DNA of 64,000 nucleotides. It comes from Acidobacteriota bacterium. GTDB taxonomy: Bacteria > Acidobacteriota > Terriglobia > Terriglobales > SCQP01. Of the stretch, positions 1 to 64,000 are shown one piece after another. Both the position numbers and the translations under genes were made by a program. Below the pieces are notes generated by a model that saw nothing but the letters and a program-made list of their open reading frames with translations, was not told the DNA's origin and ran no database searches. The DNA lies in contig JAKAZV010000002.1 of NCBI GenBank assembly GCA_021826505.1, positions 231 to 64,230 on the forward strand, in the 5' to 3' direction. Numbering within the stretch: position 1 is the stretch's first letter; every line of letters starts with the position of its first letter.

Positions 1-110
1 CCAGTCCGGAGGACTGCGGTCCCAGGGACAGTCTGGTTGCAACTTAAATTCTTACCTAGCCTGAATGATGGGCACGGGCAGGCTGAATGATCTGGCTAAG
101 GATTCCCTAT

Positions 111-1613
111 TTATTTCGCCAGCCAGTGCAATAAATGGCCGGGCAGGATGCCGAGCCACAGGACCACGACGGCGCAGCAGGCCGCGCCCAGGGTCCAGGC
201 GGGGGAAGAAGCGATGGGCGGGAGCTCGCCTTCGGGCGGACGCATATACATGTACACCACCACGCGCAGGTAATACCAGGCGGCGATGACGGTGTTGACC
301 AGGGCCACGATGGCCAGGCCGATGAGATGGGCCTGGAAGGCGGACTGGAAGATGTAAAGCTTCGCCAGGAAACCGCCGGTGAAGGGAACGCCGAGCAGCG
401 AAAGCAGGAACAGCGTCATGGCCAGCGCCAGGCCGGGATGGCGTTTTCCCAGGCCCGCGAAGTCAGAGAGAGAGGTGAAACGCTCGCCGCGGTTCGCCAC
501 CCGCGCGATGACGGCAAAGGCGCCCAGATTCATGGCGGTGTATACGGTCAGATAAAACAGGATCGCGCCGACGCCCGGGCCGGCGAGAATGCCGGAGACG
601 GGCGCATGGCCGGGCAGCACACGCGGCGCCGGATTTTGCGCGATGACCGCGAAGGCGACCAGGATGTAGCCGGCCTGGGCGACGGAAGAATAGGCCAGCA
701 TGCGCTTGAGGCTGGTCTGCCGCAGGGCGCCGATGTTGCCCAAAGTCATCGAGAGAATGGCCGCAACCCACATCAGCCAGAACCATTGCTGGCTATAGCC
801 CCGCAGGGCGACGTAGAAGACGCGCAGCAGAATGACAAAGGCGGCGGCCTTGGCCGCGGTCGAGATGAAGCCGGTGACGAGGGCGGGCGCGCCTTCGTAA
901 ACATCGGGCGTCCAGACCTGGAAGGGCGCCGCCGAAACCTTGAAACCCAGGCCGACGAAGATCAGGGCGGCGGCGAGCGGAATCAGGCTGCCCAGGGCCA
1001 GGCCGCCGGCGGCCATTTTGCCGGCCAGGGACTGTCCAATGGCGGGAAGGCTGACGCTGCCGCTGGCGCCATAGAGCAGCGTGATGCCGTAGAGGAAAAA
1101 CGCCGTGGCAAAGGAGCCGAGCAGGAGGTATTTCAAGGCCGCTTCGGTGGATTTGGGCGCATGGCGGCGGTACGCGCAGAGAACGTAGCTCGAGATGGAA
1201 CTGATCTCGAGGCCGATGAAGGTCAGGATCAGATTGTCCGAGCTGACCATGAAGCCCATGCCGACGGCGGCAAACAGCAACAAGGCGTAGAACTCGCCGC
1301 GCGGATGCCCGTCGGTGCGAAGGAAATCCATGGCCAGGAGCGTGACGACGGCGACGGTGGCGAGAATGAGGATATGGAAATAAATCGAGACTGAATCCAC
1401 CCGCACCATGCCGGCAAAGGCCGTGCCGGGATAGCGGATGAGGGAAATGCCGGCGGCGAGAGCCAGGAGCGAGCCGATGAAAGCCAGGGCGCCGGCGATC
1501 CGGCCGCGGCTGCCGCCGCGGGCCGCGCCCTCGACGAGGAGGATCAAGGCGCCGAAGACGGTGAGGATGATTTCGGGCAAGATCCGGAGATAGTCCATCA
1601 GGGAGGTGGGCAT
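111..1613 (-). CDS. nuoN: NADH-quinone oxidoreductase subunit N
   Basis: 500-aa polytopic membrane ORF of the ND2/NuoN antiporter-like type. It is the last gene of the colinear nuo cluster, and its ATG overlaps the nuoM stop (TGATG). Confidence 0.9.
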   Translation of the reverse strand: MPTSLMDYLRILPEIILTVFGALILLVEGAARGGSRGRIAGALAFIGSLLALAAGISLIRYPGTAFAGMVRVDSVSIYFHILILATVAVVTLLAMDFLRTDGHPRGEFYALLLFAAVGMGFMVSSDNLILTFIGLEISSISSYVLCAYRRHAPKSTEAALKYLLLGSFATAFFLYGITLLYGASGSVSLPAIGQSLAGKMAAGGLALGSLIPLAAALIFVGLGFKVSAAPFQVWTPDVYEGAPALVTGFISTAAKAAAFVILLRVFYVALRGYSQQWFWLMWVAAILSMTLGNIGALRQTSLKRMLAYSSVAQAGYILVAFAVIAQNPAPRVLPGHAPVSGILAGPGVGAILFYLTVYTAMNLGAFAVIARVANRGERFTSLSDFAGLGKRHPGLALAMTLFLLSLLGVPFTGGFLAKLYIFQSAFQAHLIGLAIVALVNTVIAAWYYLRVVVYMYMRPPEGELPPIASSPAWTLGAACCAVVVLWLGILPGHLLHWLAK

Positions 1614-3187
1614 CAGCGGCCTCCTCTCATGCCGCGCCGAGGAGCGCGCGCTTCAACCCAGCCGGCCGGCGAGGCCGAGGGACGGCGAAGGGCCGTGGCC
1701 GTGAGACTGGTCTGGCTGAGCTCGCCGGCGACCGGAGCGATGGGACGCAGGAACCAGGGCGAGGCCACGCCCATGACCAGCATTAACACAGCCAGCATCG
1801 CCAGCAGCAGTCCCTCGCGGAAGCCGAGGCCGGGCATTTTTTGCACCGCCGCGGAGGGTTCGCCCCAGAGCGTGGCGCGGGTCCAGCGCAGCAGATACAT
1901 GACCGAGAGAATCACGCCGGTGGCGGCGATGGCGGCGACGCCATGGCGGGCCAGGAAAGAGCCGAGCAGGATGAGGAATTCGCCGACAAAGCCGTTGAGC
2001 AGGGGAAGGCCGGCGGCGGCGAGCATGATGACGATGAAAAAGCCGGCGAAGACGGGCATGGAAACGGCCACGCCGCCGTAGTCCGCGAGCTCGCAGCTTT
2101 GCCGGCGCTGCCACAGGATGCCGATGAGGCAGAACAGGCCGGCGGCGATGATGCCGTGGCTGAGCATTTGATAGATGGCGCCCTCGGCGCCAAGCTGGGT
2201 GAAGGTGAAGATGCCGACGACGATGAGGCCGAGATGGCTGAGCGAACTGTAGGCGACGAGCTTTTTCATGCCCGTCTGGACGTAGGCCACCAAGCCGCCA
2301 TAGACGATGCCGATCAGCCCCAGAACCAGAATCGGCGTGGCGAGCTGTCGAGCGGCGAAGGGAAACAACAGCACGCAGTAGCGCAGCATGCCGAAAAGAC
2401 CCATCTTGGACATGCCGCCGGCGAGCACGACGGCGGCCTCGTCGGGCGCCTCGGAGTAGGCTTCCGGCTGCCAGCCGTGAAAGGGAAAGACCGGAGTCTT
2501 GATGGCAAAGGCGATGAAGAAGCCGAGGAAAAGCCAGAGCGCGGCGGAGGAGGCCAGCGGCGAGGCCAGGGTCGAGGAGCGCAGCGCCAGCTCCCGATGC
2601 AGCGTCTGCCAGCCAAAGCTGCCGGTCAGATGATAGAGCCAGAGAATGGCCGCCAGCATGAAGACCGAGCCCAGCATGGTATAGAGAAAAAATCGCACGG
2701 CGGCGCGGCGGCGCGCCGGCCCGCCCCAGATGCCGATGAGCAGCGCCATGGGCACCAGGGAAAATTCCCAGCAGAAGTAAAAAAGGATGAGATCGAGGCT
2801 GGAAAAGACGCCCAGCATGGCGGCCTCGAGCAGGAGCAGCAGGGCAAAAAAGCCGTGGGAATATGAGGACGAACGGCGGCAGGCGAGCCAGAGGGCGATC
2901 ACGAAGAGCAGGGCGGTGAGCACGGCCATCCAGAGGCCGAGGCCGTCCACGCCGAGCGAGTAATGAATGTGGAAGGCCGGAATCCAGCGCAGGCGCTGGC
3001 GGAACTGCATGCCGCCGAGCGAGGAGTTGTAGCGCCAAGGCAGATAGAGGCTGAGCGCGAACACAGCGAGGCTCGCCAGGAGACTGAAGACGCGCGCGAA
3101 GGCAGCCGAGCGCACGAGAAAGATCAGCAGCGACGCCGCGAGCGGAATCAGCAGGAGCCAGGTGAGAATTGTGTTGTGTAGATTCAT
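1613..3187 (-). CDS. nuoM: NADH-quinone oxidoreductase subunit M
   Basis: 524-aa membrane ORF of the ND4/NuoM antiporter-like type, positioned between nuoL and nuoN. Confidence 0.9.
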   Translation of the reverse strand: MNLHNTILTWLLLIPLAASLLIFLVRSAAFARVFSLLASLAVFALSLYLPWRYNSSLGGMQFRQRLRWIPAFHIHYSLGVDGLGLWMAVLTALLFVIALWLACRRSSSYSHGFFALLLLLEAAMLGVFSSLDLILFYFCWEFSLVPMALLIGIWGGPARRRAAVRFFLYTMLGSVFMLAAILWLYHLTGSFGWQTLHRELALRSSTLASPLASSAALWLFLGFFIAFAIKTPVFPFHGWQPEAYSEAPDEAAVVLAGGMSKMGLFGMLRYCVLLFPFAARQLATPILVLGLIGIVYGGLVAYVQTGMKKLVAYSSLSHLGLIVVGIFTFTQLGAEGAIYQMLSHGIIAAGLFCLIGILWQRRQSCELADYGGVAVSMPVFAGFFIVIMLAAAGLPLLNGFVGEFLILLGSFLARHGVAAIAATGVILSVMYLLRWTRATLWGEPSAAVQKMPGLGFREGLLLAMLAVLMLVMGVASPWFLRPIAPVAGELSQTSLTATALRRPSASPAGWVEARAPRRGMRGGR

Positions 3188-3197
3188 CGCTTAAAAG

Positions 3198-3315
3198 TCC
3201 AGGGATCAGCGTCGCATATCTTTGTTTTCCGTCGCTCGGACATCCTCACATGCACACAAAGCATGCTGCGGTGTCCTCGCTCCTTCAGCCTCGATCTGCT
3301 CGCTTCTCCCTGGAC
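3198..3315 (+). repeat. Dispersed intergenic repeat copy A (full length, about 118 bp) with imperfect 15-bp terminal inverted repeats
   Basis: Core AGGGATCAGCGTCGCATATC at 3201-3220. Left end GTCCAGGGATCAGCG pairs with right end CGCTTCTCCCTGGAC (13/15). Lies in the 174-bp nuoM-nuoL spacer. Confidence 0.7.
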
Positions 3316-3361
3316 TCATAAAACAAATTTGCAACCTCAAAAAAGATCCGCAGAAAATTTC

Positions 3362-5383
3362 TCAGCGCAGCGTCAGCCAGCCCATGTAGATGACGGCGGC
3401 ACAGGCGCCGGCGGCGATCCAGGCGGCGTAGGAGCGCAGGCTGCCCGAAATCTGGCGGCGCAGTCCATCGCTGGTTTTGAGCAGGCCGCCGCCGATGCCG
3501 CGCAGGCTGCCGGCGATAAGCCCGTCATCCACGCCCCGCCACAAGACCCAGTGCGAGATGGCCCGCAGAGGGGTGATGAGCACGGCATCGAAAAACTCGT
3601 CCACCCAATATTTGTTGAAGACCAGCCGGTATAGCCCCGGCACCGCCTCGGCCCATTGCGCGGCGGCGCGGGGCCGGCGGCGGTAAAGAACCCAGGCCAG
3701 CAACAGTCCGCCGAGCGCGACGGCGATGGTGAGGGCCATGAGGGCATGCTGGACGCCCGCGGTCAGAAACGGCGGCAGCGGCCGGTACGCCACGGCGTTG
3801 GGGGTGGGCGAAAACGCCGGGGCCAGGAAATGGAGCAGACGGTCGCCCCAGTTCAGATAGCCGCCGAGCGCGGCCAGCACGGCGAGGCCGAGCAGGGGAA
3901 TGGTCATGACCGCCGGAGATTCGTGCGGGAGGGCATGACGGGGAGCGTTTTCCGGATTGCCGTGACCGCCCGCAGCGGCGGCGCCCGCCGGTTCCTGTCC
4001 GGTGGGGTGAGCGGCGGATTCCGGCGCGCCCGCGGGCGCGGGGAAGAAGGTGACGAAGAGGGCGCGGAACATGTAAAAGGCGGTGAGAAAAGCCGCCACA
4101 AGGCCGAGCGCCCACCAGATGCGGCCCGCGCCCGAGGTCGCGGCAAAAACGCGCTCGAGGATGAGGTCTTTGCTGAAATAGCCGGAAAAACCGGGAATGC
4201 CGCTGATGGCGCAGGTGGCGATCACGAAGGTCCAGAAGGTAATCGGCGCGTAGCGCTTGAGACCGCCGGGAGCGAGGGAGCGTATGCGGAAAATATCCTG
4301 CTCGCCGTGCATGGCATGAATCACGCTGCCGGCGCCGAGAAACAGCAGCGCCTTGAAAAAGGCGTGGGTCATGAGATGAAAGACGCCGGCGCCGTAGGCG
4401 GCGACGCCGCAGGCCATGAACATGTAGCCGATCTGGCTGATGGTGGAATAGGCGAGAATGCGCTTGATGTCGCGCTGCAATACGCCGATGGAGGCGGCGA
4501 AGATGGCGGTCAGGGCGCCGATGGCCAGCACCAGCGAGCGGGCGGCGGGCGAATGATCGTAGATCACCGCGGAGCGGGCGATCATGTAAACGCCGGCGGT
4601 GACCATGGTGGCGGCGTGGATGAGGGCGCTGACCGGGGTGGGACCTTCCATGGCGTCGGGCAGCCAGATGTAAAGCGGAAGCTGGGCCGATTTGCCCAGC
4701 GCGCCGACGAGCAGCAACAGCGCGATCACAGTGAGCGGCCCATGCCATCCGGATTCGACGGGGAGGGTTGCGGCGCGGGCGAAGACGGTCTGGTAGTTGA
4801 AGCTGCCGAAGCGGGCGAAGATCAGGAACAGACCGAGCAGAAAGCCGAAGTCGCCGATGCGGTTGACGACGAAGGCCTTGATGCCGGCGCGGGCCGCGGC
4901 GTCGCGGCGGAAGAAAAAGCCGATCAGGATATAGCTGGCAAAGCCCACACCCTCCCAGCCGGCGAAGAGCAACAGATAGTTGCCGGCCAGCACCAGCGTG
5001 AGCATGAAAAACAGGAACAGGTTGAGCAGGGAGAAGTAGCGGTAAAAACCGCCTTCTTCCGACATGTAGCCCAGCGAATAGAGGTGAATCAGGAAGCCCA
5101 CGCCGGTGACGATGAGCATCATCAGCAGCGAGAGCGGATCGAGAAACAGGCCGAAGGAGACGCGCAGGGGGCCGGCCAGAAACCAGGTGGCGTGAGGCTC
5201 GATATAGGGCGCGCCGGACCAGCGATGCGCCACCCAGAGCGCGGCCAGCAATGCCAGGCCGGAAAAGCCCACGCCGACGGCGCCGGCGATGGATTTGCCC
5301 CAGAGACGGCCGAAGACGAGGTTCAGCAGGAAGCCGGCAAGGCAAAGGCCAGGGACGAGCCAAAGATGGAGATTTATAGGCAT
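3362..5383 (-). CDS. nuoL: NADH-quinone oxidoreductase subunit L
   Basis: 673-aa membrane ORF of the ND5/NuoL type with a long C-terminal extension. Follows nuoK in the cluster. Confidence 0.9.
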   Translation of the reverse strand: MPINLHLWLVPGLCLAGFLLNLVFGRLWGKSIAGAVGVGFSGLALLAALWVAHRWSGAPYIEPHATWFLAGPLRVSFGLFLDPLSLLMMLIVTGVGFLIHLYSLGYMSEEGGFYRYFSLLNLFLFFMLTLVLAGNYLLLFAGWEGVGFASYILIGFFFRRDAAARAGIKAFVVNRIGDFGFLLGLFLIFARFGSFNYQTVFARAATLPVESGWHGPLTVIALLLLVGALGKSAQLPLYIWLPDAMEGPTPVSALIHAATMVTAGVYMIARSAVIYDHSPAARSLVLAIGALTAIFAASIGVLQRDIKRILAYSTISQIGYMFMACGVAAYGAGVFHLMTHAFFKALLFLGAGSVIHAMHGEQDIFRIRSLAPGGLKRYAPITFWTFVIATCAISGIPGFSGYFSKDLILERVFAATSGAGRIWWALGLVAAFLTAFYMFRALFVTFFPAPAGAPESAAHPTGQEPAGAAAAGGHGNPENAPRHALPHESPAVMTIPLLGLAVLAALGGYLNWGDRLLHFLAPAFSPTPNAVAYRPLPPFLTAGVQHALMALTIAVALGGLLLAWVLYRRRPRAAAQWAEAVPGLYRLVFNKYWVDEFFDAVLITPLRAISHWVLWRGVDDGLIAGSLRGIGGGLLKTSDGLRRQISGSLRSYAAWIAAGACAAVIYMGWLTLR

Positions 5384-5422
5384 TTCGATTTCATGCGAAC
5401 AAACCAGTATCCAATCGCGATC

Positions 5423-5505
5423 ACCGTTAATGCTTCATGAGATCCATTTCATCGAGGCTGAGGGTCTGGCGATTGCGGACGACGGCGATGATGATGGCCA
5501 GGCCC
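5423..5505. repeat. 83-bp exact direct repeat, copy 1 (relict nuoK 3' end plus stop codon)
   Basis: Base-for-base identical to 5653-5735 (offset 230 bp). Contains the last 26 nuoK codons and TAA. Confidence 0.95.
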
Positions 5506-5642
5506 GTCGCGCTTACGCGCTCCTTGGGGGCTTCGCCCCCAACGCCGGGCTTTATTAGAGCAATTCCTGCGGAATTGCTGAAATTAATGGATCGCTGCTC
5601 CCAAGAAAAAAACGTGCTCGAATTGGATATTTGTTCCAGCAT
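5427..5642 (-). pseudogene. Chimeric 71-codon ORF: 45 novel codons fused in frame to the duplicated NuoK C-terminal 26 residues
   Basis: ORF MLEQISNSSTFFSWEQRSINFSNSAGIALIKPGVGGEAPKERVSAT-GLAIIIAVVRNRQTLSLDEMDLMKH. The tail is identical to the NuoK C-terminus. No obvious Shine-Dalgarno precedes the ATG. Whether it is expressed is unknown. Confidence 0.4.
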
Positions 5643-5652
5643 GAGTGATTGA
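5506..5652. other. 147-bp unique insert between the two nuoK-tail repeats, lower GC and hairpin-rich
   Basis: Contains TTGGGGGC-ttc-GCCCCCAA (5524-5542), GCAATTCC-tgc-GGAATTGC (5560-5578) and GCGC-ttac-GCGC (5509-5520). The right half is AT-rich relative to the flanks. Confidence 0.8.
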
Positions 5653-5735
5653 ACCGTTAATGCTTCATGAGATCCATTTCATCGAGGCTGAGGGTCTGGC
5701 GATTGCGGACGACGGCGATGATGATGGCCAGGCCC
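5653..5735. repeat. 83-bp exact direct repeat, copy 2 (3' end of the intact nuoK)
   Basis: Identical to 5423-5505. Confidence 0.95.
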
Positions 5736-5959
5736 ACGGCGGCTTCGGCAGCCGCCACCACCATGACAAAAAAGACGAACAGGTTGCCGGTCATGTCGCG
5801 CAGGTAATGGCTGAAGGCGATGAGCGACAGATTGACGGCATTGAGCATGAGCTCGATTGAGATGAAGACCGAGATGAGGTCGGATTTGACGATGAATCCG
5901 GCGACGCCGAGCGTGAACAATATGCCGCTGAGGATCAAGTAATAAGACAGGGGAATCAT
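5657..5959 (-). CDS. nuoK: NADH-quinone oxidoreductase subunit K
   Basis: 100-aa three-helix ORF (MIPLSYYLILSGILF...) of the ND4L/NuoK type. ATGA overlap with nuoJ. Confidence 0.9.
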   Translation of the reverse strand: MIPLSYYLILSGILFTLGVAGFIVKSDLISVFISIELMLNAVNLSLIAFSHYLRDMTGNLFVFFVMVVAAAEAAVGLAIIIAVVRNRQTLSLDEMDLMKH

Positions 5960-6513
5960 AGACCGCTCCTGTCAGCCGCTTTCACGGCAGGCGTATCCGT
6001 GCCGGAGGATTGAGTTTCCGGGCGGGCGGCCAAGAGGACCGCGCCGGCGATGCCAACCAGAAACAATACCGAAGTCGCCTCGAAGGGCAGCAGGCCCTGG
6101 TGAAACAGCGCCTGGCCGATGCTGCGCACATGGAACATGGGGCTGCCGGCGGCGAGGCGGGCGCGGGAATAGCGCAGGGCGAAGGCGGCCGCGAGGATGC
6201 CGAGCAGGATGAAGATGGCGGGCAGGCCGAGGCGGCGGGCGAAGCGCGCGCGCTCATGCGGCGGCAGCGGCTGGGCGTTGAGCAGCATGATGACAAAGAC
6301 GAAGAGCACCATGATGGCGCCGGCGTAGACCAGAATCTGCACGAAGGCGATGAACTCGGCTCCGAGCAGCAGATAGAGGACCGCCAGCGCGCCCATGACC
6401 AGAATCAGCGAAAGCGCTCCGTAAATGGGCGAGCGGCTGCGCAGCATATTGATGCCGCCGGCGACGGCCAGGGCGCCAAAGATGAGAAAGAGGATGAGCT
6501 GCAGGTTCAGCAT
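5956..6513 (-). CDS. nuoJ: NADH-quinone oxidoreductase subunit J
   Basis: 185-aa membrane ORF of the ND6/NuoJ type. Starts 4 nt after the nuoH stop. Confidence 0.85.
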   Translation of the reverse strand: MLNLQLILFLIFGALAVAGGINMLRSRSPIYGALSLILVMGALAVLYLLLGAEFIAFVQILVYAGAIMVLFVFVIMLLNAQPLPPHERARFARRLGLPAIFILLGILAAAFALRYSRARLAAGSPMFHVRSIGQALFHQGLLPFEATSVLFLVGIAGAVLLAARPETQSSGTDTPAVKAADRSGL

Positions 6514-6517
6514 GGCG

Positions 6518-7540
6518 TCATCTCCAGGCCACCACCAGGCTGGTTATCAGCACATTGGCGAGCGCCACCGGCACCAGCACCTTCCAGCCCAGGGCCATGA
6601 GCTGATCGTAGCGGAAGCGGGGCAGGGTGCCGCGCACCCAGATAAACAGAAACAGGAAGAACGCTGCCTTGAGGCAGAACCAGAAAAGCGGCAGCACGAT
6701 CCGGCTGAGCCAGACGGGGCCGAAGACCGGCCCGGCCCAGCCGCCGAGAAAAACCAGCGTGGCCACGCAGCTCACCGTGATCATGTTGGCGTATTCGGAG
6801 AAGAAAAACAGCGCGAACTTCATGGCGCTGTATTCGGTGTGGTAGCCGGCGCCCAGCTCGCCTTCCGCCTCGGGCAGATCGAAGGGGATCCGGTTGGTTT
6901 CGGCGAAGGCGGCGGTGAGATAGATCAGAAAGGCCACGATCTCGGGCAGGATGAACCAATGGCCGCCGGCCTGGGCGGCGACGATTTTGCGCAGATCGAG
7001 GCTGCCGGCCAGAAGAACCGGGCCGACGAGGGCCAGGCCGAGGGCCAGTTCGTAGCTCACCATCTGCGAGCCGGCGCGGAGCGAGCCGAGCAGGGAATAT
7101 TTGCTGTTGGAGCTCCAGCCAGCGAGCACGATGCCGTAAACGCCGAGCGAGGTTACGCCCAGGATGAAGAGCAGGCCGACGTTGATGTTCGTGATCTGCA
7201 GCGGAGTGGTGTAGCCGAAGATGTGAATGACGGGGCCGAAGGGAATGACCGCGATTGAAAGCAGCGCCAGCGTCACCGAAATGGCGGGAGCGAGCAGATA
7301 GAGGCCGGAGGAGGTCTGGCTGGGGGTGATATCTTCCTTGAGCAGCAGCTTGAAGGTGTCGGCCAAAGGCTGGAGCAGGCCCCAGGGACCGACGCGGGTG
7401 GGACCGACCCGCGACTGCATGCGGGCCACAATGCGGCGCTCGGCGAGCTGCACGTAGGCAATCAGCGAGGCCATGACCGCAAGCGAGAGCACGGTCTTGA
7501 TCAGCGCAATCAGTAGATAGATCTTAAGCGGCATCTGCAT
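6518..7540 (-). CDS. nuoH: NADH-quinone oxidoreductase subunit H
   Basis: 340-aa ND1/NuoH-type membrane ORF (...[15 protein letters not shown]..., ...[15 protein letters not shown]...). Confidence 0.9.
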
Positions 7541-7553
7541 TGGTTAAGGGCGA

Positions 7554-7602
7554 AGGGATAAGCTTCGCATAGCTGTGTTATTCGTCGCCCGGCAATCCTC
7601 AT
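7554..7602 (+). repeat. Dispersed intergenic repeat copy B (truncated)
   Basis: Core AGGGATAAGCTTCGCATAGC at 7554-7573, then TTCGTCGCCCGGCAATCCTCA, which matches module 2 of copies A and C. Lies in the nuoH-nuoG spacer. Confidence 0.7.
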
Positions 7603-7617
7603 GGTCATTCATCAGGC

Positions 7618-9945
7618 TCATTGGGCGTCGTTTGTCTCATGGCGTTCCATGACGGAGTTCAACAAAACGCTGCGGCGGGCCAGCTCGCCATCGGTGAATA
7701 AGGTCTGGCCGCGGGCGAGCCCGTCGGCGGAGCGGGTCCAGGGCGTGGCCGAAATCCGGACCAGCGGAGAAGCATCCACGGAAGATTGCGGCGGCAGATG
7801 GCTGAGCGCGCCGGCGCCGGAGTGAAGCTGGACCCAGGAAACATCGTAGCCGGGGACATGGGCACGAATTTCCTGGAAGATGCGCTCCGGGCTGGAAGTG
7901 CCCAGATCATGGCCGAGCAAGGCGGACAGTTCATGGATGATTTCGAGATCGCTTTTGGCGCCCTCGAAATCCGCGGCGCGGCGCTGCCATTGCACCTCGC
8001 CGCAGGTGTTGGTCAGGGTGCCGGATTTTTCATAGGCGCAGAGAGCGGGCAGCACAACATCGGCGGCGGCGGCGGTTTCGGTCAGAAACAGATCCTGCAC
8101 CACGAGAAAGCCCTTGCGCCGGCCGGGAGCGGCGTCGAAGCCATGGCGGCGCAGGGGGTTGGCGCCGACGATGTAAAGGCCGTCAAGATCGCCGCGATTG
8201 AAGGCGTCGAGCATGCCGGCGGCATCCAGGCCCGGCTCAGAAGGCAAGGGCCCACCCCAGAGACGCTCCCATTGCGCGGCGGCGGGCGAGCTCAAGGGAG
8301 CGTAGCCGGGAAGCAAGCCGGGATAAAGACCCATGTCGGATGCGCCGCGGGAGTTGGCATCGTGCGCGAGCGCGATATAACGGGTTTGGCCGGGGAGGGA
8401 AGCGCCGAGCTGAACCAGCGAAGCGAGCGCGGCGGCCTGCACCTGCGGGCTGAAGACGATGATGACGTCCGATTCCTGGCGCAGGGCGGCGAGAAATTCC
8501 GGCAGGCCGTCAGGAAGCTGCGATATGGGCGATACCGGCGTAATGGGCCAGGTGTTGATGGCGGCGGGAGGGACGGAGGTGAGCTGCGCGGCGGGCGCAG
8601 CACCCGAGCCGGCGAGAAAGGCGAGCGCGGCATCGAAACCAGAGGCCGCGACCTGGGCGTAGCGATGGGCCTGGCGGCGCAGCTTGATATCGCCGGCATT
8701 CAGGATATAAAGACGGGAGGCGTGGAGGCGATAGGCCCAGCGGAGATTCCAGGCCAGCAAGGGATGCTCCTGGGTGGGATCACCGCCGACGAGCAGCACC
8801 GCTTTGGCGGTTTTAAGATCCTGGCTGGAGGCCCAGGGCGTTGCGGAGGATGAAGCGTGACGCGCGAGCGCAGCCAGAAAGCCGGGAAGATCGGCGGAGC
8901 GGGAGTGGTCGAGATGGTTAGTTTTGAGCGCCAGACGGGCGAGTTTCTGGAGCTGATAATGTTCTTCATTGAGCAGGCGGGTTGAGCCCAGCACGCCCAC
9001 GCCCTGCTGCTGACGGGCGGCGAGCAGGCCCTGAGCGGCGGCTTCGAGCGCCATGGCCCAACTGGCGGGACGCAACTCGCCCTGGCGGCGGACCAGAGGC
9101 TGGCGCAGACGGGCCTCGCCGCGGGTGAAATCGAAGCCGTAGCGGCCCTTGATGCAGAGAAAATCGCCGTTGATGCCGCTTTTGTCGCGGTTGTCGCCGC
9201 GCATGATCTGGCCGTTGCGCACGCCCAGAGTGGTCTTGCAGCCATCGCCGCAGAAAGTGCAGATCGAGCCGGTGTGGCGCATTTCCCAGGGCCGGGTTTT
9301 ATAGCGATAGGGGCCGCTGGTGAGAGCGCCGACGGGGCAGATGTCTATGCACATGCCGCATTCTTCGCACTCGAGATGGTCCTGGCGGTTGGGGATGATG
9401 GACGAGCCGACGCCGCGCTGGCCGCCGAGGGCCAGCGCCCAGACATCCATGCCCTCGCCGCAGACGCGCACGCAGCGGTAACAGAGAATGCAACGCGGGC
9501 GATCGAAGTAGACGACCGGAGACCATTGCTGCTCGTCGCGATGCGCCTTGGGCTCCTCGAACCGGCTTTCGGCGGCGCCGTAGCGGAAGGTCATGTCCTG
9601 CAGCTCGCACTGGCCGCCGGCGTCGCAGACGGGACAGTCGAGGGGATGGTTGGTGAGAATGAACTCGATCGAGGACTTGCGGGCCTGATGCACAACCGGG
9701 GTATCGGTTTTGACCACCATGCCTTCGGTGACGGTGACGGTGCAGGCGGTCTGCGGCTTGGGGGTTTTTTCGATCTCGACCAGACACATGCGGCAGGCGG
9801 CCTGGAGGGAAAAATTGGGGTAATAGCAGAAGGAGGGAACTTCGATCTGGTTCGCGCGGCAGACTTCGATGAGAAGGGAGCCGGCGGGCGCCTGGACGGG
9901 GCGGCCGTTAATCGTGAGGTTAACCATTTGCGGCGGTTCAGGCAT
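7618..9945 (-). CDS. nuoG: NADH-quinone oxidoreductase subunit G (75-kDa Fe-S subunit)
   Basis: 775-aa ORF. N-terminal 2Fe-2S and 4Fe-4S cysteine motifs (CPVCDAGGQCELQ, CILCYRCVRVC, CEECGMCIDICP) plus a molybdopterin-oxidoreductase-like domain. The start could instead be the MVNLTING methionine 6 codons downstream. Confidence 0.9.
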   Translation of the reverse strand: MPEPPQMVNLTINGRPVQAPAGSLLIEVCRANQIEVPSFCYYPNFSLQAACRMCLVEIEKTPKPQTACTVTVTEGMVVKTDTPVVHQARKSSIEFILTNHPLDCPVCDAGGQCELQDMTFRYGAAESRFEEPKAHRDEQQWSPVVYFDRPRCILCYRCVRVCGEGMDVWALALGGQRGVGSSIIPNRQDHLECEECGMCIDICPVGALTSGPYRYKTRPWEMRHTGSICTFCGDGCKTTLGVRNGQIMRGDNRDKSGINGDFLCIKGRYGFDFTRGEARLRQPLVRRQGELRPASWAMALEAAAQGLLAARQQQGVGVLGSTRLLNEEHYQLQKLARLALKTNHLDHSRSADLPGFLAALARHASSSATPWASSQDLKTAKAVLLVGGDPTQEHPLLAWNLRWAYRLHASRLYILNAGDIKLRRQAHRYAQVAASGFDAALAFLAGSGAAPAAQLTSVPPAAINTWPITPVSPISQLPDGLPEFLAALRQESDVIIVFSPQVQAAALASLVQLGASLPGQTRYIALAHDANSRGASDMGLYPGLLPGYAPLSSPAAAQWERLWGGPLPSEPGLDAAGMLDAFNRGDLDGLYIVGANPLRRHGFDAAPGRRKGFLVVQDLFLTETAAAADVVLPALCAYEKSGTLTNTCGEVQWQRRAADFEGAKSDLEIIHELSALLGHDLGTSSPERIFQEIRAHVPGYDVSWVQLHSGAGALSHLPPQSSVDASPLVRISATPWTRSADGLARGQTLFTDGELARRSVLLNSVMERHETNDAQ

Positions 9946-9965
9946 AAGGATTCAAATTCGCGATC

Positions 9966-11267
9966 TCAGGCCGATTGCGGCTCCAGAGCCGCAGGGGCCG
10001 GGCACGCGGCGGTCGCGGCATGCGCCTCGAACTCGGCGCGGAACTTGCGCACAATGGCCAGAATGGGCATGGCGGCGGCATCGCCAAGCGGACAGAAGGT
10101 GCGGCCCAGAATGTTCGAGGCAACATCCTCAAAGAGCTTGATGTCGGCCGGACGGCCCTGGCCGGCATGAAAACGGCCGATGGCCTGCGCCAGCCAGTGG
10201 GTGCCCTCGCGGCAGGGCACGCACCAGCCGCAGGATTCATGACGGTAGAAACGGATGATGCGCAGGGCAAACTTGACCATGCAGGTATCCCGCGCCAGGA
10301 CCACGACGCCGCCGGAGCCGAGAAAGGTGCCCAGCCTGGCGACAGAGTCGTAGTCCATGTTGAGGCCCGCGGTTTCCGCCGCAGTCAGAATCGGAGTGGA
10401 AGAACCGCCGGGCACGATGGCCTTGAGCGGCTTGCCTTCGAGGATGCCGCCGCCGACTTCCTGGAGCATGCGTTCGAGCGGAAAGCCGAGCGGCAGCTCG
10501 TACACGCCGGGCTGGTTGATGTGGCCGCTGAGACAAAACAGGCGCGTGCCGCCGTTTTTGGGCGGGCCGTAGGCCGCGTACCAGGCGCCGCCGCCGCGCA
10601 GAATGTGCGGAACGGTGGCCAGGGTCTCGACGTTGTTGATGACGGTGGGACCGCCGTAGAGGCCGACGATGGCGGGAAAAGGCGGCTTGAGACGGGGCAG
10701 GCCGCGCTTGCCCTCGAGCGATTCCATCAGCGCCGATTCCTCGCCGCACTCGTAGGCGCCGGCGCCGGAATGGGTATAGAGAAAGAAGTCCATGCCCGAG
10801 CCGCGTATGTTTTTGCCGAGATAGCCGGCGGCGTAAGCCTCTTCGAGCGCGCGATCCACGATGGCGAAAAGATAGCGGTATTCACCGCGGATGAAGATGT
10901 AGCCCTGCCGGGAGCCGATGGCGCGGGCGGCGATGGTCATGCCCTCAATAATCGAAAACGGATCCCACTCCATGACCAGGCGGTCTTTGCAGGTGCCGGG
11001 CTCGCTCTCGTCGGCGTTGCAGAGAATGTATTTGGGCCTGGCCGACTGTTTGGGCACGAAGGACCACTTCATGCCGGTGGGAAAGCCGGCGCCGCCGCGG
11101 CCGCGCAGGCCGCTGGCCTTCATTTCCTCGACGATCTGCTCGGGCGTCATGGCCAGGGCTTTTTCGAGGCCCTGATAGCCCTCGTCGGCGAGATAGCCGG
11201 CCAGCGTGCGCGCCTCGGGGTTGCCGAAGCGGCGGCTGACGATGCGGATTTCAGCAGGATGAGGCAT
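9966..11267 (-). CDS. nuoF: NADH-quinone oxidoreductase subunit F (51-kDa NADH/FMN subunit)
   Basis: 433-aa ORF with GLRGRGGAGFPTG and the ESCGWCVPCREG N3-cluster motif. Confidence 0.92.
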   Translation of the reverse strand: MPHPAEIRIVSRRFGNPEARTLAGYLADEGYQGLEKALAMTPEQIVEEMKASGLRGRGGAGFPTGMKWSFVPKQSARPKYILCNADESEPGTCKDRLVMEWDPFSIIEGMTIAARAIGSRQGYIFIRGEYRYLFAIVDRALEEAYAAGYLGKNIRGSGMDFFLYTHSGAGAYECGEESALMESLEGKRGLPRLKPPFPAIVGLYGGPTVINNVETLATVPHILRGGGAWYAAYGPPKNGGTRLFCLSGHINQPGVYELPLGFPLERMLQEVGGGILEGKPLKAIVPGGSSTPILTAAETAGLNMDYDSVARLGTFLGSGGVVVLARDTCMVKFALRIIRFYRHESCGWCVPCREGTHWLAQAIGRFHAGQGRPADIKLFEDVASNILGRTFCPLGDAAAMPILAIVRKFRAEFEAHAATAACPAPAALEPQSA

Positions 11268-11282
11268 GGATTCGTTCAGCCA

Positions 11283-11361
11283 AGGGATCAGCGTCGCATA
11301 GCTTCGTTGAGCATAACTTTTAACAAAACCTTCGGTTTTGTTCGCCGCTCAGACATCCTCG
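11283..11361 (+). repeat. Dispersed intergenic repeat copy C (with an internal insertion)
   Basis: Core AGGGATCAGCGTCGCATAGC at 11283-11302. Internal AAAACC-TTCG-GTTTT hairpin. Module 2 is TTCGCCGCTCAGACATCCTCG. Lies in the 121-bp nuoF-nuoE spacer. Confidence 0.7.
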
Positions 11362-11388
11362 GATACAGAACCAATGATGATGGCATGA

Positions 11389-11898
11389 TCAATCGCCGGA
11401 GGCGCCTTTCCGGCGGTAGCCATCGAGGATTTGATCCACTTTTTCAGGCGTGAGCTGCTGGTGAAAATCGTAGTTGACCTGCATCGCCGGCGCCCAGGAA
11501 CAGGCGCCGATGCATTCGACTTCTTCGAGCGAAAAAACGCCGTCGGGGGTGGTCTGATGATTTTCGAGCTGGAGCCGGGCGCGGCAGTGATCCCAGATGC
11601 GGTCGGCGCCGCGCAACTGGCAGCTGATGTTGGTGCAAACCTGCACATGGTAGCGGCCGGCGGGATGCAGGCGCAGCATGGAGTAGTAGCCGATGACCTC
11701 GCGCACCGCCAGCTCGTCGAGCTCGAGCCGGGCGGCGATGCCGCGGATGACTTCAGGGGTGAGATGGCCCAGCTCGTCCTGGGCGTAGAGCAGCATGGGC
11801 ACCAGGGCCGAGCGCTTGACCGGATAATGCGCGATCATGGCGTCGAAGCGCGCCCGCAGGGCGGGGCTGAGCATGTCGAGATTGGGGCCAGGCTGCAT
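11389..11898 (-). CDS. nuoE: NADH-quinone oxidoreductase subunit E (24-kDa 2Fe-2S subunit)
   Basis: 169-aa thioredoxin-like ORF with CTNISC ... ECIGAC cysteine motifs. Confidence 0.9.
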   Translation of the reverse strand: MQPGPNLDMLSPALRARFDAMIAHYPVKRSALVPMLLYAQDELGHLTPEVIRGIAARLELDELAVREVIGYYSMLRLHPAGRYHVQVCTNISCQLRGADRIWDHCRARLQLENHQTTPDGVFSLEEVECIGACSWAPAMQVNYDFHQQLTPEKVDQILDGYRRKGASGD

Positions 11899-11917
11899 AG
11901 CGTTTTCGCGGGCCGGT

Positions 11918-13150
11918 TCAGCGGTCGGTTTCTCCCAGAACGATATCGAGGCTGCCGATGACGGCCACGACGTCGGCGAGCAGGCGGCCCTCGACCATGC
12001 GGGCCAGGGATTGCAGGTTGGCGTAGCTGGGGCAGCGCATGTGAACGCGGTACGGCCGGGAAGTGCCGTCGGAGACGATGTAATAGCTCATGATGCCGCG
12101 CGGCGACTCGACCGCCTGAAACGCCTGGCCGGCGGGAACGCGGAAGCCCTCGGTCACGATTTTAAAGTGATAGATGAGGGCTTCCATCTCGGATTTCATC
12201 TTGTCGCGGTCGGGCAGCACGATGCCGGGCGCCTGGGCCTTGAAGGGGCCTTCGGGCAGGCCGGCCATGGCCTGGGTGACGATTTTGACGCTTTCCCGCA
12301 GCTCGGCCAGGCGCACCAGATAGCGGGCATAGACGTCGCTTTCGGTGCGCACCGGGACGCTGAAGTCAAATTCCTGATAGCCGGAGTAGGGCTGGGTTTT
12401 GCGCAGATCGAGCGGGACGCCGGCGGCGCGCAGGCAGGGTCCGGTGAGACCGGCGGCGATGGCGTCGGCGGCGCTGATCACTCCCACGCCGCGGGTGCGG
12501 CCCATCCAGATGGAGTTGCGGGTGAGCAGGGTTTCGTATTCGTCAATTTTGGCGGAGAAGCCGGAGATGAAGGCGCGGACGCGCTCGAGCAGGCCGAGCG
12601 GCGGCTCCAGGGCCAGCCCGCCGATGCGGAAATACGAGGTCATCATGCGCTGGCCGCTGGCCATTTCAAAAATTTTGAGGATCTCTTCCCGCTCGCGGAA
12701 GGTATAGAGAAACATGGTCATGGCGCCGATATCGAGAGCGTGGGTGCCCAGCCAGACCAGATGGCTGTTGATGCGGGTCAGCTCATTGAGCAGAACCCGG
12801 ACCCATTGCGCCTTACGGGGAATTTCCAGACCCAGCAGTTTTTCGACCGTCAGAACGTAGCAAAGATTGTTGGTGAGCGGGCAGAGATAGTCTATGCGGT
12901 CGGTGAGGGTGACCACTTGCTGATAGAGCTTGGACTCGCAGCTTTTTTCGATGCCGGTGTGCAGATAGCCGATGACGGGCCGCACCCGCACCACCACTTC
13001 ACCGTCAATTTCCAGCACCAGGCGCAGGACGCCGTGGGTGGAGGGATGCTGCGGCCCCATGTTGAGGATGAGATGGCCGGCACGCGGAGCCTGACCGGGT
13101 TCAAGCAGAGAATCGAAGCCGGAGACGGAGCCGGAGGCGAACGCGCTCAT
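11918..13150 (-). CDS. nuoD: NADH-quinone oxidoreductase subunit D (49-kDa subunit)
   Basis: 410-aa ORF (...[15 protein letters not shown]...). ATGA overlap with nuoC. Confidence 0.92.
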
Positions 13151-13737
13151 CGGTAACCCTCCACCGGATAGTCTTTGCGCAAGGGGTGGCCTTCCCAGTC
13201 ATCGGGCATCAGGATGCGGCGCAGGTCGGGATGATGGGCAAAGCGGATGCCGAACATATCGAAGATTTCGCGCTCGAACCAATCGGCCGCCGGCCAGAGG
13301 GAATAAACCGAAGAGGCGATGCCGGGACCGGGAGTGGTTTCGCGAATGGGTTCGGGCAGATGGGCGGGACCCGAGGAGACGGGAGCGGGCGCGGAGACGG
13401 CATCGGATTCCTCGACCCCGCTCAGGATGCGCAGCCAGACGCCGCGGCGGGTCGAATAAAGCTGATAGACCAGCTCGAAGCGGGGCACGGCGCCGAGCCG
13501 GTCCACCGCGGTCAGGTCCACGAGAAGATCGAATTGCTGGCCGGGATCGTCGCGCAGAAACCGCAAAACGGAAAGCAGGCGCGGGGAGTGAATCCAGAGG
13601 CTGAGCTCGCCGCGCAGGTCTTCGAAACGCTCGAGCGCGCCGGGCAAGGCGGCTTCGAGCCGGGCAACGACATCCGGGGGAGCGGGGGGCGCGGGTTCGC
13701 TGGAGGGAGCCGGAGGAACGGGAGGTTCGGCGCTCAT
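13147..13737 (-). CDS. nuoC: NADH-quinone oxidoreductase subunit C (30-kDa subunit)
   Basis: 196 aa counted from the internal ATG at 13737, which forms an ATGA overlap with the nuoA stop. Carries the [26 protein letters not shown] motif. The longer 277-aa ORF would overlap nuoA. Confidence 0.85.
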
Positions 13738-14159
13738 TCCGCCCTTTCCGGCGTGTTCCAGTCGAACACGCCTTTTTTCCAGATATAGAGGAAGCCGGTC
13801 ATCACGATGGCCAGATAGATGGCCATTTCCGCGAAGCCAAACCAGCCCAGGCCGCGATAGACGACCGCCCAGGGCAGCAGGAAGACGGCTTCGATATCGA
13901 AGAGAATGAAGACGATCGCCACCAGATAAAATTTGACCGCGAAGCGGTGCCGCGCGTCGCCTTCCGGGGTGATGCCGCATTCGTAGGGCGAGAGCTTGCG
14001 CCGGGTGTTGCGATGCCGGCCGAGCAGCCAGGAAGCGCCGATGGCCAGACCGGCAAAGGCCATGGCGAAGATGAACTGAATCAGGAGGGGAACGTAATGG
14101 AGAATGTAGGGCGCGCCGGCGGGCAGGGAGTTCGGATTGACGGCGGCCAGCAGGTTCAT
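13734..14159 (-). CDS. nuoA: NADH-quinone oxidoreductase subunit A
   Basis: 141-aa three-helix ORF with the SPYECG motif (ND3/NuoA). First gene of the cluster. Confidence 0.88.
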
Positions 14160-14263
14160 GGATCTCGAATTAACGCGGCGGGGCCACGTTTTTTGCTCCG
14201 CCGTTCGAGGGACCGGCCTCTAAGGCAGAAGGAAAGAGAATCTCGGGCAACATCTGAAAAATA

Positions 14264-14293
14264 ATTATCCGGTTCGGCGCGGCAGGGTGTCAA
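14264..14293 (-). promoter_or_regulatory. Candidate sigma-70 promoter for the nuo operon
   Basis: On the minus strand, TTGACA (14293-14288), an 18-nt spacer, then GATAAT (14269-14264), about 105 nt upstream of the nuoA ATG. Confidence 0.3.
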
Positions 14294-14467
14294 GGCGAAG
14301 CGTGAAAACATTGACCAGAGAATGAAATCAATTCGGGTGTTGGACCCAGAAGATGGACCGCAGACGGTGGGACGTGGACCGCATGAAGAAGCGGAGATGT
14401 AAAAAATGTCAACGCGGCAGGAACAGGCGGGAGTCCCAAGCCACGAGCTGTTAAAAGAAGGGTCTAT

Positions 14468-15043
14468 TCAGAGGATGGGATAAAAGATGGCGGGGCAGTC
14501 GAGAAGAAAGTCGGGCATTTCCGGCTCGCAGGATAGCCGGCCGGGAGAAAGAAAAACTTCGGCCGGAAGACCGGGGCGATAGATTTCGGCGAGATTCCTG
14601 ACGGGATCGAGGAGCACTGCGATGCGGGCGCCGCAATTGCAGTACATGCGCATTTTTTCCCGCAACGCGTGCGGCGCATGGCCGGAGCGGGCCAGCTCGA
14701 AGACGGCGTCGGGGCTGAAGGGCGCGAAGCCCTGCTTTTGTTCTTCGGTCAATTCGTCCCAACGCTCGCGCCGCAGCCAGGAGGCGTCGGGACTGCGCAC
14801 GGAATGATCGGGCAGCCGGAAGCCGGCGCTGGAGCTAAAGACGAGGCCAGATCCACTGTCCCGAGCCCAGTCATTTAACTGGGCATATAAAAGGCCTTCC
14901 TGGTATGCGGCCAGGATTCCGGTGGGACTCATGATGAGTTCACCGGAGGGCATGGATTCTATTTTGAAGCCGGGATTACGAGCGGAAATTTCGATCAATT
15001 CCCGGTCGGAGAAAGCGAACGGCGCGGGAGCCGAGGCGGCCAT
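14468..15043 (-). CDS. Uma2-family (DUF820) putative PD-(D/E)xK endonuclease
   Basis: 191-aa ORF. By eye its overall pattern resembles Uma2/DUF820 proteins (...SPDASW..., ...FAPFSPDAVFEL...). Confidence 0.6.
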   Translation of the reverse strand: MAASAPAPFAFSDRELIEISARNPGFKIESMPSGELIMSPTGILAAYQEGLLYAQLNDWARDSGSGLVFSSSAGFRLPDHSVRSPDASWLRRERWDELTEEQKQGFAPFSPDAVFELARSGHAPHALREKMRMYCNCGARIAVLLDPVRNLAEIYRPGLPAEVFLSPGRLSCEPEMPDFLLDCPAIFYPIL

Positions 15044-15208
15044 AAATCACCTCTGCGGCCATTTTAACTATAAATAGATGCGGCGGAGATGCCGGGCGCC
15101 CGAAACATGACGGCAGAGCCATTTTTTTGTCTGAAATCAATAAATGAATCGAGAATTTGAGACCGTGGACGCCAGGAAGCGGACCGTATAAAGCACCGAA
15201 GGCCGCAT

Positions 15209-17740
15209 TCACTCGGAGCGCAGAACATTGATCGGGTCATAGCGGGCGGCGGCGCGGGCCGGAACATAACAGGCCGTCAGCGTGGCCAGGGCGAGCAGGA
15301 GCGCGACGAGCAGCATCAATGGCCATTCGAGCGGGGCAATGCCGAATAAAAAGTGAGACAGATAGCGATTGATGATCCAGGCCAGCGGGGCGCTGATGAG
15401 CATGCCCCAAAGGGTCAGCCGCAGACCCTGACGGAAGGCCAGACCGCGAATGGCTTTGCTCTCGGCGCCGAGGATCATGCGGATGCCCATTTCGCGCCGC
15501 CGCTCGACCATGAAGGCCGCGATCACGCCGAACAAGCCCACGGCGGCGATGAACAGGGCTTCCAGACCGAGCACGGCCATCTTGCGGTCAATCAGGCGCA
15601 GCGTAGTGTTGGAATAGGTAAAAAAGCCGGCCAGGGTTTTCATGCGCGCCAGGGCCAGAGAAGGATCCTGACGGGCGACGACGCGGCGAACAGAGCGCGC
15701 CAGCGCCAGGGGCGGGATTCTGGATTGCAGAACGAATGCGAAGCGGGTGAGGACATCGCGGGGATTCTGAATTGAACTGATGGCCTGCGCATAGGGGTAA
15801 TAAATGGCCATATCGGGTTTGGAGTTAAAAATATTGTAAAAAATGGCGGGCGCGACGCCGACGACGGTAAGCGGCACCACGGATTTAGCCTTACCCGGCT
15901 CACGCAAAATTTTTCCGAGAGGATTCTGGCCGGGCCATAACGTGCGGGCCAGGTTGGGGCTGACGATGACGACGAGCGGCGCATGGGGACCGTCCTGCGC
16001 GGTAAAATTCCGGCCCGCGAGCAGGCTCAGCCGCATGAGATGAAAAAAGTTGCCGGACACCGGCTGGGCAACGACGACCGGAGCGGATTTTTTTTCGCGC
16101 TGGAAACGCGCGGTGGTGACGGGAAGCCAGCTTTGAAAGCCATGGCCGTTGCTAAAAGGCAGGCATTCCGTGAGCGCGGCTTGCCGGACGCCGGGAATGG
16201 CGCCGAGCCGGGGCAGAAGAGTTTGCAGGAATGCCAGGCGGGATTGGGGCGTGGCATAGGTTTTGACCGGCAATTTGAGCAGAAAAGTCAGACGCCGGGC
16301 GCCGTGATAGGCGGCGGTCTGGCGCGTGAGCTGGTGAAAGCCCTTGGCCGCCAGCGTGGCTCCAACCAGGAGGGTGAAGGCGAGCGCCATCTGGCCGATG
16401 ATGAGGGCTTTGCGCAGCCAGTGCTTGCCGCCGGTGGCGCGCTGGCCGCCCTGCTTCAAAACTTCCATCACGTCGGGACGCGAGGCGAACCATGCGGGCC
16501 CCAGGCCCGCGGCCAAACCGCAGGCGATGGCTAAAACCAAAGCAAAGACGATGATGTGGCCGTTGATGCCGATGCGAGACCAGCCCAGCACCTGATCGGC
16601 GGTGCGGGCGGGCAGGGAATTGCGCAGCAGGGCGCAGAGCCAGGCGGCGGTGAAGATGCCCGCGGCGCCGCCCAGCAGGCCGAGCAGGATGGAATCCATC
16701 AGGGCTTGACGCAACAGGCGCGGACGATGCGCGCCCAGCGCCGAGCGCAAGGCCAGCTCGCGGGTGCGGCGCAGGCCGAGGGCCAACTGGAGATTGGCGA
16801 CATTGGCGCAGATCAACAGCAGCAGCATGAGCGTGCCGGCGAGAAGAATATGAGCGAAAACCGGCGTGAGATTGCCATTCACAAGCTCAGCGGGCGAGAT
16901 GAGCGCGGCTTGCAGGGTTTTGTCAGATTTGGGATGCAAGGCGGCCAGGCGATGGGCTATGGCTTGAAAGCCGGCCAATTCCATGGCCGGAGTCACGCCG
17001 GCGCGGCGGCGGGTGACAGCTTCCAGCGCAAGATCACCGCGCTTGCGGATGCGCCATTGCCGGGCGGTCAAGGTCAGCGGGGTCAGAATGCCCTGCTTGA
17101 GCGGGAAATCGAGGTTGGGGCTGGCGATGCCGACGATGACGACCTGGTGTCCATTGAGATGAATGACACGGCCAATCAAGCCGGCCTGACGGTGAAGGCG
17201 TTTGGCCCAGAAGCCGTAGGTCAAAATCACCGCCGGCGCGGGGCCGGGCTGAAATTCCGAGGGCAGGAACGGCCGGCCGTAGCGCGTGGAAACACCCAGA
17301 ACATGGAAGAAATTGGGAGAAATCCGCAGGGATGGAGTCTGCAGCGGCATGCGGCCGGGCAGGCGCATCACGGCCCTGAGATAACGAAACGCGGCCAGGG
17401 ACGCGAGATGGCGGCCCAGTTTTTTGAAATCACGGTAATTGGCGGGCGAGACCGTGGGCCAATAATTATTAGGACGGTACTGCCAGAGCACCGAGAGCTG
17501 ACGCGGCCGCGGCAGGCGCACCGGCGGACTCAGAATGGCCTGGCCCAAGCTGTACATTTCCACCGTACTGCCAATGCCCAGAGCGAGAATGCCGATGGCC
17601 AATAAAGATGTGCCCCAGTGCTTGAGCAGGCGGCGGTAGCCGAGGCGGAGGTCAGACCAAAATCCAGTTAGCATACGTTCATACGTTGCAAGTCTGAGGC
17701 CAAATTCGCGATTTGGCTCCATGGGTTTTAATTCAACCAT
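15209..17740 (-). CDS. ADOP-family duplicated FtsX/MacB-like ABC transporter permease
   Basis: 843-aa ORF with two MacB-type periplasmic/FtsX permease halves and no adjacent ATPase. This is the typical acidobacterial duplicated orphan permease architecture. Confidence 0.8.
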   Translation of the reverse strand: MVELKPMEPNREFGLRLATYERMLTGFWSDLRLGYRRLLKHWGTSLLAIGILALGIGSTVEMYSLGQAILSPPVRLPRPRQLSVLWQYRPNNYWPTVSPANYRDFKKLGRHLASLAAFRYLRAVMRLPGRMPLQTPSLRISPNFFHVLGVSTRYGRPFLPSEFQPGPAPAVILTYGFWAKRLHRQAGLIGRVIHLNGHQVVIVGIASPNLDFPLKQGILTPLTLTARQWRIRKRGDLALEAVTRRRAGVTPAMELAGFQAIAHRLAALHPKSDKTLQAALISPAELVNGNLTPVFAHILLAGTLMLLLLICANVANLQLALGLRRTRELALRSALGAHRPRLLRQALMDSILLGLLGGAAGIFTAAWLCALLRNSLPARTADQVLGWSRIGINGHIIVFALVLAIACGLAAGLGPAWFASRPDVMEVLKQGGQRATGGKHWLRKALIIGQMALAFTLLVGATLAAKGFHQLTRQTAAYHGARRLTFLLKLPVKTYATPQSRLAFLQTLLPRLGAIPGVRQAALTECLPFSNGHGFQSWLPVTTARFQREKKSAPVVVAQPVSGNFFHLMRLSLLAGRNFTAQDGPHAPLVVIVSPNLARTLWPGQNPLGKILREPGKAKSVVPLTVVGVAPAIFYNIFNSKPDMAIYYPYAQAISSIQNPRDVLTRFAFVLQSRIPPLALARSVRRVVARQDPSLALARMKTLAGFFTYSNTTLRLIDRKMAVLGLEALFIAAVGLFGVIAAFMVERRREMGIRMILGAESKAIRGLAFRQGLRLTLWGMLISAPLAWIINRYLSHFLFGIAPLEWPLMLLVALLLALATLTACYVPARAAARYDPINVLRSE

Positions 17741-17795
17741 TTACAGAGGAATGCACGATTGATTTTTTACGAATTCGTCCCAAAAGCGGGATTCG

Positions 17796-17816
17796 GCTGT
17801 CGCAAAACGCGACAGC
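17796..17816. promoter_or_regulatory. Perfect 8-bp-arm palindrome GCTGTCGC-aaaac-GCGACAGC in a divergent promoter region
   Basis: Read directly from the sequence. Lies 16 nt upstream of the ATG at 17832 and 56 nt upstream of the ADOP start. Confidence 0.25.
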
Positions 17817-17831
17817 TCACAAATCCGTTTT

Positions 17832-18401
17832 ATGATGGATTCGCAGAGTATGCCTTTGGGATTTAACACCGATGTGATGCTGGGCGAAGCGGTCTATCAT
17901 GTGCAGACCGAAGCCTGCTGGCGCGGCGAGCCGGCGATTGAAAGCAGCATATTTTTTCGCGGGCTGGTGCAACTGGCCCGGCGCGCGCCGCTGCCCCATG
18001 CGGCTTCGTCACCCGCCGCGGGCGCGCTGGTGCGGCAATCACATGCGCAGATCATAGAGCAACTGCGGAGCGGGCAACTGCGCGCCTCGGCCAAGGACTT
18101 CAAGCTGGATTGCGCGGTGCGCGAAGAAGCGCTGGCCGAAAATCGGCTGAAGATCGAAGCCCGAACGCACTGGGCCGGAATGCCGCTCAAGCTGGCCCGG
18201 GTGCTGCTGGCGGGCGGCGAAACCCATACGGATTGCCTGGCTGAACAGATTACAGAAGCGGATGGCGCGGCGACCCTGGAATGCTCCATCGAGGGAGTAA
18301 ACGCTACGGCGCGATATTTAGTTCGCGCGCAGTATGGACTGTGCCAGGCGAGCTGTGTGATTGAAGTGGATGGGACGACAACGCTCAAAACCCGCCGATA
18401 A
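17832..18401 (+). CDS. Hypothetical protein
   Basis: 189-aa ORF with coding-like composition and no family I can name. Confidence 0.5.
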   Translation: MMDSQSMPLGFNTDVMLGEAVYHVQTEACWRGEPAIESSIFFRGLVQLARRAPLPHAASSPAAGALVRQSHAQIIEQLRSGQLRASAKDFKLDCAVREEALAENRLKIEARTHWAGMPLKLARVLLAGGETHTDCLAEQITEADGAATLECSIEGVNATARYLVRAQYGLCQASCVIEVDGTTTLKTRR

Positions 18402-18413
18402 AGATAAAACCAT

Positions 18414-18433
18414 AGGGATAAGCTTCGCATAGC
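18414..18433 (+). repeat. Dispersed intergenic repeat copy D (core only)
   Basis: AGGGATAAGCTTCGCATAGC, identical to the core of copy B. Lies between the hypothetical gene and the BNR gene. Confidence 0.65.
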
Positions 18434-18554
18434 TTTGCCAGCAACTCGGCCGTTGCGTGATCGCGGAAATCCCGTTTTGGGAAATTGAAAACCCCGCAAA
18501 GAGGGGGAATGAATTTTTGCCGCCGCATGGCATGCTTCGTTCACGGAGCATCGC

Positions 18555-21500
18555 TTGCGGCTGCACAGGTCAGTTTTTCCCACCATTCTGCTGCTGGCGC
18601 TGGGTTGGCCAGGCATGAGCGCCGGCGCGGCCTGGGGGCAGACATTGCCGTATCAGAGCCAGAGCTGGACGCTCGAAGGCCCGACGCCGCTGTATGACAA
18701 TCTGAACGGCAATTTTGGCGCTGTCGGGGGTCCGGTATTAGCGTTTGCCATGGCTCCCAATTCATCCCAGACCGCGCTGGCGGCGGCCTGGGATGCGGGG
18801 ATATGGGAAACCCTGGACGCGGGAGCGGATTGGACGCCGATCACCGACGCAGCCGCGACGCAGGCCATCAGCGCGCTGGCGTTTGCGCCTTCGAATGCTT
18901 CGACGATCTACGCGGGCACCGGCGCGCCGGCGCTTTCGGCCAGCCAGCCGGGCATTGCCGGCGACGGCATTCTGGCCAGCCAGAACGGAGGCCAAAGCTG
19001 GACGCTGGAGGGACAGGCGGTACTGGCGGGTTTCATCATTACGCAAATCGCAGTGGACCCGGCGCAAGCGGATCATTTATTGGTTTCGGCCGTGCCGGTG
19101 CAGGGAACCAGCACGGGCGGCCTGTTTGAAAGCAGCGATGGCGGTCAAAGCTGGACGCAACTGGCGCAGGGAGCGGTCTGGAGCTTTGCCTGGCAGCCGG
19201 CAAGCCAGCAAATCGCGGCGGGCGTGGCCGGGGTGGTGAAATATTCGAGCCAGGGAGGGGCTTTCACGGCCGCGAGCGGCGGATTGCCCACGGGGTTCAG
19301 CCGAGCGGCATTTACCGCCGAGCCGGCCAATGGCAATGACATTTATGCCTTATTCGCCAATGCCCAGGGCGGCTGCGCGGGACTCTATTTCAGCGGCAAC
19401 GGCGGGGCAAGCTGGAGCGCGGTCACGCTGCCCGCGAATTTTATCAACAGCATTTTTGGAGCGAATAGCGGCGGACAGGGAACGGGCGAATATGCGATGA
19501 CGCTGGCCGCCGACCCGGGAAATTCCAGCGGCCTTTATGCCGGCGGCGTGGATTTATGGCACTCGGCGGATGGCGGCGCAAGCTGGACCGATCTTACCAA
19601 TTCGAGCCTGGGCACGGCCAGCACCATGCCGGCCCGGCAGCATGCCGTGGCGTTTGACGCGAACGGCAATCTCTGGCTGGGGAATGACGGCGGAGCGTGG
19701 CTGAGCCTGAATCAGGGCGGCAGTTTTATCAATCTCAATCCGACACTCTGGGCCGAGGGCATTGACGCCATCGCGGTGGAAGGCAATACGCTGGCGGCGG
19801 GGACGCTGGAGGAGGGATTTCTTGCCGGGTCTCCGCAGACGCAATGGAACGTGGTGGCGGCCGCGCCGGCGGGCAACATTTTGAATGACGCCAGCCAGCA
19901 GACGCTGTGGGCGATGGGCGCGAATGCCGCCAGCCTGGAAGTGGCGGTCAACGGCAGCCTGAGCTTTTCACCGCTCTATGCAACCACGCCCAACCCGGGC
20001 CAGGATGCGGCGACGGCGGCATTCCTGCCTCCGCTGCTGGGTGATTCAGCAAGCCCGGGAACCTTATTTACAGGCACGGATGAGATTTGGGAAAGCACCA
20101 ATTCCGGCCAGAGCTGGAGCGTATTGGCCAACCCCACGCAAAACACCACGATTACCGCAATGGCCTGGAATGGAGCGCAGATGCTGCTGGGGTCGGCGAC
20201 GGGGGAAGTGATGACATCGAGCGACCAGGGCGCGAGCTGGTCGAGCCTGGGAGCCGGACTGACGGGAGATGAGATTACCGGAATCGCCGCCGGAACGGGA
20301 AGCAACGTTTTTGCTGCCTGCGAACAGGTCAACGGAAACGCAAACTCTCCATGTCTATATAGCTGGAATGGAAGCAGTTGGTCGCAAACAACCGGTGCGT
20401 TGCCGGGCGGCGCGATTTATGCCATCGCCGCCGACCCACTGGATGCCAATGTCATCTACGCCGCAACCACAGCGGGGGTGTATGGCACTCCCGATGGAGG
20501 CGCGACCTGGGTTGAACTGGGAACGGGACTGCCGAAGAGTCAGATACGGGCGCTGCGGTTACGGCCCGCGCGAAGGCTCCTGCTGGCAGGAACGGCCGGG
20601 CGCGGATTATGGAGCTGGCCGCTGGAGACAGAGGCGCGCAACGCGCAAGCGGTCAGCGGAGGCGGGCAGAGCGGCACGGTGGGCATGCCGCTCGGATCCC
20701 CACTGGCGGCACAGATTGTAAACACCTTCGGATACCCGGTCGCGGGGGCAACCGTCACGTGGTCCGACAATGGAGCGGGAGGAAAATTTGCCGTGGGGCA
20801 GACGGTGACCGATGCCGGCGGGCAGACCAGCAACACATATACGCTGCCCAACACGGCCGGCGCCTTGACGCTCACCGCCAGCGTGCCCAGCGGGACGGTA
20901 TTTTCCAGCGCCAGCTTCAGCGCCACCGCGCAGGCGGCGGCGGCAGCGCAGATGCTGGCCTATGCGGGGAATCAGCAGAGCGGCACCGTGCACCAGCCGC
21001 TGCCGCAGCCGCTGGTGGCGATGGTCGAGGACAGCCAGGGCAATCCGGTCGGCGGATATACCGTAAATTTCAGCGACGGCGGAGCGGGCGGGGGATTTTC
21101 CACGGCTGCGGCGACGACGTACCCGAACGGACAGGCCTCGGTGGTTTATACACTGCCGGCGACGCCGGGGACGGTCACCGTAACCGCAACGTCCGCGAGC
21201 GGCGAGACGCAGCTGCCGGCGGTGACCTGGAGCGAGACGGCGAATGCCGCGCCGGGATTCGCGCTCAGCCTGTCTCCGGCGACGCAAAACGTGAACTGGA
21301 ATTCGACCGCGACGTATACGCTCACAACGCAGGCCATCGGCGGAGAAAGCCAGCCCATACAACTGATCTGCACGCAGCCGGTCACCGGATGCACGGTGAC
21401 GCAAGGCACGCTTACGCCGGGACAAACGACGACGGTGAGCGTGGCCACCGGATCGCTCGCGACGGGCAGCAATGTGATCGGAATTACCGGCACGATCGGA

Positions 21501-22088
21501 TCACTGCAACAGACCGCCAGCGCGGCGCTGGTGGTGACAGCACCGGCGGTCGTGATGGCGGCGACACCGACCTCGGCCACGCTTGCCGCCGGAGGGGCCC
21601 AGACATTTACCGTCAGCCTGACGCCAAGCAACGGGTTTACCGGCACGGTCACGCTGAGCTGCGCCTATGGGAATAATTCGATGCCCTACGGCATGAGCTG
21701 CACGCCGGCGCCGATTCCGGTGAATATCACGGGCACGAGCGCAGGCGCGGCCAGCGTCTCGTTAACCACGCTGGCCGCGAGCAGCGGCGCATTGCCGCAG
21801 ATTCCCTGCGGAAATTTTCCGATGTGGGGAGGGTTGATCTTGGGAATTATTCTGCTGGCGCGGCGGAGGAAGCGGGGGCGCCGGCTTGCCTGGGGCGTGC
21901 TCCTGCCCTGGCTGGTGATTTTAGCCGGCTGCGGCGGAGCATATTATGCGCCCGCGCCATTCACCATACCGGGAACGCCAGCGGGCACCTATGCCTTGAC
22001 GCTGAGCGCGACCGCCTCCGACACTGCCGGGGCCAATCCCGTGGCGGTGACGGTGGCGCCGGTGACGCTGACGGTCACCGTCAATTAA
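18555..22088 (+). CDS. Secreted BNR/Asp-box beta-propeller protein with Ig-like (Big_1-type) domains and C-terminal hydrophobic segments
   Basis: 1177-aa ORF with an N-terminal signal-like peptide. About nine Asp-box motifs (SSDGGQSWT, SADGGASWT, STNSGQSWS, SSDQGASWS, TPDGGATWV and others). Two clear Ig-like repeats (QSGTV...P...V.D..GNPV.G..V.F). TM and Arg-rich segment near the C-terminus. Confidence 0.8.
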   Translation: MRLHRSVFPTILLLALGWPGMSAGAAWGQTLPYQSQSWTLEGPTPLYDNLNGNFGAVGGPVLAFAMAPNSSQTALAAAWDAGIWETLDAGADWTPITDAAATQAISALAFAPSNASTIYAGTGAPALSASQPGIAGDGILASQNGGQSWTLEGQAVLAGFIITQIAVDPAQADHLLVSAVPVQGTSTGGLFESSDGGQSWTQLAQGAVWSFAWQPASQQIAAGVAGVVKYSSQGGAFTAASGGLPTGFSRAAFTAEPANGNDIYALFANAQGGCAGLYFSGNGGASWSAVTLPANFINSIFGANSGGQGTGEYAMTLAADPGNSSGLYAGGVDLWHSADGGASWTDLTNSSLGTASTMPARQHAVAFDANGNLWLGNDGGAWLSLNQGGSFINLNPTLWAEGIDAIAVEGNTLAAGTLEEGFLAGSPQTQWNVVAAAPAGNILNDASQQTLWAMGANAASLEVAVNGSLSFSPLYATTPNPGQDAATAAFLPPLLGDSASPGTLFTGTDEIWESTNSGQSWSVLANPTQNTTITAMAWNGAQMLLGSATGEVMTSSDQGASWSSLGAGLTGDEITGIAAGTGSNVFAACEQVNGNANSPCLYSWNGSSWSQTTGALPGGAIYAIAADPLDANVIYAATTAGVYGTPDGGATWVELGTGLPKSQIRALRLRPARRLLLAGTAGRGLWSWPLETEARNAQAVSGGGQSGTVGMPLGSPLAAQIVNTFGYPVAGATVTWSDNGAGGKFAVGQTVTDAGGQTSNTYTLPNTAGALTLTASVPSGTVFSSASFSATAQAAAAAQMLAYAGNQQSGTVHQPLPQPLVAMVEDSQGNPVGGYTVNFSDGGAGGGFSTAAATTYPNGQASVVYTLPATPGTVTVTATSASGETQLPAVTWSETANAAPGFALSLSPATQNVNWNSTATYTLTTQAIGGESQPIQLICTQPVTGCTVTQGTLTPGQTTTVSVATGSLATGSNVIGITGTIGSLQQTASAALVVTAPAVVMAATPTSATLAAGGAQTFTVSLTPSNGFTGTVTLSCAYGNNSMPYGMSCTPAPIPVNITGTSAGAASVSLTTLAASSGALPQIPCGNFPMWGGLILGIILLARRRKRGRRLAWGVLLPWLVILAGCGGAYYAPAPFTIPGTPAGTYALTLSATASDTAGANPVAVTVAPVTLTVTVN

Positions 22089-22106
22089 AGCCGCACCCAA
22101 AATTCA

Positions 22107-23459
22107 TCAATCGTAATAATCCAGGCCCAGGTGCGTGATCAGCTCTTCACCCTTGATATAGCGCATGGTGTTTTTGAGCTTTTTGAGCTGAATGAATAAA
22201 TCGTGCTCGGGATAAAGACCGGGCGGGGTCATGGGGCTTTTGAAATAAAACGACAGCCATTCCTGAATGCCCAACCCGCGCAGAGCGCTGGAACGCCGGG
22301 CCAGATCGAGCAACAGAACCAGATCGAGGGCGATGGGAGCGGCGAGAATGCTATCGCGGCAGAGAAAATCTATTTTGATCTGCATGGGATAGCCGAGCCA
22401 GCCGAAGATGTCAATGTTGTCCCAGCCTTCCTTGTTGTCGCCGCGGGGCGGATAGTAGTTGATCCGCACCTTGTGATAAAAATCCTTATAAAGTTTGGGA
22501 TAGAGTTCGGGCTGCAGAATATGCTCGAGCACCGAGAGTTTGGATTCTTCCTTGGTTTTAAACGAGCCGGGATCGTCGAGCACCTCGCCGTCACGATTGC
22601 CGAGGATATTGGTGGAAAACCAGCCGGAAAGCCCCAGCATGCGGGCCTTGATGCCGGGCGCGAGAATGGTTTTCATCAGGGTCTGCCCGGTCTTGAAGTC
22701 CTTGCCGCAGATGGGGGCCTGGTTGCGCCGCGACAGCTCCAGCAGGGCCGGAATGTCGCAGGTCAGATTGGGCGCGCCATTGCCGAAGGGCACGCCTTCG
22801 CTGAGCGCGGCATAGGCATAGATCATGCTGGGCGAGATGGCGGGATCGCTTTTCTGCAATCCCTTTTCGAAGCTGGCCAGGCTTTGATGCACCGCGCCGG
22901 GCCGGAGGAAAACCTCGGTCGAGCCGCACCAGAGCACCACCACGCGGCTGGCGCCGCTCGATTTACGAAACTTGCGGATATCTTCGCGCACCTGTTCGGC
23001 CAGATCGCGCTTATTTTTGCCGCGCTTGACGTTGGGACCGCTGATGCGGCGCACATAATTCTGGTCAAAGACGGCGGGCAGAGGATGGATCTTGCGCAGA
23101 TAGGGACGGACTTTTTCCAGCAACTGAGGCTCGATCACCTCGGCGGTGCGGGCCGCCTCATAGCAATCCGCCTCATAGATATCCCAACCCCCAAAGACCA
23201 GATCTTTCAAGCCGGCCAAGGGTAAAAACTCCCGAATCAGCGGCGAGCGCCGGTCGGTGCGCCGGCCCAGCCGGATGGTACCCATTTGAGTCAGCGAGCC
23301 CACGGGTTCGGCCAAGCCCCGGCGCACGGCTTCGACACCGGCAATCAGGGTGGTCGAGACCGCGCCGAGGCCGGGCAGCAAGATGCCTAATTTGCCGCGG
23401 GCAGGCTCAATCGTGGGAGGGACGGAGGCGGAAGACGCGGAGGATCGGGTAGATGCCAA
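22107..23459 (-). CDS. Inositol-3-phosphate synthase (myo-inositol-1-phosphate synthase)
   Basis: 450-aa ORF with the bacterial/archaeal MIPS pattern (GILLPGLGAVSTT..., GWFSTNILGNRDG, SKLSVLE). Confidence 0.85.
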   Translation of the reverse strand: MASTRSSASSASVPPTIEPARGKLGILLPGLGAVSTTLIAGVEAVRRGLAEPVGSLTQMGTIRLGRRTDRRSPLIREFLPLAGLKDLVFGGWDIYEADCYEAARTAEVIEPQLLEKVRPYLRKIHPLPAVFDQNYVRRISGPNVKRGKNKRDLAEQVREDIRKFRKSSGASRVVVLWCGSTEVFLRPGAVHQSLASFEKGLQKSDPAISPSMIYAYAALSEGVPFGNGAPNLTCDIPALLELSRRNQAPICGKDFKTGQTLMKTILAPGIKARMLGLSGWFSTNILGNRDGEVLDDPGSFKTKEESKLSVLEHILQPELYPKLYKDFYHKVRINYYPPRGDNKEGWDNIDIFGWLGYPMQIKIDFLCRDSILAAPIALDLVLLLDLARRSSALRGLGIQEWLSFYFKSPMTPPGLYPEHDLFIQLKKLKNTMRYIKGEELITHLGLDYYD

Positions 23460-23585
23460 AGTGATTTCCTTTGAATAGGCTTGCCTGAAATGAAACAGCC
23501 GTAAAGTTCTATATTCACGGAAAGCAGCCGGTTACGCAAGGAGACGCGGCGGAATCACTTTTTTTTGCGTCGCCATCGCGGCGTT

Positions 23586-24452
23586 TCATTGGCCGGCGGA
23601 AAGGCGCTGGGCCAACTGCGCGGGCAAACCGGCAGAGAGGATTTTGCGCTGGGTGAGGGGAAGATTGTAGGGCACGCGGCCGAGGCGCAGACGCTCGCCG
23701 GCCCAGAGCGCAAATGCCGCCCGCCAATCACCGTCGCGCGGCTGGCCGACGGAGCCGGGGTTGAGCAGATAGCGCACGTCGGGCCGTAGCTGAATATCCA
23801 CGTACTGGACCAGGGTGCGGGCGTCATGCTCGCTGCTCAACTCGCCTTCCAGGGCAACAACCTCGCTTGCCGCCTGCTGATAGCCGCCCTGCACGTGGGT
23901 GTGGCCGAAGAAGGTCAGGGTGGAAGAAGCAAGCGGCAGGCAATCGGCCGCCTGCTCGAGGCTGAGCATGTATTCATCCTCATCGCGGACCGAGCCATGC
24001 ACCAGCTCACAGCTTTGATAGTCCACCGGCCCCGGGGTCAAGCCGGCGATCCATTCCAGCATGCCGGGAGGAAGCTGCTCGCGCGTCCATTCAACCGCGC
24101 GCCGGGCCAGCCAGTTGAAATCCTGCAGGCCTTCGGGGTGGGCGGCCACGCGATCGTGATTGCCGCGCACGATGATTTCGCAGTGATCGCGCACCCACAG
24201 GCTGCATTCGACCGGATTGGCGCCGTAGCCCACGACGTCGCCCAGACAGATGCAATGCCGCCACTGGCCTTCGGTGGCATCGAGCACCGCGACCAGAGCT
24301 TCCCAATTGGCATGGATGTCGCTGATGATGAGCACCGGCTCGGCGCGGCTGAACTCCCAATGGGGAGGGTGCGCGGGGCGGGGCGAAACCGGATTTTCCG
24401 GGACGGGATCGGGCGTCATTGAACGAGCAACGGCAGAGCCGCCGCGAATCAT
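23586..24452 (-). CDS. Metallophosphoesterase family protein
   Basis: Calcineurin-like motifs DIHAN, GDVVGYG, GNHD and GHTH. Start chosen at the MIRGG... methionine 4 nt after the pgl stop. The ATG at 24419 is an alternative. Confidence 0.7.
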   Translation of the reverse strand: MIRGGSAVARSMTPDPVPENPVSPRPAHPPHWEFSRAEPVLIISDIHANWEALVAVLDATEGQWRHCICLGDVVGYGANPVECSLWVRDHCEIIVRGNHDRVAAHPEGLQDFNWLARRAVEWTREQLPPGMLEWIAGLTPGPVDYQSCELVHGSVRDEDEYMLSLEQAADCLPLASSTLTFFGHTHVQGGYQQAASEVVALEGELSSEHDARTLVQYVDIQLRPDVRYLLNPGSVGQPRDGDWRAAFALWAGERLRLGRVPYNLPLTQRKILSAGLPAQLAQRLSAGQ

Positions 24453-24456
24453 ATTA

Positions 24457-25212
24457 TTATCCGTTTTCCGCCGCGGCCGCATCGAGAAAACAGGTAACGG
24501 CGGTACGGGCCGGATCCACCACCAGAGCCGGAAGCTCACGCGGGGAGTGACGCCGCGCCCGCAGTCTTGCGACGGCATCACGTTTTTCGCCGCCCAGAAC
24601 CAGAAACCAAACCTCGCGGGCGGCATTGAGGAGGCTCGGGGTAAAGCTCAGGCGGTCATGCGGATGATCGGCGGCGCCGCTGACGGCACGCACCCAGGCA
24701 TCATCTTCGGCATAAATATCGGTGCCGGGAAACAGCGATGCCGTATGGCCGTCGGGGCCGAGGCCAAGCAGGATGAGATCAAAGCGCGGCACCGGCGCGC
24801 CGGAGAGGCTCCGGCGAATGGTTTGGGCATACGCGCGGGCACAATCAACGGGCGGTCCCGCGACCGGAGCGGGAAAAATGCTGGCGGACGAGAACACCGG
24901 GCTGGAAAACAGGACTTCGCGGGCCATGCCGTAATTGCTGTCGGGATCGGCGTACGGCACGAGCCGCTCGTCGCTCCAGAAATACAAGGTGTTTTCACCG
25001 AACGCCGCGCGAATATCGGGCGGAGCGGCCTCCAGCTCGCGGCGCCAGCCTTGATAATACCGGCGGGCTGAAGAACCCGCGGTGAGGGCCAGCGAGAGCG
25101 GGCCGTGACCGGAATTTTGCCGGGCCCATTGCGCCAGCGATTGCCAGAACAACTGCCGGGCATGCTCGGGACTGGAGCCGCAAACCCATTGGATGGAAGG
25201 AGTGGAGGGCAT
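24457..25212 (-). CDS. pgl: 6-phosphogluconolactonase
   Basis: 251-aa ORF with LALTAGSS, WSDERLVP and LLGLGPDGHTASLFPG motifs. Confidence 0.85.
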   Translation of the reverse strand: MPSTPSIQWVCGSSPEHARQLFWQSLAQWARQNSGHGPLSLALTAGSSARRYYQGWRRELEAAPPDIRAAFGENTLYFWSDERLVPYADPDSNYGMAREVLFSSPVFSSASIFPAPVAGPPVDCARAYAQTIRRSLSGAPVPRFDLILLGLGPDGHTASLFPGTDIYAEDDAWVRAVSGAADHPHDRLSFTPSLLNAAREVWFLVLGGEKRDAVARLRARRHSPRELPALVVDPARTAVTCFLDAAAAENG

Positions 25213-25219
25213 AGAACCT

Positions 25220-25900
25220 TCAACTTCGCGGCGCGTCCGGCAACGGCGCCAGACGGAGCTGGTTGAGATCGTTTTCCAGGCGCTGGCGCAGAATTTCGAT
25301 TTCCGGCTTGCCGGCTTCGGCGGGCACCCGGTAGGGGCCTTTCCAGACCGCGGTGATGGCGCTGCCGGGGTGGGGAAGCTGAAAATGATCCCAACTGTTC
25401 AAAGTCCAGGCACGGGGCATACGAACGTGAATGGCGTAAACCGGCGCCTGGGTTGCGTGGGACAGATACAAGGCTCCGGGCTTGGCGACGCAGCACGGGC
25501 CCCGCGGGCCATCGAGGGTGATGGCCATGGAAGATCCGGCCAGGACGGCGGCGGTCATTTCCTGCATGGCGCCGGCGCCGCCGCGGGTGCTGGAGCCGCG
25601 AATGGGACGGTAGCCCATGCGGGAGACGGCGCGCGCGATGGCCTCGCCGTCGGCATGCTGGCTGATCAGCGTGCCGATGCCGCGGCCGCGGCAGTACCAG
25701 GTCATGGGCAACAGGCACTGATGCCAGCAGACGTAAATGGCGGGACCCAGTTCCGGATGGACAAAGGGCGGCGGCAGACCGTCGGGCAATTTGACCCGCA
25801 GAGTGGCGCCCCAGGCGACGATGGCGGGCGGCCCCAGATACCCGGCCAGGTTCAGCAACAGGCGCCGCGAAGGGGTTAGATCTGGCTGGAATGAAGTCAT
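25220..25900 (-). CDS. DUF374 / lysophospholipid acyltransferase-like protein
   Basis: 226-aa ORF (...ISQHADGEAIARAVSRMGYRPIRGSSTRGG...ITLDGPRGP...), typical of DUF374. Confidence 0.6.
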   Translation of the reverse strand: MTSFQPDLTPSRRLLLNLAGYLGPPAIVAWGATLRVKLPDGLPPPFVHPELGPAIYVCWHQCLLPMTWYCRGRGIGTLISQHADGEAIARAVSRMGYRPIRGSSTRGGAGAMQEMTAAVLAGSSMAITLDGPRGPCCVAKPGALYLSHATQAPVYAIHVRMPRAWTLNSWDHFQLPHPGSAITAVWKGPYRVPAEAGKPEIEILRQRLENDLNQLRLAPLPDAPRS

Positions 25901-25926
25901 GGATAAGCTAAAATCAATGATCCCGC

Positions 25927-27417
25927 ATGTTTGCCGATTCCAGTCTGGAAGATTTTCGCCGTCTGGCCCGCGAGGCGCCGCTGACGCCGGTGCTGCGCAC
26001 CATTCTGGCCGATCTGGAAACTCCCGTCACGGCCTATTTGAAGCTGACGCAGGATCAAGGCAGCGCCTACTCCTGCCTGCTGGAAAGCGTTGAGGGAGGG
26101 GAAAGCATTGGCCGCTATTCCTATATCGCGGCCGATCCCTTTCTGATTGTGCGCCAACGCCAGGGCCGGGTGGAACAAGCCCGCGGCGACCGCGGCGGAA
26201 GCCTGGACTGGAAGCCGGTCGCGGGCAGTCTGTTTGATCATCTGCGGAAACTGGTTCAGGCCCACCGCCTGCCCGAAGTCCCGGGCGCGCCGCCGTTTCT
26301 GGCCGGCGCGGTGGGCTATATGGGCTATGACATGGTACGGCAGTGGGAGCCGTTACCGGAGCATAGCAAGGACGATCTCGGCCTGGATGACGCGCGATTC
26401 ATGTTTTTTTCGCGGCAGATCATTTTTGATCATGCGCGCCGGCAGATTCACCTGATTGCCTGCGCCGATGCCAGCCAACCCGCGCGCACGGCCTGGACCT
26501 CGGCGCGGCGGCAACTGGACCGGCTGCAAGCCTGCCTGCGCAAGCCGCTGCCGGCGCTGCCGCGGAGAAGCGCAAGCGGCCGGGCGCGGGTGGTTGTGAA
26601 CCAGACGCCGGCGGAATATCAGGCCCGGGTGCGGAGGATTCAGGAATATATACGGGCGGGCGACGCGTTTCAGGTGGTGCTGTCGCAGCGCCAGGATGTG
26701 CGCACCCGGCTGCCCGCCATCCAGATTTACCGCGCCCTGCGCAGCATTAATCCCTCGCCGTATATGTTCCTGCTGCGCATGGGCGAGATGCAGGCCGTCG
26801 GAGCCTCGCCGGAAATGCTGGTGAACCTGCGGGGAGACGCCATTACGTACCGACCGATCGCCGGCTCGGCGCCACGGGGCGCCACGCCCGCCGAGGATGA
26901 ACGGCTGGCCCGCGCCATGCTGGAAGACCCCAAAGAGCGGGCCGAACATATCATGCTGGTGGATTTAGGCAGGAATGATGTGGGACGGGTGGCGCGCTAC
27001 GGCTCGGTGAAGGTGTCGCATCTGCTGGAGGTGGACAAATACTCGCATATACAGCATCTGGTGAGCACGGTCGAGGGCCGGCTGCGGCCGGGACGCGATG
27101 TATTCGATCTGCTGGCCAGCTGTTTTCCCGCCGGCACGCTCTCGGGCGCGCCCAAGGTGCGGGCCATGCAGATTATTGACGAACTCGAACCGACGCGGCG
27201 CGGGCTGTATGCCGGCTCGGTGATGTATCTGGACTTCTCAGGTAACCTGAATTCATGCATCGCGATCCGCACGGCGGTGCTGCAAAACGGCTGGGCCCAT
27301 CTGCAGGCGGGCGCCGGGATTGTGGCCGATTCGCGTCCGGCGCGCGAGCATCAGGAATGCCTGAACAAGATGCAGGCGGTGGTGAGGGCCCTGGAACTCG
27401 CCGGGCAGGGGCTTTGA
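25927..27417 (+). CDS. trpE: Anthranilate synthase component I
   Basis: 496-aa chorismate-binding enzyme (LLESVEGGE..., ...PSPYMF..., GAGIVADS...) followed immediately by a glutamine amidotransferase gene. Confidence 0.88.
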   Translation: MFADSSLEDFRRLAREAPLTPVLRTILADLETPVTAYLKLTQDQGSAYSCLLESVEGGESIGRYSYIAADPFLIVRQRQGRVEQARGDRGGSLDWKPVAGSLFDHLRKLVQAHRLPEVPGAPPFLAGAVGYMGYDMVRQWEPLPEHSKDDLGLDDARFMFFSRQIIFDHARRQIHLIACADASQPARTAWTSARRQLDRLQACLRKPLPALPRRSASGRARVVVNQTPAEYQARVRRIQEYIRAGDAFQVVLSQRQDVRTRLPAIQIYRALRSINPSPYMFLLRMGEMQAVGASPEMLVNLRGDAITYRPIAGSAPRGATPAEDERLARAMLEDPKERAEHIMLVDLGRNDVGRVARYGSVKVSHLLEVDKYSHIQHLVSTVEGRLRPGRDVFDLLASCFPAGTLSGAPKVRAMQIIDELEPTRRGLYAGSVMYLDFSGNLNSCIAIRTAVLQNGWAHLQAGAGIVADSRPAREHQECLNKMQAVVRALELAGQGL

Positions 27418-27420
27418 AGC

Positions 27421-28100
<680 letters not shown>

Positions 28101-28104
<4 letters not shown>

Positions 28105-30605
28105 CGATGCCTGAACGCGAATATCAACCGGAACAGTTTGAACAACGGTGGGCCGAACGCTGGGCCCGGGCGGAGGCATCCGCGCCGGAGGAGACAAAGA
28201 AGAAATATTACGTCCTGGAGATGCTGCCCTATCCCTCGGGGGCGCTGCATATGGGACACGTGCGCAATTACGCCATCGGCGACGCAGTGGCGCGGCAGCT
28301 GCGCATGCGCGGCTTTGACGTGCTGCACCCGATGGGCTGGGACGCGTTTGGCCTGCCCGCCGAAAATGCCGCCATTAAAAACCGGCGGCATCCCCGCGAA
28401 TGGACGCTGGCGAATATCGCGCACATGCGCGAACAGGCGCGGCGTTTTGGCTTCAGCTATGACTGGGGGCGAGAAGTCACTACCTGCCTGCCCGAATATT
28501 ACCGCTGGAACCAATGGCTGTTTTTGAAGTTTTATGAGCGCGGCTGGGCCTATCGCAAGCGCGGCTGGGTGAACTGGTGTCCGCAGTGCGCCACGGTGCT
28601 GGCCAACGAACAGGTGGCCGGAGGAGTCTGCTGGCGCCATGAAGATACGCCGGTCGAGTCGCGCGAGCTGGAACAGTGGTACTTCCGTATTACAGAATTT
28701 GCGGGCGAGCTCTTGCGGGATATTGAAAAGCTGAGCGGATGGCCGGAGCGCGTGCGGGCGATGCAGCGCAACTGGATCGGCGAAAGCCACGGCGCGGAAG
28801 TTGAATTTCAACTGCGGCCGCCAGGGCAGGGAAGCAAGGGTGCGGCGGCGGTTCATGCCGCGCCCGCCTCACTCAAGGTATTTACCACCCGGATTGACAC
28901 GATTTTCGGAGTCTCGGCGCTGGTGCTGGCGCCCCGGCATCCGGCACTGACTGGGATGCTCGCGGCTCCGGAATTGGCGCGCGCCCATGCACTGCAGCCG
29001 GAACGCGGAGCTGCTCCCCTGGGCGTGGAAGCGGAAAAAGAAGGGTTTTTTACCGGCTGGCATGCCGTCAATCCATTTACCGGAAAGCCGGTGCCGGTCT
29101 GGACCGCGAATTTCGTGCTCATGGGCTATGGCACCGGGGTGGTGATGGCCGTGCCGGCGCACGATGAGCGCGATTTTGATTTCTGCCGGAAATATGGCCT
29201 GCCGATTCCCGTGGTGATCCGGCCCCGCGAGAAGGATGCGGAAGCGCCCGCGGATGCCGCCTTTACCGATGAAGGCGTGCTAGCTGATTCGGGCGAGTTC
29301 AGCGGCCTGGACAGCGTGGAAGCACGCAAGCGCATGACGGCCTGGATCGAGTCGCGCCAGCAGGGCCGGGCAACCATCACGTATCGCTTGCAGGATTGGG
29401 GTGTATCCCGTCAACGGTATTGGGGTACGCCGATTCCGTTTGTCTATTGCCAGGGATGCGGATTGGTTCCGGTTCCGGAAGATCAACTGCCGGTGCGGCT
29501 GCCCGAGAATGTGCCGATTTCGGAGCAGGGCGTGGCCAACCTGGCCGGCATTCCGGAGTTTGTCGAAACCACCTGTCCGAAATGCCAAAAGCCGGCCCGG
29601 CGCGAGACCGACACCATGGACACGTTCGTGGATTCGTCCTGGTATTTTTACCGGTATCTCAGCCCGCATTGCGACCGCGCGCCGTTTGATGCCGCAGAAG
29701 CGCGGCGCTGGATGCCGGTGGACCAATATATCGGCGGCATCGAGCATGCCATTCTGCATTTGATTTATGCCCGCTTTTTCACCAAGGCGATGCGCGACCT
29801 CGGCCTGTGCGAAGTACATGAGCCGTTTCAACGACTGTTCACGCAGGGCATGATTACCCGGCATGGCGCCAAAATGTCGAAATCGAAGGGCAATGTGGTG
29901 GACCCGGCCGATCTGATCGCTCGTTATGGGGCCGATGCCACGCGCGCCTATGTTCTTTTTGCCGCCCCGCCGGAGCGGGATTTCGACTGGAATGATCAAG
30001 GAGTGGAAGGCTTATACCGTTTTCTGGGGCGGGTGTACCGGCTGGCGCTGCGGCATGACATGGACGCCGCGGGTCTGCCTGCGGATTTTGAGCCGCAGAA
30101 ATCAGAAGGGACGCTGCTGCGCAAGACGCACCAGACCCTGGCGCGCATCAGCCAGGAATTTGAAAGCCGCTGGCATTTCAACACCTGCCTGGCGGCGATC
30201 ATGGAATTAGTGAATGTATTTTACGAACTGGAGCCGGAAGCCGGGCGCGGCATCCGCGGCGAGGCCTGGCGGGAATGCCTGCGCCTGCTGATGCTGATGC
30301 TGGCGCCGTTTGCGCCTTTTGTCTGCGCCGAAATCTGGCAGGCGTGGGGACTTGAGGGAACGCCCGCGACCCAGGCCTGGCCGCGGCCGAACTCGACCTG
30401 GACGGCGGAAGATGAAATCGAGATTGTGATACAAATCAACGGCAAAGTACGGGCGCACCTGCGCGTGCCGGCCGGCAGTGACGCGGCCGAGCTGGAACGC
30501 CGGGCGCTTGTTTTGCCCGCGGTGCAGACCGCGCTGGCCGGCCGGACTCCGGCGAAGGTGATTGCCGTTGCCGGCCGGCTGGTCAATATCGTGATTCGGC
30601 CCTGA
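28101..30605 (+). CDS. leuS: Leucine--tRNA ligase
   Basis: 834-aa class-I aaRS with the HMGH signature ([15 protein letters not shown]) and the KMSKS motif. Confidence 0.93.
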
Positions 30606-30625
30606 CCGGCCCCCTTGAAGACCCC

Positions 30626-32179
30626 ATGGCCCAGCACTCGACGATTGTCATTCTCGACTTCGGCGCCCAGTACACGCAGCTGATCGCGCGGCGGGTGCGG
30701 GAGTTGAACGTTTATTGCGTGATTTTGCCCTGCACCGCGGCGTGGGAAAAAATTCAAGCCTGCGCCCCGCACGCCATCATTCTTTCCGGCGGCCCGGCTT
30801 CGGTCTATGACGCCGGAGCGCCGAAGGCGGCGCCGGAAATATTTCAGGCGGGCGTGCCGGTGCTGGGCATTTGCTATGGCCTGCAGTATATGGCGCAGCA
30901 GTTCGGCGGGGTGGTGCGCGGCGCCGGGCAGCGGGAGTATGGCCGCGCGCGCATGGAGATTTTAGAAACAGAGCCGCTGTTTACGGGCTTGCCGGCCGAA
31001 CAGAGCGTGTGGATGAGCCACGGCGACTCGGTCGAGAAACTGCCGGAGGGTTTCCGGGTGCTGGCGCGGAGCGGGGAAGTGGTGGCGGCGATCGCGCATC
31101 CCGGCGCGGGCATGTGGGCGGTGCAGTTTCACCCCGAAGTGCGACATACCGAACATGGCCGGCAAATTCTGGCGAATTTTTTGTTCAACATCTGCAAGCT
31201 GAGGCCGGACTGGACGCCGGATGCCTTTGTCGGCGAGCAGATCGAGCGCATTCGCGCCACGGTGGGCCCCAGCGGGCGCGCACTCTGCGCCCTGAGCGGC
31301 GGAGTGGATTCGAGCGTGGCCGCCATGCTGGTGCACCGCGCGATCGGCGACCGGCTGACCTGCGTATTCGTCAATAACGGCTTGCTGCGGCTGCGGGAGT
31401 TTGAGAAAGTGCAGCAGAACCTGCGCCAGCGCCTGGGCTTGAACCTGATCGGGGTGGACAGCGAGGAGCGGTTTTTGCGGCGGCTGGAGGGGGTCAGCGA
31501 TCCAGAACAGAAACGAAAAATCATCGGCGCCGAGTTTATCGCGGTGTTTGAGGAAGAAGCCCGGAAGCTGGCTGGCGCGGCGGGCGCGCCGGAATTTCTG
31601 GTGCAGGGAACCCTGTACCCCGACGTGATCGAGTCGGTTTCCGTGCACGGCCCCTCGGCCGTGATCAAGAGCCACCACAACGTCGGGGGACTGCCCGAGA
31701 AGATGGGCTTTCAACTGCTGGAGCCGCTGCGGCTTTTATTCAAAGACGAGGTCCGGCGCATCGGGCTGGAGCTCGGCATCGCGGAAGAATTGATCTGGCG
31801 GCAGCCCTTTCCCGGACCGGGGCTGGCGGTGCGGATTCTGGGTCCGGTGGACCGGGAAAAAATTGAACTGCTGCAGCGGGCCGATGACATTGCCGGCGAG
31901 GAAATCAAGCGCGCCGGTCTGTACCGCAGCTTATGGCAGTCGTTCATGGTGTTGCTGCCGGTGCGCTCGGTGGGCGTGATGGGGGATTTTCGCACCTACG
32001 GCTATACCGCCGTGCTGCGGGCCGTGCAGTCGGAAGACGGCATGACCGCCGACTGGGCGCGATTGCCGCATGAGCTGCTGGAAGTGATCTCGAACCGCGT
32101 CATCAATGAAGTTCCGGGCATCAATCGCGTGGCGTATGACATCAGCTCGAAGCCGCCGGCGACGATCGAGTGGGAGTAG
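30626..32179 (+). CDS. guaA: Glutamine-hydrolysing GMP synthase
   Basis: 517-aa ORF: GATase domain, ATP-PPase (SGGVDSSV) and a C-terminal dimerisation domain ending in IEWE. Confidence 0.93.
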
Positions 32180-32180
32180 C

Positions 32181-32199
32181 GCGGCCGGCCGCCTTTTTT
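32181..32199 (+). terminator. Candidate intrinsic terminator after guaA
   Basis: GC-only palindrome GCGGCCGGCCGC, followed by C and a T6 run, starting 2 nt after the guaA stop. Confidence 0.5.
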
Positions 32200-32301
32200 G
32201 CCTCGCCATTGCAGCCTCCAGCCCCGGCTCTAAAAGAGGGCATGCAAGAATTTGTATATTGGCATACTGTTTAGAGACGTGAACGGGCGAAAACTATTTT
32301 C

Positions 32302-32327
32302 GAAACGCACAGACGCCGCGCCGCGTC
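32302..32327 (+). promoter_or_regulatory. Candidate ECF-type promoter (GAAAC-N17-CGTC)
   Basis: GAAAC at 32302-32306 and CGTC at 32324-32327 resemble the GGAAC-N16/17-CGTC ECF consensus. If this promoter is used, the sigma start codon may be the downstream ATG at 32415. Confidence 0.3.
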
Positions 32328-32336
32328 GGATAAAGT

Positions 32337-32963
32337 ATGGAAGCCGTGCTGCAGGGGTACGTCTTGGCTGAGGCGCCAGCAGGATCCGCAACTCATGCCG
32401 GCCAGGCAGAGTTAATGCGGCGCTGCCAGGCGGGCGAAGCGGGCGCCTTTGAAGAGTTCGTCAAGTTTTACCATGGCCGGGTCCATTCGGTCATTTACAG
32501 CATTTTGCGCAATAGCAACGATGCGGAAGATATTGCGCAACAGGTTTTCACCAAAATTTATTTTTCGCTGAAAAAATTCAACTTCCGCTCCGCCGTGAGC
32601 ACCTGGGTTTATAAAATCACGGTCAATGAATGCTACGATCATCTGCGCAAACAGAAGGTGCGGAAAGCGGTTAACCAGGCGGATTTAAGCGAAGAAGAAG
32701 TGGCCCGGCTGGAGAATACCGACTGGCAGGGAACCGGCGGCCCGGCCCGCTTAGAGGCCCAGATGCTGGCGCGGGATACAGTGGCAAAGCTGATGAGCCG
32801 GCTGCCGGAAGAAGACCGCATTCTGCTGGTGCTGAAGGAAGTGGAAGGCTATCCCGTGCATGAGATCGCCGAAATCATCGGGATTAACGAAAATACCGTC
32901 AAAGTGCGCCTGTTCCGGGCGCGGCAAAAACTGCTGCAAACCGCCCGGCGCAAGCGGTTTTAA
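32337..32963 (+). CDS. RNA polymerase ECF (sigma-24 / group IV) sigma factor
   Basis: 208-aa ORF with region 2 (...VYKITVNECYDHLRK...) and region 4 (...EVEGYPVHEIAEIIGINENTVKVRLFRARQKL...). Confidence 0.85.
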   Translation: MEAVLQGYVLAEAPAGSATHAGQAELMRRCQAGEAGAFEEFVKFYHGRVHSVIYSILRNSNDAEDIAQQVFTKIYFSLKKFNFRSAVSTWVYKITVNECYDHLRKQKVRKAVNQADLSEEEVARLENTDWQGTGGPARLEAQMLARDTVAKLMSRLPEEDRILLVLKEVEGYPVHEIAEIIGINENTVKVRLFRARQKLLQTARRKRF

Positions 32964-32975
32964 ACGGATGCAGCC

Positions 32976-33446
32976 ATGACATGCCGAAAGTTTCGCCTCG
33001 CAATCGAAAGCCGGAATGAAGCCAGCGGCGCAGCGCGCCTGCCCGCCGCGCTGCAGGCGCATGCCGATTCCTGCGCAGCATGCCGCTCGGCTTACCGCGA
33101 CTGGCTGATCAGCCGGTCCTGGCTGCAGTCGCTGGAGAGCCGGCCGGAGCGCGATGAGAACGCGGCGGAGCATTTCTGGCTGCAGCTGCAAGCCCGCCTG
33201 CGCCAGCCGCCGGAGCCGGAATGGAAAAGCTGGCTGCGGGTTCCGGTCTTTACCCGGGACCTGGTGATGGCCGCCGCCGCCTTATTGCTGCTGACCGGCG
33301 TGTTTACCTACAATGTCAAACGGCTGGAAACGCCGAGCATGGGCGAGGCGATTGCCCTGGATGCGCCGCATGTGCATGCCCGCCATCCCTATCTGGATCA
33401 TCAGCGCAAACCGGAAGACGTTCTGCTGAGTGTGATGACGCGATGA
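32976..33446 (+). CDS. Anti-sigma factor (zf-HC2 type, single TM)
   Basis: 156-aa ORF directly after the ECF sigma gene. H-x3-C-x2-C motif (HADSCAAC) and one TM helix (VMAAAALLLLTGVFTY). Confidence 0.7.
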   Translation: MTCRKFRLAIESRNEASGAARLPAALQAHADSCAACRSAYRDWLISRSWLQSLESRPERDENAAEHFWLQLQARLRQPPEPEWKSWLRVPVFTRDLVMAAAALLLLTGVFTYNVKRLETPSMGEAIALDAPHVHARHPYLDHQRKPEDVLLSVMTR

Positions 33447-33880
33447 AAACACGCAACATCATTTATCTGCTCGTGATTTTCGCCTGCGGGCTGCTGATCG
33501 GCGCCACTTTGATGGATTTAGCCGAACACAACTGGCTGCACAAGATTCCGCGTTCTGAAGTGGATATTCGCCAGCACCGGCGGATTGCCCGCGAAATGGC
33601 CAAGCGGCTGGATTTGAATCCGGCGCAGCAGGCGGCCGTGGACCGGATTCTGCGCCACACCGTGCACGCCTATCTGCTGATTGAAAAGCAGGTTTCACCG
33701 CAGTTTGCGGCGGTGCGGGAGCGGGGACGGCAGCAAATCCGCGCCATACTGACCCCGGCGCAACGGATGAAGTTCGACCAGATGGTGGCCCAGATTGACC
33801 AGCGGGAACCCTCGATCGAACGCTCGCCGGCGATTCCGCAGACCATTCCAATGCAGCCGGCCAGGAATGTAAGCCACTGA
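33443..33880 (+). CDS. Periplasmic Spy/CpxP-like (LTXXQ-motif) protein
   Basis: 145 aa from the ATG at 33443 (ATGA overlap with the anti-sigma stop). N-terminal TM/signal segment. LNPAQQ and LTPAQR motifs. Confidence 0.6.
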   Translation: MKTRNIIYLLVIFACGLLIGATLMDLAEHNWLHKIPRSEVDIRQHRRIAREMAKRLDLNPAQQAAVDRILRHTVHAYLLIEKQVSPQFAAVRERGRQQIRAILTPAQRMKFDQMVAQIDQREPSIERSPAIPQTIPMQPARNVSH

Positions 33881-33927
33881 AAGAGGGAGGCAGGGGCAAA
33901 TTTCAGGGAAACAGGCGCCCGGCTTTA

Positions 33928-33955
33928 ATGTCCGATAATATGTATTATGTTAACT
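33928..33955. other. dif: Candidate chromosome dimer resolution site (dif) for XerC/XerD
   Basis: ATGTCCGATAA-TATGTA-TTATGTTAACT. The right arm matches the E. coli XerD arm TTATGTTAAAT at 10/11 positions. ATAA/TTAT flank a 6-bp centre. Lies in the gap between convergent transcription units and overlaps the RND gene stop codon. Confidence 0.6.
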
Positions 33956-36900
33956 TTTAGCCGGGGCCGGGATTGGGGGGCTCACGCGGCGGTGTTTCAG
34001 CGCCCACAACCGCAAACGGTCCATGTACAGGTAGATCACCGGGGTGGTAAATAAAGTCAGCAACTGCGAAACCAGCAGACCGCCAACGATGGTCACCCCC
34101 AGCGGCTGGCGAAATTCCGATCCCATGCCGGTGCCCACCGCCAGCGGCAAGGCTCCGAACATGGCGGCCAGCGTGGTCATCAGGATGGGCCGGAAGCGCA
34201 GCACGGCGGCTTCATAAATGGCTTCATCGGGTGAGCGCTGCTTTTTGCGCTCGGCATCGAGGGCGAAATCAATCATGATGATGGCGTTTTTCTTTACAAT
34301 CCCGATCAACAGCAAAATGCCGATCAGGGCGATCACCGTGAGCTGGAGATGAAACACCAGCAGCGCCAGCAAAGCTCCCACGCCGGCCGAAGGCAGCGTG
34401 GACAATATGGTGATGGGGTGAATATAGCTTTCGTAAAGGATGCCGAGGACAAGGTAAACCGCGATCAGGGCGGCGGCGATCAGATAAGGCTCATTGGCCA
34501 GCGAAACCTGAAATTGCTGGGCGGTACCGGCAAAGCTGGCTTTTAATCCCGGCGGCGGATGAAGACGCGCCTCGGCGGCGGTGACGGCCGTGACCGCGGC
34601 GCCCAGCGAGGATTTACGGGCGAGATTGAACGATAAAGTCACCGCCGGCAATTGCCCCTGATGATTGACCTGGAGGGCGGTATTGCTGGGGACGGCCCGC
34701 ACCAACTCCTTCAGCGGGATCATCGTTCCGGAACTCGCCGGCACATAAAGCTCGCTGAGCACGCCGGGATCGCGGCGGAAAGATCGCGGCACGGTCAGCA
34801 CGACATGATACTGATTCAGGCCGGTGTAGATGGTGGAGACTTCGGCCTGGCCGAAGGCGTCATACAGGGTGCGATCCACCGACTGCATGGGCACACCCAG
34901 CCGGGCGGCGAGAGACCGGTTCACGATCAGGCGCAGCTCCAGGCCGGAATATTGCTGATCGGTATTCACATCGCGGAGCATGGGCAGCTTGCGCAGGGCG
35001 GCGAGTATGCGCGGTGACCACTGCCGAAGCTCCGTGAGGTTGTCATCTTCCAGCGTGTACTGATATTGCGAACCGGTGAGGCGCCCGCCAATGTTGATGT
35101 CCTGAATCGGCTGCATGAACAGGCGCACGCCGGGAATGCGGGTCAGGCGCGGCCGCATCTGGGCGATAAAGGCTGCCGAGCTGATCTTGCGCTGGCTGAG
35201 CGGCTTGAGCTGGATAAACATCCGGCCGATGTTCAGTCCCCCGCCCCCGCCGGTAAACGAAGCAACGGTTTTCACGGCGGGGTTTTTCAGCACGATATCC
35301 ACCAATTGCTTCTGCTTGCGGGCCATGGCGTGAAAGGAAATATCCTGCTCCGCCTGGACCATGCCCATCACGCGGCCGGTATCTTCCTGGGGGAAAAATC
35401 CTTTGGGAACGGCGATGTAAAGATATACGGTGAGAATGGCGGTGGCGATGGTGACGGCCAGGGTCAGCGGCGCGTGGCGCAGGACCCAGCGCAACGCTGC
35501 GGCATACGCGTTGCGCAGCCGTTCGAAGCCGCTTTCCGCGGCCCGGTACAGCCAGTTATGCCGGCGCCCTTTTTCCTGCTGCAGAAAATGGGCGCAGAGC
35601 ATGGGCGTGGTGGTCAGCGACAGCCAGAGGGAAACCAGAATGGCCACGCTCAGGGTGACGGCGAATTCGCGAAACAGACGCCCGACGATGCCGCGCATCA
35701 GCAGCACGGGAATGAAGACCGCGATCAGCGAAGTGCTCATCGAGAGCACGGTAAAGCCGATTTCACGGGCGCCGTGCAAGGCGGCCTGAAAAGGCGTATC
35801 GCCGGCGTCCAGATAACGGTCAATATTTTCGATGACCACGATGGCGTCATCCACCACGAAGCCAGTGGAAATGGTCAGCGCCATGAGCGATAAATTGTCG
35901 AGGCTGTAGCCCAGCAGGTACATGAAGGCCAGCGTGCCCATCACCGAAAGCGGCAGCGCGATGCTGGGTATGGCAGTGGCGCGGGGATTGCGGAGGAAAA
36001 AGAATATCACCAGGACCACCAGCACGAGGGCGACCAGCAGCGTCCATTCGACGTCGCGGACGGATGAACGGATCTCAAGCGAACGGTCGGAAAAGACGCG
36101 CATGTGAATGGCGGCGGGAATGGCGGCCTGCAGGCTGGGCAGCAGCGCCTTGATGCGATCCACCATGCGCACGATGTTGGCGCCCGGCTGCTGCACGATG
36201 AAGACAATCACGGCGTGATGGCCGTTGGCCAACCCGGCGACCTCGGTGTTGAGGACGCTGTCGCGCACCGTGCCGATATCCTTCAGCAGCACCGGCGAAC
36301 CGTTGCGATACGAGACCACCAGGCCGCGATACTGGGCGGCCCGCACCTGCTGATCGTTGGCGGAGATGGTATAGCTATGGCGGCCGTTCCAGAGCATGCC
36401 CTTCGGCAGATTCACATTGGCCGCCGAGAGCGCCGCCTGCACCTGGAGCAGGCTCAGGCCGTAGCTGGCCAGCCGGGCCGGATTCACGGTGACGCGGACG
36501 GCGGGCTGGGCGGCGCCGGAGACGAAGACTTCGCCCACGTCCGGAACCTGGGCGATTTTTTGCGCCAGCACGCTGTCGGCGGCGTCATAAATCTGCGGCA
36601 ACGCGAGAGTCGGCGAGCTCAGCACCAGCAGCAGAGCGGGCGCATTAGCGGGGTTGACCTCGCGGTAGGTGGGCTTCATCGGCAGATCGGCGGGCAGATT
36701 GGCGGTGGCGGCGTTGATGGCGGCCTGGACGTCGCGGGCGGCGCCGTTAATATTGCGGCTGAGGGCGAACTGGAGGGTGATATTGGTGCTGCCGAGCGAA
36801 CTGCTGGAGGTCATTTCGGTGAGCCCGGCGATGCGGCCGAACTGACGTTCCAGCGGGGCGGCGACCGAGGAGGCCATGACCTCGGGGCTGGCGCCGGGCA

Positions 36901-37051
36901 GGCCCGCGCCCACCGAGATGGTGGGAAACTCGACCCGCGGCAACGGCGCCACCGGCAGGAGCCAGTAACCGCCGATGCCGGCCAGCAGCAAAGCCAGGCT
37001 GAGCAGCGCGGTGGCGACCGGACGCCGGATAAAGATTTCACTGAAGCTCAC
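33950..37051 (-). CDS. Efflux RND transporter permease (MdtC-like)
   Basis: 1033-aa 12-TM AcrB/HAE1-type ORF. Third gene of the MFP-RND-RND operon. Confidence 0.88.
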   Translation of the reverse strand: MSFSEIFIRRPVATALLSLALLLAGIGGYWLLPVAPLPRVEFPTISVGAGLPGASPEVMASSVAAPLERQFGRIAGLTEMTSSSSLGSTNITLQFALSRNINGAARDVQAAINAATANLPADLPMKPTYREVNPANAPALLLVLSSPTLALPQIYDAADSVLAQKIAQVPDVGEVFVSGAAQPAVRVTVNPARLASYGLSLLQVQAALSAANVNLPKGMLWNGRHSYTISANDQQVRAAQYRGLVVSYRNGSPVLLKDIGTVRDSVLNTEVAGLANGHHAVIVFIVQQPGANIVRMVDRIKALLPSLQAAIPAAIHMRVFSDRSLEIRSSVRDVEWTLLVALVLVVLVIFFFLRNPRATAIPSIALPLSVMGTLAFMYLLGYSLDNLSLMALTISTGFVVDDAIVVIENIDRYLDAGDTPFQAALHGAREIGFTVLSMSTSLIAVFIPVLLMRGIVGRLFREFAVTLSVAILVSLWLSLTTTPMLCAHFLQQEKGRRHNWLYRAAESGFERLRNAYAAALRWVLRHAPLTLAVTIATAILTVYLYIAVPKGFFPQEDTGRVMGMVQAEQDISFHAMARKQKQLVDIVLKNPAVKTVASFTGGGGGLNIGRMFIQLKPLSQRKISSAAFIAQMRPRLTRIPGVRLFMQPIQDINIGGRLTGSQYQYTLEDDNLTELRQWSPRILAALRKLPMLRDVNTDQQYSGLELRLIVNRSLAARLGVPMQSVDRTLYDAFGQAEVSTIYTGLNQYHVVLTVPRSFRRDPGVLSELYVPASSGTMIPLKELVRAVPSNTALQVNHQGQLPAVTLSFNLARKSSLGAAVTAVTAAEARLHPPPGLKASFAGTAQQFQVSLANEPYLIAAALIAVYLVLGILYESYIHPITILSTLPSAGVGALLALLVFHLQLTVIALIGILLLIGIVKKNAIIMIDFALDAERKKQRSPDEAIYEAAVLRFRPILMTTLAAMFGALPLAVGTGMGSEFRQPLGVTIVGGLLVSQLLTLFTTPVIYLYMDRLRLWALKHRRVSPPIPAPAKS

Positions 37052-37114
37052 AGGCTTAACTCAACGCGAGGCGGGAGTTTTGCGCATGGCGATTCCCTGC
37101 CCCGACTGCGATTT

Positions 37115-40100
37115 TCAACTCTCACTGGGCGCCGGCTCGCCGGCGGGCACGTCGAAGCGCCGCGCCAGGCGGTCAAAGGCCAGATAGACCACGGGGGTGG
37201 TGAACAGGGTCAGCACCTGCGACACCATCAAGCCGCCGATGATGGTGATGCCCAGCGGGTGCCGCAGCTCCGAACCGGTGCCGCGGCCGAGCGCCAAAGG
37301 CAATGCGCCCAGCATGGCCGCCATGGTGGTCATCAGAATCGGCCGGAAGCGCAGCACGGCGGCCTGGAAAATGGCCTCGGGCGCGGGTTTTTTTTCATCC
37401 CGCTCGGCCTGCAGGGCGAAATCAATCATCATAATCGCGTTTTTTTGCACGATGCCGATCAGCAGAATCAGGCCGATGATGGCGACAATATCGAGATCGA
37501 GGTGAAACAGCATCAGCGCCAGCAAAGCGCCCACCCCGGCCGAGGGCAGAGTGGAAAGAATCGTGATGGGATGGATAAAGCTCTCGTACAGAATGCCCAG
37601 CACGATATAGACGGTGATGATGGCGGCCAGAATCAGCCAGGGCTCGTTGGCGAGGGAGTTAATCAGCGCCTGCGCTGTGCCTTCGAAGTGGCCGCGCAGG
37701 CTGAAAGGCAGATGCAAGCCGGCGATGGCGGATTGAATTTGCGTAATCGCCTGGCCCAGCGAGGCGCCGCGGGCCAGATTGAACGACAAGGTCACGGCGG
37801 GAAACTCGCCATAGTGACTGATGACCAGGGGCTGGGTTTCGAGCCGGACCCGGGCAAACGCGGCCAGCGGCACCTGGGCTCCGCCGGCCGCGCCCACGTA
37901 GAGCGACCCCAGGGCGCCGGGATTCCGGCTGAAGCGATGGGCATTTTCCAGAATCACGTGGTACTGATTATCCTGGGTGAAAATGGTCGAGACCTGGCGC
38001 TGTCCATAAGCGTCGTAGAGGGTATTGTCAATGGCGGCGGGTGTGATGCCCAGCCGGGCGGCGGTGGCGCGGTCAAAGTCAATGCGGGCGGAGAGGCCGC
38101 CGGGCTGCTCATCGGTCGCCACGTCGCGCAGGGCGGGAAGCCGGCGCAGCCGCGCCAGCACGCGGGGCGCGTAGCGGGCCAACTCGGCGGCATTGGCGTC
38201 ATCGAGGGCATACTGATACAAAGTGCGGCTGACCTGATCGTTGACGGTAAGCTCCTGCACCGGCTGCATGAATAACTGAATGCCGGGCACGCGCGCCAGC
38301 CGCGGGCGCAACTGGCGGATGATCTGCATGGCCGAAAGCGAACGCTGGGCGCGCGGCTTTAAATTAATCTGAATGCGGCCGCTGTTGAGGGTGGTATTGA
38401 CGCCGTCAATGCCGATAAATGACGAAACATTGGCCACCGCCGGATTGCGGAGCAGCACTTTGACCAGCGCCTGCTGGCGCTTCGCCATCTGGGGAAACGA
38501 AACCTGGGGCGGCGCCTGGGAAATCCCCAGTATTTCGCCGGTATCCTGCTGCGGGAAAAACCCTTTGGGAATGATCCAGAACAACCAGAGCGTGAGCCCC
38601 AGCGTGGCCACGGTGACGACCAGCGTGGCGGGCTGATGGCGCAAGACCCGGCGCAGCAGGGCGGCGTAACCGTCAACGCATTTTTGCCACCAGCGTTCGG
38701 TGAGGTGATAGAAGCGCCCGCGGCTTACCTGTTCGGGCGGGCGCAGCAGGCGCGCCGCCAGCATGGGCGTCAGGGTCAGGGATATGAGCGCGGAAAAAAC
38801 GATAGTGGCGGCCAGGGTGAGGGCAAATTCGCGAAACAGGCGGCCGACGATGTCGCCCATGAACAAAAGCGGAATGAGAACCGCGATGAGCGAGACGGTG
38901 AGCGAAATAATCGTGAAGCCGATCTGTTCGGCGCCGCGCAGGGCGGCCTGCAGCGGGGGTTCGCCGGCTTCGAGAAAGCGGGCGATATTTTCGGTCATGA
39001 CAATGGCGTCGTCGGCCACGAAACCGGTCGAGATGGTCAGCGCCATGAGCGAAAGATTATCGAGGCTGAAGCCGAGCAGATACATGACGCCAAAGGCGGC
39101 CACGATGGAAAGCGGCACGGCCACGCCCGGGATCAAGGTGCCGGGAATGGTCCGCAGGAACAGGAAAATCACGAGCACGACCAGCGCGATGGTCAGCAGG
39201 AGCTCCATTTGCACATCGCGCACCGAGGCGCGGATGGTGTTGGTGCGGTCGGAGACGATGGCGATTTTGAGCTGCGGCGGAATTGCGGCCCGCAACTGCG
39301 GCAGCAGCGCCTTGACGCGGGCGACCACGGCCAGCACGTTGGCATTGGGCTGGCGCTCGACATTGAGCAGCACCGCCGGCTGGGCATCCTGCCAGGCCGC
39401 GAGCTGGGAATTTTCCACGCTGTTGACGACCGTGGCCACGCTGTCCAGACGCACCGGCGCGCCGTTCCGATAGGCCACCACCAGGCGCCGGTACTGGCGG
39501 GCGCTGGTGAGCTGATCATTGGTCGAGATCGCGTAATTTTGCCGCGGGCCGTCGAGATTTCCCTTGGGCTGATCAATGTTGGCGGCATCAATGGCCGTGC
39601 GCAGGTTTTCGAGGCTCAGCCCGTAGCTGGCCATCTGGCCGGGATTGGCCTGTATCCGCACCGCCGGGCGCTGACCACCGCTGATGGTGACCAGGCCCAC
39701 GCCGGAAAGCTGCGATATTTTCTGCGCCAGCAGCGTATCGGCGAAATTTTCCACCTGAGACAATGGCAGCCGCGACGAAGTCAGCGCCAACGTCAGCACC
39801 GGGGCATCGGCGGGATTGGTTTTGCTGTAGATGGGCGGCGAGGGCAGATCGGCGGGCAGATAGCTGCTGGCGGCGTTAATGGCAGCCTGCACCTCCTGCT
39901 CGGCGACATCAATGTTCTGGCTGAGATCGAACTGGAGCAGGATGACGGAGCTGCTATAGGAACTGGTCGAAGTCATCTGGCTCAGGCCGGGAATTTCTCC
40001 AAACTGCCGCTCGAGCGGCGTGGTCACCGCCGATTCCATGACCCGGGGGCCAGCGCCGGGGTAGGAAGTGACAATCTGGATGGTGGGATACTCAACCTCG

Positions 40101-40213
40101 GGCAGCGCCGAGACGGGAAGCTGGCGATAGGCCGTAAAGCCCACCAGCAGCAGCCCGAGCATGATCAGCGAGGTGGCGACCGGCCGCAGGATAAAAATGC
40201 GCGAGGGACTCAT
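37115..40213 (-). CDS. Efflux RND transporter permease (MdtB-like)
   Basis: 1032-aa AcrB/HAE1-type ORF, paralogous to the downstream permease. Confidence 0.88.
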   Translation of the reverse strand: MSPSRIFILRPVATSLIMLGLLLVGFTAYRQLPVSALPEVEYPTIQIVTSYPGAGPRVMESAVTTPLERQFGEIPGLSQMTSTSSYSSSVILLQFDLSQNIDVAEQEVQAAINAASSYLPADLPSPPIYSKTNPADAPVLTLALTSSRLPLSQVENFADTLLAQKISQLSGVGLVTISGGQRPAVRIQANPGQMASYGLSLENLRTAIDAANIDQPKGNLDGPRQNYAISTNDQLTSARQYRRLVVAYRNGAPVRLDSVATVVNSVENSQLAAWQDAQPAVLLNVERQPNANVLAVVARVKALLPQLRAAIPPQLKIAIVSDRTNTIRASVRDVQMELLLTIALVVLVIFLFLRTIPGTLIPGVAVPLSIVAAFGVMYLLGFSLDNLSLMALTISTGFVADDAIVMTENIARFLEAGEPPLQAALRGAEQIGFTIISLTVSLIAVLIPLLFMGDIVGRLFREFALTLAATIVFSALISLTLTPMLAARLLRPPEQVSRGRFYHLTERWWQKCVDGYAALLRRVLRHQPATLVVTVATLGLTLWLFWIIPKGFFPQQDTGEILGISQAPPQVSFPQMAKRQQALVKVLLRNPAVANVSSFIGIDGVNTTLNSGRIQINLKPRAQRSLSAMQIIRQLRPRLARVPGIQLFMQPVQELTVNDQVSRTLYQYALDDANAAELARYAPRVLARLRRLPALRDVATDEQPGGLSARIDFDRATAARLGITPAAIDNTLYDAYGQRQVSTIFTQDNQYHVILENAHRFSRNPGALGSLYVGAAGGAQVPLAAFARVRLETQPLVISHYGEFPAVTLSFNLARGASLGQAITQIQSAIAGLHLPFSLRGHFEGTAQALINSLANEPWLILAAIITVYIVLGILYESFIHPITILSTLPSAGVGALLALMLFHLDLDIVAIIGLILLIGIVQKNAIMMIDFALQAERDEKKPAPEAIFQAAVLRFRPILMTTMAAMLGALPLALGRGTGSELRHPLGITIIGGLMVSQVLTLFTTPVVYLAFDRLARRFDVPAGEPAPSES

Positions 40214-40245
40214 GTTGCCTTGGAAAAGCCGGTTACGGGCCGCAA

Positions 40246-41391
40246 TCAGGGCCGCCGCAGCGTGACTTTCTGACCGGGGCGGAGCTCATTTTGCCCGTCG
40301 GTCACGACCGCTTCGCCCGCCGACAGCCCCTTTTGGATTACCGTTCGCAGGCCGGTCACGTAGCCCGTCCGCACGGGGCTCATGCGCACGGTATGATTGG
40401 GCTCAACCACGAACACGAAGGTGCGGCTGGAATTGCGCTCGATCGCGGCCGAGGGCACGACCAGCACCTGGCGCAAGACACGCAGGCGAAGATGAACATT
40501 GACAAATTCATTGGGCCAGAGCTTATTGCCGCGGTTGGAGAAGATGGCTTTGAGCTGGATGGTTCCGGTGGTGGGGTCAATCTGATTGCTCATCGCCAGC
40601 AGACGGCCCTGCGCCAAACGGGTTTTGTTGTCGCTGCCATAAGCCGTCGCTGGCAATGGGCCCCGCGCCATGGCCTGCCGGATGGGCGTGACCTGATTTT
40701 CGGGCAGCGTGAAGACAGCGACGATGGGCTGGACCTGGGTGATGATGACGATGCCCGTGGTGTCGGTGGTTTGCACAATATTGCCCAAATCCACCTGCCG
40801 CAGTCCGGTGATGCCGCTGATCGGAGCGGTGATGTGGGTGTAGGCGAGATTCAACTGAGCGGCTTTCAAGGCCGCCCGGTCAAGGGCCACCGTTCCGGTA
40901 AATTGACCCACCAGCGCCTGTTGTAAATTCAATTGCTGCAGGGCCAGAATTTTCTGCCGGTACATGGCCTGATCGCGTTGCAGGTCAATTTTGTCGTCGG
41001 CCCACTGCGCCTGGTCGCGCTGCAGCGCGGCCTGGGCCTGACGGACAGCGATCTGATAGGGGCGCGGGTCCACCACGGCCAGCAACTGTCCTTTATGAAC
41101 AAACTGTCCCTGATGAAAGACGATGCGCACCAGCGGCCCATTCACCTGCGTGCGCACAACGGCGGTATTGGCGGCCGCGACGGTGCCCAACCCCTGGACG
41201 ACGAAAGGCACATCCTGCCGGATGACCGGAGCGGTGAGCACCGAAACCGGGCCCATCATGCCGTGGGAGGGTTTGGCGGGAGCATCGGAGGTTCGCGAAC
41301 AAGCCGCGATCGTCAGGGTTAAAAATGTTAACAATAGACTGGCGGACCGATGCCGGCCAGAAAATTGGAATAAGCGTGTGTTCATATGCAA
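40246..41391 (-). CDS. Efflux RND transporter periplasmic adaptor (membrane fusion protein, MdtA-like)
   Basis: 381-aa ORF with a lipoprotein-like signal (LTIAAC) and an HlyD/MFP coiled-coil and barrel pattern. First gene of the operon. Confidence 0.85.
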   Translation of the reverse strand: MHMNTRLFQFSGRHRSASLLLTFLTLTIAACSRTSDAPAKPSHGMMGPVSVLTAPVIRQDVPFVVQGLGTVAAANTAVVRTQVNGPLVRIVFHQGQFVHKGQLLAVVDPRPYQIAVRQAQAALQRDQAQWADDKIDLQRDQAMYRQKILALQQLNLQQALVGQFTGTVALDRAALKAAQLNLAYTHITAPISGITGLRQVDLGNIVQTTDTTGIVIITQVQPIVAVFTLPENQVTPIRQAMARGPLPATAYGSDNKTRLAQGRLLAMSNQIDPTTGTIQLKAIFSNRGNKLWPNEFVNVHLRLRVLRQVLVVPSAAIERNSSRTFVFVVEPNHTVRMSPVRTGYVTGLRTVIQKGLSAGEAVVTDGQNELRPGQKVTLRRP

Positions 41392-41477
41392 AACAAACTA
41401 CCGGCAAGCGGCTTGCACCGGCCTATTTGCCTATACGCCGAAAAAGACTCCGCGGCATCAGGGGACGGGGCGCGAAG

Positions 41478-42755
41478 CTACCAGTAGCGGGCCCGGCTTT
41501 CCGGAGTTTCCGCGGCTTTGGCTACCACGGTGATTCCGCTTTCGTCCACGTGATAGCCGCGGGCGCGGTCGGATTCGGGATCAAAGCCGACGGTGCTGTG
41601 GGCGGCGATATGGACATTTTTATCGAGAATGGCGCGGCGGACGCGGGCGCCGGGCCCGATATAGACGTTATCCATCAGAATGGATGCTTCCACCTCGGAG
41701 CGGGTTTCGAGCACCACATTGCGGCTCAGGACCGATTCCCGCACCCGGCCCCCGGCCAGAAGGCAGCCGCCCATGACCAGTGAATCAATGGCTTCGCCCT
41801 TGCCGCGTTCGCCGTCATACATAAACTTGGAGGGCGGCGTGTTGAAATTGGAGCTCATGATCGGCCATGCCCAGTTGTAGAGATTCAGCTCCGAATCCGG
41901 TTTCCGCAGATCCATGTTGGCCTCGTAATAGGCGCGGATGGTGCCGACATCGCGCCAGTAGGGCCGTTCGACCTCATAGCCGCCGTGCACGGGGATGCGA
42001 TTGCTGGAAAAGTCATAGGCATAAACATCCATGTGCTCGACCATATACGGAAAGATGTTGCGGCCGAAGTCATGGGCGCCGCCCTGCAAGGCATCATGCA
42101 GCAACACTTCCACCAGCACGCGGGTATCGAAAATATAATTTCCCATCGACGCCAGCGACCAGTCCTCGCGCCCGGGGATGACCGGCGCGGCGGCGGGGTC
42201 GGGCTTTTCCACGAAGTTGCGGATGCGGAAGCTGGCGTCAATATCCAGCACGCCGAAGGGCTTGACTTCACGGCGCTCGATCGGCAGGGAGGCCACGGTG
42301 GCGGCGGCGCCGTGCTCGAAATGATAGTCCACCATCTGCCCGATATTCATTTTATAAACGTGGTCGGCGCCGAAGACCGCGACGGCATCGGGATTGAACT
42401 GTTCAATCAGATTGAGATTCTGGTAAATCGCATCGGCGGTGCCGCGGTACCAGACGTCGCCGACCTGCATCTGGGCCGGAACCACGGTGGCAAAGGCATC
42501 GCGGGCGCCGACGACGAACGACCAGGCGCGTTGAATATGGCTGATCAGCGACTGCGCCTTGTACTGGGTCAGCACGTAGATGGAATCAATGCCGGAATTG
42601 ATCAGATTGCTGAGAACAAAATCAATGACCCGGTAGCGGCCGCCAAACGGGACAGCGGGCTTGGAGCGGTGTTTGGTGAGCGGGTACAGGCGCTCGCCTT
42701 TACCGCCCGCCAGGACCAGGGCCAAGATGCGTTGCCGATTTTTGCCTGCGGCCAT
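41478..42755 (-). CDS. glgC: Glucose-1-phosphate adenylyltransferase
   Basis: 425-aa ORF (LAGGKGERLYPLTKHRSKPAVPFGG...) with a left-handed beta-helix C-terminus. Confidence 0.9.
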   Translation of the reverse strand: MAAGKNRQRILALVLAGGKGERLYPLTKHRSKPAVPFGGRYRVIDFVLSNLINSGIDSIYVLTQYKAQSLISHIQRAWSFVVGARDAFATVVPAQMQVGDVWYRGTADAIYQNLNLIEQFNPDAVAVFGADHVYKMNIGQMVDYHFEHGAAATVASLPIERREVKPFGVLDIDASFRIRNFVEKPDPAAAPVIPGREDWSLASMGNYIFDTRVLVEVLLHDALQGGAHDFGRNIFPYMVEHMDVYAYDFSSNRIPVHGGYEVERPYWRDVGTIRAYYEANMDLRKPDSELNLYNWAWPIMSSNFNTPPSKFMYDGERGKGEAIDSLVMGGCLLAGGRVRESVLSRNVVLETRSEVEASILMDNVYIGPGARVRRAILDKNVHIAAHSTVGFDPESDRARGYHVDESGITVVAKAAETPESRARYW

Positions 42756-42804
42756 AACCCCAACCGTCCTCTCTGCCTGCCTTGCTGCCCGTTCTATCTG
42801 AATC

Positions 42805-43467
42805 CTATGCCAGAAGCCCGGCTTCGCGCCGGCCGGGATTCAGGGAATCGTGAACCATATTTAAAAATAGCTGATGCAGGCGGGGATTGGTGGTTAATTC
42901 CGGATGAAAAGTTGCCGCCAGCTGGCGGCCCTGCCGCACCAGCACCGGCTCCTGATCAAGCCGGGCCAGCACTTCGACCTCTGGCCCGCAGGTGAGGATG
43001 CGGGGAGCGCGAATAAAGATCATCTCCGGCGCCGGCGCGGCTGACGGCGGCAAAAGCTTTTCCCGCCATTGGCCCGAGGCCGCGAAACTGTCAATCTGGC
43101 GGCCATAGGCATTGCGCTCAATTTCGATATCGAGTGTGCCCAGACTTTCCTGCCGGGGATGGATTACCCGCATGGCCTGCAGGATCGCGCCGGCACAAGT
43201 CCCAAATACACAGTGGCTTGCGGCATATTCTCTCAATTGATCTGTCATGTTTTGCCGACGCAGTAAATGCAACTGGGTCGTGCTTTCGCCGCCGGGCAGA
43301 ATCAGGCCATCCAACCCCTGCAAATCTTCGCCCTGGCGCACCCAGGCATAATGATCGCCCGGACTGGGCGCCTGGCCGGCCCTGGGATCAAGGCGCAAGC
43401 CGAGCCGCTCAAGCATGCGGGCATGAGCGGCAAAATCGCCCTGCAGGGCCAGAATTCCAATGCGCAT
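42805..43467 (-). CDS. pdxT: Pyridoxal 5'-phosphate synthase glutaminase subunit
   Basis: MRIGILALQGDF... start at 43467 (the ORF extends 7 codons further upstream). GTCAG active-site region. Sits adjacent to pdxS. Confidence 0.85.
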   Translation of the reverse strand: MRIGILALQGDFAAHARMLERLGLRLDPRAGQAPSPGDHYAWVRQGEDLQGLDGLILPGGESTTQLHLLRRQNMTDQLREYAASHCVFGTCAGAILQAMRVIHPRQESLGTLDIEIERNAYGRQIDSFAASGQWREKLLPPSAAPAPEMIFIRAPRILTCGPEVEVLARLDQEPVLVRQGRQLAATFHPELTTNPRLHQLFLNMVHDSLNPGRREAGLLA

Positions 43468-43524
43468 AAAAGTTGACGCCGACGGCAAGAAATTGGTTTC
43501 GGATAGGCGTCGTTGGGTTGTGAT

Positions 43525-44415
43525 TTACCATCCGCGGGACTGCAATTGTTCTTCCGGTTTGAGGGCGGCGGCTTCGGTGCCGCGCATGGCCTCGCCCAGA
43601 TCCTCACAGCACTCGAGCAGTACATCCGGATTCTGATAATGGGTGGTGGCGCGCACAATGGCATGGGCGCGAGCCGCGGGATCATCGGACTTAAAGATGC
43701 CGGAACCGACGAAGACGGCTTCGGCTCCGAGCTGCATGACCAGGGCGGCGTCGGCGGGAGTGGCAATGCCGCCGGCCGAGAAATTCGGCACGGGCAACTT
43801 CCCTGCCCGCGCGACCTGCTGCACCAGCGGCAGCGGCGCCTGCAATTGCTTGGCGTGGCCGTAGAGTTCTTCGGCGGGCAGCACCGACAACTGGCGGATT
43901 TCAGCCATGATGGCGCGCATATGGCGGACGGCATGAACGACATCGCCGGTGCCGGCCTCGCCCTTGGTGCGAATCATGGCCGCGCCTTCGGCAATGCGGC
44001 GCAGGGCTTCGCCCAGGTTGCGGGCGCCGCAGACGAAGGGCACCTTGAAGGCGTGCTTATCCACGTGATAGGCTTCGTCGGCCGGGGTCAGGACTTCGCT
44101 TTCGTCAATGTAATCCACGCCCAGGGCCTCGAGAATACGGGCTTCCGTAAAGTGGCCGATGCGGCATTTGGCCATGACGGGAATGGTTACGGCCCGCATG
44201 ATTTCGCGGATTTTGCGGATCGAGGCCATGCGAGCCACGCCGCCCTCGCGGCGGATGTCGGCGGGCACGCGTTCGAGGGCCATGACCGCACAGGCGCCAG
44301 ACTGTTCGGCGATGCGGGCCTGCTCGGCGTCGGTGACATCCATGATGACGCCGCCCTTCAGCATTTCAGCCAGCCCGGTTTTAAGTTGAAATTCCTGATT
44401 TTCCATGACGAACAC
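43525..44415 (-). CDS. pdxS: Pyridoxal 5'-phosphate synthase lyase subunit
   Basis: 296-aa highly conserved PdxS (...[14 protein letters not shown]...[23 protein letters not shown]...). Confidence 0.93.
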
Positions 44416-44466
44416 CTAACCAATTACTTATTTTAAACCGAACCCAGATGAGGCGTGCGCAGCCCG

Positions 44467-44961
44467 TTAGCGGCCCGGTGAATCGGCCCGGACGACCAGG
44501 CCCAGGCTGATGAACCCGAGCAGCGTAATGGTCTCTTCCAGCCAGACGCTTTGGCGGTGAAGACGATTGAAATTCCGGACATACGGATTGCCGGTATGGG
44601 ACGCGTGGATGACTCCGCCGGCGGCGATGCGATCGCGCTCCATGGCGGGAATGATGTGGTACTGGGAATATGCAGTCGCCGCCAGCATGGCGGCCAGCAA
44701 AGCCATCGGCACAAGCGCGGCGCGGGGCCGGCCGAACATGGCGCGGCGCGCCAGGGCCAGCAGAATGACCGCGAGCAGGCCCGCAACCAGACCCATCTGA
44801 TGCAGGATGCGGATTAAATGGCCGACGATGGCGCCCGCCGCAGCCACATGCGGGCTGAGCGTCTCAAAGCTGACCGCGGCCGTGATGGGAAAAAATATTT
44901 CTCCGCCCAGCCAGACCACAAAGGTGAGATAAAGCAGAAAGCGCAGGCTGTTTTTCAGCAT
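44467..44961 (-). CDS. DUF4149-like integral membrane protein
   Basis: 164 aa from MLKNSLRF.... Four predicted TM helices. TMEM205/DUF4149-like pattern. Confidence 0.55.
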   Translation of the reverse strand: MLKNSLRFLLYLTFVVWLGGEIFFPITAAVSFETLSPHVAAAGAIVGHLIRILHQMGLVAGLLAVILLALARRAMFGRPRAALVPMALLAAMLAATAYSQYHIIPAMERDRIAAGGVIHASHTGNPYVRNFNRLHRQSVWLEETITLLGFISLGLVVRADSPGR

Positions 44962-45085
44962 TCGATATCCCTCATCAGAATAGCGGATGCGCATGAATCC
45001 CGGGGACGGCCGCACCGTGACTCAGCCTGGCCAGCGACTCGGCCCATGCGTTGCTATGATGGTTTTCTGACTCGGGTGACTCTAA

Positions 45086-45988
45086 ATGAACCGCAGAAAT
45101 TTTAACCAGACCCTGGCCGGCGCGGCGCTCAGCGCTCTCAGCCAGCCGACGGTAAACCGCATGACCACGGCGGAGGTACCCGCTTCCCGCGCGCCGTATG
45201 GTCTTTCTGTCATGTTATGGACGGTATTCCGGAATCTACCGTTTGAGCAACGGCTGGAGAAGGTGCATGCGGCGGGCTACCGCAATGTGGAGCTAGTGGG
45301 GGAATACCAAGACTGGCCGCGATCGGATTTCGCCCGGGTGAGCCGGCGCCGCCGGTCACTGGGCATACACTTCGATGCCACGGCGGGACTGAAGAACGGT
45401 CTGGCCGACCCCCGGCAGCGGCCAGCGCTGCTGGCGGAAGTGCGGCAGGTTCTGGCCACGATGGAATTGCTGGAATGTCCCGCATTGATCCTGCTCTCCG
45501 GCAACCGGGTCCCCGGGATGCCTCGCTCGCTGCAGCACGCCAGTTGCATTGAAGGCTTGAAACAGGCCGCCGGGCTGATCGAAGGCCGCCAGATTGCCGA
45601 CGAACCGGTGCGGCTGCTCATTGAAAATATAGACCCGGAAGAAAACCCGAACTATTACCTGCAATCCGGCCGCGAGGGTTTTGCCATCGTTCGCGCCGTA
45701 AACCATCCCCAGGTGCAGATGCTTTACGACCTGTATCACGAGCAGGTGGCGGAGGGAAACCTGATCGAGAAGCTGGAAAAGAATCTGCCCATTCTGGGCC
45801 TGGTGCATGTTGCCGATGTGCCGGGCCGGCACCAGCCGGGAACCGGAGAAATTCACTACCGGAATATCTATCGCGCGCTGACCGCTTTGCACTACGACCG
45901 CAAGGTGGCCATGGAATTTTTGCCTCTGGGCGATCCTGTAGAACAATTGCGCAGGGCCGGTGAGAAAGCCTTGCGCGGCGGCGCATGA
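45086..45988 (+). CDS. Xylose-isomerase-like TIM-barrel protein (hydroxypyruvate isomerase family) with a Tat-like signal
   Basis: 300-aa ORF. N-terminus MNRRNFNQTLAGAALSAL resembles a twin-arginine signal. Body resembles Hyi/sugar-phosphate isomerase-epimerase proteins. Confidence 0.65.
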   Translation: MNRRNFNQTLAGAALSALSQPTVNRMTTAEVPASRAPYGLSVMLWTVFRNLPFEQRLEKVHAAGYRNVELVGEYQDWPRSDFARVSRRRRSLGIHFDATAGLKNGLADPRQRPALLAEVRQVLATMELLECPALILLSGNRVPGMPRSLQHASCIEGLKQAAGLIEGRQIADEPVRLLIENIDPEENPNYYLQSGREGFAIVRAVNHPQVQMLYDLYHEQVAEGNLIEKLEKNLPILGLVHVADVPGRHQPGTGEIHYRNIYRALTALHYDRKVAMEFLPLGDPVEQLRRAGEKALRGGA

Positions 45989-46009
45989 ACCCCGGCGAAG
46001 CGCCGCGGG

Positions 46010-48205
46010 CTAACCGCGCGTATGCAGGATCGTAGCCGGCAGCCGATGGGTATGGCGATAGCGGGACTGGATGGTGGAGAATTGCCGGGCCAGCCGGCTC
46101 CAGCGGCGGGCCTCGGCGTTATAACGCTCAAGGATATTCGGCAGAAAATAAGGCCGGTTTTCCCGCAGCCATAGTTTTTTATAGATCGCCCGCAGCTCAA
46201 AGTTGTGATCGCGCAGATCCTGCACCAGCCCATTCACGCCGTTGATCCGGTAGAGCCGGTCCTCCACCCGGCCCGGAACGGTGAGATTCTTCTGCGCCTG
46301 CCGGTAGAGCTTGACGATGTAACGGGCATAGAGCGCCTTTTGGCCGAGATAGTCCAGGCGGCGGGCGGAAAACGCGGTCAGCGCCAGCAGACGCCGGTTT
46401 TGCCGGGCCTGTTTGCGATGGCGGAGCACACTGCTATAAACCTGCTCGGCCAAGAGCCGGATTTGCGGCGCCACGGCGCGCATTTTCCGGTAATAGCCCT
46501 GGCCATGCCGGGTAAAGGCGTCGAGCCAGACCAGCCAGTCCATGGCACCGGCACCCACGGACTGATGCAACAGCTTTTGAATGCGGGTCAGCGCCTCGAC
46601 TTCATGTTCAAAATGATGGCCTGAGGCGCGAAAGAAATCCCAGTCGTAGTCCACCCGGAAGCGGCGGTTGTTCATATGCGTCTGCCAGCCGGCGGCCGCG
46701 CCGTAAGCCAATCCGTACCAGGCGTTGCCGAAGAGCGCTTCGCCATCATCCATCCAGGTGGTATTGAGCACGCCGCGGGCGCCGAGGGCGCGGCCGTCGC
46801 GGATGAAAACCCGGATATTGGGCAGAGCTTCGGAATAATCCGGATAGATGCGGCTCCAGTTGCTGACCCCGGGGGAGACCCATACCGGTAATCCAGCCCG
46901 GCGGAAGGGTGCGATCTCGAAATCATAGGATGCGCGCGGGGCGTAATCCCAGGGCAGCGCCACCATATTTTTGGGCAGCTGAGAGAGCAGTTCCGGATGT
47001 TTTACGGCGATATCGCCCCAGAACATGACCCGGCGATGATAGGGGCGCAGCAAGGCATCAATCTGGCGGACGTAGTTGATGAAAACCTCGCCGCGGCCTT
47101 CGGCCTGGACCAGCGGGCGGGTTCTTCCCTGCCCCAGCTGAAAAGTTTCGTCGGCCCCGATGTGGAGAAACGGCGAGGGAAAAACCGCGGCCAGTTCATG
47201 AAACATGCGGCCAATCAACCGCAGCGAGCCGGGCGCCACCGGCGAGAGCACGTCGCCATAGGGCAGTTCGTCGAGAGGCTGGTATTTCTGATATTGCAGG
47301 ATGAGATGCAGATGCCCGAACGACTCCTGCTCAGGCACGATCGTGACATGGTACGCCCGGGCGAAGCGGATGAGCCTGCGGGCCTCGCGCGGTGAGATGG
47401 CGCCGCCCGGCTCATGCGCCAGCGGCAGACCGGGATAGTTGAAGGTGTCTTCAAAGTAGAGAGACAGAACGTTGACCTTCAATCGGGCCAGGCGCATGAC
47501 AATGCGCTGGAGCTCGGCATAACGCGGCAGCGGTCCGCGGCTGATATCATCCTGCACGCCGCGCCAGCGCAGCGCCGGCCAATCCACGATGCGCAGGCAG
47601 GGCGCCAGCGCGAGATGGCGGGAAACCAGACGGCCATGAACGCGCCGCGACAGGGCCGGGCGCAACAACTGGCTCAGCGTCTGGACGCCGTAAAAGACAC
47701 CGGCCGAGCTGTCGCCCACGACCGCGGCTTCAAAGCGGTTGACCAGCAGCACATAGCCTTCGCGCGCGGCGGCCATGGGAAAATGGCGCAACCCGGCGCG
47801 GCGCATGAGCAGCCGGCCGGCGGGAGAATGCAGCCGCGCCAGCACGATGCGGTGCGCCGTATTCGGACCGCGCAGGCGAGCCCGGACCCGGTCCACGCGC
47901 CAGAGCCCGCGCTGCAACTGGAGCTCGGCAAAATGGTCTGCGGGCAGGCCGCTGGCGTTGAGGATGCGGACTTCAGGGCCCAGACGCAGTTGTCCGCGGT
48001 GACGCACCAGACTCCGGGGATACGGCATGAGGTGAACCGGCAGCATGGCGGGGATCGCGACCGCCCCCAGGGCCGGAACCAGAAGCATACAGAACAGAAT
48101 CGGAGCAGCCGTTAAGAGCAACCATTCTTTCCGCCCGCGGCGCGGGATGGGCTGAATGGAAACTCCCTTTATGTGGACACTCTCGAAAGTGGTTCGTCTG
48201 AACAT
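46010..48205 (-). CDS. Glycoside hydrolase family 20 (beta-N-acetylhexosaminidase-like) protein
   Basis: 731-aa ORF with an N-terminal TM/signal segment and GH20 catalytic-region motifs (IVPEQESFGHL, HIGADE). Confidence 0.7.
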   Translation of the reverse strand: MFRRTTFESVHIKGVSIQPIPRRGRKEWLLLTAAPILFCMLLVPALGAVAIPAMLPVHLMPYPRSLVRHRGQLRLGPEVRILNASGLPADHFAELQLQRGLWRVDRVRARLRGPNTAHRIVLARLHSPAGRLLMRRAGLRHFPMAAAREGYVLLVNRFEAAVVGDSSAGVFYGVQTLSQLLRPALSRRVHGRLVSRHLALAPCLRIVDWPALRWRGVQDDISRGPLPRYAELQRIVMRLARLKVNVLSLYFEDTFNYPGLPLAHEPGGAISPREARRLIRFARAYHVTIVPEQESFGHLHLILQYQKYQPLDELPYGDVLSPVAPGSLRLIGRMFHELAAVFPSPFLHIGADETFQLGQGRTRPLVQAEGRGEVFINYVRQIDALLRPYHRRVMFWGDIAVKHPELLSQLPKNMVALPWDYAPRASYDFEIAPFRRAGLPVWVSPGVSNWSRIYPDYSEALPNIRVFIRDGRALGARGVLNTTWMDDGEALFGNAWYGLAYGAAAGWQTHMNNRRFRVDYDWDFFRASGHHFEHEVEALTRIQKLLHQSVGAGAMDWLVWLDAFTRHGQGYYRKMRAVAPQIRLLAEQVYSSVLRHRKQARQNRRLLALTAFSARRLDYLGQKALYARYIVKLYRQAQKNLTVPGRVEDRLYRINGVNGLVQDLRDHNFELRAIYKKLWLRENRPYFLPNILERYNAEARRWSRLARQFSTIQSRYRHTHRLPATILHTRG

Positions 48206-48253
48206 AAAAACGGCGGCGCGACAATGCGACAGTTTCCCGGGCTACATGCCGGC

Positions 48254-49474
48254 TCAGGTATGTTTATTCCGCAGGAAGGTAGGAATATCAAGATCGTCGC
48301 CCGGCTCATCTTCCGCCGCCAGATCATCGGGCGCGAGCTGCAGGCGCGGCTGCGCTGGTTCCGCGGCGGCGTGGTGATTGTGGATTTCGCGCGGCAGCGG
48401 CGTGGGAGAAGCCGTGACGGCCGGCGCCGGGGTTTTGACGGCCAGGGGAGCGGCCGGACGCGCCGCCGCGGCGGGGCGTTCCTGCGCCGCCGCGGGCCGG
48501 TCCAGTGACTCGCCCAGGCCGGTGGCAATCACGGTGATTTTGACTTCGTCCCCCATATCCTCGTTCAGCACCGCGCCAAAAAGAATATTGGCGTCTTCGT
48601 GGGCGGCATGCTGAATGATGCTTGACGCCTCGCTGACTTCCGAAAGCATGAGATTGCTGGAGCCGGTGATATTGATGAGAATGCCGCGCGCGCCTTCGAT
48701 GGCGCTGGTCTCGAGCAGCGGGCTGGAAATGGCGGCGCGGGCCGCTTCAACGGCCCGGTTCTTTCCCCCGGCGACGGCAGTGCCCATGATGGCGTATCCC
48801 ATGCCTTCCATGATGGTGCGGATGTCGGCAAAGTCGCGGTTGATGATGCCGGGGATCATGATGATGTCGCTGATGCCCTGCACCGCCTGGCGCAAAATAT
48901 CGTCGGCAATGCGGAACGACTCAATAAAAGGGGCATTTTGCGCGACTTGCAGCAGTTTTTCATTGGGGATGGTGATGACGGTATCGAGCGATTCGGCCAG
49001 CTCCCGCAGGCCTTGCTCCGCCTGGGCCATGCGGCGCCGGCCTTCGAATGGAAACGGTTTGGTGACCACGGCGACGGTCAGGGCCTGAAGCTGGCTGGCC
49101 AGCGAAGCAATCACCGGCGCGGCGCCGGTGCCGGTGCCGCCGCCCAGCCCGGCGGTAATAAAGACCATATCAGCGCCTTCGAGCACTTCGGCGATCTTAT
49201 CGGTATCCTCCAGCGCCGCCTGGCGGCCCACCTGGGGGTCGGAACCGGATCCGCGGCCGTTTGTCAGCTTGCCGCCGATCTGGATGCGCACCGGAGCGCG
49301 GGACTGGTTCAGCGCCTGGGCATCGGTGTTGCAGACGATAAATTCGACCCCATCCAGCCGGGCGTCAATCATGCGGTTGACCGCATTGCCGCCGCCCCCG
49401 CCCACACCGATGACTTTTATGCGGGTCGAGGCGGCAAGATCGTCTTCAGAAAGCGAAATGCGGAGATCATCCAT
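48254..49474 (-). CDS. ftsZ: Cell division protein FtsZ
   Basis: 406-aa ORF with the tubulin signature [11 protein letters not shown], the T7 loop, a Pro/Ala-rich linker and the conserved C-terminal peptide [10 protein letters not shown]. Confidence 0.95.
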
Positions 49475-49632
49475 AAAATAAAGAATACAGGATACACAAA
49501 GCCGCCGGACAAAACCTGAGAACTTTGAAAATCATACCACCGGGAAACTCAAGCGGCATGGACTTGCCCTCCCCTTTAGTACAAACCTCCGGATATTTCC
49601 GGCATCGAAACTATTGAAGGAAGGTAGTTCCC

Positions 49633-50274
49633 ATGCGGCGCATTTCCATTCTGTTTTTTTCCACGGCATTGCTGATGATATTTACTCTGAGCGCCTTTGC
49701 CCAGTCACATCAGGGAGAGTTCTCGGCTCAGGTCAGCGGAGTTTTTACCAAAAACACCAACTTCAACAATGTCACCAGCAGCCCGAGCAGCGTGAATCAC
49801 CAGATCGCAACCAATTCCGCCGGCCTGCTATTCGGCTATCGCTACCATTTCAACTCCTGGGAAGCCCTGGAGGTGGAGTACGGCTATACCGAAAACGGGC
49901 AGCGTTATTACACTCCCGCGACCGCCGGCAACAGCAGCGGGCTGGCCTATGCGATTACCTCCAAGATGAATGACTTCGATTTCAATGAAGTCATTACCAC
50001 GCCGCGGCTGGCGGGATTTTTTCAGCCCTTTATTCTGGCCGGCGGCGGCGCGCTGGTCTTTGTCCCCAGCCACAACACCTTCGGGGCTGCCAGCCAGACC
50101 CGCGCCATGTTCGACTATGGCGCCGGCCTCGATTTTCACATCGGCCATCTGGGGGCCCGGGTGGAATACCGCGGCCTGATCTTCAAAGTTCCGGACTTCG
50201 GCGTACCCGCGCTGGCAAGCAACCGTTATACCCAGATCGCATCTCCTTCGGTGGGGTTGGTGTTTACGTTTTAG
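49633..50274 (+). CDS. Outer-membrane beta-barrel protein (OmpW/OmpA-like porin family)
   Basis: 213-aa ORF with a signal peptide (...LSAFAQS), alternating amphipathic strands and a C-terminal aromatic residue (...VGLVFTF). Confidence 0.7.
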   Translation: MRRISILFFSTALLMIFTLSAFAQSHQGEFSAQVSGVFTKNTNFNNVTSSPSSVNHQIATNSAGLLFGYRYHFNSWEALEVEYGYTENGQRYYTPATAGNSSGLAYAITSKMNDFDFNEVITTPRLAGFFQPFILAGGGALVFVPSHNTFGAASQTRAMFDYGAGLDFHIGHLGARVEYRGLIFKVPDFGVPALASNRYTQIASPSVGLVFTF

Positions 50275-50301
50275 CTGCCTCGCCAATGAATTTGGCAAAA
50301 T

Positions 50302-50341
50302 AAAAAACCGGCGGAAGCCATGGGCTACCGCCGGTTTTTTT
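50302..50341. terminator. Bidirectional intrinsic terminator between the OMP gene and pnp
   Basis: A6-ACCGGCGG-(13-nt loop)-CCGCCGGT-T7: an 8-bp GC-rich stem flanked by an A-run and a T-run. Confidence 0.7.
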
Positions 50342-50363
50342 GTTCGGATACTCACAGAACGCT

Positions 50364-52613
50364 TTAGCGGCGTCCGGGTCCGCCGGGGCGCCGGCGCGGC
50401 CCGCGGGGACCACCGCGATCGGGACGGTCGCCGGAAAAAGCGCGCTCGCGATAGCCTCCGGAATCGGAATCGCCGGTGGCTCCCTCAGGCGCGGGCAGCC
50501 CCAGTTTTTCCCGTTCTTCGCGCAAAATGGCCTTGCGGCTGAGCTTGATCTTATTGCCCTCGAGCGCCAGGCATTTCACCAGCACCTGATCGCCCTCGTT
50601 CAATTCGTCGCGGACTTCCTTCACCCGGTGCTCGGCGATTTCGCTGATATGCAGCAGCCCGTCCGTGCCGGGAAAGATCTCGACAAAAGCTCCGAAATCC
50701 ACAATCCGCACCACCTTGCCGAGATAGGTTTTGCCGACCTCGGCGGTCGCGGTGATATCGCGCACCATCTGAATGGCGCGGTCGGCGGCGGGACCGTCGG
50801 CGGAAGCGATGTTGACCGTGCCGTCGTCGTTGACGTCAATTTTGACGCCGGTCGCCTCCACAATGCCGCGGATCACCTTGCCGCCGGGCCCGATGAGGTC
50901 GCGAATCTTATCCACCGGAATTTTCATGGTGAAGATGCGCGGGGCAAACTGCGAAACCGATTCCCGCGGCGTCTGGATGGCGGCGGCCATGCGGTCCAGG
51001 ATGAACAGACGCGCCTGACGGGCCTGCGCCAGGGCCTGGCGCATGATGACCGCGGTGACGCCCGGGATTTTAATATCCATCTGCAGGGCGGTAATGCCCT
51101 CGGCAGTGCCGGCCACCTTGAAATCCATATCGCCGTAGTGATCTTCGGCGCCGGCGATGTCAGTGAGCACGGCATAGTCCTGGCCTTCCATGACCAGGCC
51201 CATGGCGATGCCGGCCACCGGACGCTGCATGGGCACACCGGCATCCATTAACGCCAGCGAGGCGCCGCAGACCGAGGCCATCGAAGAGGAGCCGTTCGAT
51301 TCGAGAATATCGCTGACCACGCGCATGGTATAGGGCCAGTCCTCAGCGGCGGGCAGCATGGCGAGCTGCGAGCGCTCGGCCAGCGCGCCATGGCCGATTT
51401 CGCGCCGTCCCGGACCGCGCAGGAAACCGACTTCACCCACGGAAAAGGGCGGAAAGTTGTAGTTGAGCATGAAACGCTTGAAGCCTTCCCCCTCCAGCGT
51501 TTCCAGCCGCTGCTGATCTTCCTTGGTGCCGAGCGTGACGGTGACCAGCGCCTGAGTTTCGCCGCGGGTAAACAGCGCCGAGCCATGGGTGCGGGGCAGC
51601 ACGCCGACTTCACAGTTGATCTGCCGGATCTGATCAAAGGCGCGGCCATCGGGACGGCGCTTCTGCCGCAGCAGGGTCTCGCGGAACATGCGCTCCTGCA
51701 TCAGCTCGAAATACTGCTTGGCCTTCTTTTTCAGCGCCTCGTCTTCGCCCGCGACCGCGGCGGCGGCTTCTTTCACCAGCGCCTTGACCCGTTTCTGGCT
51801 TTCCAGCTTGACATGGCGGCTGGTGTCGAGCGCTTCCCGCATGGCGGCGCCGTAGCCGGACAGAAGCTTCTGGTAGAAGGCTTCGTCGGTTTCGGGCGGG
51901 GTGACCGGCATTTTGGGCACGCCGGCTTTCGCACGCAGTTTTTCCACCGCGGCCAGGATCTTTTTAATCTCCTGATGGGCAAACTCGATCGCCGCCACTA
52001 CGGTTTCTTCGCTGGCCTCGAGCGCGCCCGCCTCGACCATGGCGATGCCGTCATCGGTTCCCGCCACGATAATGTTGAGGCGGCTGGCCCGCATCTCCTC
52101 ATAGGTGGGGTTGACGATGAATTCTCCGTTCACGTGGCCGACGCGCACGCCGGCGGTGGGCTTGGGAAACGGGATGTCGGAAATATGCAGGGCGGCGCCG
52201 CTGCCGACCAGGCTGATGACGTCGGGATCGTTATTCTCATCGGCCGAGAGCACCAGGGCGATGACCTGGGTTTCATTACGGAAGCCTTCGGCAAAGAGCG
52301 GGCGGATGGGCCGGTCATTGACCCGGCTGGTGAGAATTTCCTTTTCCGTGGGCCGGCCTTCGCGCTTGATATACCCGCCGGGAAAACGTCCGGCGGCGTA
52401 GGTATATTCACGGTAGTCCACGGTGAGGGGAAAAAAGTCAATGCCTTCGCGGGGCGAATCGGCCGCGGTCGCGGTAACCAGCACCACGGTGTCACCCATG
52501 CGCACGGTGACCGAACCACCGGCCTGGCGGGCGACTTTGCCGGTCTCAATCGTCAGGGATTTTCCGCCGCTCAGAGCCACGGTTTCTGTATGAATTGCCA
52601 TCATCTGCCTCAC
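50364..52613 (-). CDS. pnp: Polyribonucleotide nucleotidyltransferase (PNPase)
   Basis: 749-aa ORF with two RNase PH domains, KH and S1 domains and an Arg/Gly-rich tail. Sits downstream of rpsO, as in most bacteria. Confidence 0.93.
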   Translation of the reverse strand: MRQMMAIHTETVALSGGKSLTIETGKVARQAGGSVTVRMGDTVVLVTATAADSPREGIDFFPLTVDYREYTYAAGRFPGGYIKREGRPTEKEILTSRVNDRPIRPLFAEGFRNETQVIALVLSADENNDPDVISLVGSGAALHISDIPFPKPTAGVRVGHVNGEFIVNPTYEEMRASRLNIIVAGTDDGIAMVEAGALEASEETVVAAIEFAHQEIKKILAAVEKLRAKAGVPKMPVTPPETDEAFYQKLLSGYGAAMREALDTSRHVKLESQKRVKALVKEAAAAVAGEDEALKKKAKQYFELMQERMFRETLLRQKRRPDGRAFDQIRQINCEVGVLPRTHGSALFTRGETQALVTVTLGTKEDQQRLETLEGEGFKRFMLNYNFPPFSVGEVGFLRGPGRREIGHGALAERSQLAMLPAAEDWPYTMRVVSDILESNGSSSMASVCGASLALMDAGVPMQRPVAGIAMGLVMEGQDYAVLTDIAGAEDHYGDMDFKVAGTAEGITALQMDIKIPGVTAVIMRQALAQARQARLFILDRMAAAIQTPRESVSQFAPRIFTMKIPVDKIRDLIGPGGKVIRGIVEATGVKIDVNDDGTVNIASADGPAADRAIQMVRDITATAEVGKTYLGKVVRIVDFGAFVEIFPGTDGLLHISEIAEHRVKEVRDELNEGDQVLVKCLALEGNKIKLSRKAILREEREKLGLPAPEGATGDSDSGGYRERAFSGDRPDRGGPRGPRRRPGGPGRR

Positions 52614-52646
52614 TTTCGCGCCGCAGCGCTGGCTGGAAAATATTCC

Positions 52647-52665
52647 CGCGGCCGGCCCGGCCGCG
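52647..52665 (-). promoter_or_regulatory. GC-rich hairpin in the rpsO-pnp intergenic leader
   Basis: CGCGGCCGG-c-CCGGCCGCG palindrome in the 217-bp pnp leader. By analogy only, it may correspond to the RNase III-processed pnp leader hairpins of other bacteria. Confidence 0.3.
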
Positions 52666-52830
52666 CGGAGATCGTTTTCCGCGCCGGTTCAAGAACAATG
52701 GATTGTTGGCTCGAGTTGGCCGCGGCAGGATCGCGCGGCGCGGGTGGTGGGCTATAGGCCGGCCCGTCACATTCGGGTCAAAAATCCAGGTGAATGTCGG
52801 CGGCCGGAGCTTGTTCCGGCCGCAAAAAGC

Positions 52831-53100
52831 TTACTTACGCAAACCCAGTTTCTGGATTACGCTGCCATAGCGCGCCGGATCCCGGCGCTTGAGGTAATCC
52901 AGCAAACGGCGGCGCTTCCCCACCAGGCTCAGAAGCCCGCGGCGCGAGTGATGGTCCTTTTTATGGGTTTTGAAATGCTCGGTGAGATACGCGATGCGTT
53001 CGGTTAAGACCGCGACCTGGACTTCCGGCGAGCCGCTGTCGCTCGCATGAATAGCATAGGCGCGAATCAAGTTTTGCTTGTTTTCAGGGCTCAGGGGCAT
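52831..53100 (-). CDS. rpsO: 30S ribosomal protein S15
   Basis: 89 aa from [15 protein letters not shown]... (...[32 protein letters not shown]...). The longer 138-aa ORF is an upstream extension. Confidence 0.93.
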
Positions 53101-53245
53101 ACAGATGCTTGATTTCCATGATTGATCTTGCGTCTTTTTCAGTATCCCATGAGCCCGGGTGGAAATACAAGCACGGGACCGCCTTGCGGCCGGGGAGCAA
53201 CCAGGGAAAACAAGCCGGATTCTCACCAGACGGGAGTGCTCTGTC

Positions 53246-53827
53246 ATGGCGGGAGAATTTATCTACGATGTCGAGCAGATCCGGGCCCGGGCCCGGCGAC
53301 AAATGTCGGAAGGGGCGCGGACCGAGGCCTATCAAGGGGATGTGAAGCATACCATTGAGCTGCTCAATGCCGCTTTGGCCACCGAAATCGTCTGCGTACT
53401 GCGCTACCGCCATCATTACTATATGGCCAGCGGCCTTGAACGCGAGGCCGCCGCGCGGGAATTCGATGAGCATGCCGCAAACGAGCAGGAACATGCCGAC
53501 CGGCTGGCCCGCCGCATTCAGCAACTGGGCGGCGCGCCGGATTTAAATCCCGCCAATCTGCTGACCCGCAGCATTTCGGTTTATGCCGCAGGCTCGTCGC
53601 TGACCGAAATGATACAGGAAGATCTGGTCGCCGAACGCGCGGTCATTGAGGTTTATAGCGAGATGATCCGCCACTTCGCCTTTCATGATCCCTCCACCCG
53701 CAGCCTGCTCGAAGACCTGCTGCGCGATGAGGAAGAACATGCGAATGACATGGCCGAACTACTCTATCTGGTGAACCCGGCCACCGGTGAGACGAAAGGT
53801 GAGGATCCGCTGGCCCGGGCGAGTTAA
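53246..53827 (+). CDS. Ferritin-like (bacterioferritin-family) protein
   Basis: 193 aa from MAGEFIYD.... Four-helix-bundle di-iron ligand pattern (E...EEH...E...EEEH). Confidence 0.6.
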
Positions 53828-53841
53828 AAGAGGGCTCACGC

Positions 53842-53901
53842 ACAGGGATAAGCATCGCATAGCGGCGTTGGAAACCGCTCGGCTCTGCTCGCTTTCTCCC
53901 T
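53842..53901 (+). repeat. Dispersed intergenic repeat copy E (short full-length form, 60 bp)
   Basis: Core AGGGATAAGCATCGCATAGC at 53844-53863. The ends CAGGGATAAGC and GCTTTCTCCCTG are inverted repeats. The right end matches copy A (CTGCTCGCTTYTCCCTG). Confidence 0.7.
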
Positions 53902-54020
53902 GAGCGCTTAGAATTGTTTTACAACTGAGGGCCGGCACCTAACAGGCAACCCTGTCTTTCGGCTTGATGCGGCGTTCATATGCTTTCGCGATGAAGCCGA
54001 TGGCACTACGCTGTGCTGGT

Positions 54021-54026
54021 TATAAT
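54021..54026 (+). promoter_or_regulatory. Candidate -10 box (TATAAT) upstream of pyk
   Basis: Perfect TATAAT 27 nt upstream of the pyk ATG. No convincing -35 element. Confidence 0.3.
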
Positions 54027-54052
54027 AATTATGGTTTTAAGCATTCTTCTAC

Positions 54053-55474
54053 ATGCGGCGAACGAAAATTATCTGCACCCTGGGCCCGTCATCCAGCGAA
54101 CCCGCAATGATTCGCGAGCTGGCAATGGCCGGCATGGACGTGGCGCGGCTGAATTTTTCCCATGGCGATCATGAGTTCCACGCCCAGCTTATCGCCCGGG
54201 TGCGGCAAGTGGGCCGCGAGCTGGGCAAGGAAATTCCCATACTTCAGGATCTGGCCGGCCCCAAGCTGCGCACCGGACTTTTGGTTAATCGCCAGCCGGT
54301 GCGGCTTGAGCCGGGGCAAAAGGTCACATTGTTTTGCGGTGATGAACCCGGCGATGCCCAACGCCTCAGCACCAGCATTGATCTTTCCGCGGATGTGAAA
54401 CCGGGCGATTCGGTGCTACTGGCCGACGGCCTGCTGGAACTGCGGGTGGATGCGACCCCGGCCTGTGAGGTTGTCTGCACGGTATTAAATGGCGGCTTGT
54501 TGGGCGAGCGCAAGGGCATTAATCTGCCCGGCGCACTGGTCAATGTTCCCGCCCTGACCGAAAAGGATTTTGCCGATCTGGATTTCGGCCTGGATCAGGG
54601 GGTAGATTATGTCGCCCTCTCATTCGTACGCAGCGAAAACGATCTTCATCTGCTGCATGAGCGCATCCGCATGTGGGCGAGCCGGCATGGCGGCCGCGGG
54701 CTCGATACTCCGGTGATCGCCAAACTGGAAAAGCCGCAGGCGCTGGACCGGCTCCCGGAAATTCTGCAATTTGTGGACGCGGTGATGGTGGCGCGCGGCG
54801 ATCTGGGCGTGGAAGTTCCGCTGGAACGGGTGCCGGCGCTGCAAAAACATATCATCCGCTCAGCCCGCCAGGCTCGCCTGCCGGTGATCACCGCGACTCA
54901 GATGCTGGGTTCCATGACGCGGCAGCCGCGGCCCACCCGCGCCGAAGCCAGCGATGTGGCTAACGCGGTGCTCGATGGCTCGGATGCATTGATGCTTTCG
55001 GAGGAAACCGCCAGCGGCGATCATCCCATAGCTGCCGTGCGCATGATGGACCGCATCATCAGCGAAGCTGAAAAAATCGAGCAGCCGGCGCTGCCTCCGA
55101 CACCCAGTCCCGATTCCATTCCCGACACCATCGCCGGATCGGTGGCGCTCGCGGCCCGCAACCTGCCGCTTTCCGCAATTGCCATATTTACCAAGACCGG
55201 AGCTACCGCACGGCTGCTTTCGGGCTATCGTCCGCATTGTCCGGTCTATGCCCTGGCGCCCAGTGAGCGGACGCGGGCGCGGCTGGCGCTGTATTGGGGC
55301 GTGCAGGCCATGGCCTTGCCGGAGATGAACTCCACCGATGATATGCTCGGCCGGGCGGAAGCGGTTTTAATCGAAAAAGCCGGCCTCAGAAGCGGACAAA
55401 CCGTGGCAATTGTCGCTGGCACGCCGTTTGGCGTGGCGGGCAGGACGAATCTGATGAAAATCGTACGTTTATGA
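54053..55474 (+). CDS. pyk: Pyruvate kinase
   Basis: 473-aa ORF (MRRTKIICTLGPSS..., ...MVARGDLGVE..., ...MLSEETA.G.HP...). Confidence 0.93.
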   Translation: MRRTKIICTLGPSSSEPAMIRELAMAGMDVARLNFSHGDHEFHAQLIARVRQVGRELGKEIPILQDLAGPKLRTGLLVNRQPVRLEPGQKVTLFCGDEPGDAQRLSTSIDLSADVKPGDSVLLADGLLELRVDATPACEVVCTVLNGGLLGERKGINLPGALVNVPALTEKDFADLDFGLDQGVDYVALSFVRSENDLHLLHERIRMWASRHGGRGLDTPVIAKLEKPQALDRLPEILQFVDAVMVARGDLGVEVPLERVPALQKHIIRSARQARLPVITATQMLGSMTRQPRPTRAEASDVANAVLDGSDALMLSEETASGDHPIAAVRMMDRIISEAEKIEQPALPPTPSPDSIPDTIAGSVALAARNLPLSAIAIFTKTGATARLLSGYRPHCPVYALAPSERTRARLALYWGVQAMALPEMNSTDDMLGRAEAVLIEKAGLRSGQTVAIVAGTPFGVAGRTNLMKIVRL

Positions 55475-55486
55475 GTGATTAATATT

Positions 55487-55530
55487 CAGGATGGATTCCA
55501 TCTGTTTCCAGATGAAAATCCATCCTGTTT
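55487..55530 (+). terminator. Candidate terminator hairpin after pyk
   Basis: Long imperfect hairpin CAGGATGGATT...AATCCATCCTG (55487-55527), followed by TTT. Confidence 0.5.
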
Positions 55531-55581
55531 GCGCCACTTCGTCTGTAATCTATTGAGCACTTCGCTTGCCAAACCCAAACA

Positions 55582-55614
55582 GGTTGAATTTCCAGCTATT
55601 CAACCGCTTCGGCG
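55582..55614 (-). terminator. Candidate terminator hairpins after the orphan gene at 55631-56689
   Basis: GGTTGAAT-(8)-ATTCAACC and CCGC-TTCG-GCGG hairpins. On the minus strand they are followed by TGTTTGGGTTTGG. Confidence 0.4.
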
Positions 55615-55630
55615 GGAAATAAGTGGCAAT

Positions 55631-56689
55631 TTATCCGGCCCGGGCCGTAATATTTTCCTGCTCCGCGAGAATTTTTTGCAACTGAGCACGTCCCTTCTCC
55701 GGCTCAAATGGAATAGAAAGCCAGCGCGTGGGCGCCGACCGCATTACGGCTTGAAATTGCGGGTTCCCGGCATCGGAAGTCATGATCAGCCAATGGCCAG
55801 ACTGTCCGGGGTTGGCACGCAGCAGAGAATAAAAAGCGGCCGCTGGATGCACACCCAAATGTTCCCATTCCAGCACAACGGCCTGATATTGCCTCGACCG
55901 CAGACAAAGCCGTGCGCGTTCTAAATCGGGTGTCCATTGGCAGCAGAGCGTGGCCGGGGCAATCCATTTGCTCAGCCATTCCCGCCAGAAATGGTCCCGC
56001 GTAATGGTCAGAATTCGTACTACGCGCAGCCGACCCGGCCTGGAAGCCCGGAACGGCGGCTGAACGGGCGCCGGGCGCACGGCCCGCTCTATGGGAAAGC
56101 GAATCTCCCATCCCGAGCCCGGCAACGCGGAAAATTGCCAGCCGATTTGCCGGCTCATCTGCAGGGTTCCGGCTGAGCAGGGGTTCAGACCAGCGCCTGG
56201 TTCAACTCCCAGCGAGTGGAATTCGCAGCGAGCCATGCGATCTCCGCCGGCGCGGCGGGTGTGCAGCCAAAGCGCGGAAATTCCGGCGACTCGTAAATCC
56301 CATAACCAGGACGCCAGGGTTTGGAGCCAGAGTTCGGGCTTTCCCTCGACCCGCAGCCAGGGTTCCTGACGACTCTGCCAGCGAATGGTCATGGTGGCCG
56401 CCCCGACGCCGCACCCCCAAAGGTCCAAAGCGGAGCGGACGCAATCCAGCCAATAAAAACAAACCGCATCTTCCCGCGGGTTTGCCCGCAGGATGGACGC
56501 AAGCCGGCGCAGACGGGCATGCAATTTTCGGGCTCGCGCGGTGGGTATATGCTCTGAGCCTGCGGAAATTTCCGCGAGCATGGCCGCCAGATCGTGAATT
56601 CCCGCCTGGCAAACGCCGGCAGCCAATTCCCGGCGCCAATCACCGGCAAAGCCACTTTGATTTTGCGAAACAATTTCCAAAGACGGCAT
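55631..56689 (-). CDS. Hypothetical protein with a degenerate histidine-kinase-like region and a C-terminal pseudo-receiver domain
   Basis: 352-aa ORF. By eye the last 120 aa or so align with CheY-like receivers (ILTITRD / AVVLEWEHLG / WLIMTSD / WLSIPFEPE), but with Glu at the phospho-Asp position and no conserved Lys. GC appears lower than in the neighbours. Confidence 0.5.
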   Translation of the reverse strand: MPSLEIVSQNQSGFAGDWRRELAAGVCQAGIHDLAAMLAEISAGSEHIPTARARKLHARLRRLASILRANPREDAVCFYWLDCVRSALDLWGCGVGAATMTIRWQSRQEPWLRVEGKPELWLQTLASWLWDLRVAGISALWLHTRRAGGDRMARCEFHSLGVEPGAGLNPCSAGTLQMSRQIGWQFSALPGSGWEIRFPIERAVRPAPVQPPFRASRPGRLRVVRILTITRDHFWREWLSKWIAPATLCCQWTPDLERARLCLRSRQYQAVVLEWEHLGVHPAAAFYSLLRANPGQSGHWLIMTSDAGNPQFQAVMRSAPTRWLSIPFEPEKGRAQLQKILAEQENITARAG

Positions 56690-56720
56690 GTTTATCCTGT
56701 CGGCCGCTATGGAGAAGTTT

Positions 56721-56749
56721 ATATAAAAGGATTTATCGGGTCATGGCAA
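56721..56749 (-). promoter_or_regulatory. Candidate sigma-70 promoter for the orphan gene
   Basis: On the minus strand, TTGCCA (56749-56744), a 17-nt spacer, then TTATAT (56726-56721). Confidence 0.3.
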
Positions 56750-56766
56750 AAAGTAAGGTTTATGGC

Positions 56767-57603
56767 TTAGTGAGCAAAAAAGTTTCCTGCATTGCGATAG
56801 CGTTTTACTCTGTGCTGATAGAGTTCCATCTTTGAAAAAGCAGTAAAAAGCTCCAGGTTACGTTCCAGAGCCTCCGCCAGCGTCGCGGCCATCTGCTCCG
56901 GATGAAGATGGGCGCCACCCTCGGGCTCGGGGATAACTTCATCAATCAGGCCCAGGCGCAGCAATTCGGGCGCGGTCAGCCGCAAGGCCTCGGCCGCTGC
57001 CTGCTTTTTTTCCGGATCACGCCACATGATCGAAGCACAGCCTTCGGGAGTGATCACGGAATAAATGGAGTTTTCCAGCATCAGCACCCGGTTGGCCACG
57101 CCAATGGCCAGCGCGCCGCCGCTGCCGCCTTCCCCAATGATGACGGCCAACACCGGCACCCGCAGCCGGGCCATTTCCCGCAGATTCACCGCAAGCGCCT
57201 CCGCTTGCCCGCGTTCTTCGGCATCAATGCCGGGATAGGCGCCCTGGGTGTCAATGAAGCTGAAAATCGGCCGCTGAAATTTTTCCGCCAGCCGCATCAG
57301 GCGCAGGGCTTTGCGGTAGCCTTCCGGCTTGGCCTGGCCGAAGTTGCGCCGCATCCGTTCTTTCAGATCGCGGCCGCGCTGCTGGCCGATCACCATCACC
57401 TGGCGGCCGCGGAACACCGCCATGCCTCCCACCAAAGCCTCATCATCGGCAAAACGCCGGTCACCATGTAATTCGCAGAAATCCGTGCAGATGTCGCGGA
57501 TATAGTCGAGAAAATAGGGACGCTGGGCGTGCCGGGCCAACAGCACCCGCTGCCAGGCATCCGCACCCTGAGAATGGGAGGGGAGAGACATGTTCAAGTC
57601 CAT
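56767..57603 (-). CDS. accA: Acetyl-CoA carboxylase carboxyltransferase subunit alpha
   Basis: 278-aa ORF (...[21 protein letters not shown]...[11 protein letters not shown]...). The N-terminus is shorter than in E. coli AccA. Follows dnaE. Confidence 0.88.
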
Positions 57604-57605
57604 TC

Positions 57606-60600
57606 TTAATCCACTTTACGCAAAGCGCCGTAATGCCGTATGGCGCGGCGGAAAGCGGCATCCGCGGTGATGGAGTTTTGCAGCTCGAGAATCTGCTCGA
57701 AATGCTCGCGCTCGCTGCGCAGATATAAATGCAGCCGGGTGGGCCCGGGCTTCCGGCTCAGAATTTCAGGCAAGGCACGGGCGGGTTCCGGCTCCAGCCG
57801 GTCCAGATCAACGCGCAGAATCATGGCCCGCGGCGGCTGGGCCTGCTCGCGCGCCAGCTCGCTTAATTCCTCGAGCTGCAGCCGGGCCGCACCCTCGCTG
57901 TCGGCCAGCCAGCGGCCGCGCACCAGAACCGGAATGGAGGCGCGAAGCAGTTCTCCATAACGGCGAAACGGCTCGGCAAAGCACAGCAATTCTATGCTTC
58001 CTTCACGGCTTTCCAGCCGCGCCACGGCCCAGTTTTCTCCCCGTTTGTTGCGCTTGATCTGCAGTCCGGCGATCACGCCGGCCAGGCGCACGTGCTCGCG
58101 CTCACCCCGCACCTCGCGCAGTTGATCCAGGCGATCGGCCTCAAGTTCCAGCAGCAGATCATCATAGCCATCGAGCGGATGGGCGCTGACATACATGCCG
58201 AGCATATCTTTCTCATGCTGCAGCTTGGTTAATGCGTCCCATTCCGGCTTGCGGGCTTTGACGGCGGCGGGCTGGGCGGCCTCAAACTGCAAAAATAATC
58301 CGTGCTGCCCCTGGGCCTGATCCCGCAAATGCTTTTGCGCCTGTTCCAGCGCGCCATCCAATTCGTCGCATAAAGCCGCGCGCGCCCCCCAGGCATCCAT
58401 CGCGCCGCCTTTCACCAGGCTTTCCAGCACGCGGCGGTTCAATCCACCCACCCGCCGGCAAAGATCCGGCAGATCGGAAAAGGCACCGCCCCGGGCGCGT
58501 TCCTCCAGGACGGCGCGCACCGCGTTCGCGCCCAGATTCTTGATCGCTTCCAGGCCAAACCGGATGGCTCCCGGGCTGGGGGTAAAGCGCGCATCGCTCA
58601 CGTTGATATCCGGCGGCAGCACCGCAATCTGCATGGCCCGGCATTCCTGAATATACAGGGCCACATTGTCGGTATTGCCCATTTGCAGCGTCAACAGGGC
58701 GGCCATGAATTCCAGCGGATAATGCGCCTTCAGCCAGGCACTGCGAAAGGCGATCACGGCATAGGCGGCGGCATGGCTTTTGTTGAAGCCATAGCCGGCA
58801 AATTGCTCCATCAGATCGAAGACCCGGGCCACCCGGTCGCGCGGCAGGCCGCGGGCCGTGGCACCGGCGATAAAGGTTTCTCGCTGCCGGGCCATTTCCT
58901 CGGGCTTTTTTTTGCCCATCGCCCTGCGCAGCAGATCGGCTTCGCCGAGCGAATAGCCGGCCAGCTCGTGGGCCGCCCGCATCACCTGCTCCTGATAAAG
59001 AAACACTCCCAGGGTTTCGGCCAGGATCGGTTCCAGACCGGGCAGATCGTACTCGATTTTTTTGCGGCCGTGCTTGCGGTCGATAAAATCATCAATCATC
59101 CCGCCCTGAATCGGGCCGGGGCGATAGAGGGCGTTGAGAGCCGTCAGGTCGCTGAGTTTATCCGGGTGGTAGCGGCGCAGGATGTCGCGCATGCCGTTCG
59201 ATTCAAACTGAAAGATTCCGCTGGTCAGGCCGCGGCAGAAAACCTCATAAGCCGCGGGGTCTTCTTCGGAAATCGCATCCCAGTCCACGCTCTGCCCCCG
59301 GGCCTCGATCAGCCGCTGCGCTTCCTGCAGAATGGTCAGCGTGGTCAGGCCCAGAAAATCCATCTTCAGCAGGCCGAGTTTTTCCAGGCCGTTCAGATCG
59401 TACTGAGTCACGATTTCCTGCCGCGCGGTGCGGGCCAGAGGCACCCATTCCGTGAGCGGGCGGGGCGCGATGACCACCCCGGCGGCGTGCATGCCGGCAT
59501 GGCGGGCCTGGCCTTCCAGCCGCCGGGCATGATCGAGCAATTCCTTCACCCGGCCATCCTGTTCCACCAGACCGCGCAGCGACGGCTCCTGCGCCAGCGC
59601 CTGTTCGAGCGTGATATTGAGCTGGTTCGGCACCAGCTTGGCCAGCCGGTCCACCTCGGCATAGGGCATATCCAGGGCCCGGCCCACATCTTTGATCGCG
59701 GCCTTGGCGCCCAGCGTGCCGAAGGTGATGATCTGGCAGACGTTGTCCCGGCCGTATTTGCGGGTGACGTATTCAATCACCTCGCCCCGCCGTTCCATGC
59801 AGAAATCCACGTCAATATCAGGCATGGAGATGCGCTCGGAATTGAGAAAGCGCTCAAATAACAGCCCATGCTCCAGCGGATCAAGATCGGTAATGCCTAA
59901 AGCGTAGGAGGCCAGGCTGCCGGCCGCGGAGCCGCGGCCGGGCCCGACCGCGATGCCGTTCTCGCGGGCATAGCGTATAAAATCCCAGACGATGAGAAAG
60001 TACCCGGCATAGTTCATCTTCTGGATCACCGCCAGCTCGCGCGCCAGACGCTCCCGGTATTGTTCAAACGGCGGGCAGGCCTTGCCCTGCTGCCGGCGCG
60101 CCGCGATGCGCGCGGCCCGCGCTTCCAGTCCCGCCCGGGCCAGGTGCTCAAGATAGCTGTTGAGCGTGTGCCCCGCCGGCACTTCAAAATGCGGAAAAGG
60201 ATCGTCGACCGGCGCGATTTCCAGCTGGCACCGTTCGGCAATTTCCAGCGTGCGCCGCAGCGCCGGCTCGAATTCCGCAAACACCCGCCGCATTTCTTCC
60301 GCGGATTTGAAATAAAACTGATCGGTGGAAAATCGCATCCGCTGGCTGTCGCTCATGCGTTTGCCGGTTTGCACGCAGAGCAAAACTTCATGCGAGGCCG
60401 CATCGGCATGATCGAGATAATGACAGTCGTTGGTGGCCACCAGCGGCAAACCGGCGCGCCGCGCCAGTTCTGCCTGCGCGGGCAGAATGCGCTTCTCCTG
60501 GTCCAGCCCCTGGTCCTGAATTTCCAGATAAAAGCCGCCCTTGCCGAAGATGTCCTGGTATTCAGCCGCGGCGCGGAGCGCGGCCTCGGGCTGGTCCTCC

Positions 60601-61043
60601 AGCAGGCATTCCTGAACTTCGCCCTTCAGGCACGCCGAAAGACCGATCAGGCCCTGGCTGTGCTCGGCCAGGAATTTTTTGCTGATGCGCGGCTTGTAAT
60701 AGAACCCGTGCAGGCTGGCTTCCGATACGATTTTGACCAGATTACGGTAGCCTTGCTGATTTTCGCAAAGCACCACCAGATGATGGTAGGTATCGTCTTT
60801 GCCCTCGGCGCGGTGATCCTCGTTTTTACAGACGTACAGCTCGCAGCCGATGATGGGGCGAATGCCCCGGGCGCGGGCAGCCTCATAAAACGCCACCGCG
60901 CCATACAGATTGCCATGATCGGTGAGCGCGACCGCGGGCATAGCCTGGGCAGCCGCCCGCTCCACCAGGCTCGTGACCTGGCAGGCGCCATCGAGCAGCG
61001 AGTAGTCAGAATGAACGTGAAGATGAACGAAAGGATCCGCCAT
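57606..61043 (-). CDS. dnaE: DNA polymerase III subunit alpha
   Basis: 1145-aa ORF with a PHP domain ([15 protein letters not shown]), a polymerase core and an OB fold. Confidence 0.95.
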
Positions 61044-61104
61044 GGATGAGCACAGGCCAGGCGAACTGGCCCCAGGATGTTGCCGCCAATCTTCTACAGT
61101 ACCC

Positions 61105-62463
61105 TTATCCGATTCGCCGGCCGCGCCCGCGGCCGCGTCCCGGCCGGAACGGCGCGGCTTCGGCCGCCGGAGCCGGGGCCGGAATCAGGTGGAGTTTTTC
61201 CGCTTCCTGCCGCAGGGCAAGCGCCAGTTCGGACTCTTGATTCAACTCGCCTTGCAGCATGCGCCGGAACAGAATGCGGATCACCTGCTGAAACCCCTCG
61301 CTGTCGGGATTTGCGCCCAACTGGCGCAGCGCCAAAATCGGCAAGCGGGCGCGCAGCGGGGGCAGCGCGGTGCAAAATTCCTTCAGCCGCTTTTGCGAGC
61401 GCGGCAAGGACCCGGGCAGCATGGCGAACAGCGTGATTTCGGGCGGCGTTTTCTGCAAAACCTCATAGAGGCCACTCAGCGTCGCGGCCATCCTGGAAGT
61501 GATCTGTTTTTCCAGCGCTTTGGCCGCCTGGGGCAGTTCGCGCCAGCGGGCCAGGGGCTGGCTGAGCGGCAATTTTGCCAGCGCCGATTGCTCCCGGGCC
61601 GGCAGATGTCCCAGCACGCATTGCAAAATCGCCGGCGCCGGGTCGGCGGGCAGGCCGGCCGCGTTCAGGTCTTCCGCCAGCTTGGGCGCCTGGGCCATGG
61701 CGGCGAAGTTCATGGACGCCAGTTTCAGGGCCTTGCCAAACGCCGGGGCCAGAAGCTTTTCTTTCTGCCAGGCGCGCAGGATGCGGGCCGGATCCGGCTC
61801 ATACGCCAGCGCCTCCAATTCCCGGCCAAGCATCAGTGGCATGGCATGGGCGAGCAGGTTTTCCTCGCGCGCTTCCGCCCAGCGCGCCGCCGTGCGCTCT
61901 TCCATTTGAAATTCCAGGCGCGTAGCCAGCCGCAAAGCCCGCGGGAGCAGCACCGGATCCTGTTGGAAAGCCAGCGGCTGAATCATGCGGATCTGTCTGG
62001 CTTCGATATCCGCCAGCCCATTGGTGGGATCGAGCAACAGCCCCCGGGAAGCCGGGTTGAGCGAAAGACCGATAGCGTCAAGCGTAAAGCCGCGGCTCTT
62101 TAAATCCTCCATTACGCTGCATTTCCGCCATTGGGGTTTTCCGCCCGGACCGGGAACCCAGGTATGGGCGGCGCTCAAACGCAGCCGGGTTTGACGGCGG
62201 CGCAGCCGCAGGCTTTCCTCGCGCTCCCCTTCGTAGATCACCTCAAAGCCCTCCCGCGCCAGCGCCTTCTTCAGCTTTTGCGGGTTGCCGTCGAGGGTGA
62301 AATCAAGATGCCGGATGGGCCTCCCGGCCAGCAGGTCGCGCATGGGCCCGCCCGTCAGATAAAGGTTGATTTGCTGTTCGCGGCAGACCTGCTCCAGCCG
62401 CTGCACGGTCTGGTATTGATCCGGCAGCAGCCGGCGCTCGAGGGTAAATATATAGTCGGCCAT
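61105..62463 (-). CDS. CCA tRNA nucleotidyltransferase / poly(A) polymerase family protein
   Basis: 452 aa from MADYIFTLE.... Class-II nucleotidyltransferase head motifs (LTGGPMRDLL, HLDFTL). Arg/Gly-rich C-terminus. The 513-aa ORF extends upstream into the xer gene region. Confidence 0.7.
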   Translation of the reverse strand: MADYIFTLERRLLPDQYQTVQRLEQVCREQQINLYLTGGPMRDLLAGRPIRHLDFTLDGNPQKLKKALAREGFEVIYEGEREESLRLRRRQTRLRLSAAHTWVPGPGGKPQWRKCSVMEDLKSRGFTLDAIGLSLNPASRGLLLDPTNGLADIEARQIRMIQPLAFQQDPVLLPRALRLATRLEFQMEERTAARWAEAREENLLAHAMPLMLGRELEALAYEPDPARILRAWQKEKLLAPAFGKALKLASMNFAAMAQAPKLAEDLNAAGLPADPAPAILQCVLGHLPAREQSALAKLPLSQPLARWRELPQAAKALEKQITSRMAATLSGLYEVLQKTPPEITLFAMLPGSLPRSQKRLKEFCTALPPLRARLPILALRQLGANPDSEGFQQVIRILFRRMLQGELNQESELALALRQEAEKLHLIPAPAPAAEAAPFRPGRGRGRGRRIG

Positions 62464-62497
62464 GATGCGGCTTATCCTATCTGGCTTTCTCCGCGTC

Positions 62498-63472
62498 TCA
62501 GGCGCGGGGATGATGGCTGCGATAAACTTGCTGCATGCGCCGGGCCGCGACATGCGTATAGATTTGCGTGGTGGAAATGTCGGCATGCCCGAGCAGTGTT
62601 TGCACGCTGCGCAGGTCGGCGCCGCGCTCCAGCATATGCGTGGCAAAGCTGTGGCGAAACAGATGCGGGCTGAGCTTTTGACCCTGGCCGCGATCCCAAG
62701 CGTGCATGCGCTTCCATAGGGCTTGCCGACTCAGCGGCTGCCCGCGCGGGCCGGCAAATACCCAGGGACTGGGACGTTTTTCAGCTTCCCAGTAACGGCG
62801 AATCGCCTGCAGCGCGGCTTTGCCCACCGGGCCGAGGCGTTCTTTGTTCCCTTTGCCGCGAACCCGCAAAACTCCCAGCTCCAGATCGAGATGTTCGCGC
62901 CGCAGTTGCGCCAGCTCGCTGACCCGCAGGCCGCTGGCGTAGGCCAACTCGAAAAGCGCCTGGTCACGCAGCGCTGTCAGGCGCTCCGCCCGCGGCCGGG
63001 CCACCGGCGGCCGGTTGGCTTTTATCGCGACCTGTTCCAGCAACTCCCGCATGCCGGCTTCGGAGATGATTTTGGGCAATGGACGGTTGCGCCGGGGCGC
63101 CCGCAGCGATTCTGATGGATCCTGAGAAATACACCTGTCTTTGCGCAAAAACCTGAAACAGCCGCGAATCGCCGCCCAGGCTCGCGCCGAACTACTGGGC
63201 TTCAGACCTTTTTGCTGTAAGTAAAGCAAATAATGCCGCAGGTCCATCGGCTGGCATTGCAACAGCGGCAATTGCCGCTTCGCCAGCCATTGGCTTAATT
63301 CGGCCAAATCACGGGAATAGGATTCTAAACTATTGTTTGATAAGCCTTTTTCCGCGCGCAGATAATGTAAATAGGCTTCAGCCTCGGGAGGCAATCTTTC
63401 CCTGTCGGCATGTGGGCTTTGCCCCGCCGCTGGCTGGCCGGAACGTTTTCGAAATGGTAGCAGATTGTCCAT
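62498..63472 (-). CDS. Tyrosine recombinase, XerC/XerD family
   Basis: 324-aa ORF with an N-terminal SAM-like domain and the catalytic R...HxxR...Y pattern (...LRHSFATHMLERGADLRSVQTLLGHADISTTQIYTHV). Confidence 0.85.
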   Translation of the reverse strand: MDNLLPFRKRSGQPAAGQSPHADRERLPPEAEAYLHYLRAEKGLSNNSLESYSRDLAELSQWLAKRQLPLLQCQPMDLRHYLLYLQQKGLKPSSSARAWAAIRGCFRFLRKDRCISQDPSESLRAPRRNRPLPKIISEAGMRELLEQVAIKANRPPVARPRAERLTALRDQALFELAYASGLRVSELAQLRREHLDLELGVLRVRGKGNKERLGPVGKAALQAIRRYWEAEKRPSPWVFAGPRGQPLSRQALWKRMHAWDRGQGQKLSPHLFRHSFATHMLERGADLRSVQTLLGHADISTTQIYTHVAARRMQQVYRSHHPRA

Positions 63473-63659
63473 GAACTATAATTAAATCAATAACTTACAT
63501 GATTTTTTCTGCCCGCCGATTCAGCCCCATACTAGCATGATCCCTGAGCGGTTGTACAATCAATTCCGGCCGGCCGAATTAACGGCTGATAGACACCCTG
63601 GGAAATGGCGAAGCAAACAAAGTGGCCCTGCCACATCATGGCTGACTGATCAGGTCATT

Positions 63660-64000
63660 ATGGCCACTACACATAAAAAAGCCTGGATTTTATTGCGCGA
63701 TGGCGTCCGGAAGCAAGGCTACGTGGACCCCGAAGGTCTACCGGAGCACGATCCCGTACGATGGCTGGATCTGCAAGGCCAGCTGCGGCAAACCGGCCAG
63801 AACGAAATATCGCAGATCTGGATCGTGCGCGATTTTCAGGATCCGCTGCCGCTCGAGCGTAAAAAATTTTCCAGCCGTCCGCGTCAGCCCGGTTTATGGG
63901 TGCAATTGCAAAATCAACTTGGCGAACGCTCGGAAGCGCTGCTGGCGAACGATCTGTTATCTTGCATGCGGTTTGGCTTTTTGCTGCTCGCGCCGGGCGG
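63660..64000 (+). CDS. Hypothetical protein (5' part only, runs off the window)
   Basis: Open frame from the ATG at 63660 to the window end (MATTHKKAWILLRDGVRKQGYVDPEG...). No family recognised. Confidence 0.35.
   Translation, partial: MATTHKKAWILLRDGVRKQGYVDPEGLPEHDPVRWLDLQGQLRQTGQNEISQIWIVRDFQDPLPLERKKFSSRPRQPGLWVQLQNQLGERSEALLANDLLSCMRFGFLLLAPG

Follow-up and report, generated by a model that had tools for sequence, protein, structure and literature searches.

A polymorphic 147-bp insert bracketed by a duplicated nuoK tail in the nuo operon of an uncultured Acidobacteriota-like bacterium

Results

Locus and repeat geometry

The sequence under study is a 64-kb stretch of DNA from an uncultured Acidobacteriota-like bacterium, which is called the window in this paper. 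Table 1 lists the features of the region, including the 147-bp orphan insert that we call I147. The nuo operon comprises 12 genes, with the site in its interior, and within about 10 kb of the repeats only nuo genes, Uma2, MacB/FtsX and melibiase are found.

Table 1. Genes, repeats and hairpins around the nuoK-nuoL junction of the window.
Feature	Positions	Strand	Remarks
nuoM	1613-3187	minus	ORF list; Pfam on identical proteins
nuoL	3362-5383	minus	ORF; intact, ancestral upstream context kept
Ancestral nuoK-nuoL spacer	5384-5422	minus	Identical in the window and in empty allele L008
Direct repeat copy 2	5423-5505	minus	Pseudo-tail, untranslated or translated within the 71-codon ORF; adjoins the ancestral spacer
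Chimeric 71-codon ORF	5427-5642	minus	46 codons of I147, continued in frame by the 25 codons of the nuoK tail
I147	5506-5652	minus	147-bp orphan insert; absent from empty-site alleles; 4 haplotypes among carriers
Hairpin 3	5509-5520		4-bp stem, GCGC-TTAC-GCGC on the plus strand (mRNA GCGC-GUAA-GCGC); GC-rich part
Hairpin 2	5524-5542		Perfect 8-bp stem, 3-nt loop: TTGGGGGC-NNN-GCCCCCAA; GC-rich nuoL-proximal part
Hairpin 1	5559-5579		Perfect 9-bp stem, 3-nt loop: AGCAATTCC-NNN-GGAATTGCT; mostly in the AT-rich part
Direct repeat copy 1	5653-5735	minus	Functional nuoK tail: 1 nt + 25 codons + TAA + CGGT
nuoK	5657-5959	minus	Intact, 100 aa; PF00420 on identical protein; 3' end is repeat copy 1
nuoJ	5956-6513	minus	ORF list; Pfam on identical proteins
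nuoH	6518-7540	minus	ORF list; Pfam on identical proteins
nuoG	7618-9945	minus	ORF list; Pfam on identical proteins

The two repeat copies agree base for base, with 100% identity over 83 bp and a start-to-start spacing of 230 bp, as had been claimed in an earlier reading of the locus (the sequence-only reading). They form the sole exact repeat of 24 bp or longer, direct or inverted, in the whole window, which chance does not come near to explaining. The same reading assigned to each copy the last 26 nuoK codons and the TAA stop; the stop is present, but the codon count has to be corrected, as each copy holds 25 complete codons and the last base of the 26th, and CGGT follows the stop.

The other claims made about the geometry agree with our data. 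The intact nuoK uses copy 1, which is contiguous with the nuoK body and contains the stop codon (TAA, 5657-5659). The copy on the nuoL side was said to keep the ancestral junction of nuoK stop and nuoL, and it matches the sequence of the empty alleles: the CGGT of the repeat and the 39 nt that separate copy 2 from nuoL make up the 43-nt spacer of these alleles, and downstream of copy 2 come the same 39 nt and the same nuoL ATG as after the single nuoK tail in the empty-site genomes. Since the sequence after the single tail is the sequence after copy 2, it is copy 2 that holds the ancestral junction. The net effect is a gain of 230 bp relative to the 43-bp spacer, with nuoK rebuilt, and the same 100-aa NuoK is encoded by genomes with and without the insert.

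Population distribution and reality of the structure

A lookup of the exact NuoK protein led to contigs from many samples of one study (ENA ERZ2723xxxx assemblies and NCBI GCA_0273xxxxx MAGs). When the nuoK-nuoL junctions were aligned, three states were distinguished, namely the empty site, the 230-bp gain and the B element. They are summarized in Table 2.

Table 2. States of the nuoK-nuoL junction among the fetched loci.
State	Loci
Empty, 43-nt spacer	L001/L101, L002, L005, L006, L008, L009/L104, L102, L103, L106
230-bp gain of the window type	L004, L007/L011, L010/L012, L013, L014, L015, L016, L100
Different insert of about 137 bp just past the nuoK stop (B element)	L003, L105

The structure of the window is present in at least 9 independent assemblies from different samples, and every carrier has the 230-bp gain with the same boundaries. 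Carrier samples include ERZ27237140, ERZ27233573, ERZ27237103, ERZ27236853, ERZ27237230 and ERZ27237250, and carrier MAGs are GCA_027389575.1 and GCA_027389535.1; the MAG with the empty allele nested among the carriers is GCA_027314065.1. I147 has four haplotypes among them, which differ at positions 38 and 54 and, in L100, by a CT>GA dinucleotide change, so the carriers are not clones. One SNP is specific to copy 1: in L007, L011 and L014 this copy has a synonymous C>T at repeat position 37, and copy 2 does not have the change. Among the fetched loci the structure is internal to long contigs of up to 45 kb. Also, the ENA assemblies bear MEGAHIT-style k141_* contig names, which probably imply a final k of 141, exceeding the 83-bp repeat. 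If the names do mean this, single k-mers span the repeat and, from what is expected of de Bruijn assemblers, the junctions would be supported by reads and an artefact would be excluded.

These observations speak against an assembly artefact, that is, a false duplication built around a short repeat, which the sequence-only reading had named as an outcome that would refute it. The artefact has two points on its side, as some short contigs end near the site (L014-L016 and L100) and a false repeat of 89 bp is found at the chimeric end of one contig from this study. With at least 9 assemblies carrying internal SNPs, however, we regard the chance of an artefact as close to negligible, and the 230-bp structure is real.

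The B elements of Table 2 are members of a REPIN/MITE-like family in the spacers of this nuo operon. They fold as an imperfect hairpin of about 100 nt, in which 4 pairs show compensatory changes among just three copies, and they are polymorphic between strains at the nuoL-nuoM and nuoK-nuoL junctions. Their 3' box, CTATGCGAnGCTnATCCCT, has 5 occurrences in the window, all on the minus strand, when compared with 0.13 expected by chance, and three of the five boxes are located 11-23 nt before the start codons of nuoM, nuoH and nuoF.

Age, single origin and loss

SNP distances were evaluated across nuoL (2 kb) and 2.2 kb of upstream sequence. L008 and the five carriers whose flanks are complete make up one clade with at most 9 differences per 2 kb (≤0.4% divergence), while the other empty alleles are about 1.5-2% away from this clade and L003 is about 1% away. 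The shared boundaries, together with the placement of the carriers with full flanks in one such clade, point to a single origin. From these sequence comparisons, the gain arose once, recently, within one species.

The segregating sites among carriers amount to 2/147 in I147 (1.36%), 18/4742 in the flanking coding DNA (0.38%) and 1/166 in the two repeats. As the variation of I147 is not below that of the flanks, there is no sign of constraint on it. For the repeats, the diversity of the clade predicts about 1 difference in 166 bp, and 1 is observed (L007, L014). The near-identity of the copies therefore matches the drift expectation and gene conversion need not be invoked. The sequence-only reading had explained the zero divergence by a recent event, ongoing gene conversion or an artefact; the first is what we find, the second is unneeded and the third is excluded.

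The carrier clade includes one empty allele, L008, with the derived T that is found in copy 1 of L007 and L014. Its state could equally be due to precise loss through recombination of the two repeats or to ordinary allele exchange. Another unusual state is seen in L016, a contig of 535 bp that has to be read with caution, where I147 and copy 2 are followed by a B-type spacer. Here copy 2 may have recombined with another haplotype, or the unit may have entered separately. A related idea is that I147 and one tail copy (230 bp) constitute a miniature non-autonomous unit that targets the nuoK 3' end and is moved in trans by a recombinase, or that an unknown mechanism makes target duplications of about 80 bp. 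We consider this quite improbable. If it were true, L016 and L008 would reflect re-integration and excision, respectively, and not ordinary homologous recombination.

Distant relatives

The closest species representatives that were retrieved have NuoK identities of only 44-67%, so that none of them is close, and are mostly Acidobacteriota (Pyrinomonadaceae, Terriglobia, Bryobacteraceae), in agreement with the phylum supposed in the sequence-only reading. In the 70 loci with nuoL found downstream, the nuoL start is mostly between -8 and +131 nt from the nuoK stop, and in five Pyrinomonadaceae-type loci one or two unrelated genes are located between nuoK and nuoL. A second nuoK tail, even a diverged one, was found in none of the 80 loci of the more distant relatives. 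It had been pointed out in the sequence-only reading that conservation of the duplicate across distant relatives would make it an old fixed feature. This is not borne out: the empty sites in close relatives and the lack of a tail duplicate in 80 distant ones indicate that the arrangement is neither old nor conserved. The alignment of the junction in related genomes, which the same reading had proposed, shows that the 230 bp are absent in genomes with 1-2% divergence and in the nested L008. The junction itself generally tolerates insertions, as seen from the B element in L003 and L105 and the genes in the Pyrinomonadaceae-type relatives.

Composition and hairpins of I147

The GC content of I147 divides it into two parts. 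The nuoK-proximal 80 nt have 39% and the other 67 nt have 64%, when compared with the window average of 62%. The earlier description of the insert as foreign-looking therefore suits the first part and not the second. I147 carries three short perfect hairpins (Table 1) and is the most hairpin-dense 147 bp of the window, with a palindrome content in the top 0.16% of 147-bp windows. Hairpins 1 and 2 of Table 1 have no second occurrence in the window even if 3 mismatches are allowed. In L100, the CT>GA dinucleotide change converts hairpin 1 to a perfect 13-bp stem (palindrome), which we take to be the signature of a quasipalindrome template-switch mutation. The inverted-repeat scan of the region gave no pair joining both ends of I147, as terminal inverted repeats would.

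A small and palindrome-rich insert located 4 nt after a stop codon may suggest a non-autonomous mobile element, either MITE- or REP-like or of a new type, which makes an 83-bp target-site duplication. The unrelated B elements begin in comparable places, either 2 nt past the nuoK stop, as in L003, or directly behind the nuoL stop. This explanation is nevertheless very improbable. I147 is a single copy with one insertion site in all data, no terminal inverted repeats were detected, its hairpins are not recurrent and it is unrelated to the B family. To our knowledge, no bacterial transposase makes target duplications near 83 bp, the typical size being 2-15 bp, and the literature matches for long target-site duplications are casposons and eukaryotic retroelements. 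The locus thus resembles a transposon or MITE insertion in that the insert is bracketed by a duplicated target, and differs from it in the length of the duplication, the ends and the copy number. With REP, BIME and REPIN palindromes it has in common the perfect short hairpins between the cistrons of an operon. However, the I147 hairpins are found nowhere else in the window, so a REP-like hairpin family was rejected, and the REPIN-like element of this genome is the B family. I147 was also considered as a diverged B-family member, and the alignment scores were the same as those of shuffles.

Coding content and possible function

Two frames are open across all 147 bp of I147, one in the nuo direction, which gives the 71-codon ORF of Table 1, and one on the opposite strand. 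The last base of the 46th codon of this ORF is the first base of the repeat. The 71-codon frame is uninterrupted in every haplotype; its stop is at the ancestral position, 43 nt upstream of nuoL, and other assemblies annotate it as a gene. It has no Pfam match, and no Shine-Dalgarno sequence is found upstream of it. The 46 insert-specific residues match only their own cluster among 5.8 billion proteins (6 contigs, all of this locus), and the opposite-strand frame has no match in the same collection. The 71-codon ORF is probably not a gene. No ORF beyond the chimeric one and no recombinase is encoded in I147, in agreement with the sequence-only reading, which had noted that the repeats flank 147 bp with no recombinase. 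By consensus, neither a sigma-70-like promoter nor an intrinsic terminator is present in I147.

The insert may have been selected for a function in the nuo mRNA, through processing or stability conferred by the hairpins, or through termination-reinitiation that couples the 71-codon ORF to nuoL. This concerns the persistence of the insert and not its origin, and so it can be combined with the other explanations. Against 200 shuffles, the 273-nt nuoK-nuoL spacer gave the best fold (z = -2.8), and nuoL has no obvious Shine-Dalgarno sequence, which together with the position of the ORF and its openness in every haplotype would fit such a function. On the other side, carrier and empty alleles are found together within one clade and one species, the diversity of I147 is not lower than that of its flanks, and both SNPs that fall inside the ORF are non-synonymous. 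The ORF has no Shine-Dalgarno sequence and no homologue, and the Rfam scan of the window returned nothing at gathering thresholds, the best sub-threshold hits having E-values >0.005 and implausible families. We therefore regard a selected function as improbable.

Search for a donor and for related elements

The sequence-only reading had proposed a BLASTN search for a parent element of the 147 bp, and no such element was found. With blastn, no second copy or donor of I147 was detected in the window on either strand or in about 100 fetched loci. GenBank phages and PLSDB plasmids gave no match, and neither did the IMG/VR viral contigs, which were searched with four different blocks of I147. An exact 23-mer of I147 was not found in the GTDB representative genomes; this 23-mer overlaps the dinucleotide that is polymorphic in L100. 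A 25-mer was not found in the JGI metagenomes, which is uninformative as this collection does not contain the nuoK tail of this species either. With these two limits, the exclusion of copies at other loci is incomplete. A nuoK-tail 26-mer and the NuoK protein were searched in the IMG/VR viral contigs and nothing was found. No full-length element occupies the site in about 25 population contigs. On these searches, I147 is an orphan in sequence space.

Several specific sources were tried and rejected. A captured gene fragment is not indicated, both open frames being without another homologue among 5.8 billion proteins, and the empty searches of viral contigs for the tail 26-mer and the NuoK protein give no phage or island that carries a nuoK tail (attP). 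For a recurrent duplication of the nuoK tail elsewhere, the short NuoK fragments on long contigs turned out to stem from frameshift-ridden long-read assemblies. I147 has no similarity to the nuoK body, which excludes a decayed upstream nuoK copy from a 230-bp tandem duplication. An inverted copy of the adjacent spacer gave 21 matches in three blocks, with p ~0.05 before correction for four tests, and is not relied on. Synthesis from the flanks, as a patchwork or by snap-back, is not indicated either, as I147 and its flanks have no more 8-10-mers in common than expected.

Other known systems were considered as well. A diversity-generating retroelement has two near-identical repeats (about 80-130 bp), one of which forms the 3' end of an ORF, with a short spacer, and this much is shared. 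In contrast, there is no reverse transcriptase domain among the neighbours here, the repeats are identical with a sole C/T variant that is not adenine-specific, and NuoK, a conserved membrane subunit, is the target instead of a variable ligand-binding protein. Core sites of integron attC or dif/Xer were not seen by eye, and Rfam, whose models include group II introns, gave no match.

Discussion

A proposed duplication and insertion in one event

The explanation we prefer, tentatively and with somewhat less than even confidence, is a one-off, recombinase-independent duplication-insertion that survived because nuoK was rebuilt and the upstream context of nuoL was kept. The last 83 bp of the nuoK region would have been duplicated in tandem and 147 bp of orphan DNA captured at the junction, a single time, in the common ancestor of a sub-lineage of close relatives. 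The route may have been unequal end-joining of sister chromosomes that captured a fragment. Alternatively, replication could have switched template twice and returned 83 nt behind the point where it had left. The gain would then have persisted through its harmlessness, with copy 1 completing nuoK and copy 2 keeping the ancestral upstream sequence of nuoL. Read-through of the operon should continue, as I147 carries no terminator, and recombination between the 83-bp repeats could delete the insert precisely.

The identical boundaries, the single locus, the absence of a recombinase and of other copies and the lack of constraint support this duplication-insertion. So do the empty 43-bp sites in clades with 1-2% divergence, the failure to find I147 in phages, plasmids or viral contigs and the NuoK tail in viral contigs, and the derived T common to L008 and copy 1 of L007, as precise loss via the repeats could leave it. 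The acceptance of other insertions at this junction is also in its favour. As in other tandem duplications, one contiguous target segment is copied head-to-tail, and the foreign DNA lies exactly at the junction.

Two observations, and the rarity of bacterial precedents, count against it. The first is that the 147-bp donor was not found: the window contains no template for I147, and I147 does not share more words with its flanks than expected. Both results argue against local template switching. The second is that the repeat ends just 4 nt past the stop. Under random breakpoints filtered for viability this is a coincidence of about 5-10%, while it is expected under the att model that is discussed below. 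Tandem duplications with filler or templated junction DNA, through end-joining or through fork-stalling and template-switching, are best described in eukaryotes, and we know of few documented cases in bacteria with a long insert at the junction. Our locus resembles them in the head-to-tail arrangement of a contiguous segment, in the non-homologous DNA exactly at the junction and in the single event without machinery, and differs from them in the length of its filler (147 bp), for which the flanks did not serve as the source.

A possible remnant of an integrated element

The sequence-only reading had compared the arrangement with elements that integrate into the 3' end of a gene and leave att-type direct repeats. 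The geometry agrees with this, while an integrative element is not demonstrated. In such a case, exogenous DNA with a copy of the nuoK tail would have crossed over within the 83 bp, in an att-type or Campbell-type integration giving attL and attR, and a near-total internal deletion would have left 147 bp made of the two ends of the element. What we observe would then be a remnant or miniature derivative. Integrative elements that target the 3' end of a gene include phage 21 and e14 in icd of E. coli. For the ssrA islands of Dehalococcoides, integrative elements that leave a direct repeat of the target 3' end are documented, together with integrase-less cis-mobilizable elements that keep attL and attR (PMC3146451).

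Our locus shares with 3'-end integrative elements the flanking repeats identical to the 3' end of the target up to and including the stop, the rebuilt gene and the precise empty site in relatives. The end of the repeat at 4 nt after the stop is also in favour of integration, and the two compositional parts of I147 are expected if two element ends were joined. I147 is an orphan of partly foreign composition, and precise excision could have produced L008, the empty allele inside the carrier clade, as recombination between the repeats or allele exchange could. The differences are as clear. The repeats and the reconstituted target are there, but no integrase is found inside or adjacent to the segment bounded by the repeats, the neighbours being nuo genes. 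The insert of 147 bp has neither integrase nor cargo, and no autonomous relative or attP was found. The copies are identical to the host allele, unlike a diverged tail borne by an element. For a cis-mobilizable element an autonomous relative at the same att site is looked for, and none was found in IMG/VR, in about 25 population contigs or in 80 relatives, where the tail duplicate is also absent. In the viral contigs no tail-bearing element and no NuoK-like sequence was detected, and no full-length occupant of the site was seen. An attB in the middle of a 12-gene operon would sever nuoL, nuoM and nuoN from their promoter, which makes it a poor site for an evolved integration system, and a second event is required, a near-total internal deletion that spared both repeats. 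We consider this origin, the main rival, unlikely on balance. A one-step illegitimate duplication-insertion accounts for the data about as well as the att-type explanation does.

Tolerance and meaning of the insertion

The tolerance of the insertion can be explained in the same way under every reading. The sequence shows that nuoK is intact, that nuoL has its native 43-nt leader with 83 nt of upstream context, and that nothing terminator-like was introduced. There is no evidence of mobility or function for I147, which is apparently a harmless mutation and not an active mobile element.

Should a recombinase turn out to move I147, the insert would count as an unusually small integrating unit. 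On present evidence it is no new system but a strain marker and a mutational curiosity. The locus also shows that the nuo intercistronic spacers are unusually dynamic in one species, with three junction states and a REPIN-like family. It provides a natural example of an insertion at the end of an essential cistron in a respiratory operon that is nevertheless tolerated, since nuoK is completed by the duplicated tail and the native leader stays in front of nuoL.

A second small element family in the nuo operon

Besides the 147-bp orphan insert lying between the two copies of the nuoK tail (I147), a second small element family, here called B, was found in the nuo operon spacers. Each B element begins with an AT-rich leader, followed by an imperfect hairpin of roughly 100 nt in which a 5' box (AGGGAGAAGCGAGCAGA) pairs with a 3' box (CTATGCGAMGCTKATCCCT). 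Among the three copies compared, compensatory changes occur at 4 pairs of the hairpin. The family is polymorphic between strains, as the nuoL-nuoM spacer measures 174 bp in the window clade compared to 8 bp in the clade of the empty-site contig L001. Rfam returned no match for B, and a kinship with I147 was considered and rejected, the two being unrelated. B looks like a REPIN/MITE-like element.

The window contains five copies of the 3' box, against 0.13 expected by chance, and the orientation is identical in 5 of the 5 copies. For the three copies whose downstream genes were looked at, the start codons of nuoM, nuoH and nuoF each lie 11-23 nt downstream of the box. This strict orientation, together with the position bias, suggests either a role at the RNA level or in translation initiation, or else a strong insertion preference.

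Positions of the B elements, B 3' boxes and short exact repeats
Feature	Sequence	Position	Strand	Remark
B element	window	3188-3361		nuoL-nuoM spacer
B element	L003	3304-3483		
B element	L105	about 1321-1500		
B element	L016	341-515		
B 3' box	window	3201-3219	minus	
B 3' box	window	7554-7572	minus	
B 3' box	window	11283-11301	minus	
B 3' box	window	18414-18432	minus	
B 3' box	window	53844-53862	minus	
Short exact repeat	window	34188-34210		second copy about 3153-3162 bp downstream
Short exact repeat	window	35871-35890		second copy about 3153-3162 bp downstream
Short exact repeat	window	36681-36699		second copy about 3153-3162 bp downstream

Pairing within and around I147

In L100, another contig of the population carrying I147, two neighbouring bases differ from window positions 5557-5558 (CT>GA in the nuo direction; L100 positions about 36-37), and the 9-bp stem of hairpin 1 thereby becomes a perfect 13-bp palindrome. 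Template-switch "correction" of quasipalindromes typically leaves such a pattern. The AT-rich left part of I147 (5622-5645) also shows partial complementarity to the ancestral spacer that precedes nuoL (5391-5417): three blocks (TCATGC, GAACAAA and TATCCAAT) give 21 matches, a result of marginal significance (p about 0.05 without correction). The mRNA is predicted to fold so that this pairing forms a long-range stem closing around copy 2 of the nuoK tail and the remaining insert.

Other repeats and operon content

Elsewhere in the window, short exact repeats of 19-23 nt lie in pairs whose members are consistently about 3.16 kb apart, a pattern suggesting a tandem pair of paralogous genes or gene blocks. 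Artefactual repeats can arise at contig ends in this dataset: positions 1-205 of L010/L012 are a chimeric contig start, with an inverted nuoG piece (window 8069-8190) fused to the nuoH 5' end, and this chimera creates a spurious exact repeat of 89 bp whose copies are 827 bp apart.

According to the precomputed Pfam annotation of the window (about 1613-14159) and L011 (1484-15532), the operon order is nuoA-C-D-E-F-G-H-J-K-L-M-N. This annotation has no gene for NuoB (PF01058) or the ferredoxin-type NuoI, either between nuoA and nuoC or between nuoH and nuoJ; both must therefore be encoded outside this operon.

The nuoK-nuoL junction in distant relatives

In five loci (L024, L027, L037, L040 and L053) from Pyrinomonadaceae-type and unclassified Acidobacteriota MAGs, nuoK and nuoL are separated by small, unrelated genes (157-448 aa), one or two per locus. 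Two ORF types recur among these inserted, unannotated genes, one starting MLNA(D/E)VLTFQEFVMHEPLPLSK... (L027 and L037) and the other M(P/A)(V/I)...RRA.P.DA... (L024 and L053). Across the phylum, the nuoK-nuoL junction appears to have received insertions repeatedly.

Follow-up and report, generated by a model that had tools for sequence, protein, structure and literature searches.

This locus raises the question of whether a 28-bp sequence lying between two convergent groups of genes is the dif site of an acidobacterial chromosome, and whether it also marks the terminus of replication. The sequence, ATGTCCGATAATATGTATTATGTTAACT, was read directly at positions 33928 to 33955 on the plus strand of the 64-kb stretch of DNA that we analyzed (the window), in agreement with the sequence and coordinates of the original prediction. 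It is composed of an XerC-type arm, ATGTCCGATAA (33928 to 33938), a central hexamer, TATGTA (33939 to 33944), and an XerD-type arm, TTATGTTAACT (33945 to 33955), all on the plus strand and likewise read directly, and it has the classical layout of a 28-bp core, with a 6-bp center between two 11-bp arms that are imperfect inverted repeats of each other. We consider it very likely that this 28-mer is the chromosome's dif, where a pair of XerC/XerD-type recombinases resolves chromosome dimers at division. This identification, which the original prediction had also proposed, follows from the match of both arms to those of a predicted acidobacterial dif, from conservation of the 28-mer beside a diverged spacer, from the convergence of KOPS on the site, and from the Xer-type junctions of insertions in relatives.

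When the site was compared with the proteobacterial dif consensus, 27 of 28 positions matched as had been claimed, with the single mismatch at position 15 of the consensus string given in the original prediction; this IUPAC string was not found in the text of Carnoy and Roten (2009), and reliance was placed on checked reference sites instead. The identities reported for the 28-mer also held, with 19/28 to E. coli dif, 22/28 to B. subtilis dif, and 10/11 to the E. coli XerD arm, the reference sites of both species having been checked against Table S1 of Kono et al. (2011). At up to 3 mismatches, the window holds one match to this consensus, which is the site at 33928 to 33955; the runner-up 28-mers have 7 mismatches, and a match was found in 0 of 100 dinucleotide shuffles of the window. 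The analytic expectation for a match with at most 1 mismatch is 8e-8 per window, or approximately 8e-6 per 6-Mb genome, and the 28-mer is single copy both in the 64-kb window and in the approximately 84 kb examined from the organism and its close relatives. The G+C content of the site is 25%, compared to 62% for the window, and 16 nucleotides are in palindromic positions, where Carnoy and Roten (2009) give a mean of 16.3 ± 3.0 for dif sites. Most of the site (22 of 28 bp) is intergenic, with the other 6 bp inside the gene for an RND permease; as the original prediction stated, the stop codon of this gene falls within the XerD arm, which also covers one further codon, the last. The site thus has the features by which Carnoy and Roten recognize dif, being almost wholly noncoding, low in G+C, close to the mean in palindromic nucleotides, and conserved in its XerD arm.

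The gap between the convergent genes had been given as 69 bp, which is correct (33881 to 33949). To the left of the gap is a plus-strand gene (33443 to 33880) for an LTXXQ-motif (Spy/CpxP-like) protein with a weak Pfam LTXXQ match; it is the last gene of an ECF-sigma operon, is annotated with a length of 145 aa in public assemblies, and has its stop codon 47 bp upstream of the dif site. To the right is the minus-strand gene (33950 to 37051) for the RND efflux permease, which is MdtB/MdtC-like (Pfam ACR_tran, E = 0; NCBIfam MdtC/MdtB-like). Seven plus-strand genes lie on the left and seven minus-strand genes on the right, as had been described; the former are trpE, trpG, leuS, guaA, and those for an ECF sigma factor, a 156-aa protein, and the LTXXQ-family protein, and the latter encode two RND proteins, an MFP, an NTP-transferase, PdxT, PdxS, and a DUF4149 protein. 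This convergent orientation holds as a local switch. As evidence for a terminus it fails, since the minus strand also carries nearly all genes of the 0.1- to 25.7-kb region, a feature that the original prediction had missed; because the genes to the left of 25.9 kb are mostly minus, the switch is not one of replichore scale. The housekeeping genes of the window (nuo, trpEG, leuS, guaA, ftsZ, pnp, dnaE, and accA) place the site in a chromosomal context. Plasmid cer and psi sites resemble it in having an Xer core of two arms around a short center, but they are plasmid borne and need approximately 180 to 200 bp of accessory sequence, whereas the site here is chromosomal and the 45-bp spacer beside it is unconserved; the chromosomal housekeeping context and the unconserved spacer do not fit a cer/psi-type site.

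A position between convergent genes would also suit a bidirectional terminator serving the two operons, and a predicted RNA fold does place a GC-rich inverted repeat (approximately 33914 to 33924 with 33959 to 33968) on either side of the site. However, no terminator-like call was obtained at the site and the fold was no better than those of shuffled sequences (z = -0.75), so we rejected a terminator or hairpin. An AT-rich imperfect palindrome of this kind arising by chance has an expectation of approximately 1e-7 per window. An origin unrelated to Xer, whether as a terminator or by chance, is extremely improbable, and a terminator in particular would leave unexplained the 28/28 conservation, the identity of the arms in distant phyla, the KOPS, and the Xer-type junctions. 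A search of the window with Rfam returned no RNA family above threshold.

A candidate cognate enzyme for the dif site is encoded 29 kb away, at 62498 to 63472 on the minus strand, where the original prediction had placed a gene of the XerC/D family; this assignment was confirmed by Pfam (Phage_integrase and Phage_int_SAM_1), by NCBIfam, and by alignment to E. coli XerD. The product is a XerD-like tyrosine recombinase of 324 aa, which is above the cutoff of NCBIfam NF001399 and scores 303 bits for XerD and 290 bits for XerC, both under the respective equivalog cutoffs. It aligns over its full length to E. coli XerD (PDB 1A0P; E = 1.5e-58), has a C-terminal HHPRA tail in common with that protein, and scores far higher against XerD and XerC than against XerS, XerH, or XerA. 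The difSL/XerS, difH/XerH, and archaeal dif/XerA systems also use two-arm Xer cores, and the site described here fits the classical XerCD pattern. The window ORFs that were scanned yielded no further Xer gene, and no ftsK was found among the annotated genes of the window.

As in the E. coli system, the site is a 28-bp arrangement of arm, center, and arm (11/6/11) that is low in G+C and partly palindromic, and a XerD homologue is encoded; in contrast, the outer XerC arm differs, and the center is TATGTA here and TGTATA in E. coli. From what is established for XerCD, dif, and FtsK, we infer that Xer binding, catalysis, and dependence on FtsK would follow the same course at this site. Each 11-bp arm would be bound by one recombinase, and the strands would be exchanged where the arms border the 6-bp center. 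A translocase of the FtsK type, steered by GGGNAGGG motifs aimed at dif from both sides, would join both dif sites of a dimer at the septum and would activate recombination. We regard the dif site as genuine and of a known kind, and because XerCD/FtsK action at dif is textbook biology and acidobacterial dif sites have been predicted since 2011, the current understanding of the process is unchanged.

Comparison with other dif predictions for Acidobacteriota, the sites of cultured members of which were already predicted by Kono et al. (2011), bore out the identification. For Koribacter versatilis Ellin345, Table S1 of Kono et al. (2011) lists the predicted dif ATGTCCGATAACAGATATTATGTTAACT, with which the site shares both arms in full (22/22); the arms match those predicted for Solibacter usitatus Ellin6076 at 9/11 and 10/11 positions. 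The centers differ, being CAGATA or CAGGTA in the Koribacter and Solibacter predictions and TATGTA here. In a genome scan, identical arms were found once per contig in at least 120 genomes of many phyla, at least 22 of them Acidobacteriota; among the matches listed, the same arms occur in Terriglobales and Acidobacteriaceae MAGs and also in Thermodesulfobacteriota, Bacillota, and other phyla. At the sampled genome loci with these arms, no flanking gene was shared with the window. In a syntenic relative that is 82.6% identical over 1.45 kb of alignment (L129), all 28 positions of the 28-mer are kept, while the 45-bp spacer to the left of dif is heavily substituted and contains an indel. The 28-mer is also intact (28/28) in relatives of approximately 97% identity (L263-L268, L270, L271, and L273). 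Across these relatives the 28-mer appears to be under purifying selection. The exact 28-mer was found on 3 contigs in JGI metagenomes, of which L129 alone is related to the organism and syntenic.

The distribution of GGGNAGGG, a KOPS-type motif, also centers on this site. Nine copies on the plus strand (starts at 4760, 6620, 8392, 14121, 16610, 21826, 24362, 27403, and 28824) point to dif from the left, and four on the minus strand (starts at 37095, 43801, 47127, and 49567) point back to it from the right; in the window, no copy is on the minus strand to the left of dif and none is on the plus strand to the right. The plus-to-minus counts are therefore 9:0 on the left and 0:4 on the right in the window alone (P = 1.4e-3). 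Two more copies, both on the plus strand, lie in the 9.9 kb to the left of the window, and the overall counts are 11:0 and 0:5 (Fisher P = 2.3e-4), small counts that amount to 16 motifs. The right-hand extension, which was taken from a 97% relative, has one GGGNAGGG on the plus strand, at 65.7 kb. The switch in polarity falls between 28824 and 37095, an interval that includes the dif site.

This polarity is not what base composition predicts. Between 34 and 50 kb, composition predicts 1.2 to 2.7 copies of GGGNAGGG on the plus strand and 0.4 to 1.0 on the minus strand, a bias opposite to the one observed, and composition-matched G-rich octamers in the same interval favor the plus strand over the minus strand by 49:18. 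Among 1170 testable NNNnNNNN families, GGGNAGGG came 3rd, and among 42 composition-matched permutations it came 1st. Convergence of GGGNAGGG was also seen around the at least 120 listed loci with the same arms, with plus/minus counts of 8/5 on the left and 1/14 on the right for Acidobacteriota (P = 0.003), 28/4 and 2/30 for the other high-GC loci listed, and 46/4 and 3/55 for the low-GC loci listed. These polarity statistics lead us to infer that GGGNAGGG is the motif read by the FtsK of this organism, and they add evidence that FtsK guidance of the GGGNAGGG type converges on the same type of dif well outside the Proteobacteria.

The full polarization of GGGNAGGG toward dif from both sides is a further likeness to E. 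coli, for which Nolivos (2012) reported a KOPS skew of 1 in the dif region; the motif density is approximately 1 per 5 kb here, compared to 1 per 12 kb in E. coli. The B. subtilis system (dif, CodV/RipX, and SpoIIIE with SRS) is similar in the architecture of its site, with the 22/28 identity given above, and in the convergence of G-rich polar motifs. Its orienting motif, GAGAAGGG, has two occurrences here, and it is instead the proteobacterial-type GGGNAGGG that is polarized.

The second part of the question concerns the terminus of replication. If the dif site lay at the switch in strand composition, the cumulative GC skew would be expected to have its maximum at 33.9 kb, a check that the original prediction had proposed. 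This was not the case: in the window and its extension, the cumulative skew forms a plateau from 48854 to 56993 with a local maximum at 54832, so that the strand asymmetry changes sign 15 to 23 kb to the right of dif. Both GC skew and GC4 skew drop from strongly positive to negative values within the window, and GC skew, GC skew at four-fold sites, and the polarity of generic G-rich octamers all flip approximately 12 to 23 kb to the right of dif. In the extension from a 97% relative, GC skew is still negative as far as 73.5 kb. Generic skewed k-mers, with the left flank as training set, showed no flip at 33.9 kb, in a test that is confounded by gene orientation. Because none of these skew measures flips at 33.9 kb, skew was not used to place dif. 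The displacement of the GC-skew switch by 15 to 23 kb from dif is a difference from E. coli.

One could conclude from the skew that the 28-mer is a true Xer site but not the dif that resolves dimers, and that the terminus and dif lie at or beyond the 49- to 57-kb skew maximum. A weak dif-like sequence, TGACCCGATAAATCCTTTTATATAAACT (56716 to 56743, minus strand), does lie on the margin of the skew plateau. However, this sequence has 7 mismatches, and in relatives of approximately 97% identity it is destroyed, within intergenic DNA that is 71.6% identical and contains indels. The four KOPS at 37 to 50 kb are all directed toward 33.9 kb, away from this sequence. The distance from dif to the skew maximum is itself ordinary and close to the third quartile of the values in the literature: among 161 chromosomes, Carnoy and Roten (2009) found a median of 7.3 kb, a third quartile of 21.4 kb, and a maximum of 200 kb, and Kono et al. 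(2011) put 1 sigma at up to 1.39% of genome length. In 19 Acidobacteriota genomes, the local skew around the corresponding dif is also flat, without a flip. We therefore consider a dif at or beyond the skew maximum very unlikely. An inversion between 33.9 and 56.7 kb was considered as a way to reconcile KOPS with skew and was rejected, as the two disagree in either orientation and the 56.7-kb site is unconserved.

With the 28-mer taken as dif, the claim that it is a probable replication terminus stands at the regional level, while exact coincidence with the skew and gene orientation do not stand as evidence for it. The dif site is the segregational terminus, where KOPS converge, and the forks, judged by GC skew, appear to meet on average 15 to 23 kb to its right. 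For a fragmentary MAG, a fixed landmark of this kind is of use in ordering contigs, in orienting replichores, and in reading growth rates from peak-to-trough ratios.

Relatives of the organism provide a further view of the site. In MAG GCA_027389675.1 and in sample ERZ27237515, whose DNA has approximately 96.8% identity with the window, the dif site is the exact position of a foreign insertion of at least 5 kb. The borders of the insertion are in direct orientation: toward the LTXXQ gene stands a perfect copy of the 28-mer, and toward the RND gene a hybrid, GCGTCCGGTAA-CAC-TATGTA-TTATGTTAACT; the hybrid junction retains the central hexamer together with the XerD arm, and divergence starts at the XerC-arm side of the center. 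Judged by their sequences, these junctions are the probable footprint of Xer-mediated integration, so that natural insertions at dif, apparently made by Xer, are seen in sister strains. The inserted element, which is partly assembled, carries a ParB_N gene, an SLT-domain gene, and unknown genes, and no integrase is visible in it. Its 723-aa gene had no match in Pfam or PHROG, and neither the 723-aa protein nor the ParB-like protein of the element had a relative in IMG/VR. In some relatives, a hicAB cassette adjoins the XerC arm, and at least 120 contigs classed as viral in IMG/VR have sites with the same arms. We know of no such Xer-exploiting element described for this group.

Known elements of this type (IMEX) include CTX-phi, VGJ-phi, and the Neisseria GGI, and these, like the pdif modules of Acinetobacter, resemble the integrase-less DNA that lies in the relatives between dif and a dif-like hybrid; they differ from the present case in that the site of the window is empty and the element of the relatives is only partly assembled. 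Since this locus is clearly a target of such elements in the relatives, and since the viral contigs and the hicAB cassette point the same way, the 28-mer could itself be an attachment site or junction of a mobile element, with the functional dif elsewhere. Against this, the perfect 28-mer stands directly between core genes, with the ECF-sigma/LTXXQ operon on one side and, on the other, the RND operon with housekeeping genes beyond it. Elsewhere in the window, no directly oriented dif-like sequence was found (the best remaining candidates have 7 mismatches), the site at 56716 is inverted and is lost in 97% relatives, and the DNA between the two consists of housekeeping genes. KOPS converge on the 28-mer, and the perfect copy in the insertion-bearing relatives is this same sequence. 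There is accordingly little probability that the 28-mer is a mobile-element junction and not the primary dif.

We think it possible, though at somewhat less than an even chance, that in this uncultured lineage dif and the center of KOPS convergence are uncoupled by 15 to 23 kb from the skew reversal, with replication normally ending elsewhere, and that dif serves in natural populations as an active landing pad for Xer-exploiting elements that lack an integrase, among them the ParB_N/SLT element of at least 5 kb and the hicAB cassette. The window itself shares approximately 99.9% identity with contig DAHVCM010000001.1 of GCA_027314065.1.

The original prediction placed a dif site, the XerC/XerD target for chromosome dimer resolution, at positions 33928 to 33955 of the plus strand, and we found that this 28-mer, read directly as ATGTCCGATAA TATGTA TTATGTTAACT (XerC-type arm, central hexamer, and XerD-type arm), is very probably a genuine, classical XerCD-type dif site of the chromosome. 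It has a single mismatch, at position 15, to the IUPAC string given in the original prediction as the proteobacterial dif consensus. No other sequence in the window matches with three or fewer mismatches, the runner-up 28-mers having seven, and matches at that threshold were absent from all 100 dinucleotide-preserving shuffles; the analytic expectation for a match with at most one mismatch is 8e-8 per window. The consensus string itself was not found in the text of Carnoy and Roten (2009; PMC2731167). When recomputed, the identities to E. coli dif (19/28), B. subtilis dif (22/28), and the E. coli XerD arm (10/11) were the same as those first reported; Kono et al. (2011; PMC3025954) list both reference sites in their Table S1.

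Gene coordinates place the site, as predicted, within the 69-bp gap separating two convergent genes, an LTXXQ-family gene on the left whose stop codon ends at 33880 and a gene for an MdtB/C-like RND permease on the right (33950 to 37051, minus strand), and the terminal 6 bp of the XerD arm double as the final codon and stop codon of this RND gene. The G+C content of the site is 25%, versus 62% for the window, and it contains 16 palindromic nucleotides, compared to a published mean for dif sites of 16.3 ± 3.0 (Carnoy and Roten, 2009; PMC2731167). The site is essentially non-coding, low in G+C, partly palindromic, and equipped with a conserved XerD arm, which are the features by which those authors describe dif. 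A GC-rich inverted repeat (GGCGCCCGGCT at approximately 33914 to 33924 and AGCCGGGGCC at approximately 33959 to 33968) lies on both sides of the site, its right arm being made up of coding sequence from the 3' end of the RND gene.

We also found that both arms are identical (22/22) to those of the dif site predicted for Koribacter versatilis Ellin345, ATGTCCGATAACAGATATTATGTTAACT (Kono et al., 2011; PMC3025954), with only the central hexamer differing, in support of the original assignment; the arms match those predicted for Solibacter usitatus at 9/11 and 10/11 positions. The exact 28-mer is present in three contigs from JGI metagenomes. In a syntenic relative that is 82.6% identical over 1.45 kb (contig L129), the 28-mer is unchanged, while heavy substitution and an indel mark the 45-bp spacer that separates it from the LTXXQ stop codon. 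Two contigs from unrelated organisms with 37 to 46% G+C (L130 and L131) have only 32 bp around the site in common with the window, and relatives that are approximately 97% identical keep the site at 28/28 positions. A transcription terminator or a chance palindrome was excluded by the match statistics, by this conservation, by the absence of any terminator call at the site, and by an RNA fold no better than that of shuffled sequences (z = -0.75). The site is a fresh instance of a well-known feature, its arms having been published in 2011 for a cultured acidobacterium; most notable are the Xer-type insertions in sister strains, the gap of 15 to 23 kb between KOPS/dif and the skew maximum, and the cross-phylum breadth of GGGNAGGG polarity.

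The E. coli consensus for the FtsK-orienting polar motif KOPS is GGGNAGGG (Nolivos et al., 2012; PMC3384302). In the window, this motif occurs nine times on the plus strand and never on the minus strand to the left of the site, and four times on the minus strand and never on the plus strand to its right (Fisher P = 1.4e-3). The last plus-strand KOPS starts at 28824 and the first minus-strand KOPS at 37095, so that the interval of the polarity switch brackets the site. The window is approximately 99.9% identical to, although not the same record as, DAHVCM010000001.1 (203,905 bp; MAG GCA_027314065.1), which stops 550 bp past its right end, and is similarly close to several other assemblies. We extended it by 9.9 kb on the left with contig L005 and on the right by either 5.5 kb from L003 (same strain level) or 9.5 kb from L252 (97% identical). 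With the extensions, the plus:minus counts are 11:0 on the left and 0:5 on the right (P = 2.3e-4); with the more distant L252 extension, one plus-strand KOPS at 65.7 kb changes these to 11:0 and 1:5 (P = 1e-3). In polarity, GGGNAGGG ranks third among 1,170 testable NNNnNNNN families and first among 42 composition-matched permutations, which when pooled give 230:14 on the left and 80:65 on the right. The left KOPS are on the plus strand in minus-strand as well as plus-strand genes and the right KOPS are on the minus strand in minus-strand genes, showing that their polarity is independent of gene orientation. A 230-bp length difference from GCA_027314065.1 was seen in the nuo region at 5423 to 5735, where an 83-bp direct repeat lies between nuoL and nuoK.

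The original prediction also called the site a probable replication terminus, which holds at the level of the region; the skew does not turn at the site itself. On the plus strand, GC skew lies between +0.06 and +0.17 from the left extension to approximately 46 kb, near 0 over 46 to 54 kb, and -0.01 to -0.065 over 54 to 73.5 kb; the local maximum of cumulative skew is at 54,832, on a plateau from 48,854 to 56,993, 15 to 23 kb to the right of the site. At four-fold degenerate sites, plus-strand GC skew (GC4) declines across the window, from 0.31 (1 to 25.9 kb) to 0.18 (25.9 to 33.9 kb), 0.17 (33.9 to 45 kb), 0.135 (45 to 49.5 kb), and 0.02 (beyond 49.5 kb), with no reversal at the site. Of the composition-matched G-rich octamers, at least 86% are on the plus strand up to 33.9 kb and 70 to 100% over 34 to 46 kb, with mostly minus-strand copies beyond 50 kb. 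Between 33956 and 50000, all four KOPS are on the minus strand (0:4), yet G-rich octamers favor the plus strand by 49:18, as do GC and GC4 skew; Markov models of orders 1 to 4 predict 1.2 to 2.7 plus-strand and 0.4 to 1.0 minus-strand KOPS in this interval. Segregation polarity and mutational polarity thus switch 12 to 23 kb apart, with the compositional switch to the right of the site.

This offset is compatible with the dif assignment. Among 161 proteobacterial chromosomes, dif lies a median of 7.3 kb from the skew maximum (third quartile, 21.4 kb; largest distance, 200 kb; PMC2731167), and Kono et al. (2011; PMC3025954) reported a 1-sigma range of 0 to 1.39% of genome length and very weak skew indices for three Acidobacteria. 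Among the loci that we list with these arms, the skew flips within ±4 kb of the site at 48 of 72 sampled loci (P = 3e-4), with no overall flip at the 19 Acidobacteriota sites. The offset means that the terminus claim should be taken as one of region; it may be that forks usually meet approximately 15 to 20 kb to the right of dif, or the offset may be a product of history or gene content. The gene list behind the original argument from convergent orientation is correct for 25.9 to 45 kb and for ftsZ, pnp, accA, dnaE, cca, and xer. However, the genes at 0.1 to 25.7 kb, including the nuo operon and genes for a MacB-type permease and inositol-phosphate synthase, are nearly all on the minus strand, so the strand switch arises where two operon blocks meet locally and is no replichore-scale signal. 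A better dif site at the skew maximum, where the one other faintly dif-like sequence of the window, TGACCCGATAAATCCTTTTATATAAACT, lies at the plateau edge upstream of a 352-amino-acid gene (56716 to 56743, minus strand), is not supported. Its inner XerC arm CCGATAA is intact and its XerD arm matches at 9/11 positions, but it is inverted, KOPS point away from it, and it is destroyed in the 97% identical relatives, where the intergenic region is just 71.6% identical; given this loss, it probably represents AT-rich promoter DNA that resembles dif by chance.

We reached sister contigs (DNA approximately 96.8% identical) through 90% protein clusters of the RND and ECF-sigma proteins of the window, and found four configurations at the site. 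In the window and L265, the LTXXQ gene, 45 bp, dif, and the RND gene follow one another. In L263 and L264, hicB/hicA lies between the LTXXQ gene and an identical dif, which the RND gene again follows. This hicA/hicB-like toxin-antitoxin cassette of 752 bp (L263, 7126 to 7709; L264; L266 to L271, 7715 to 8310) replaces the 45-bp spacer and directly adjoins the XerC arm on its outer side, making the XerC-side flank of dif a hotspot of between-strain variation. In MAG GCA_027389675.1 (L268 and L262) and sample ERZ27237515 (L267 and L261), the locus is on two contigs each. One runs from LTXXQ through hicBA and a perfect 28-mer into foreign DNA with a 137-amino-acid gene and ParB_N/HTH_ParB genes, where it ends; the other starts in foreign DNA (a 723-amino-acid gene and an SLT-domain gene) and reaches the RND gene through the junction GCGTCCGGTAA-CAC-TATGTA-TTATGTTAACT, in which the central hexamer and XerD arm are kept and an XerC-like arm, matching at 8/11 positions, is shifted by 3 bp. 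Thus, the exact dif position holds 5 kb or more of foreign DNA between a dif site and a dif-like hybrid, which are in direct orientation, have the XerD arm and center in common, and diverge on the XerC-arm side of the center. Such flanking architecture is expected of Xer-integrated elements (CTX-phi, VGJ-phi, and GGI-type), and the insertion is IMEX-like (integrative mobile element exploiting Xer) and apparently integrase-less; we take this architecture as indirect evidence that Xer proteins recombine the site in nature. The insertion also touches L260, L266, and L273, and every contig breaks inside it, leaving it incompletely assembled. The 723-amino-acid protein had no Pfam or PHROG match, and neither it nor the ParB-like protein had a relative in IMG/VR. 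In the fourth configuration (L269, 8299 to 8326; GCA_027389655.1), ATGTCCGATAA-TATGTA-TTACTGACCCG, the junction keeps the XerC arm and center but has another sequence in place of the XerD arm; approximately 130 bp beyond it is an inverted match to that end of the L260 to L262 foreign DNA which is nearest the RND gene. This configuration could be a second insertion, an inversion event, or an assembly chimera. That the site is itself an IMEX junction, with the primary dif elsewhere, is unlikely, since it is the only such site in the window, is unoccupied there, has core genes on both flanks, and is the point on which KOPS converge.

The predicted Xer-family recombinase gene at 62498 to 63472 (minus strand) was confirmed by its Phage_int_SAM_1 and Phage_integrase domains and by an end-to-end alignment of its product to E. 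coli XerD (PDB 1A0P; E = 1.5e-58) that includes conserved catalytic-region motifs and the C-terminal HHPRA tail. The protein passes NCBIfam NF001399 and scores 303 bits for XerD and 290 bits for XerC, both under the equivalog cutoffs. In published genomes, xerC tends to be near dif and xerD near the origin (Kono et al., 2011; PMC3025954). Neither a second Xer gene nor ftsK was found within the 64-kb window. In L003 and L252, which cover 1 to 6 kb past xer, dapF is approximately 2.5 kb from xer, with lpxD and a DUF6982 gene between them on the opposite strand, an arrangement that loosely resembles the E. coli dapF-xerC neighborhood.

A scan of one genome per species for the pattern TCCGATAA-N6-TTATGTTAACT returned at least 120 loci (L009 to L128 listed). 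Among the loci listed, there is one copy per contig with one exception, and many phyla are represented, including Bacillota, Thermodesulfobacteriota, Omnitrophota, Armatimonadota, and at least 22 Acidobacteriota; in several Terriglobales and Acidobacteriaceae MAGs, the site reads ATGTCCGATAA-CAG[A/G]TA-TTATGTTAACT. KOPS around the 120 loci listed converge in Acidobacteriota (plus/minus, 8/5 left and 1/14 right; Fisher P = 0.003), in other high-GC genomes (28/4 and 2/30; P = 1e-11), and in low-GC genomes (46/4 and 3/55; P = 5e-22). This convergence supports the assignment of the site class as dif and a role for GGGNAGGG as a polar guide motif at these loci, and shows that a proteobacterial-type KOPS word is polar around dif far outside the Proteobacteria, including in low-GC Bacillota-type genomes.

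The exact 28-mer of the window was also seen in a low-GC (34 to 39%) marine lineage (L130, L141, L148, and L221), whose contigs are 95 to 97% identical to one another and have nothing else in common with the window. Four contigs of a "Rickettsiales" MAG (CAZEIY01; L035, L043, L080, and L125; 2.7 to 3.8 kb, approximately 60% G+C) each carry AGGTCCGATAAGAGGCGTTATGTTAACT inside a common 50- to 57-bp stretch, and in L125 an inverted pair of copies occupies the two ends; the pattern recalls pdif-module-like cassettes or an assembly-breaking repeat. At least 120 "viral" contigs in IMG/VR (L132 to L251) also contain these arms; among the 120 listed, the center is TGTATA in 62 and the arm ATGTCCGATAA is present in 57.
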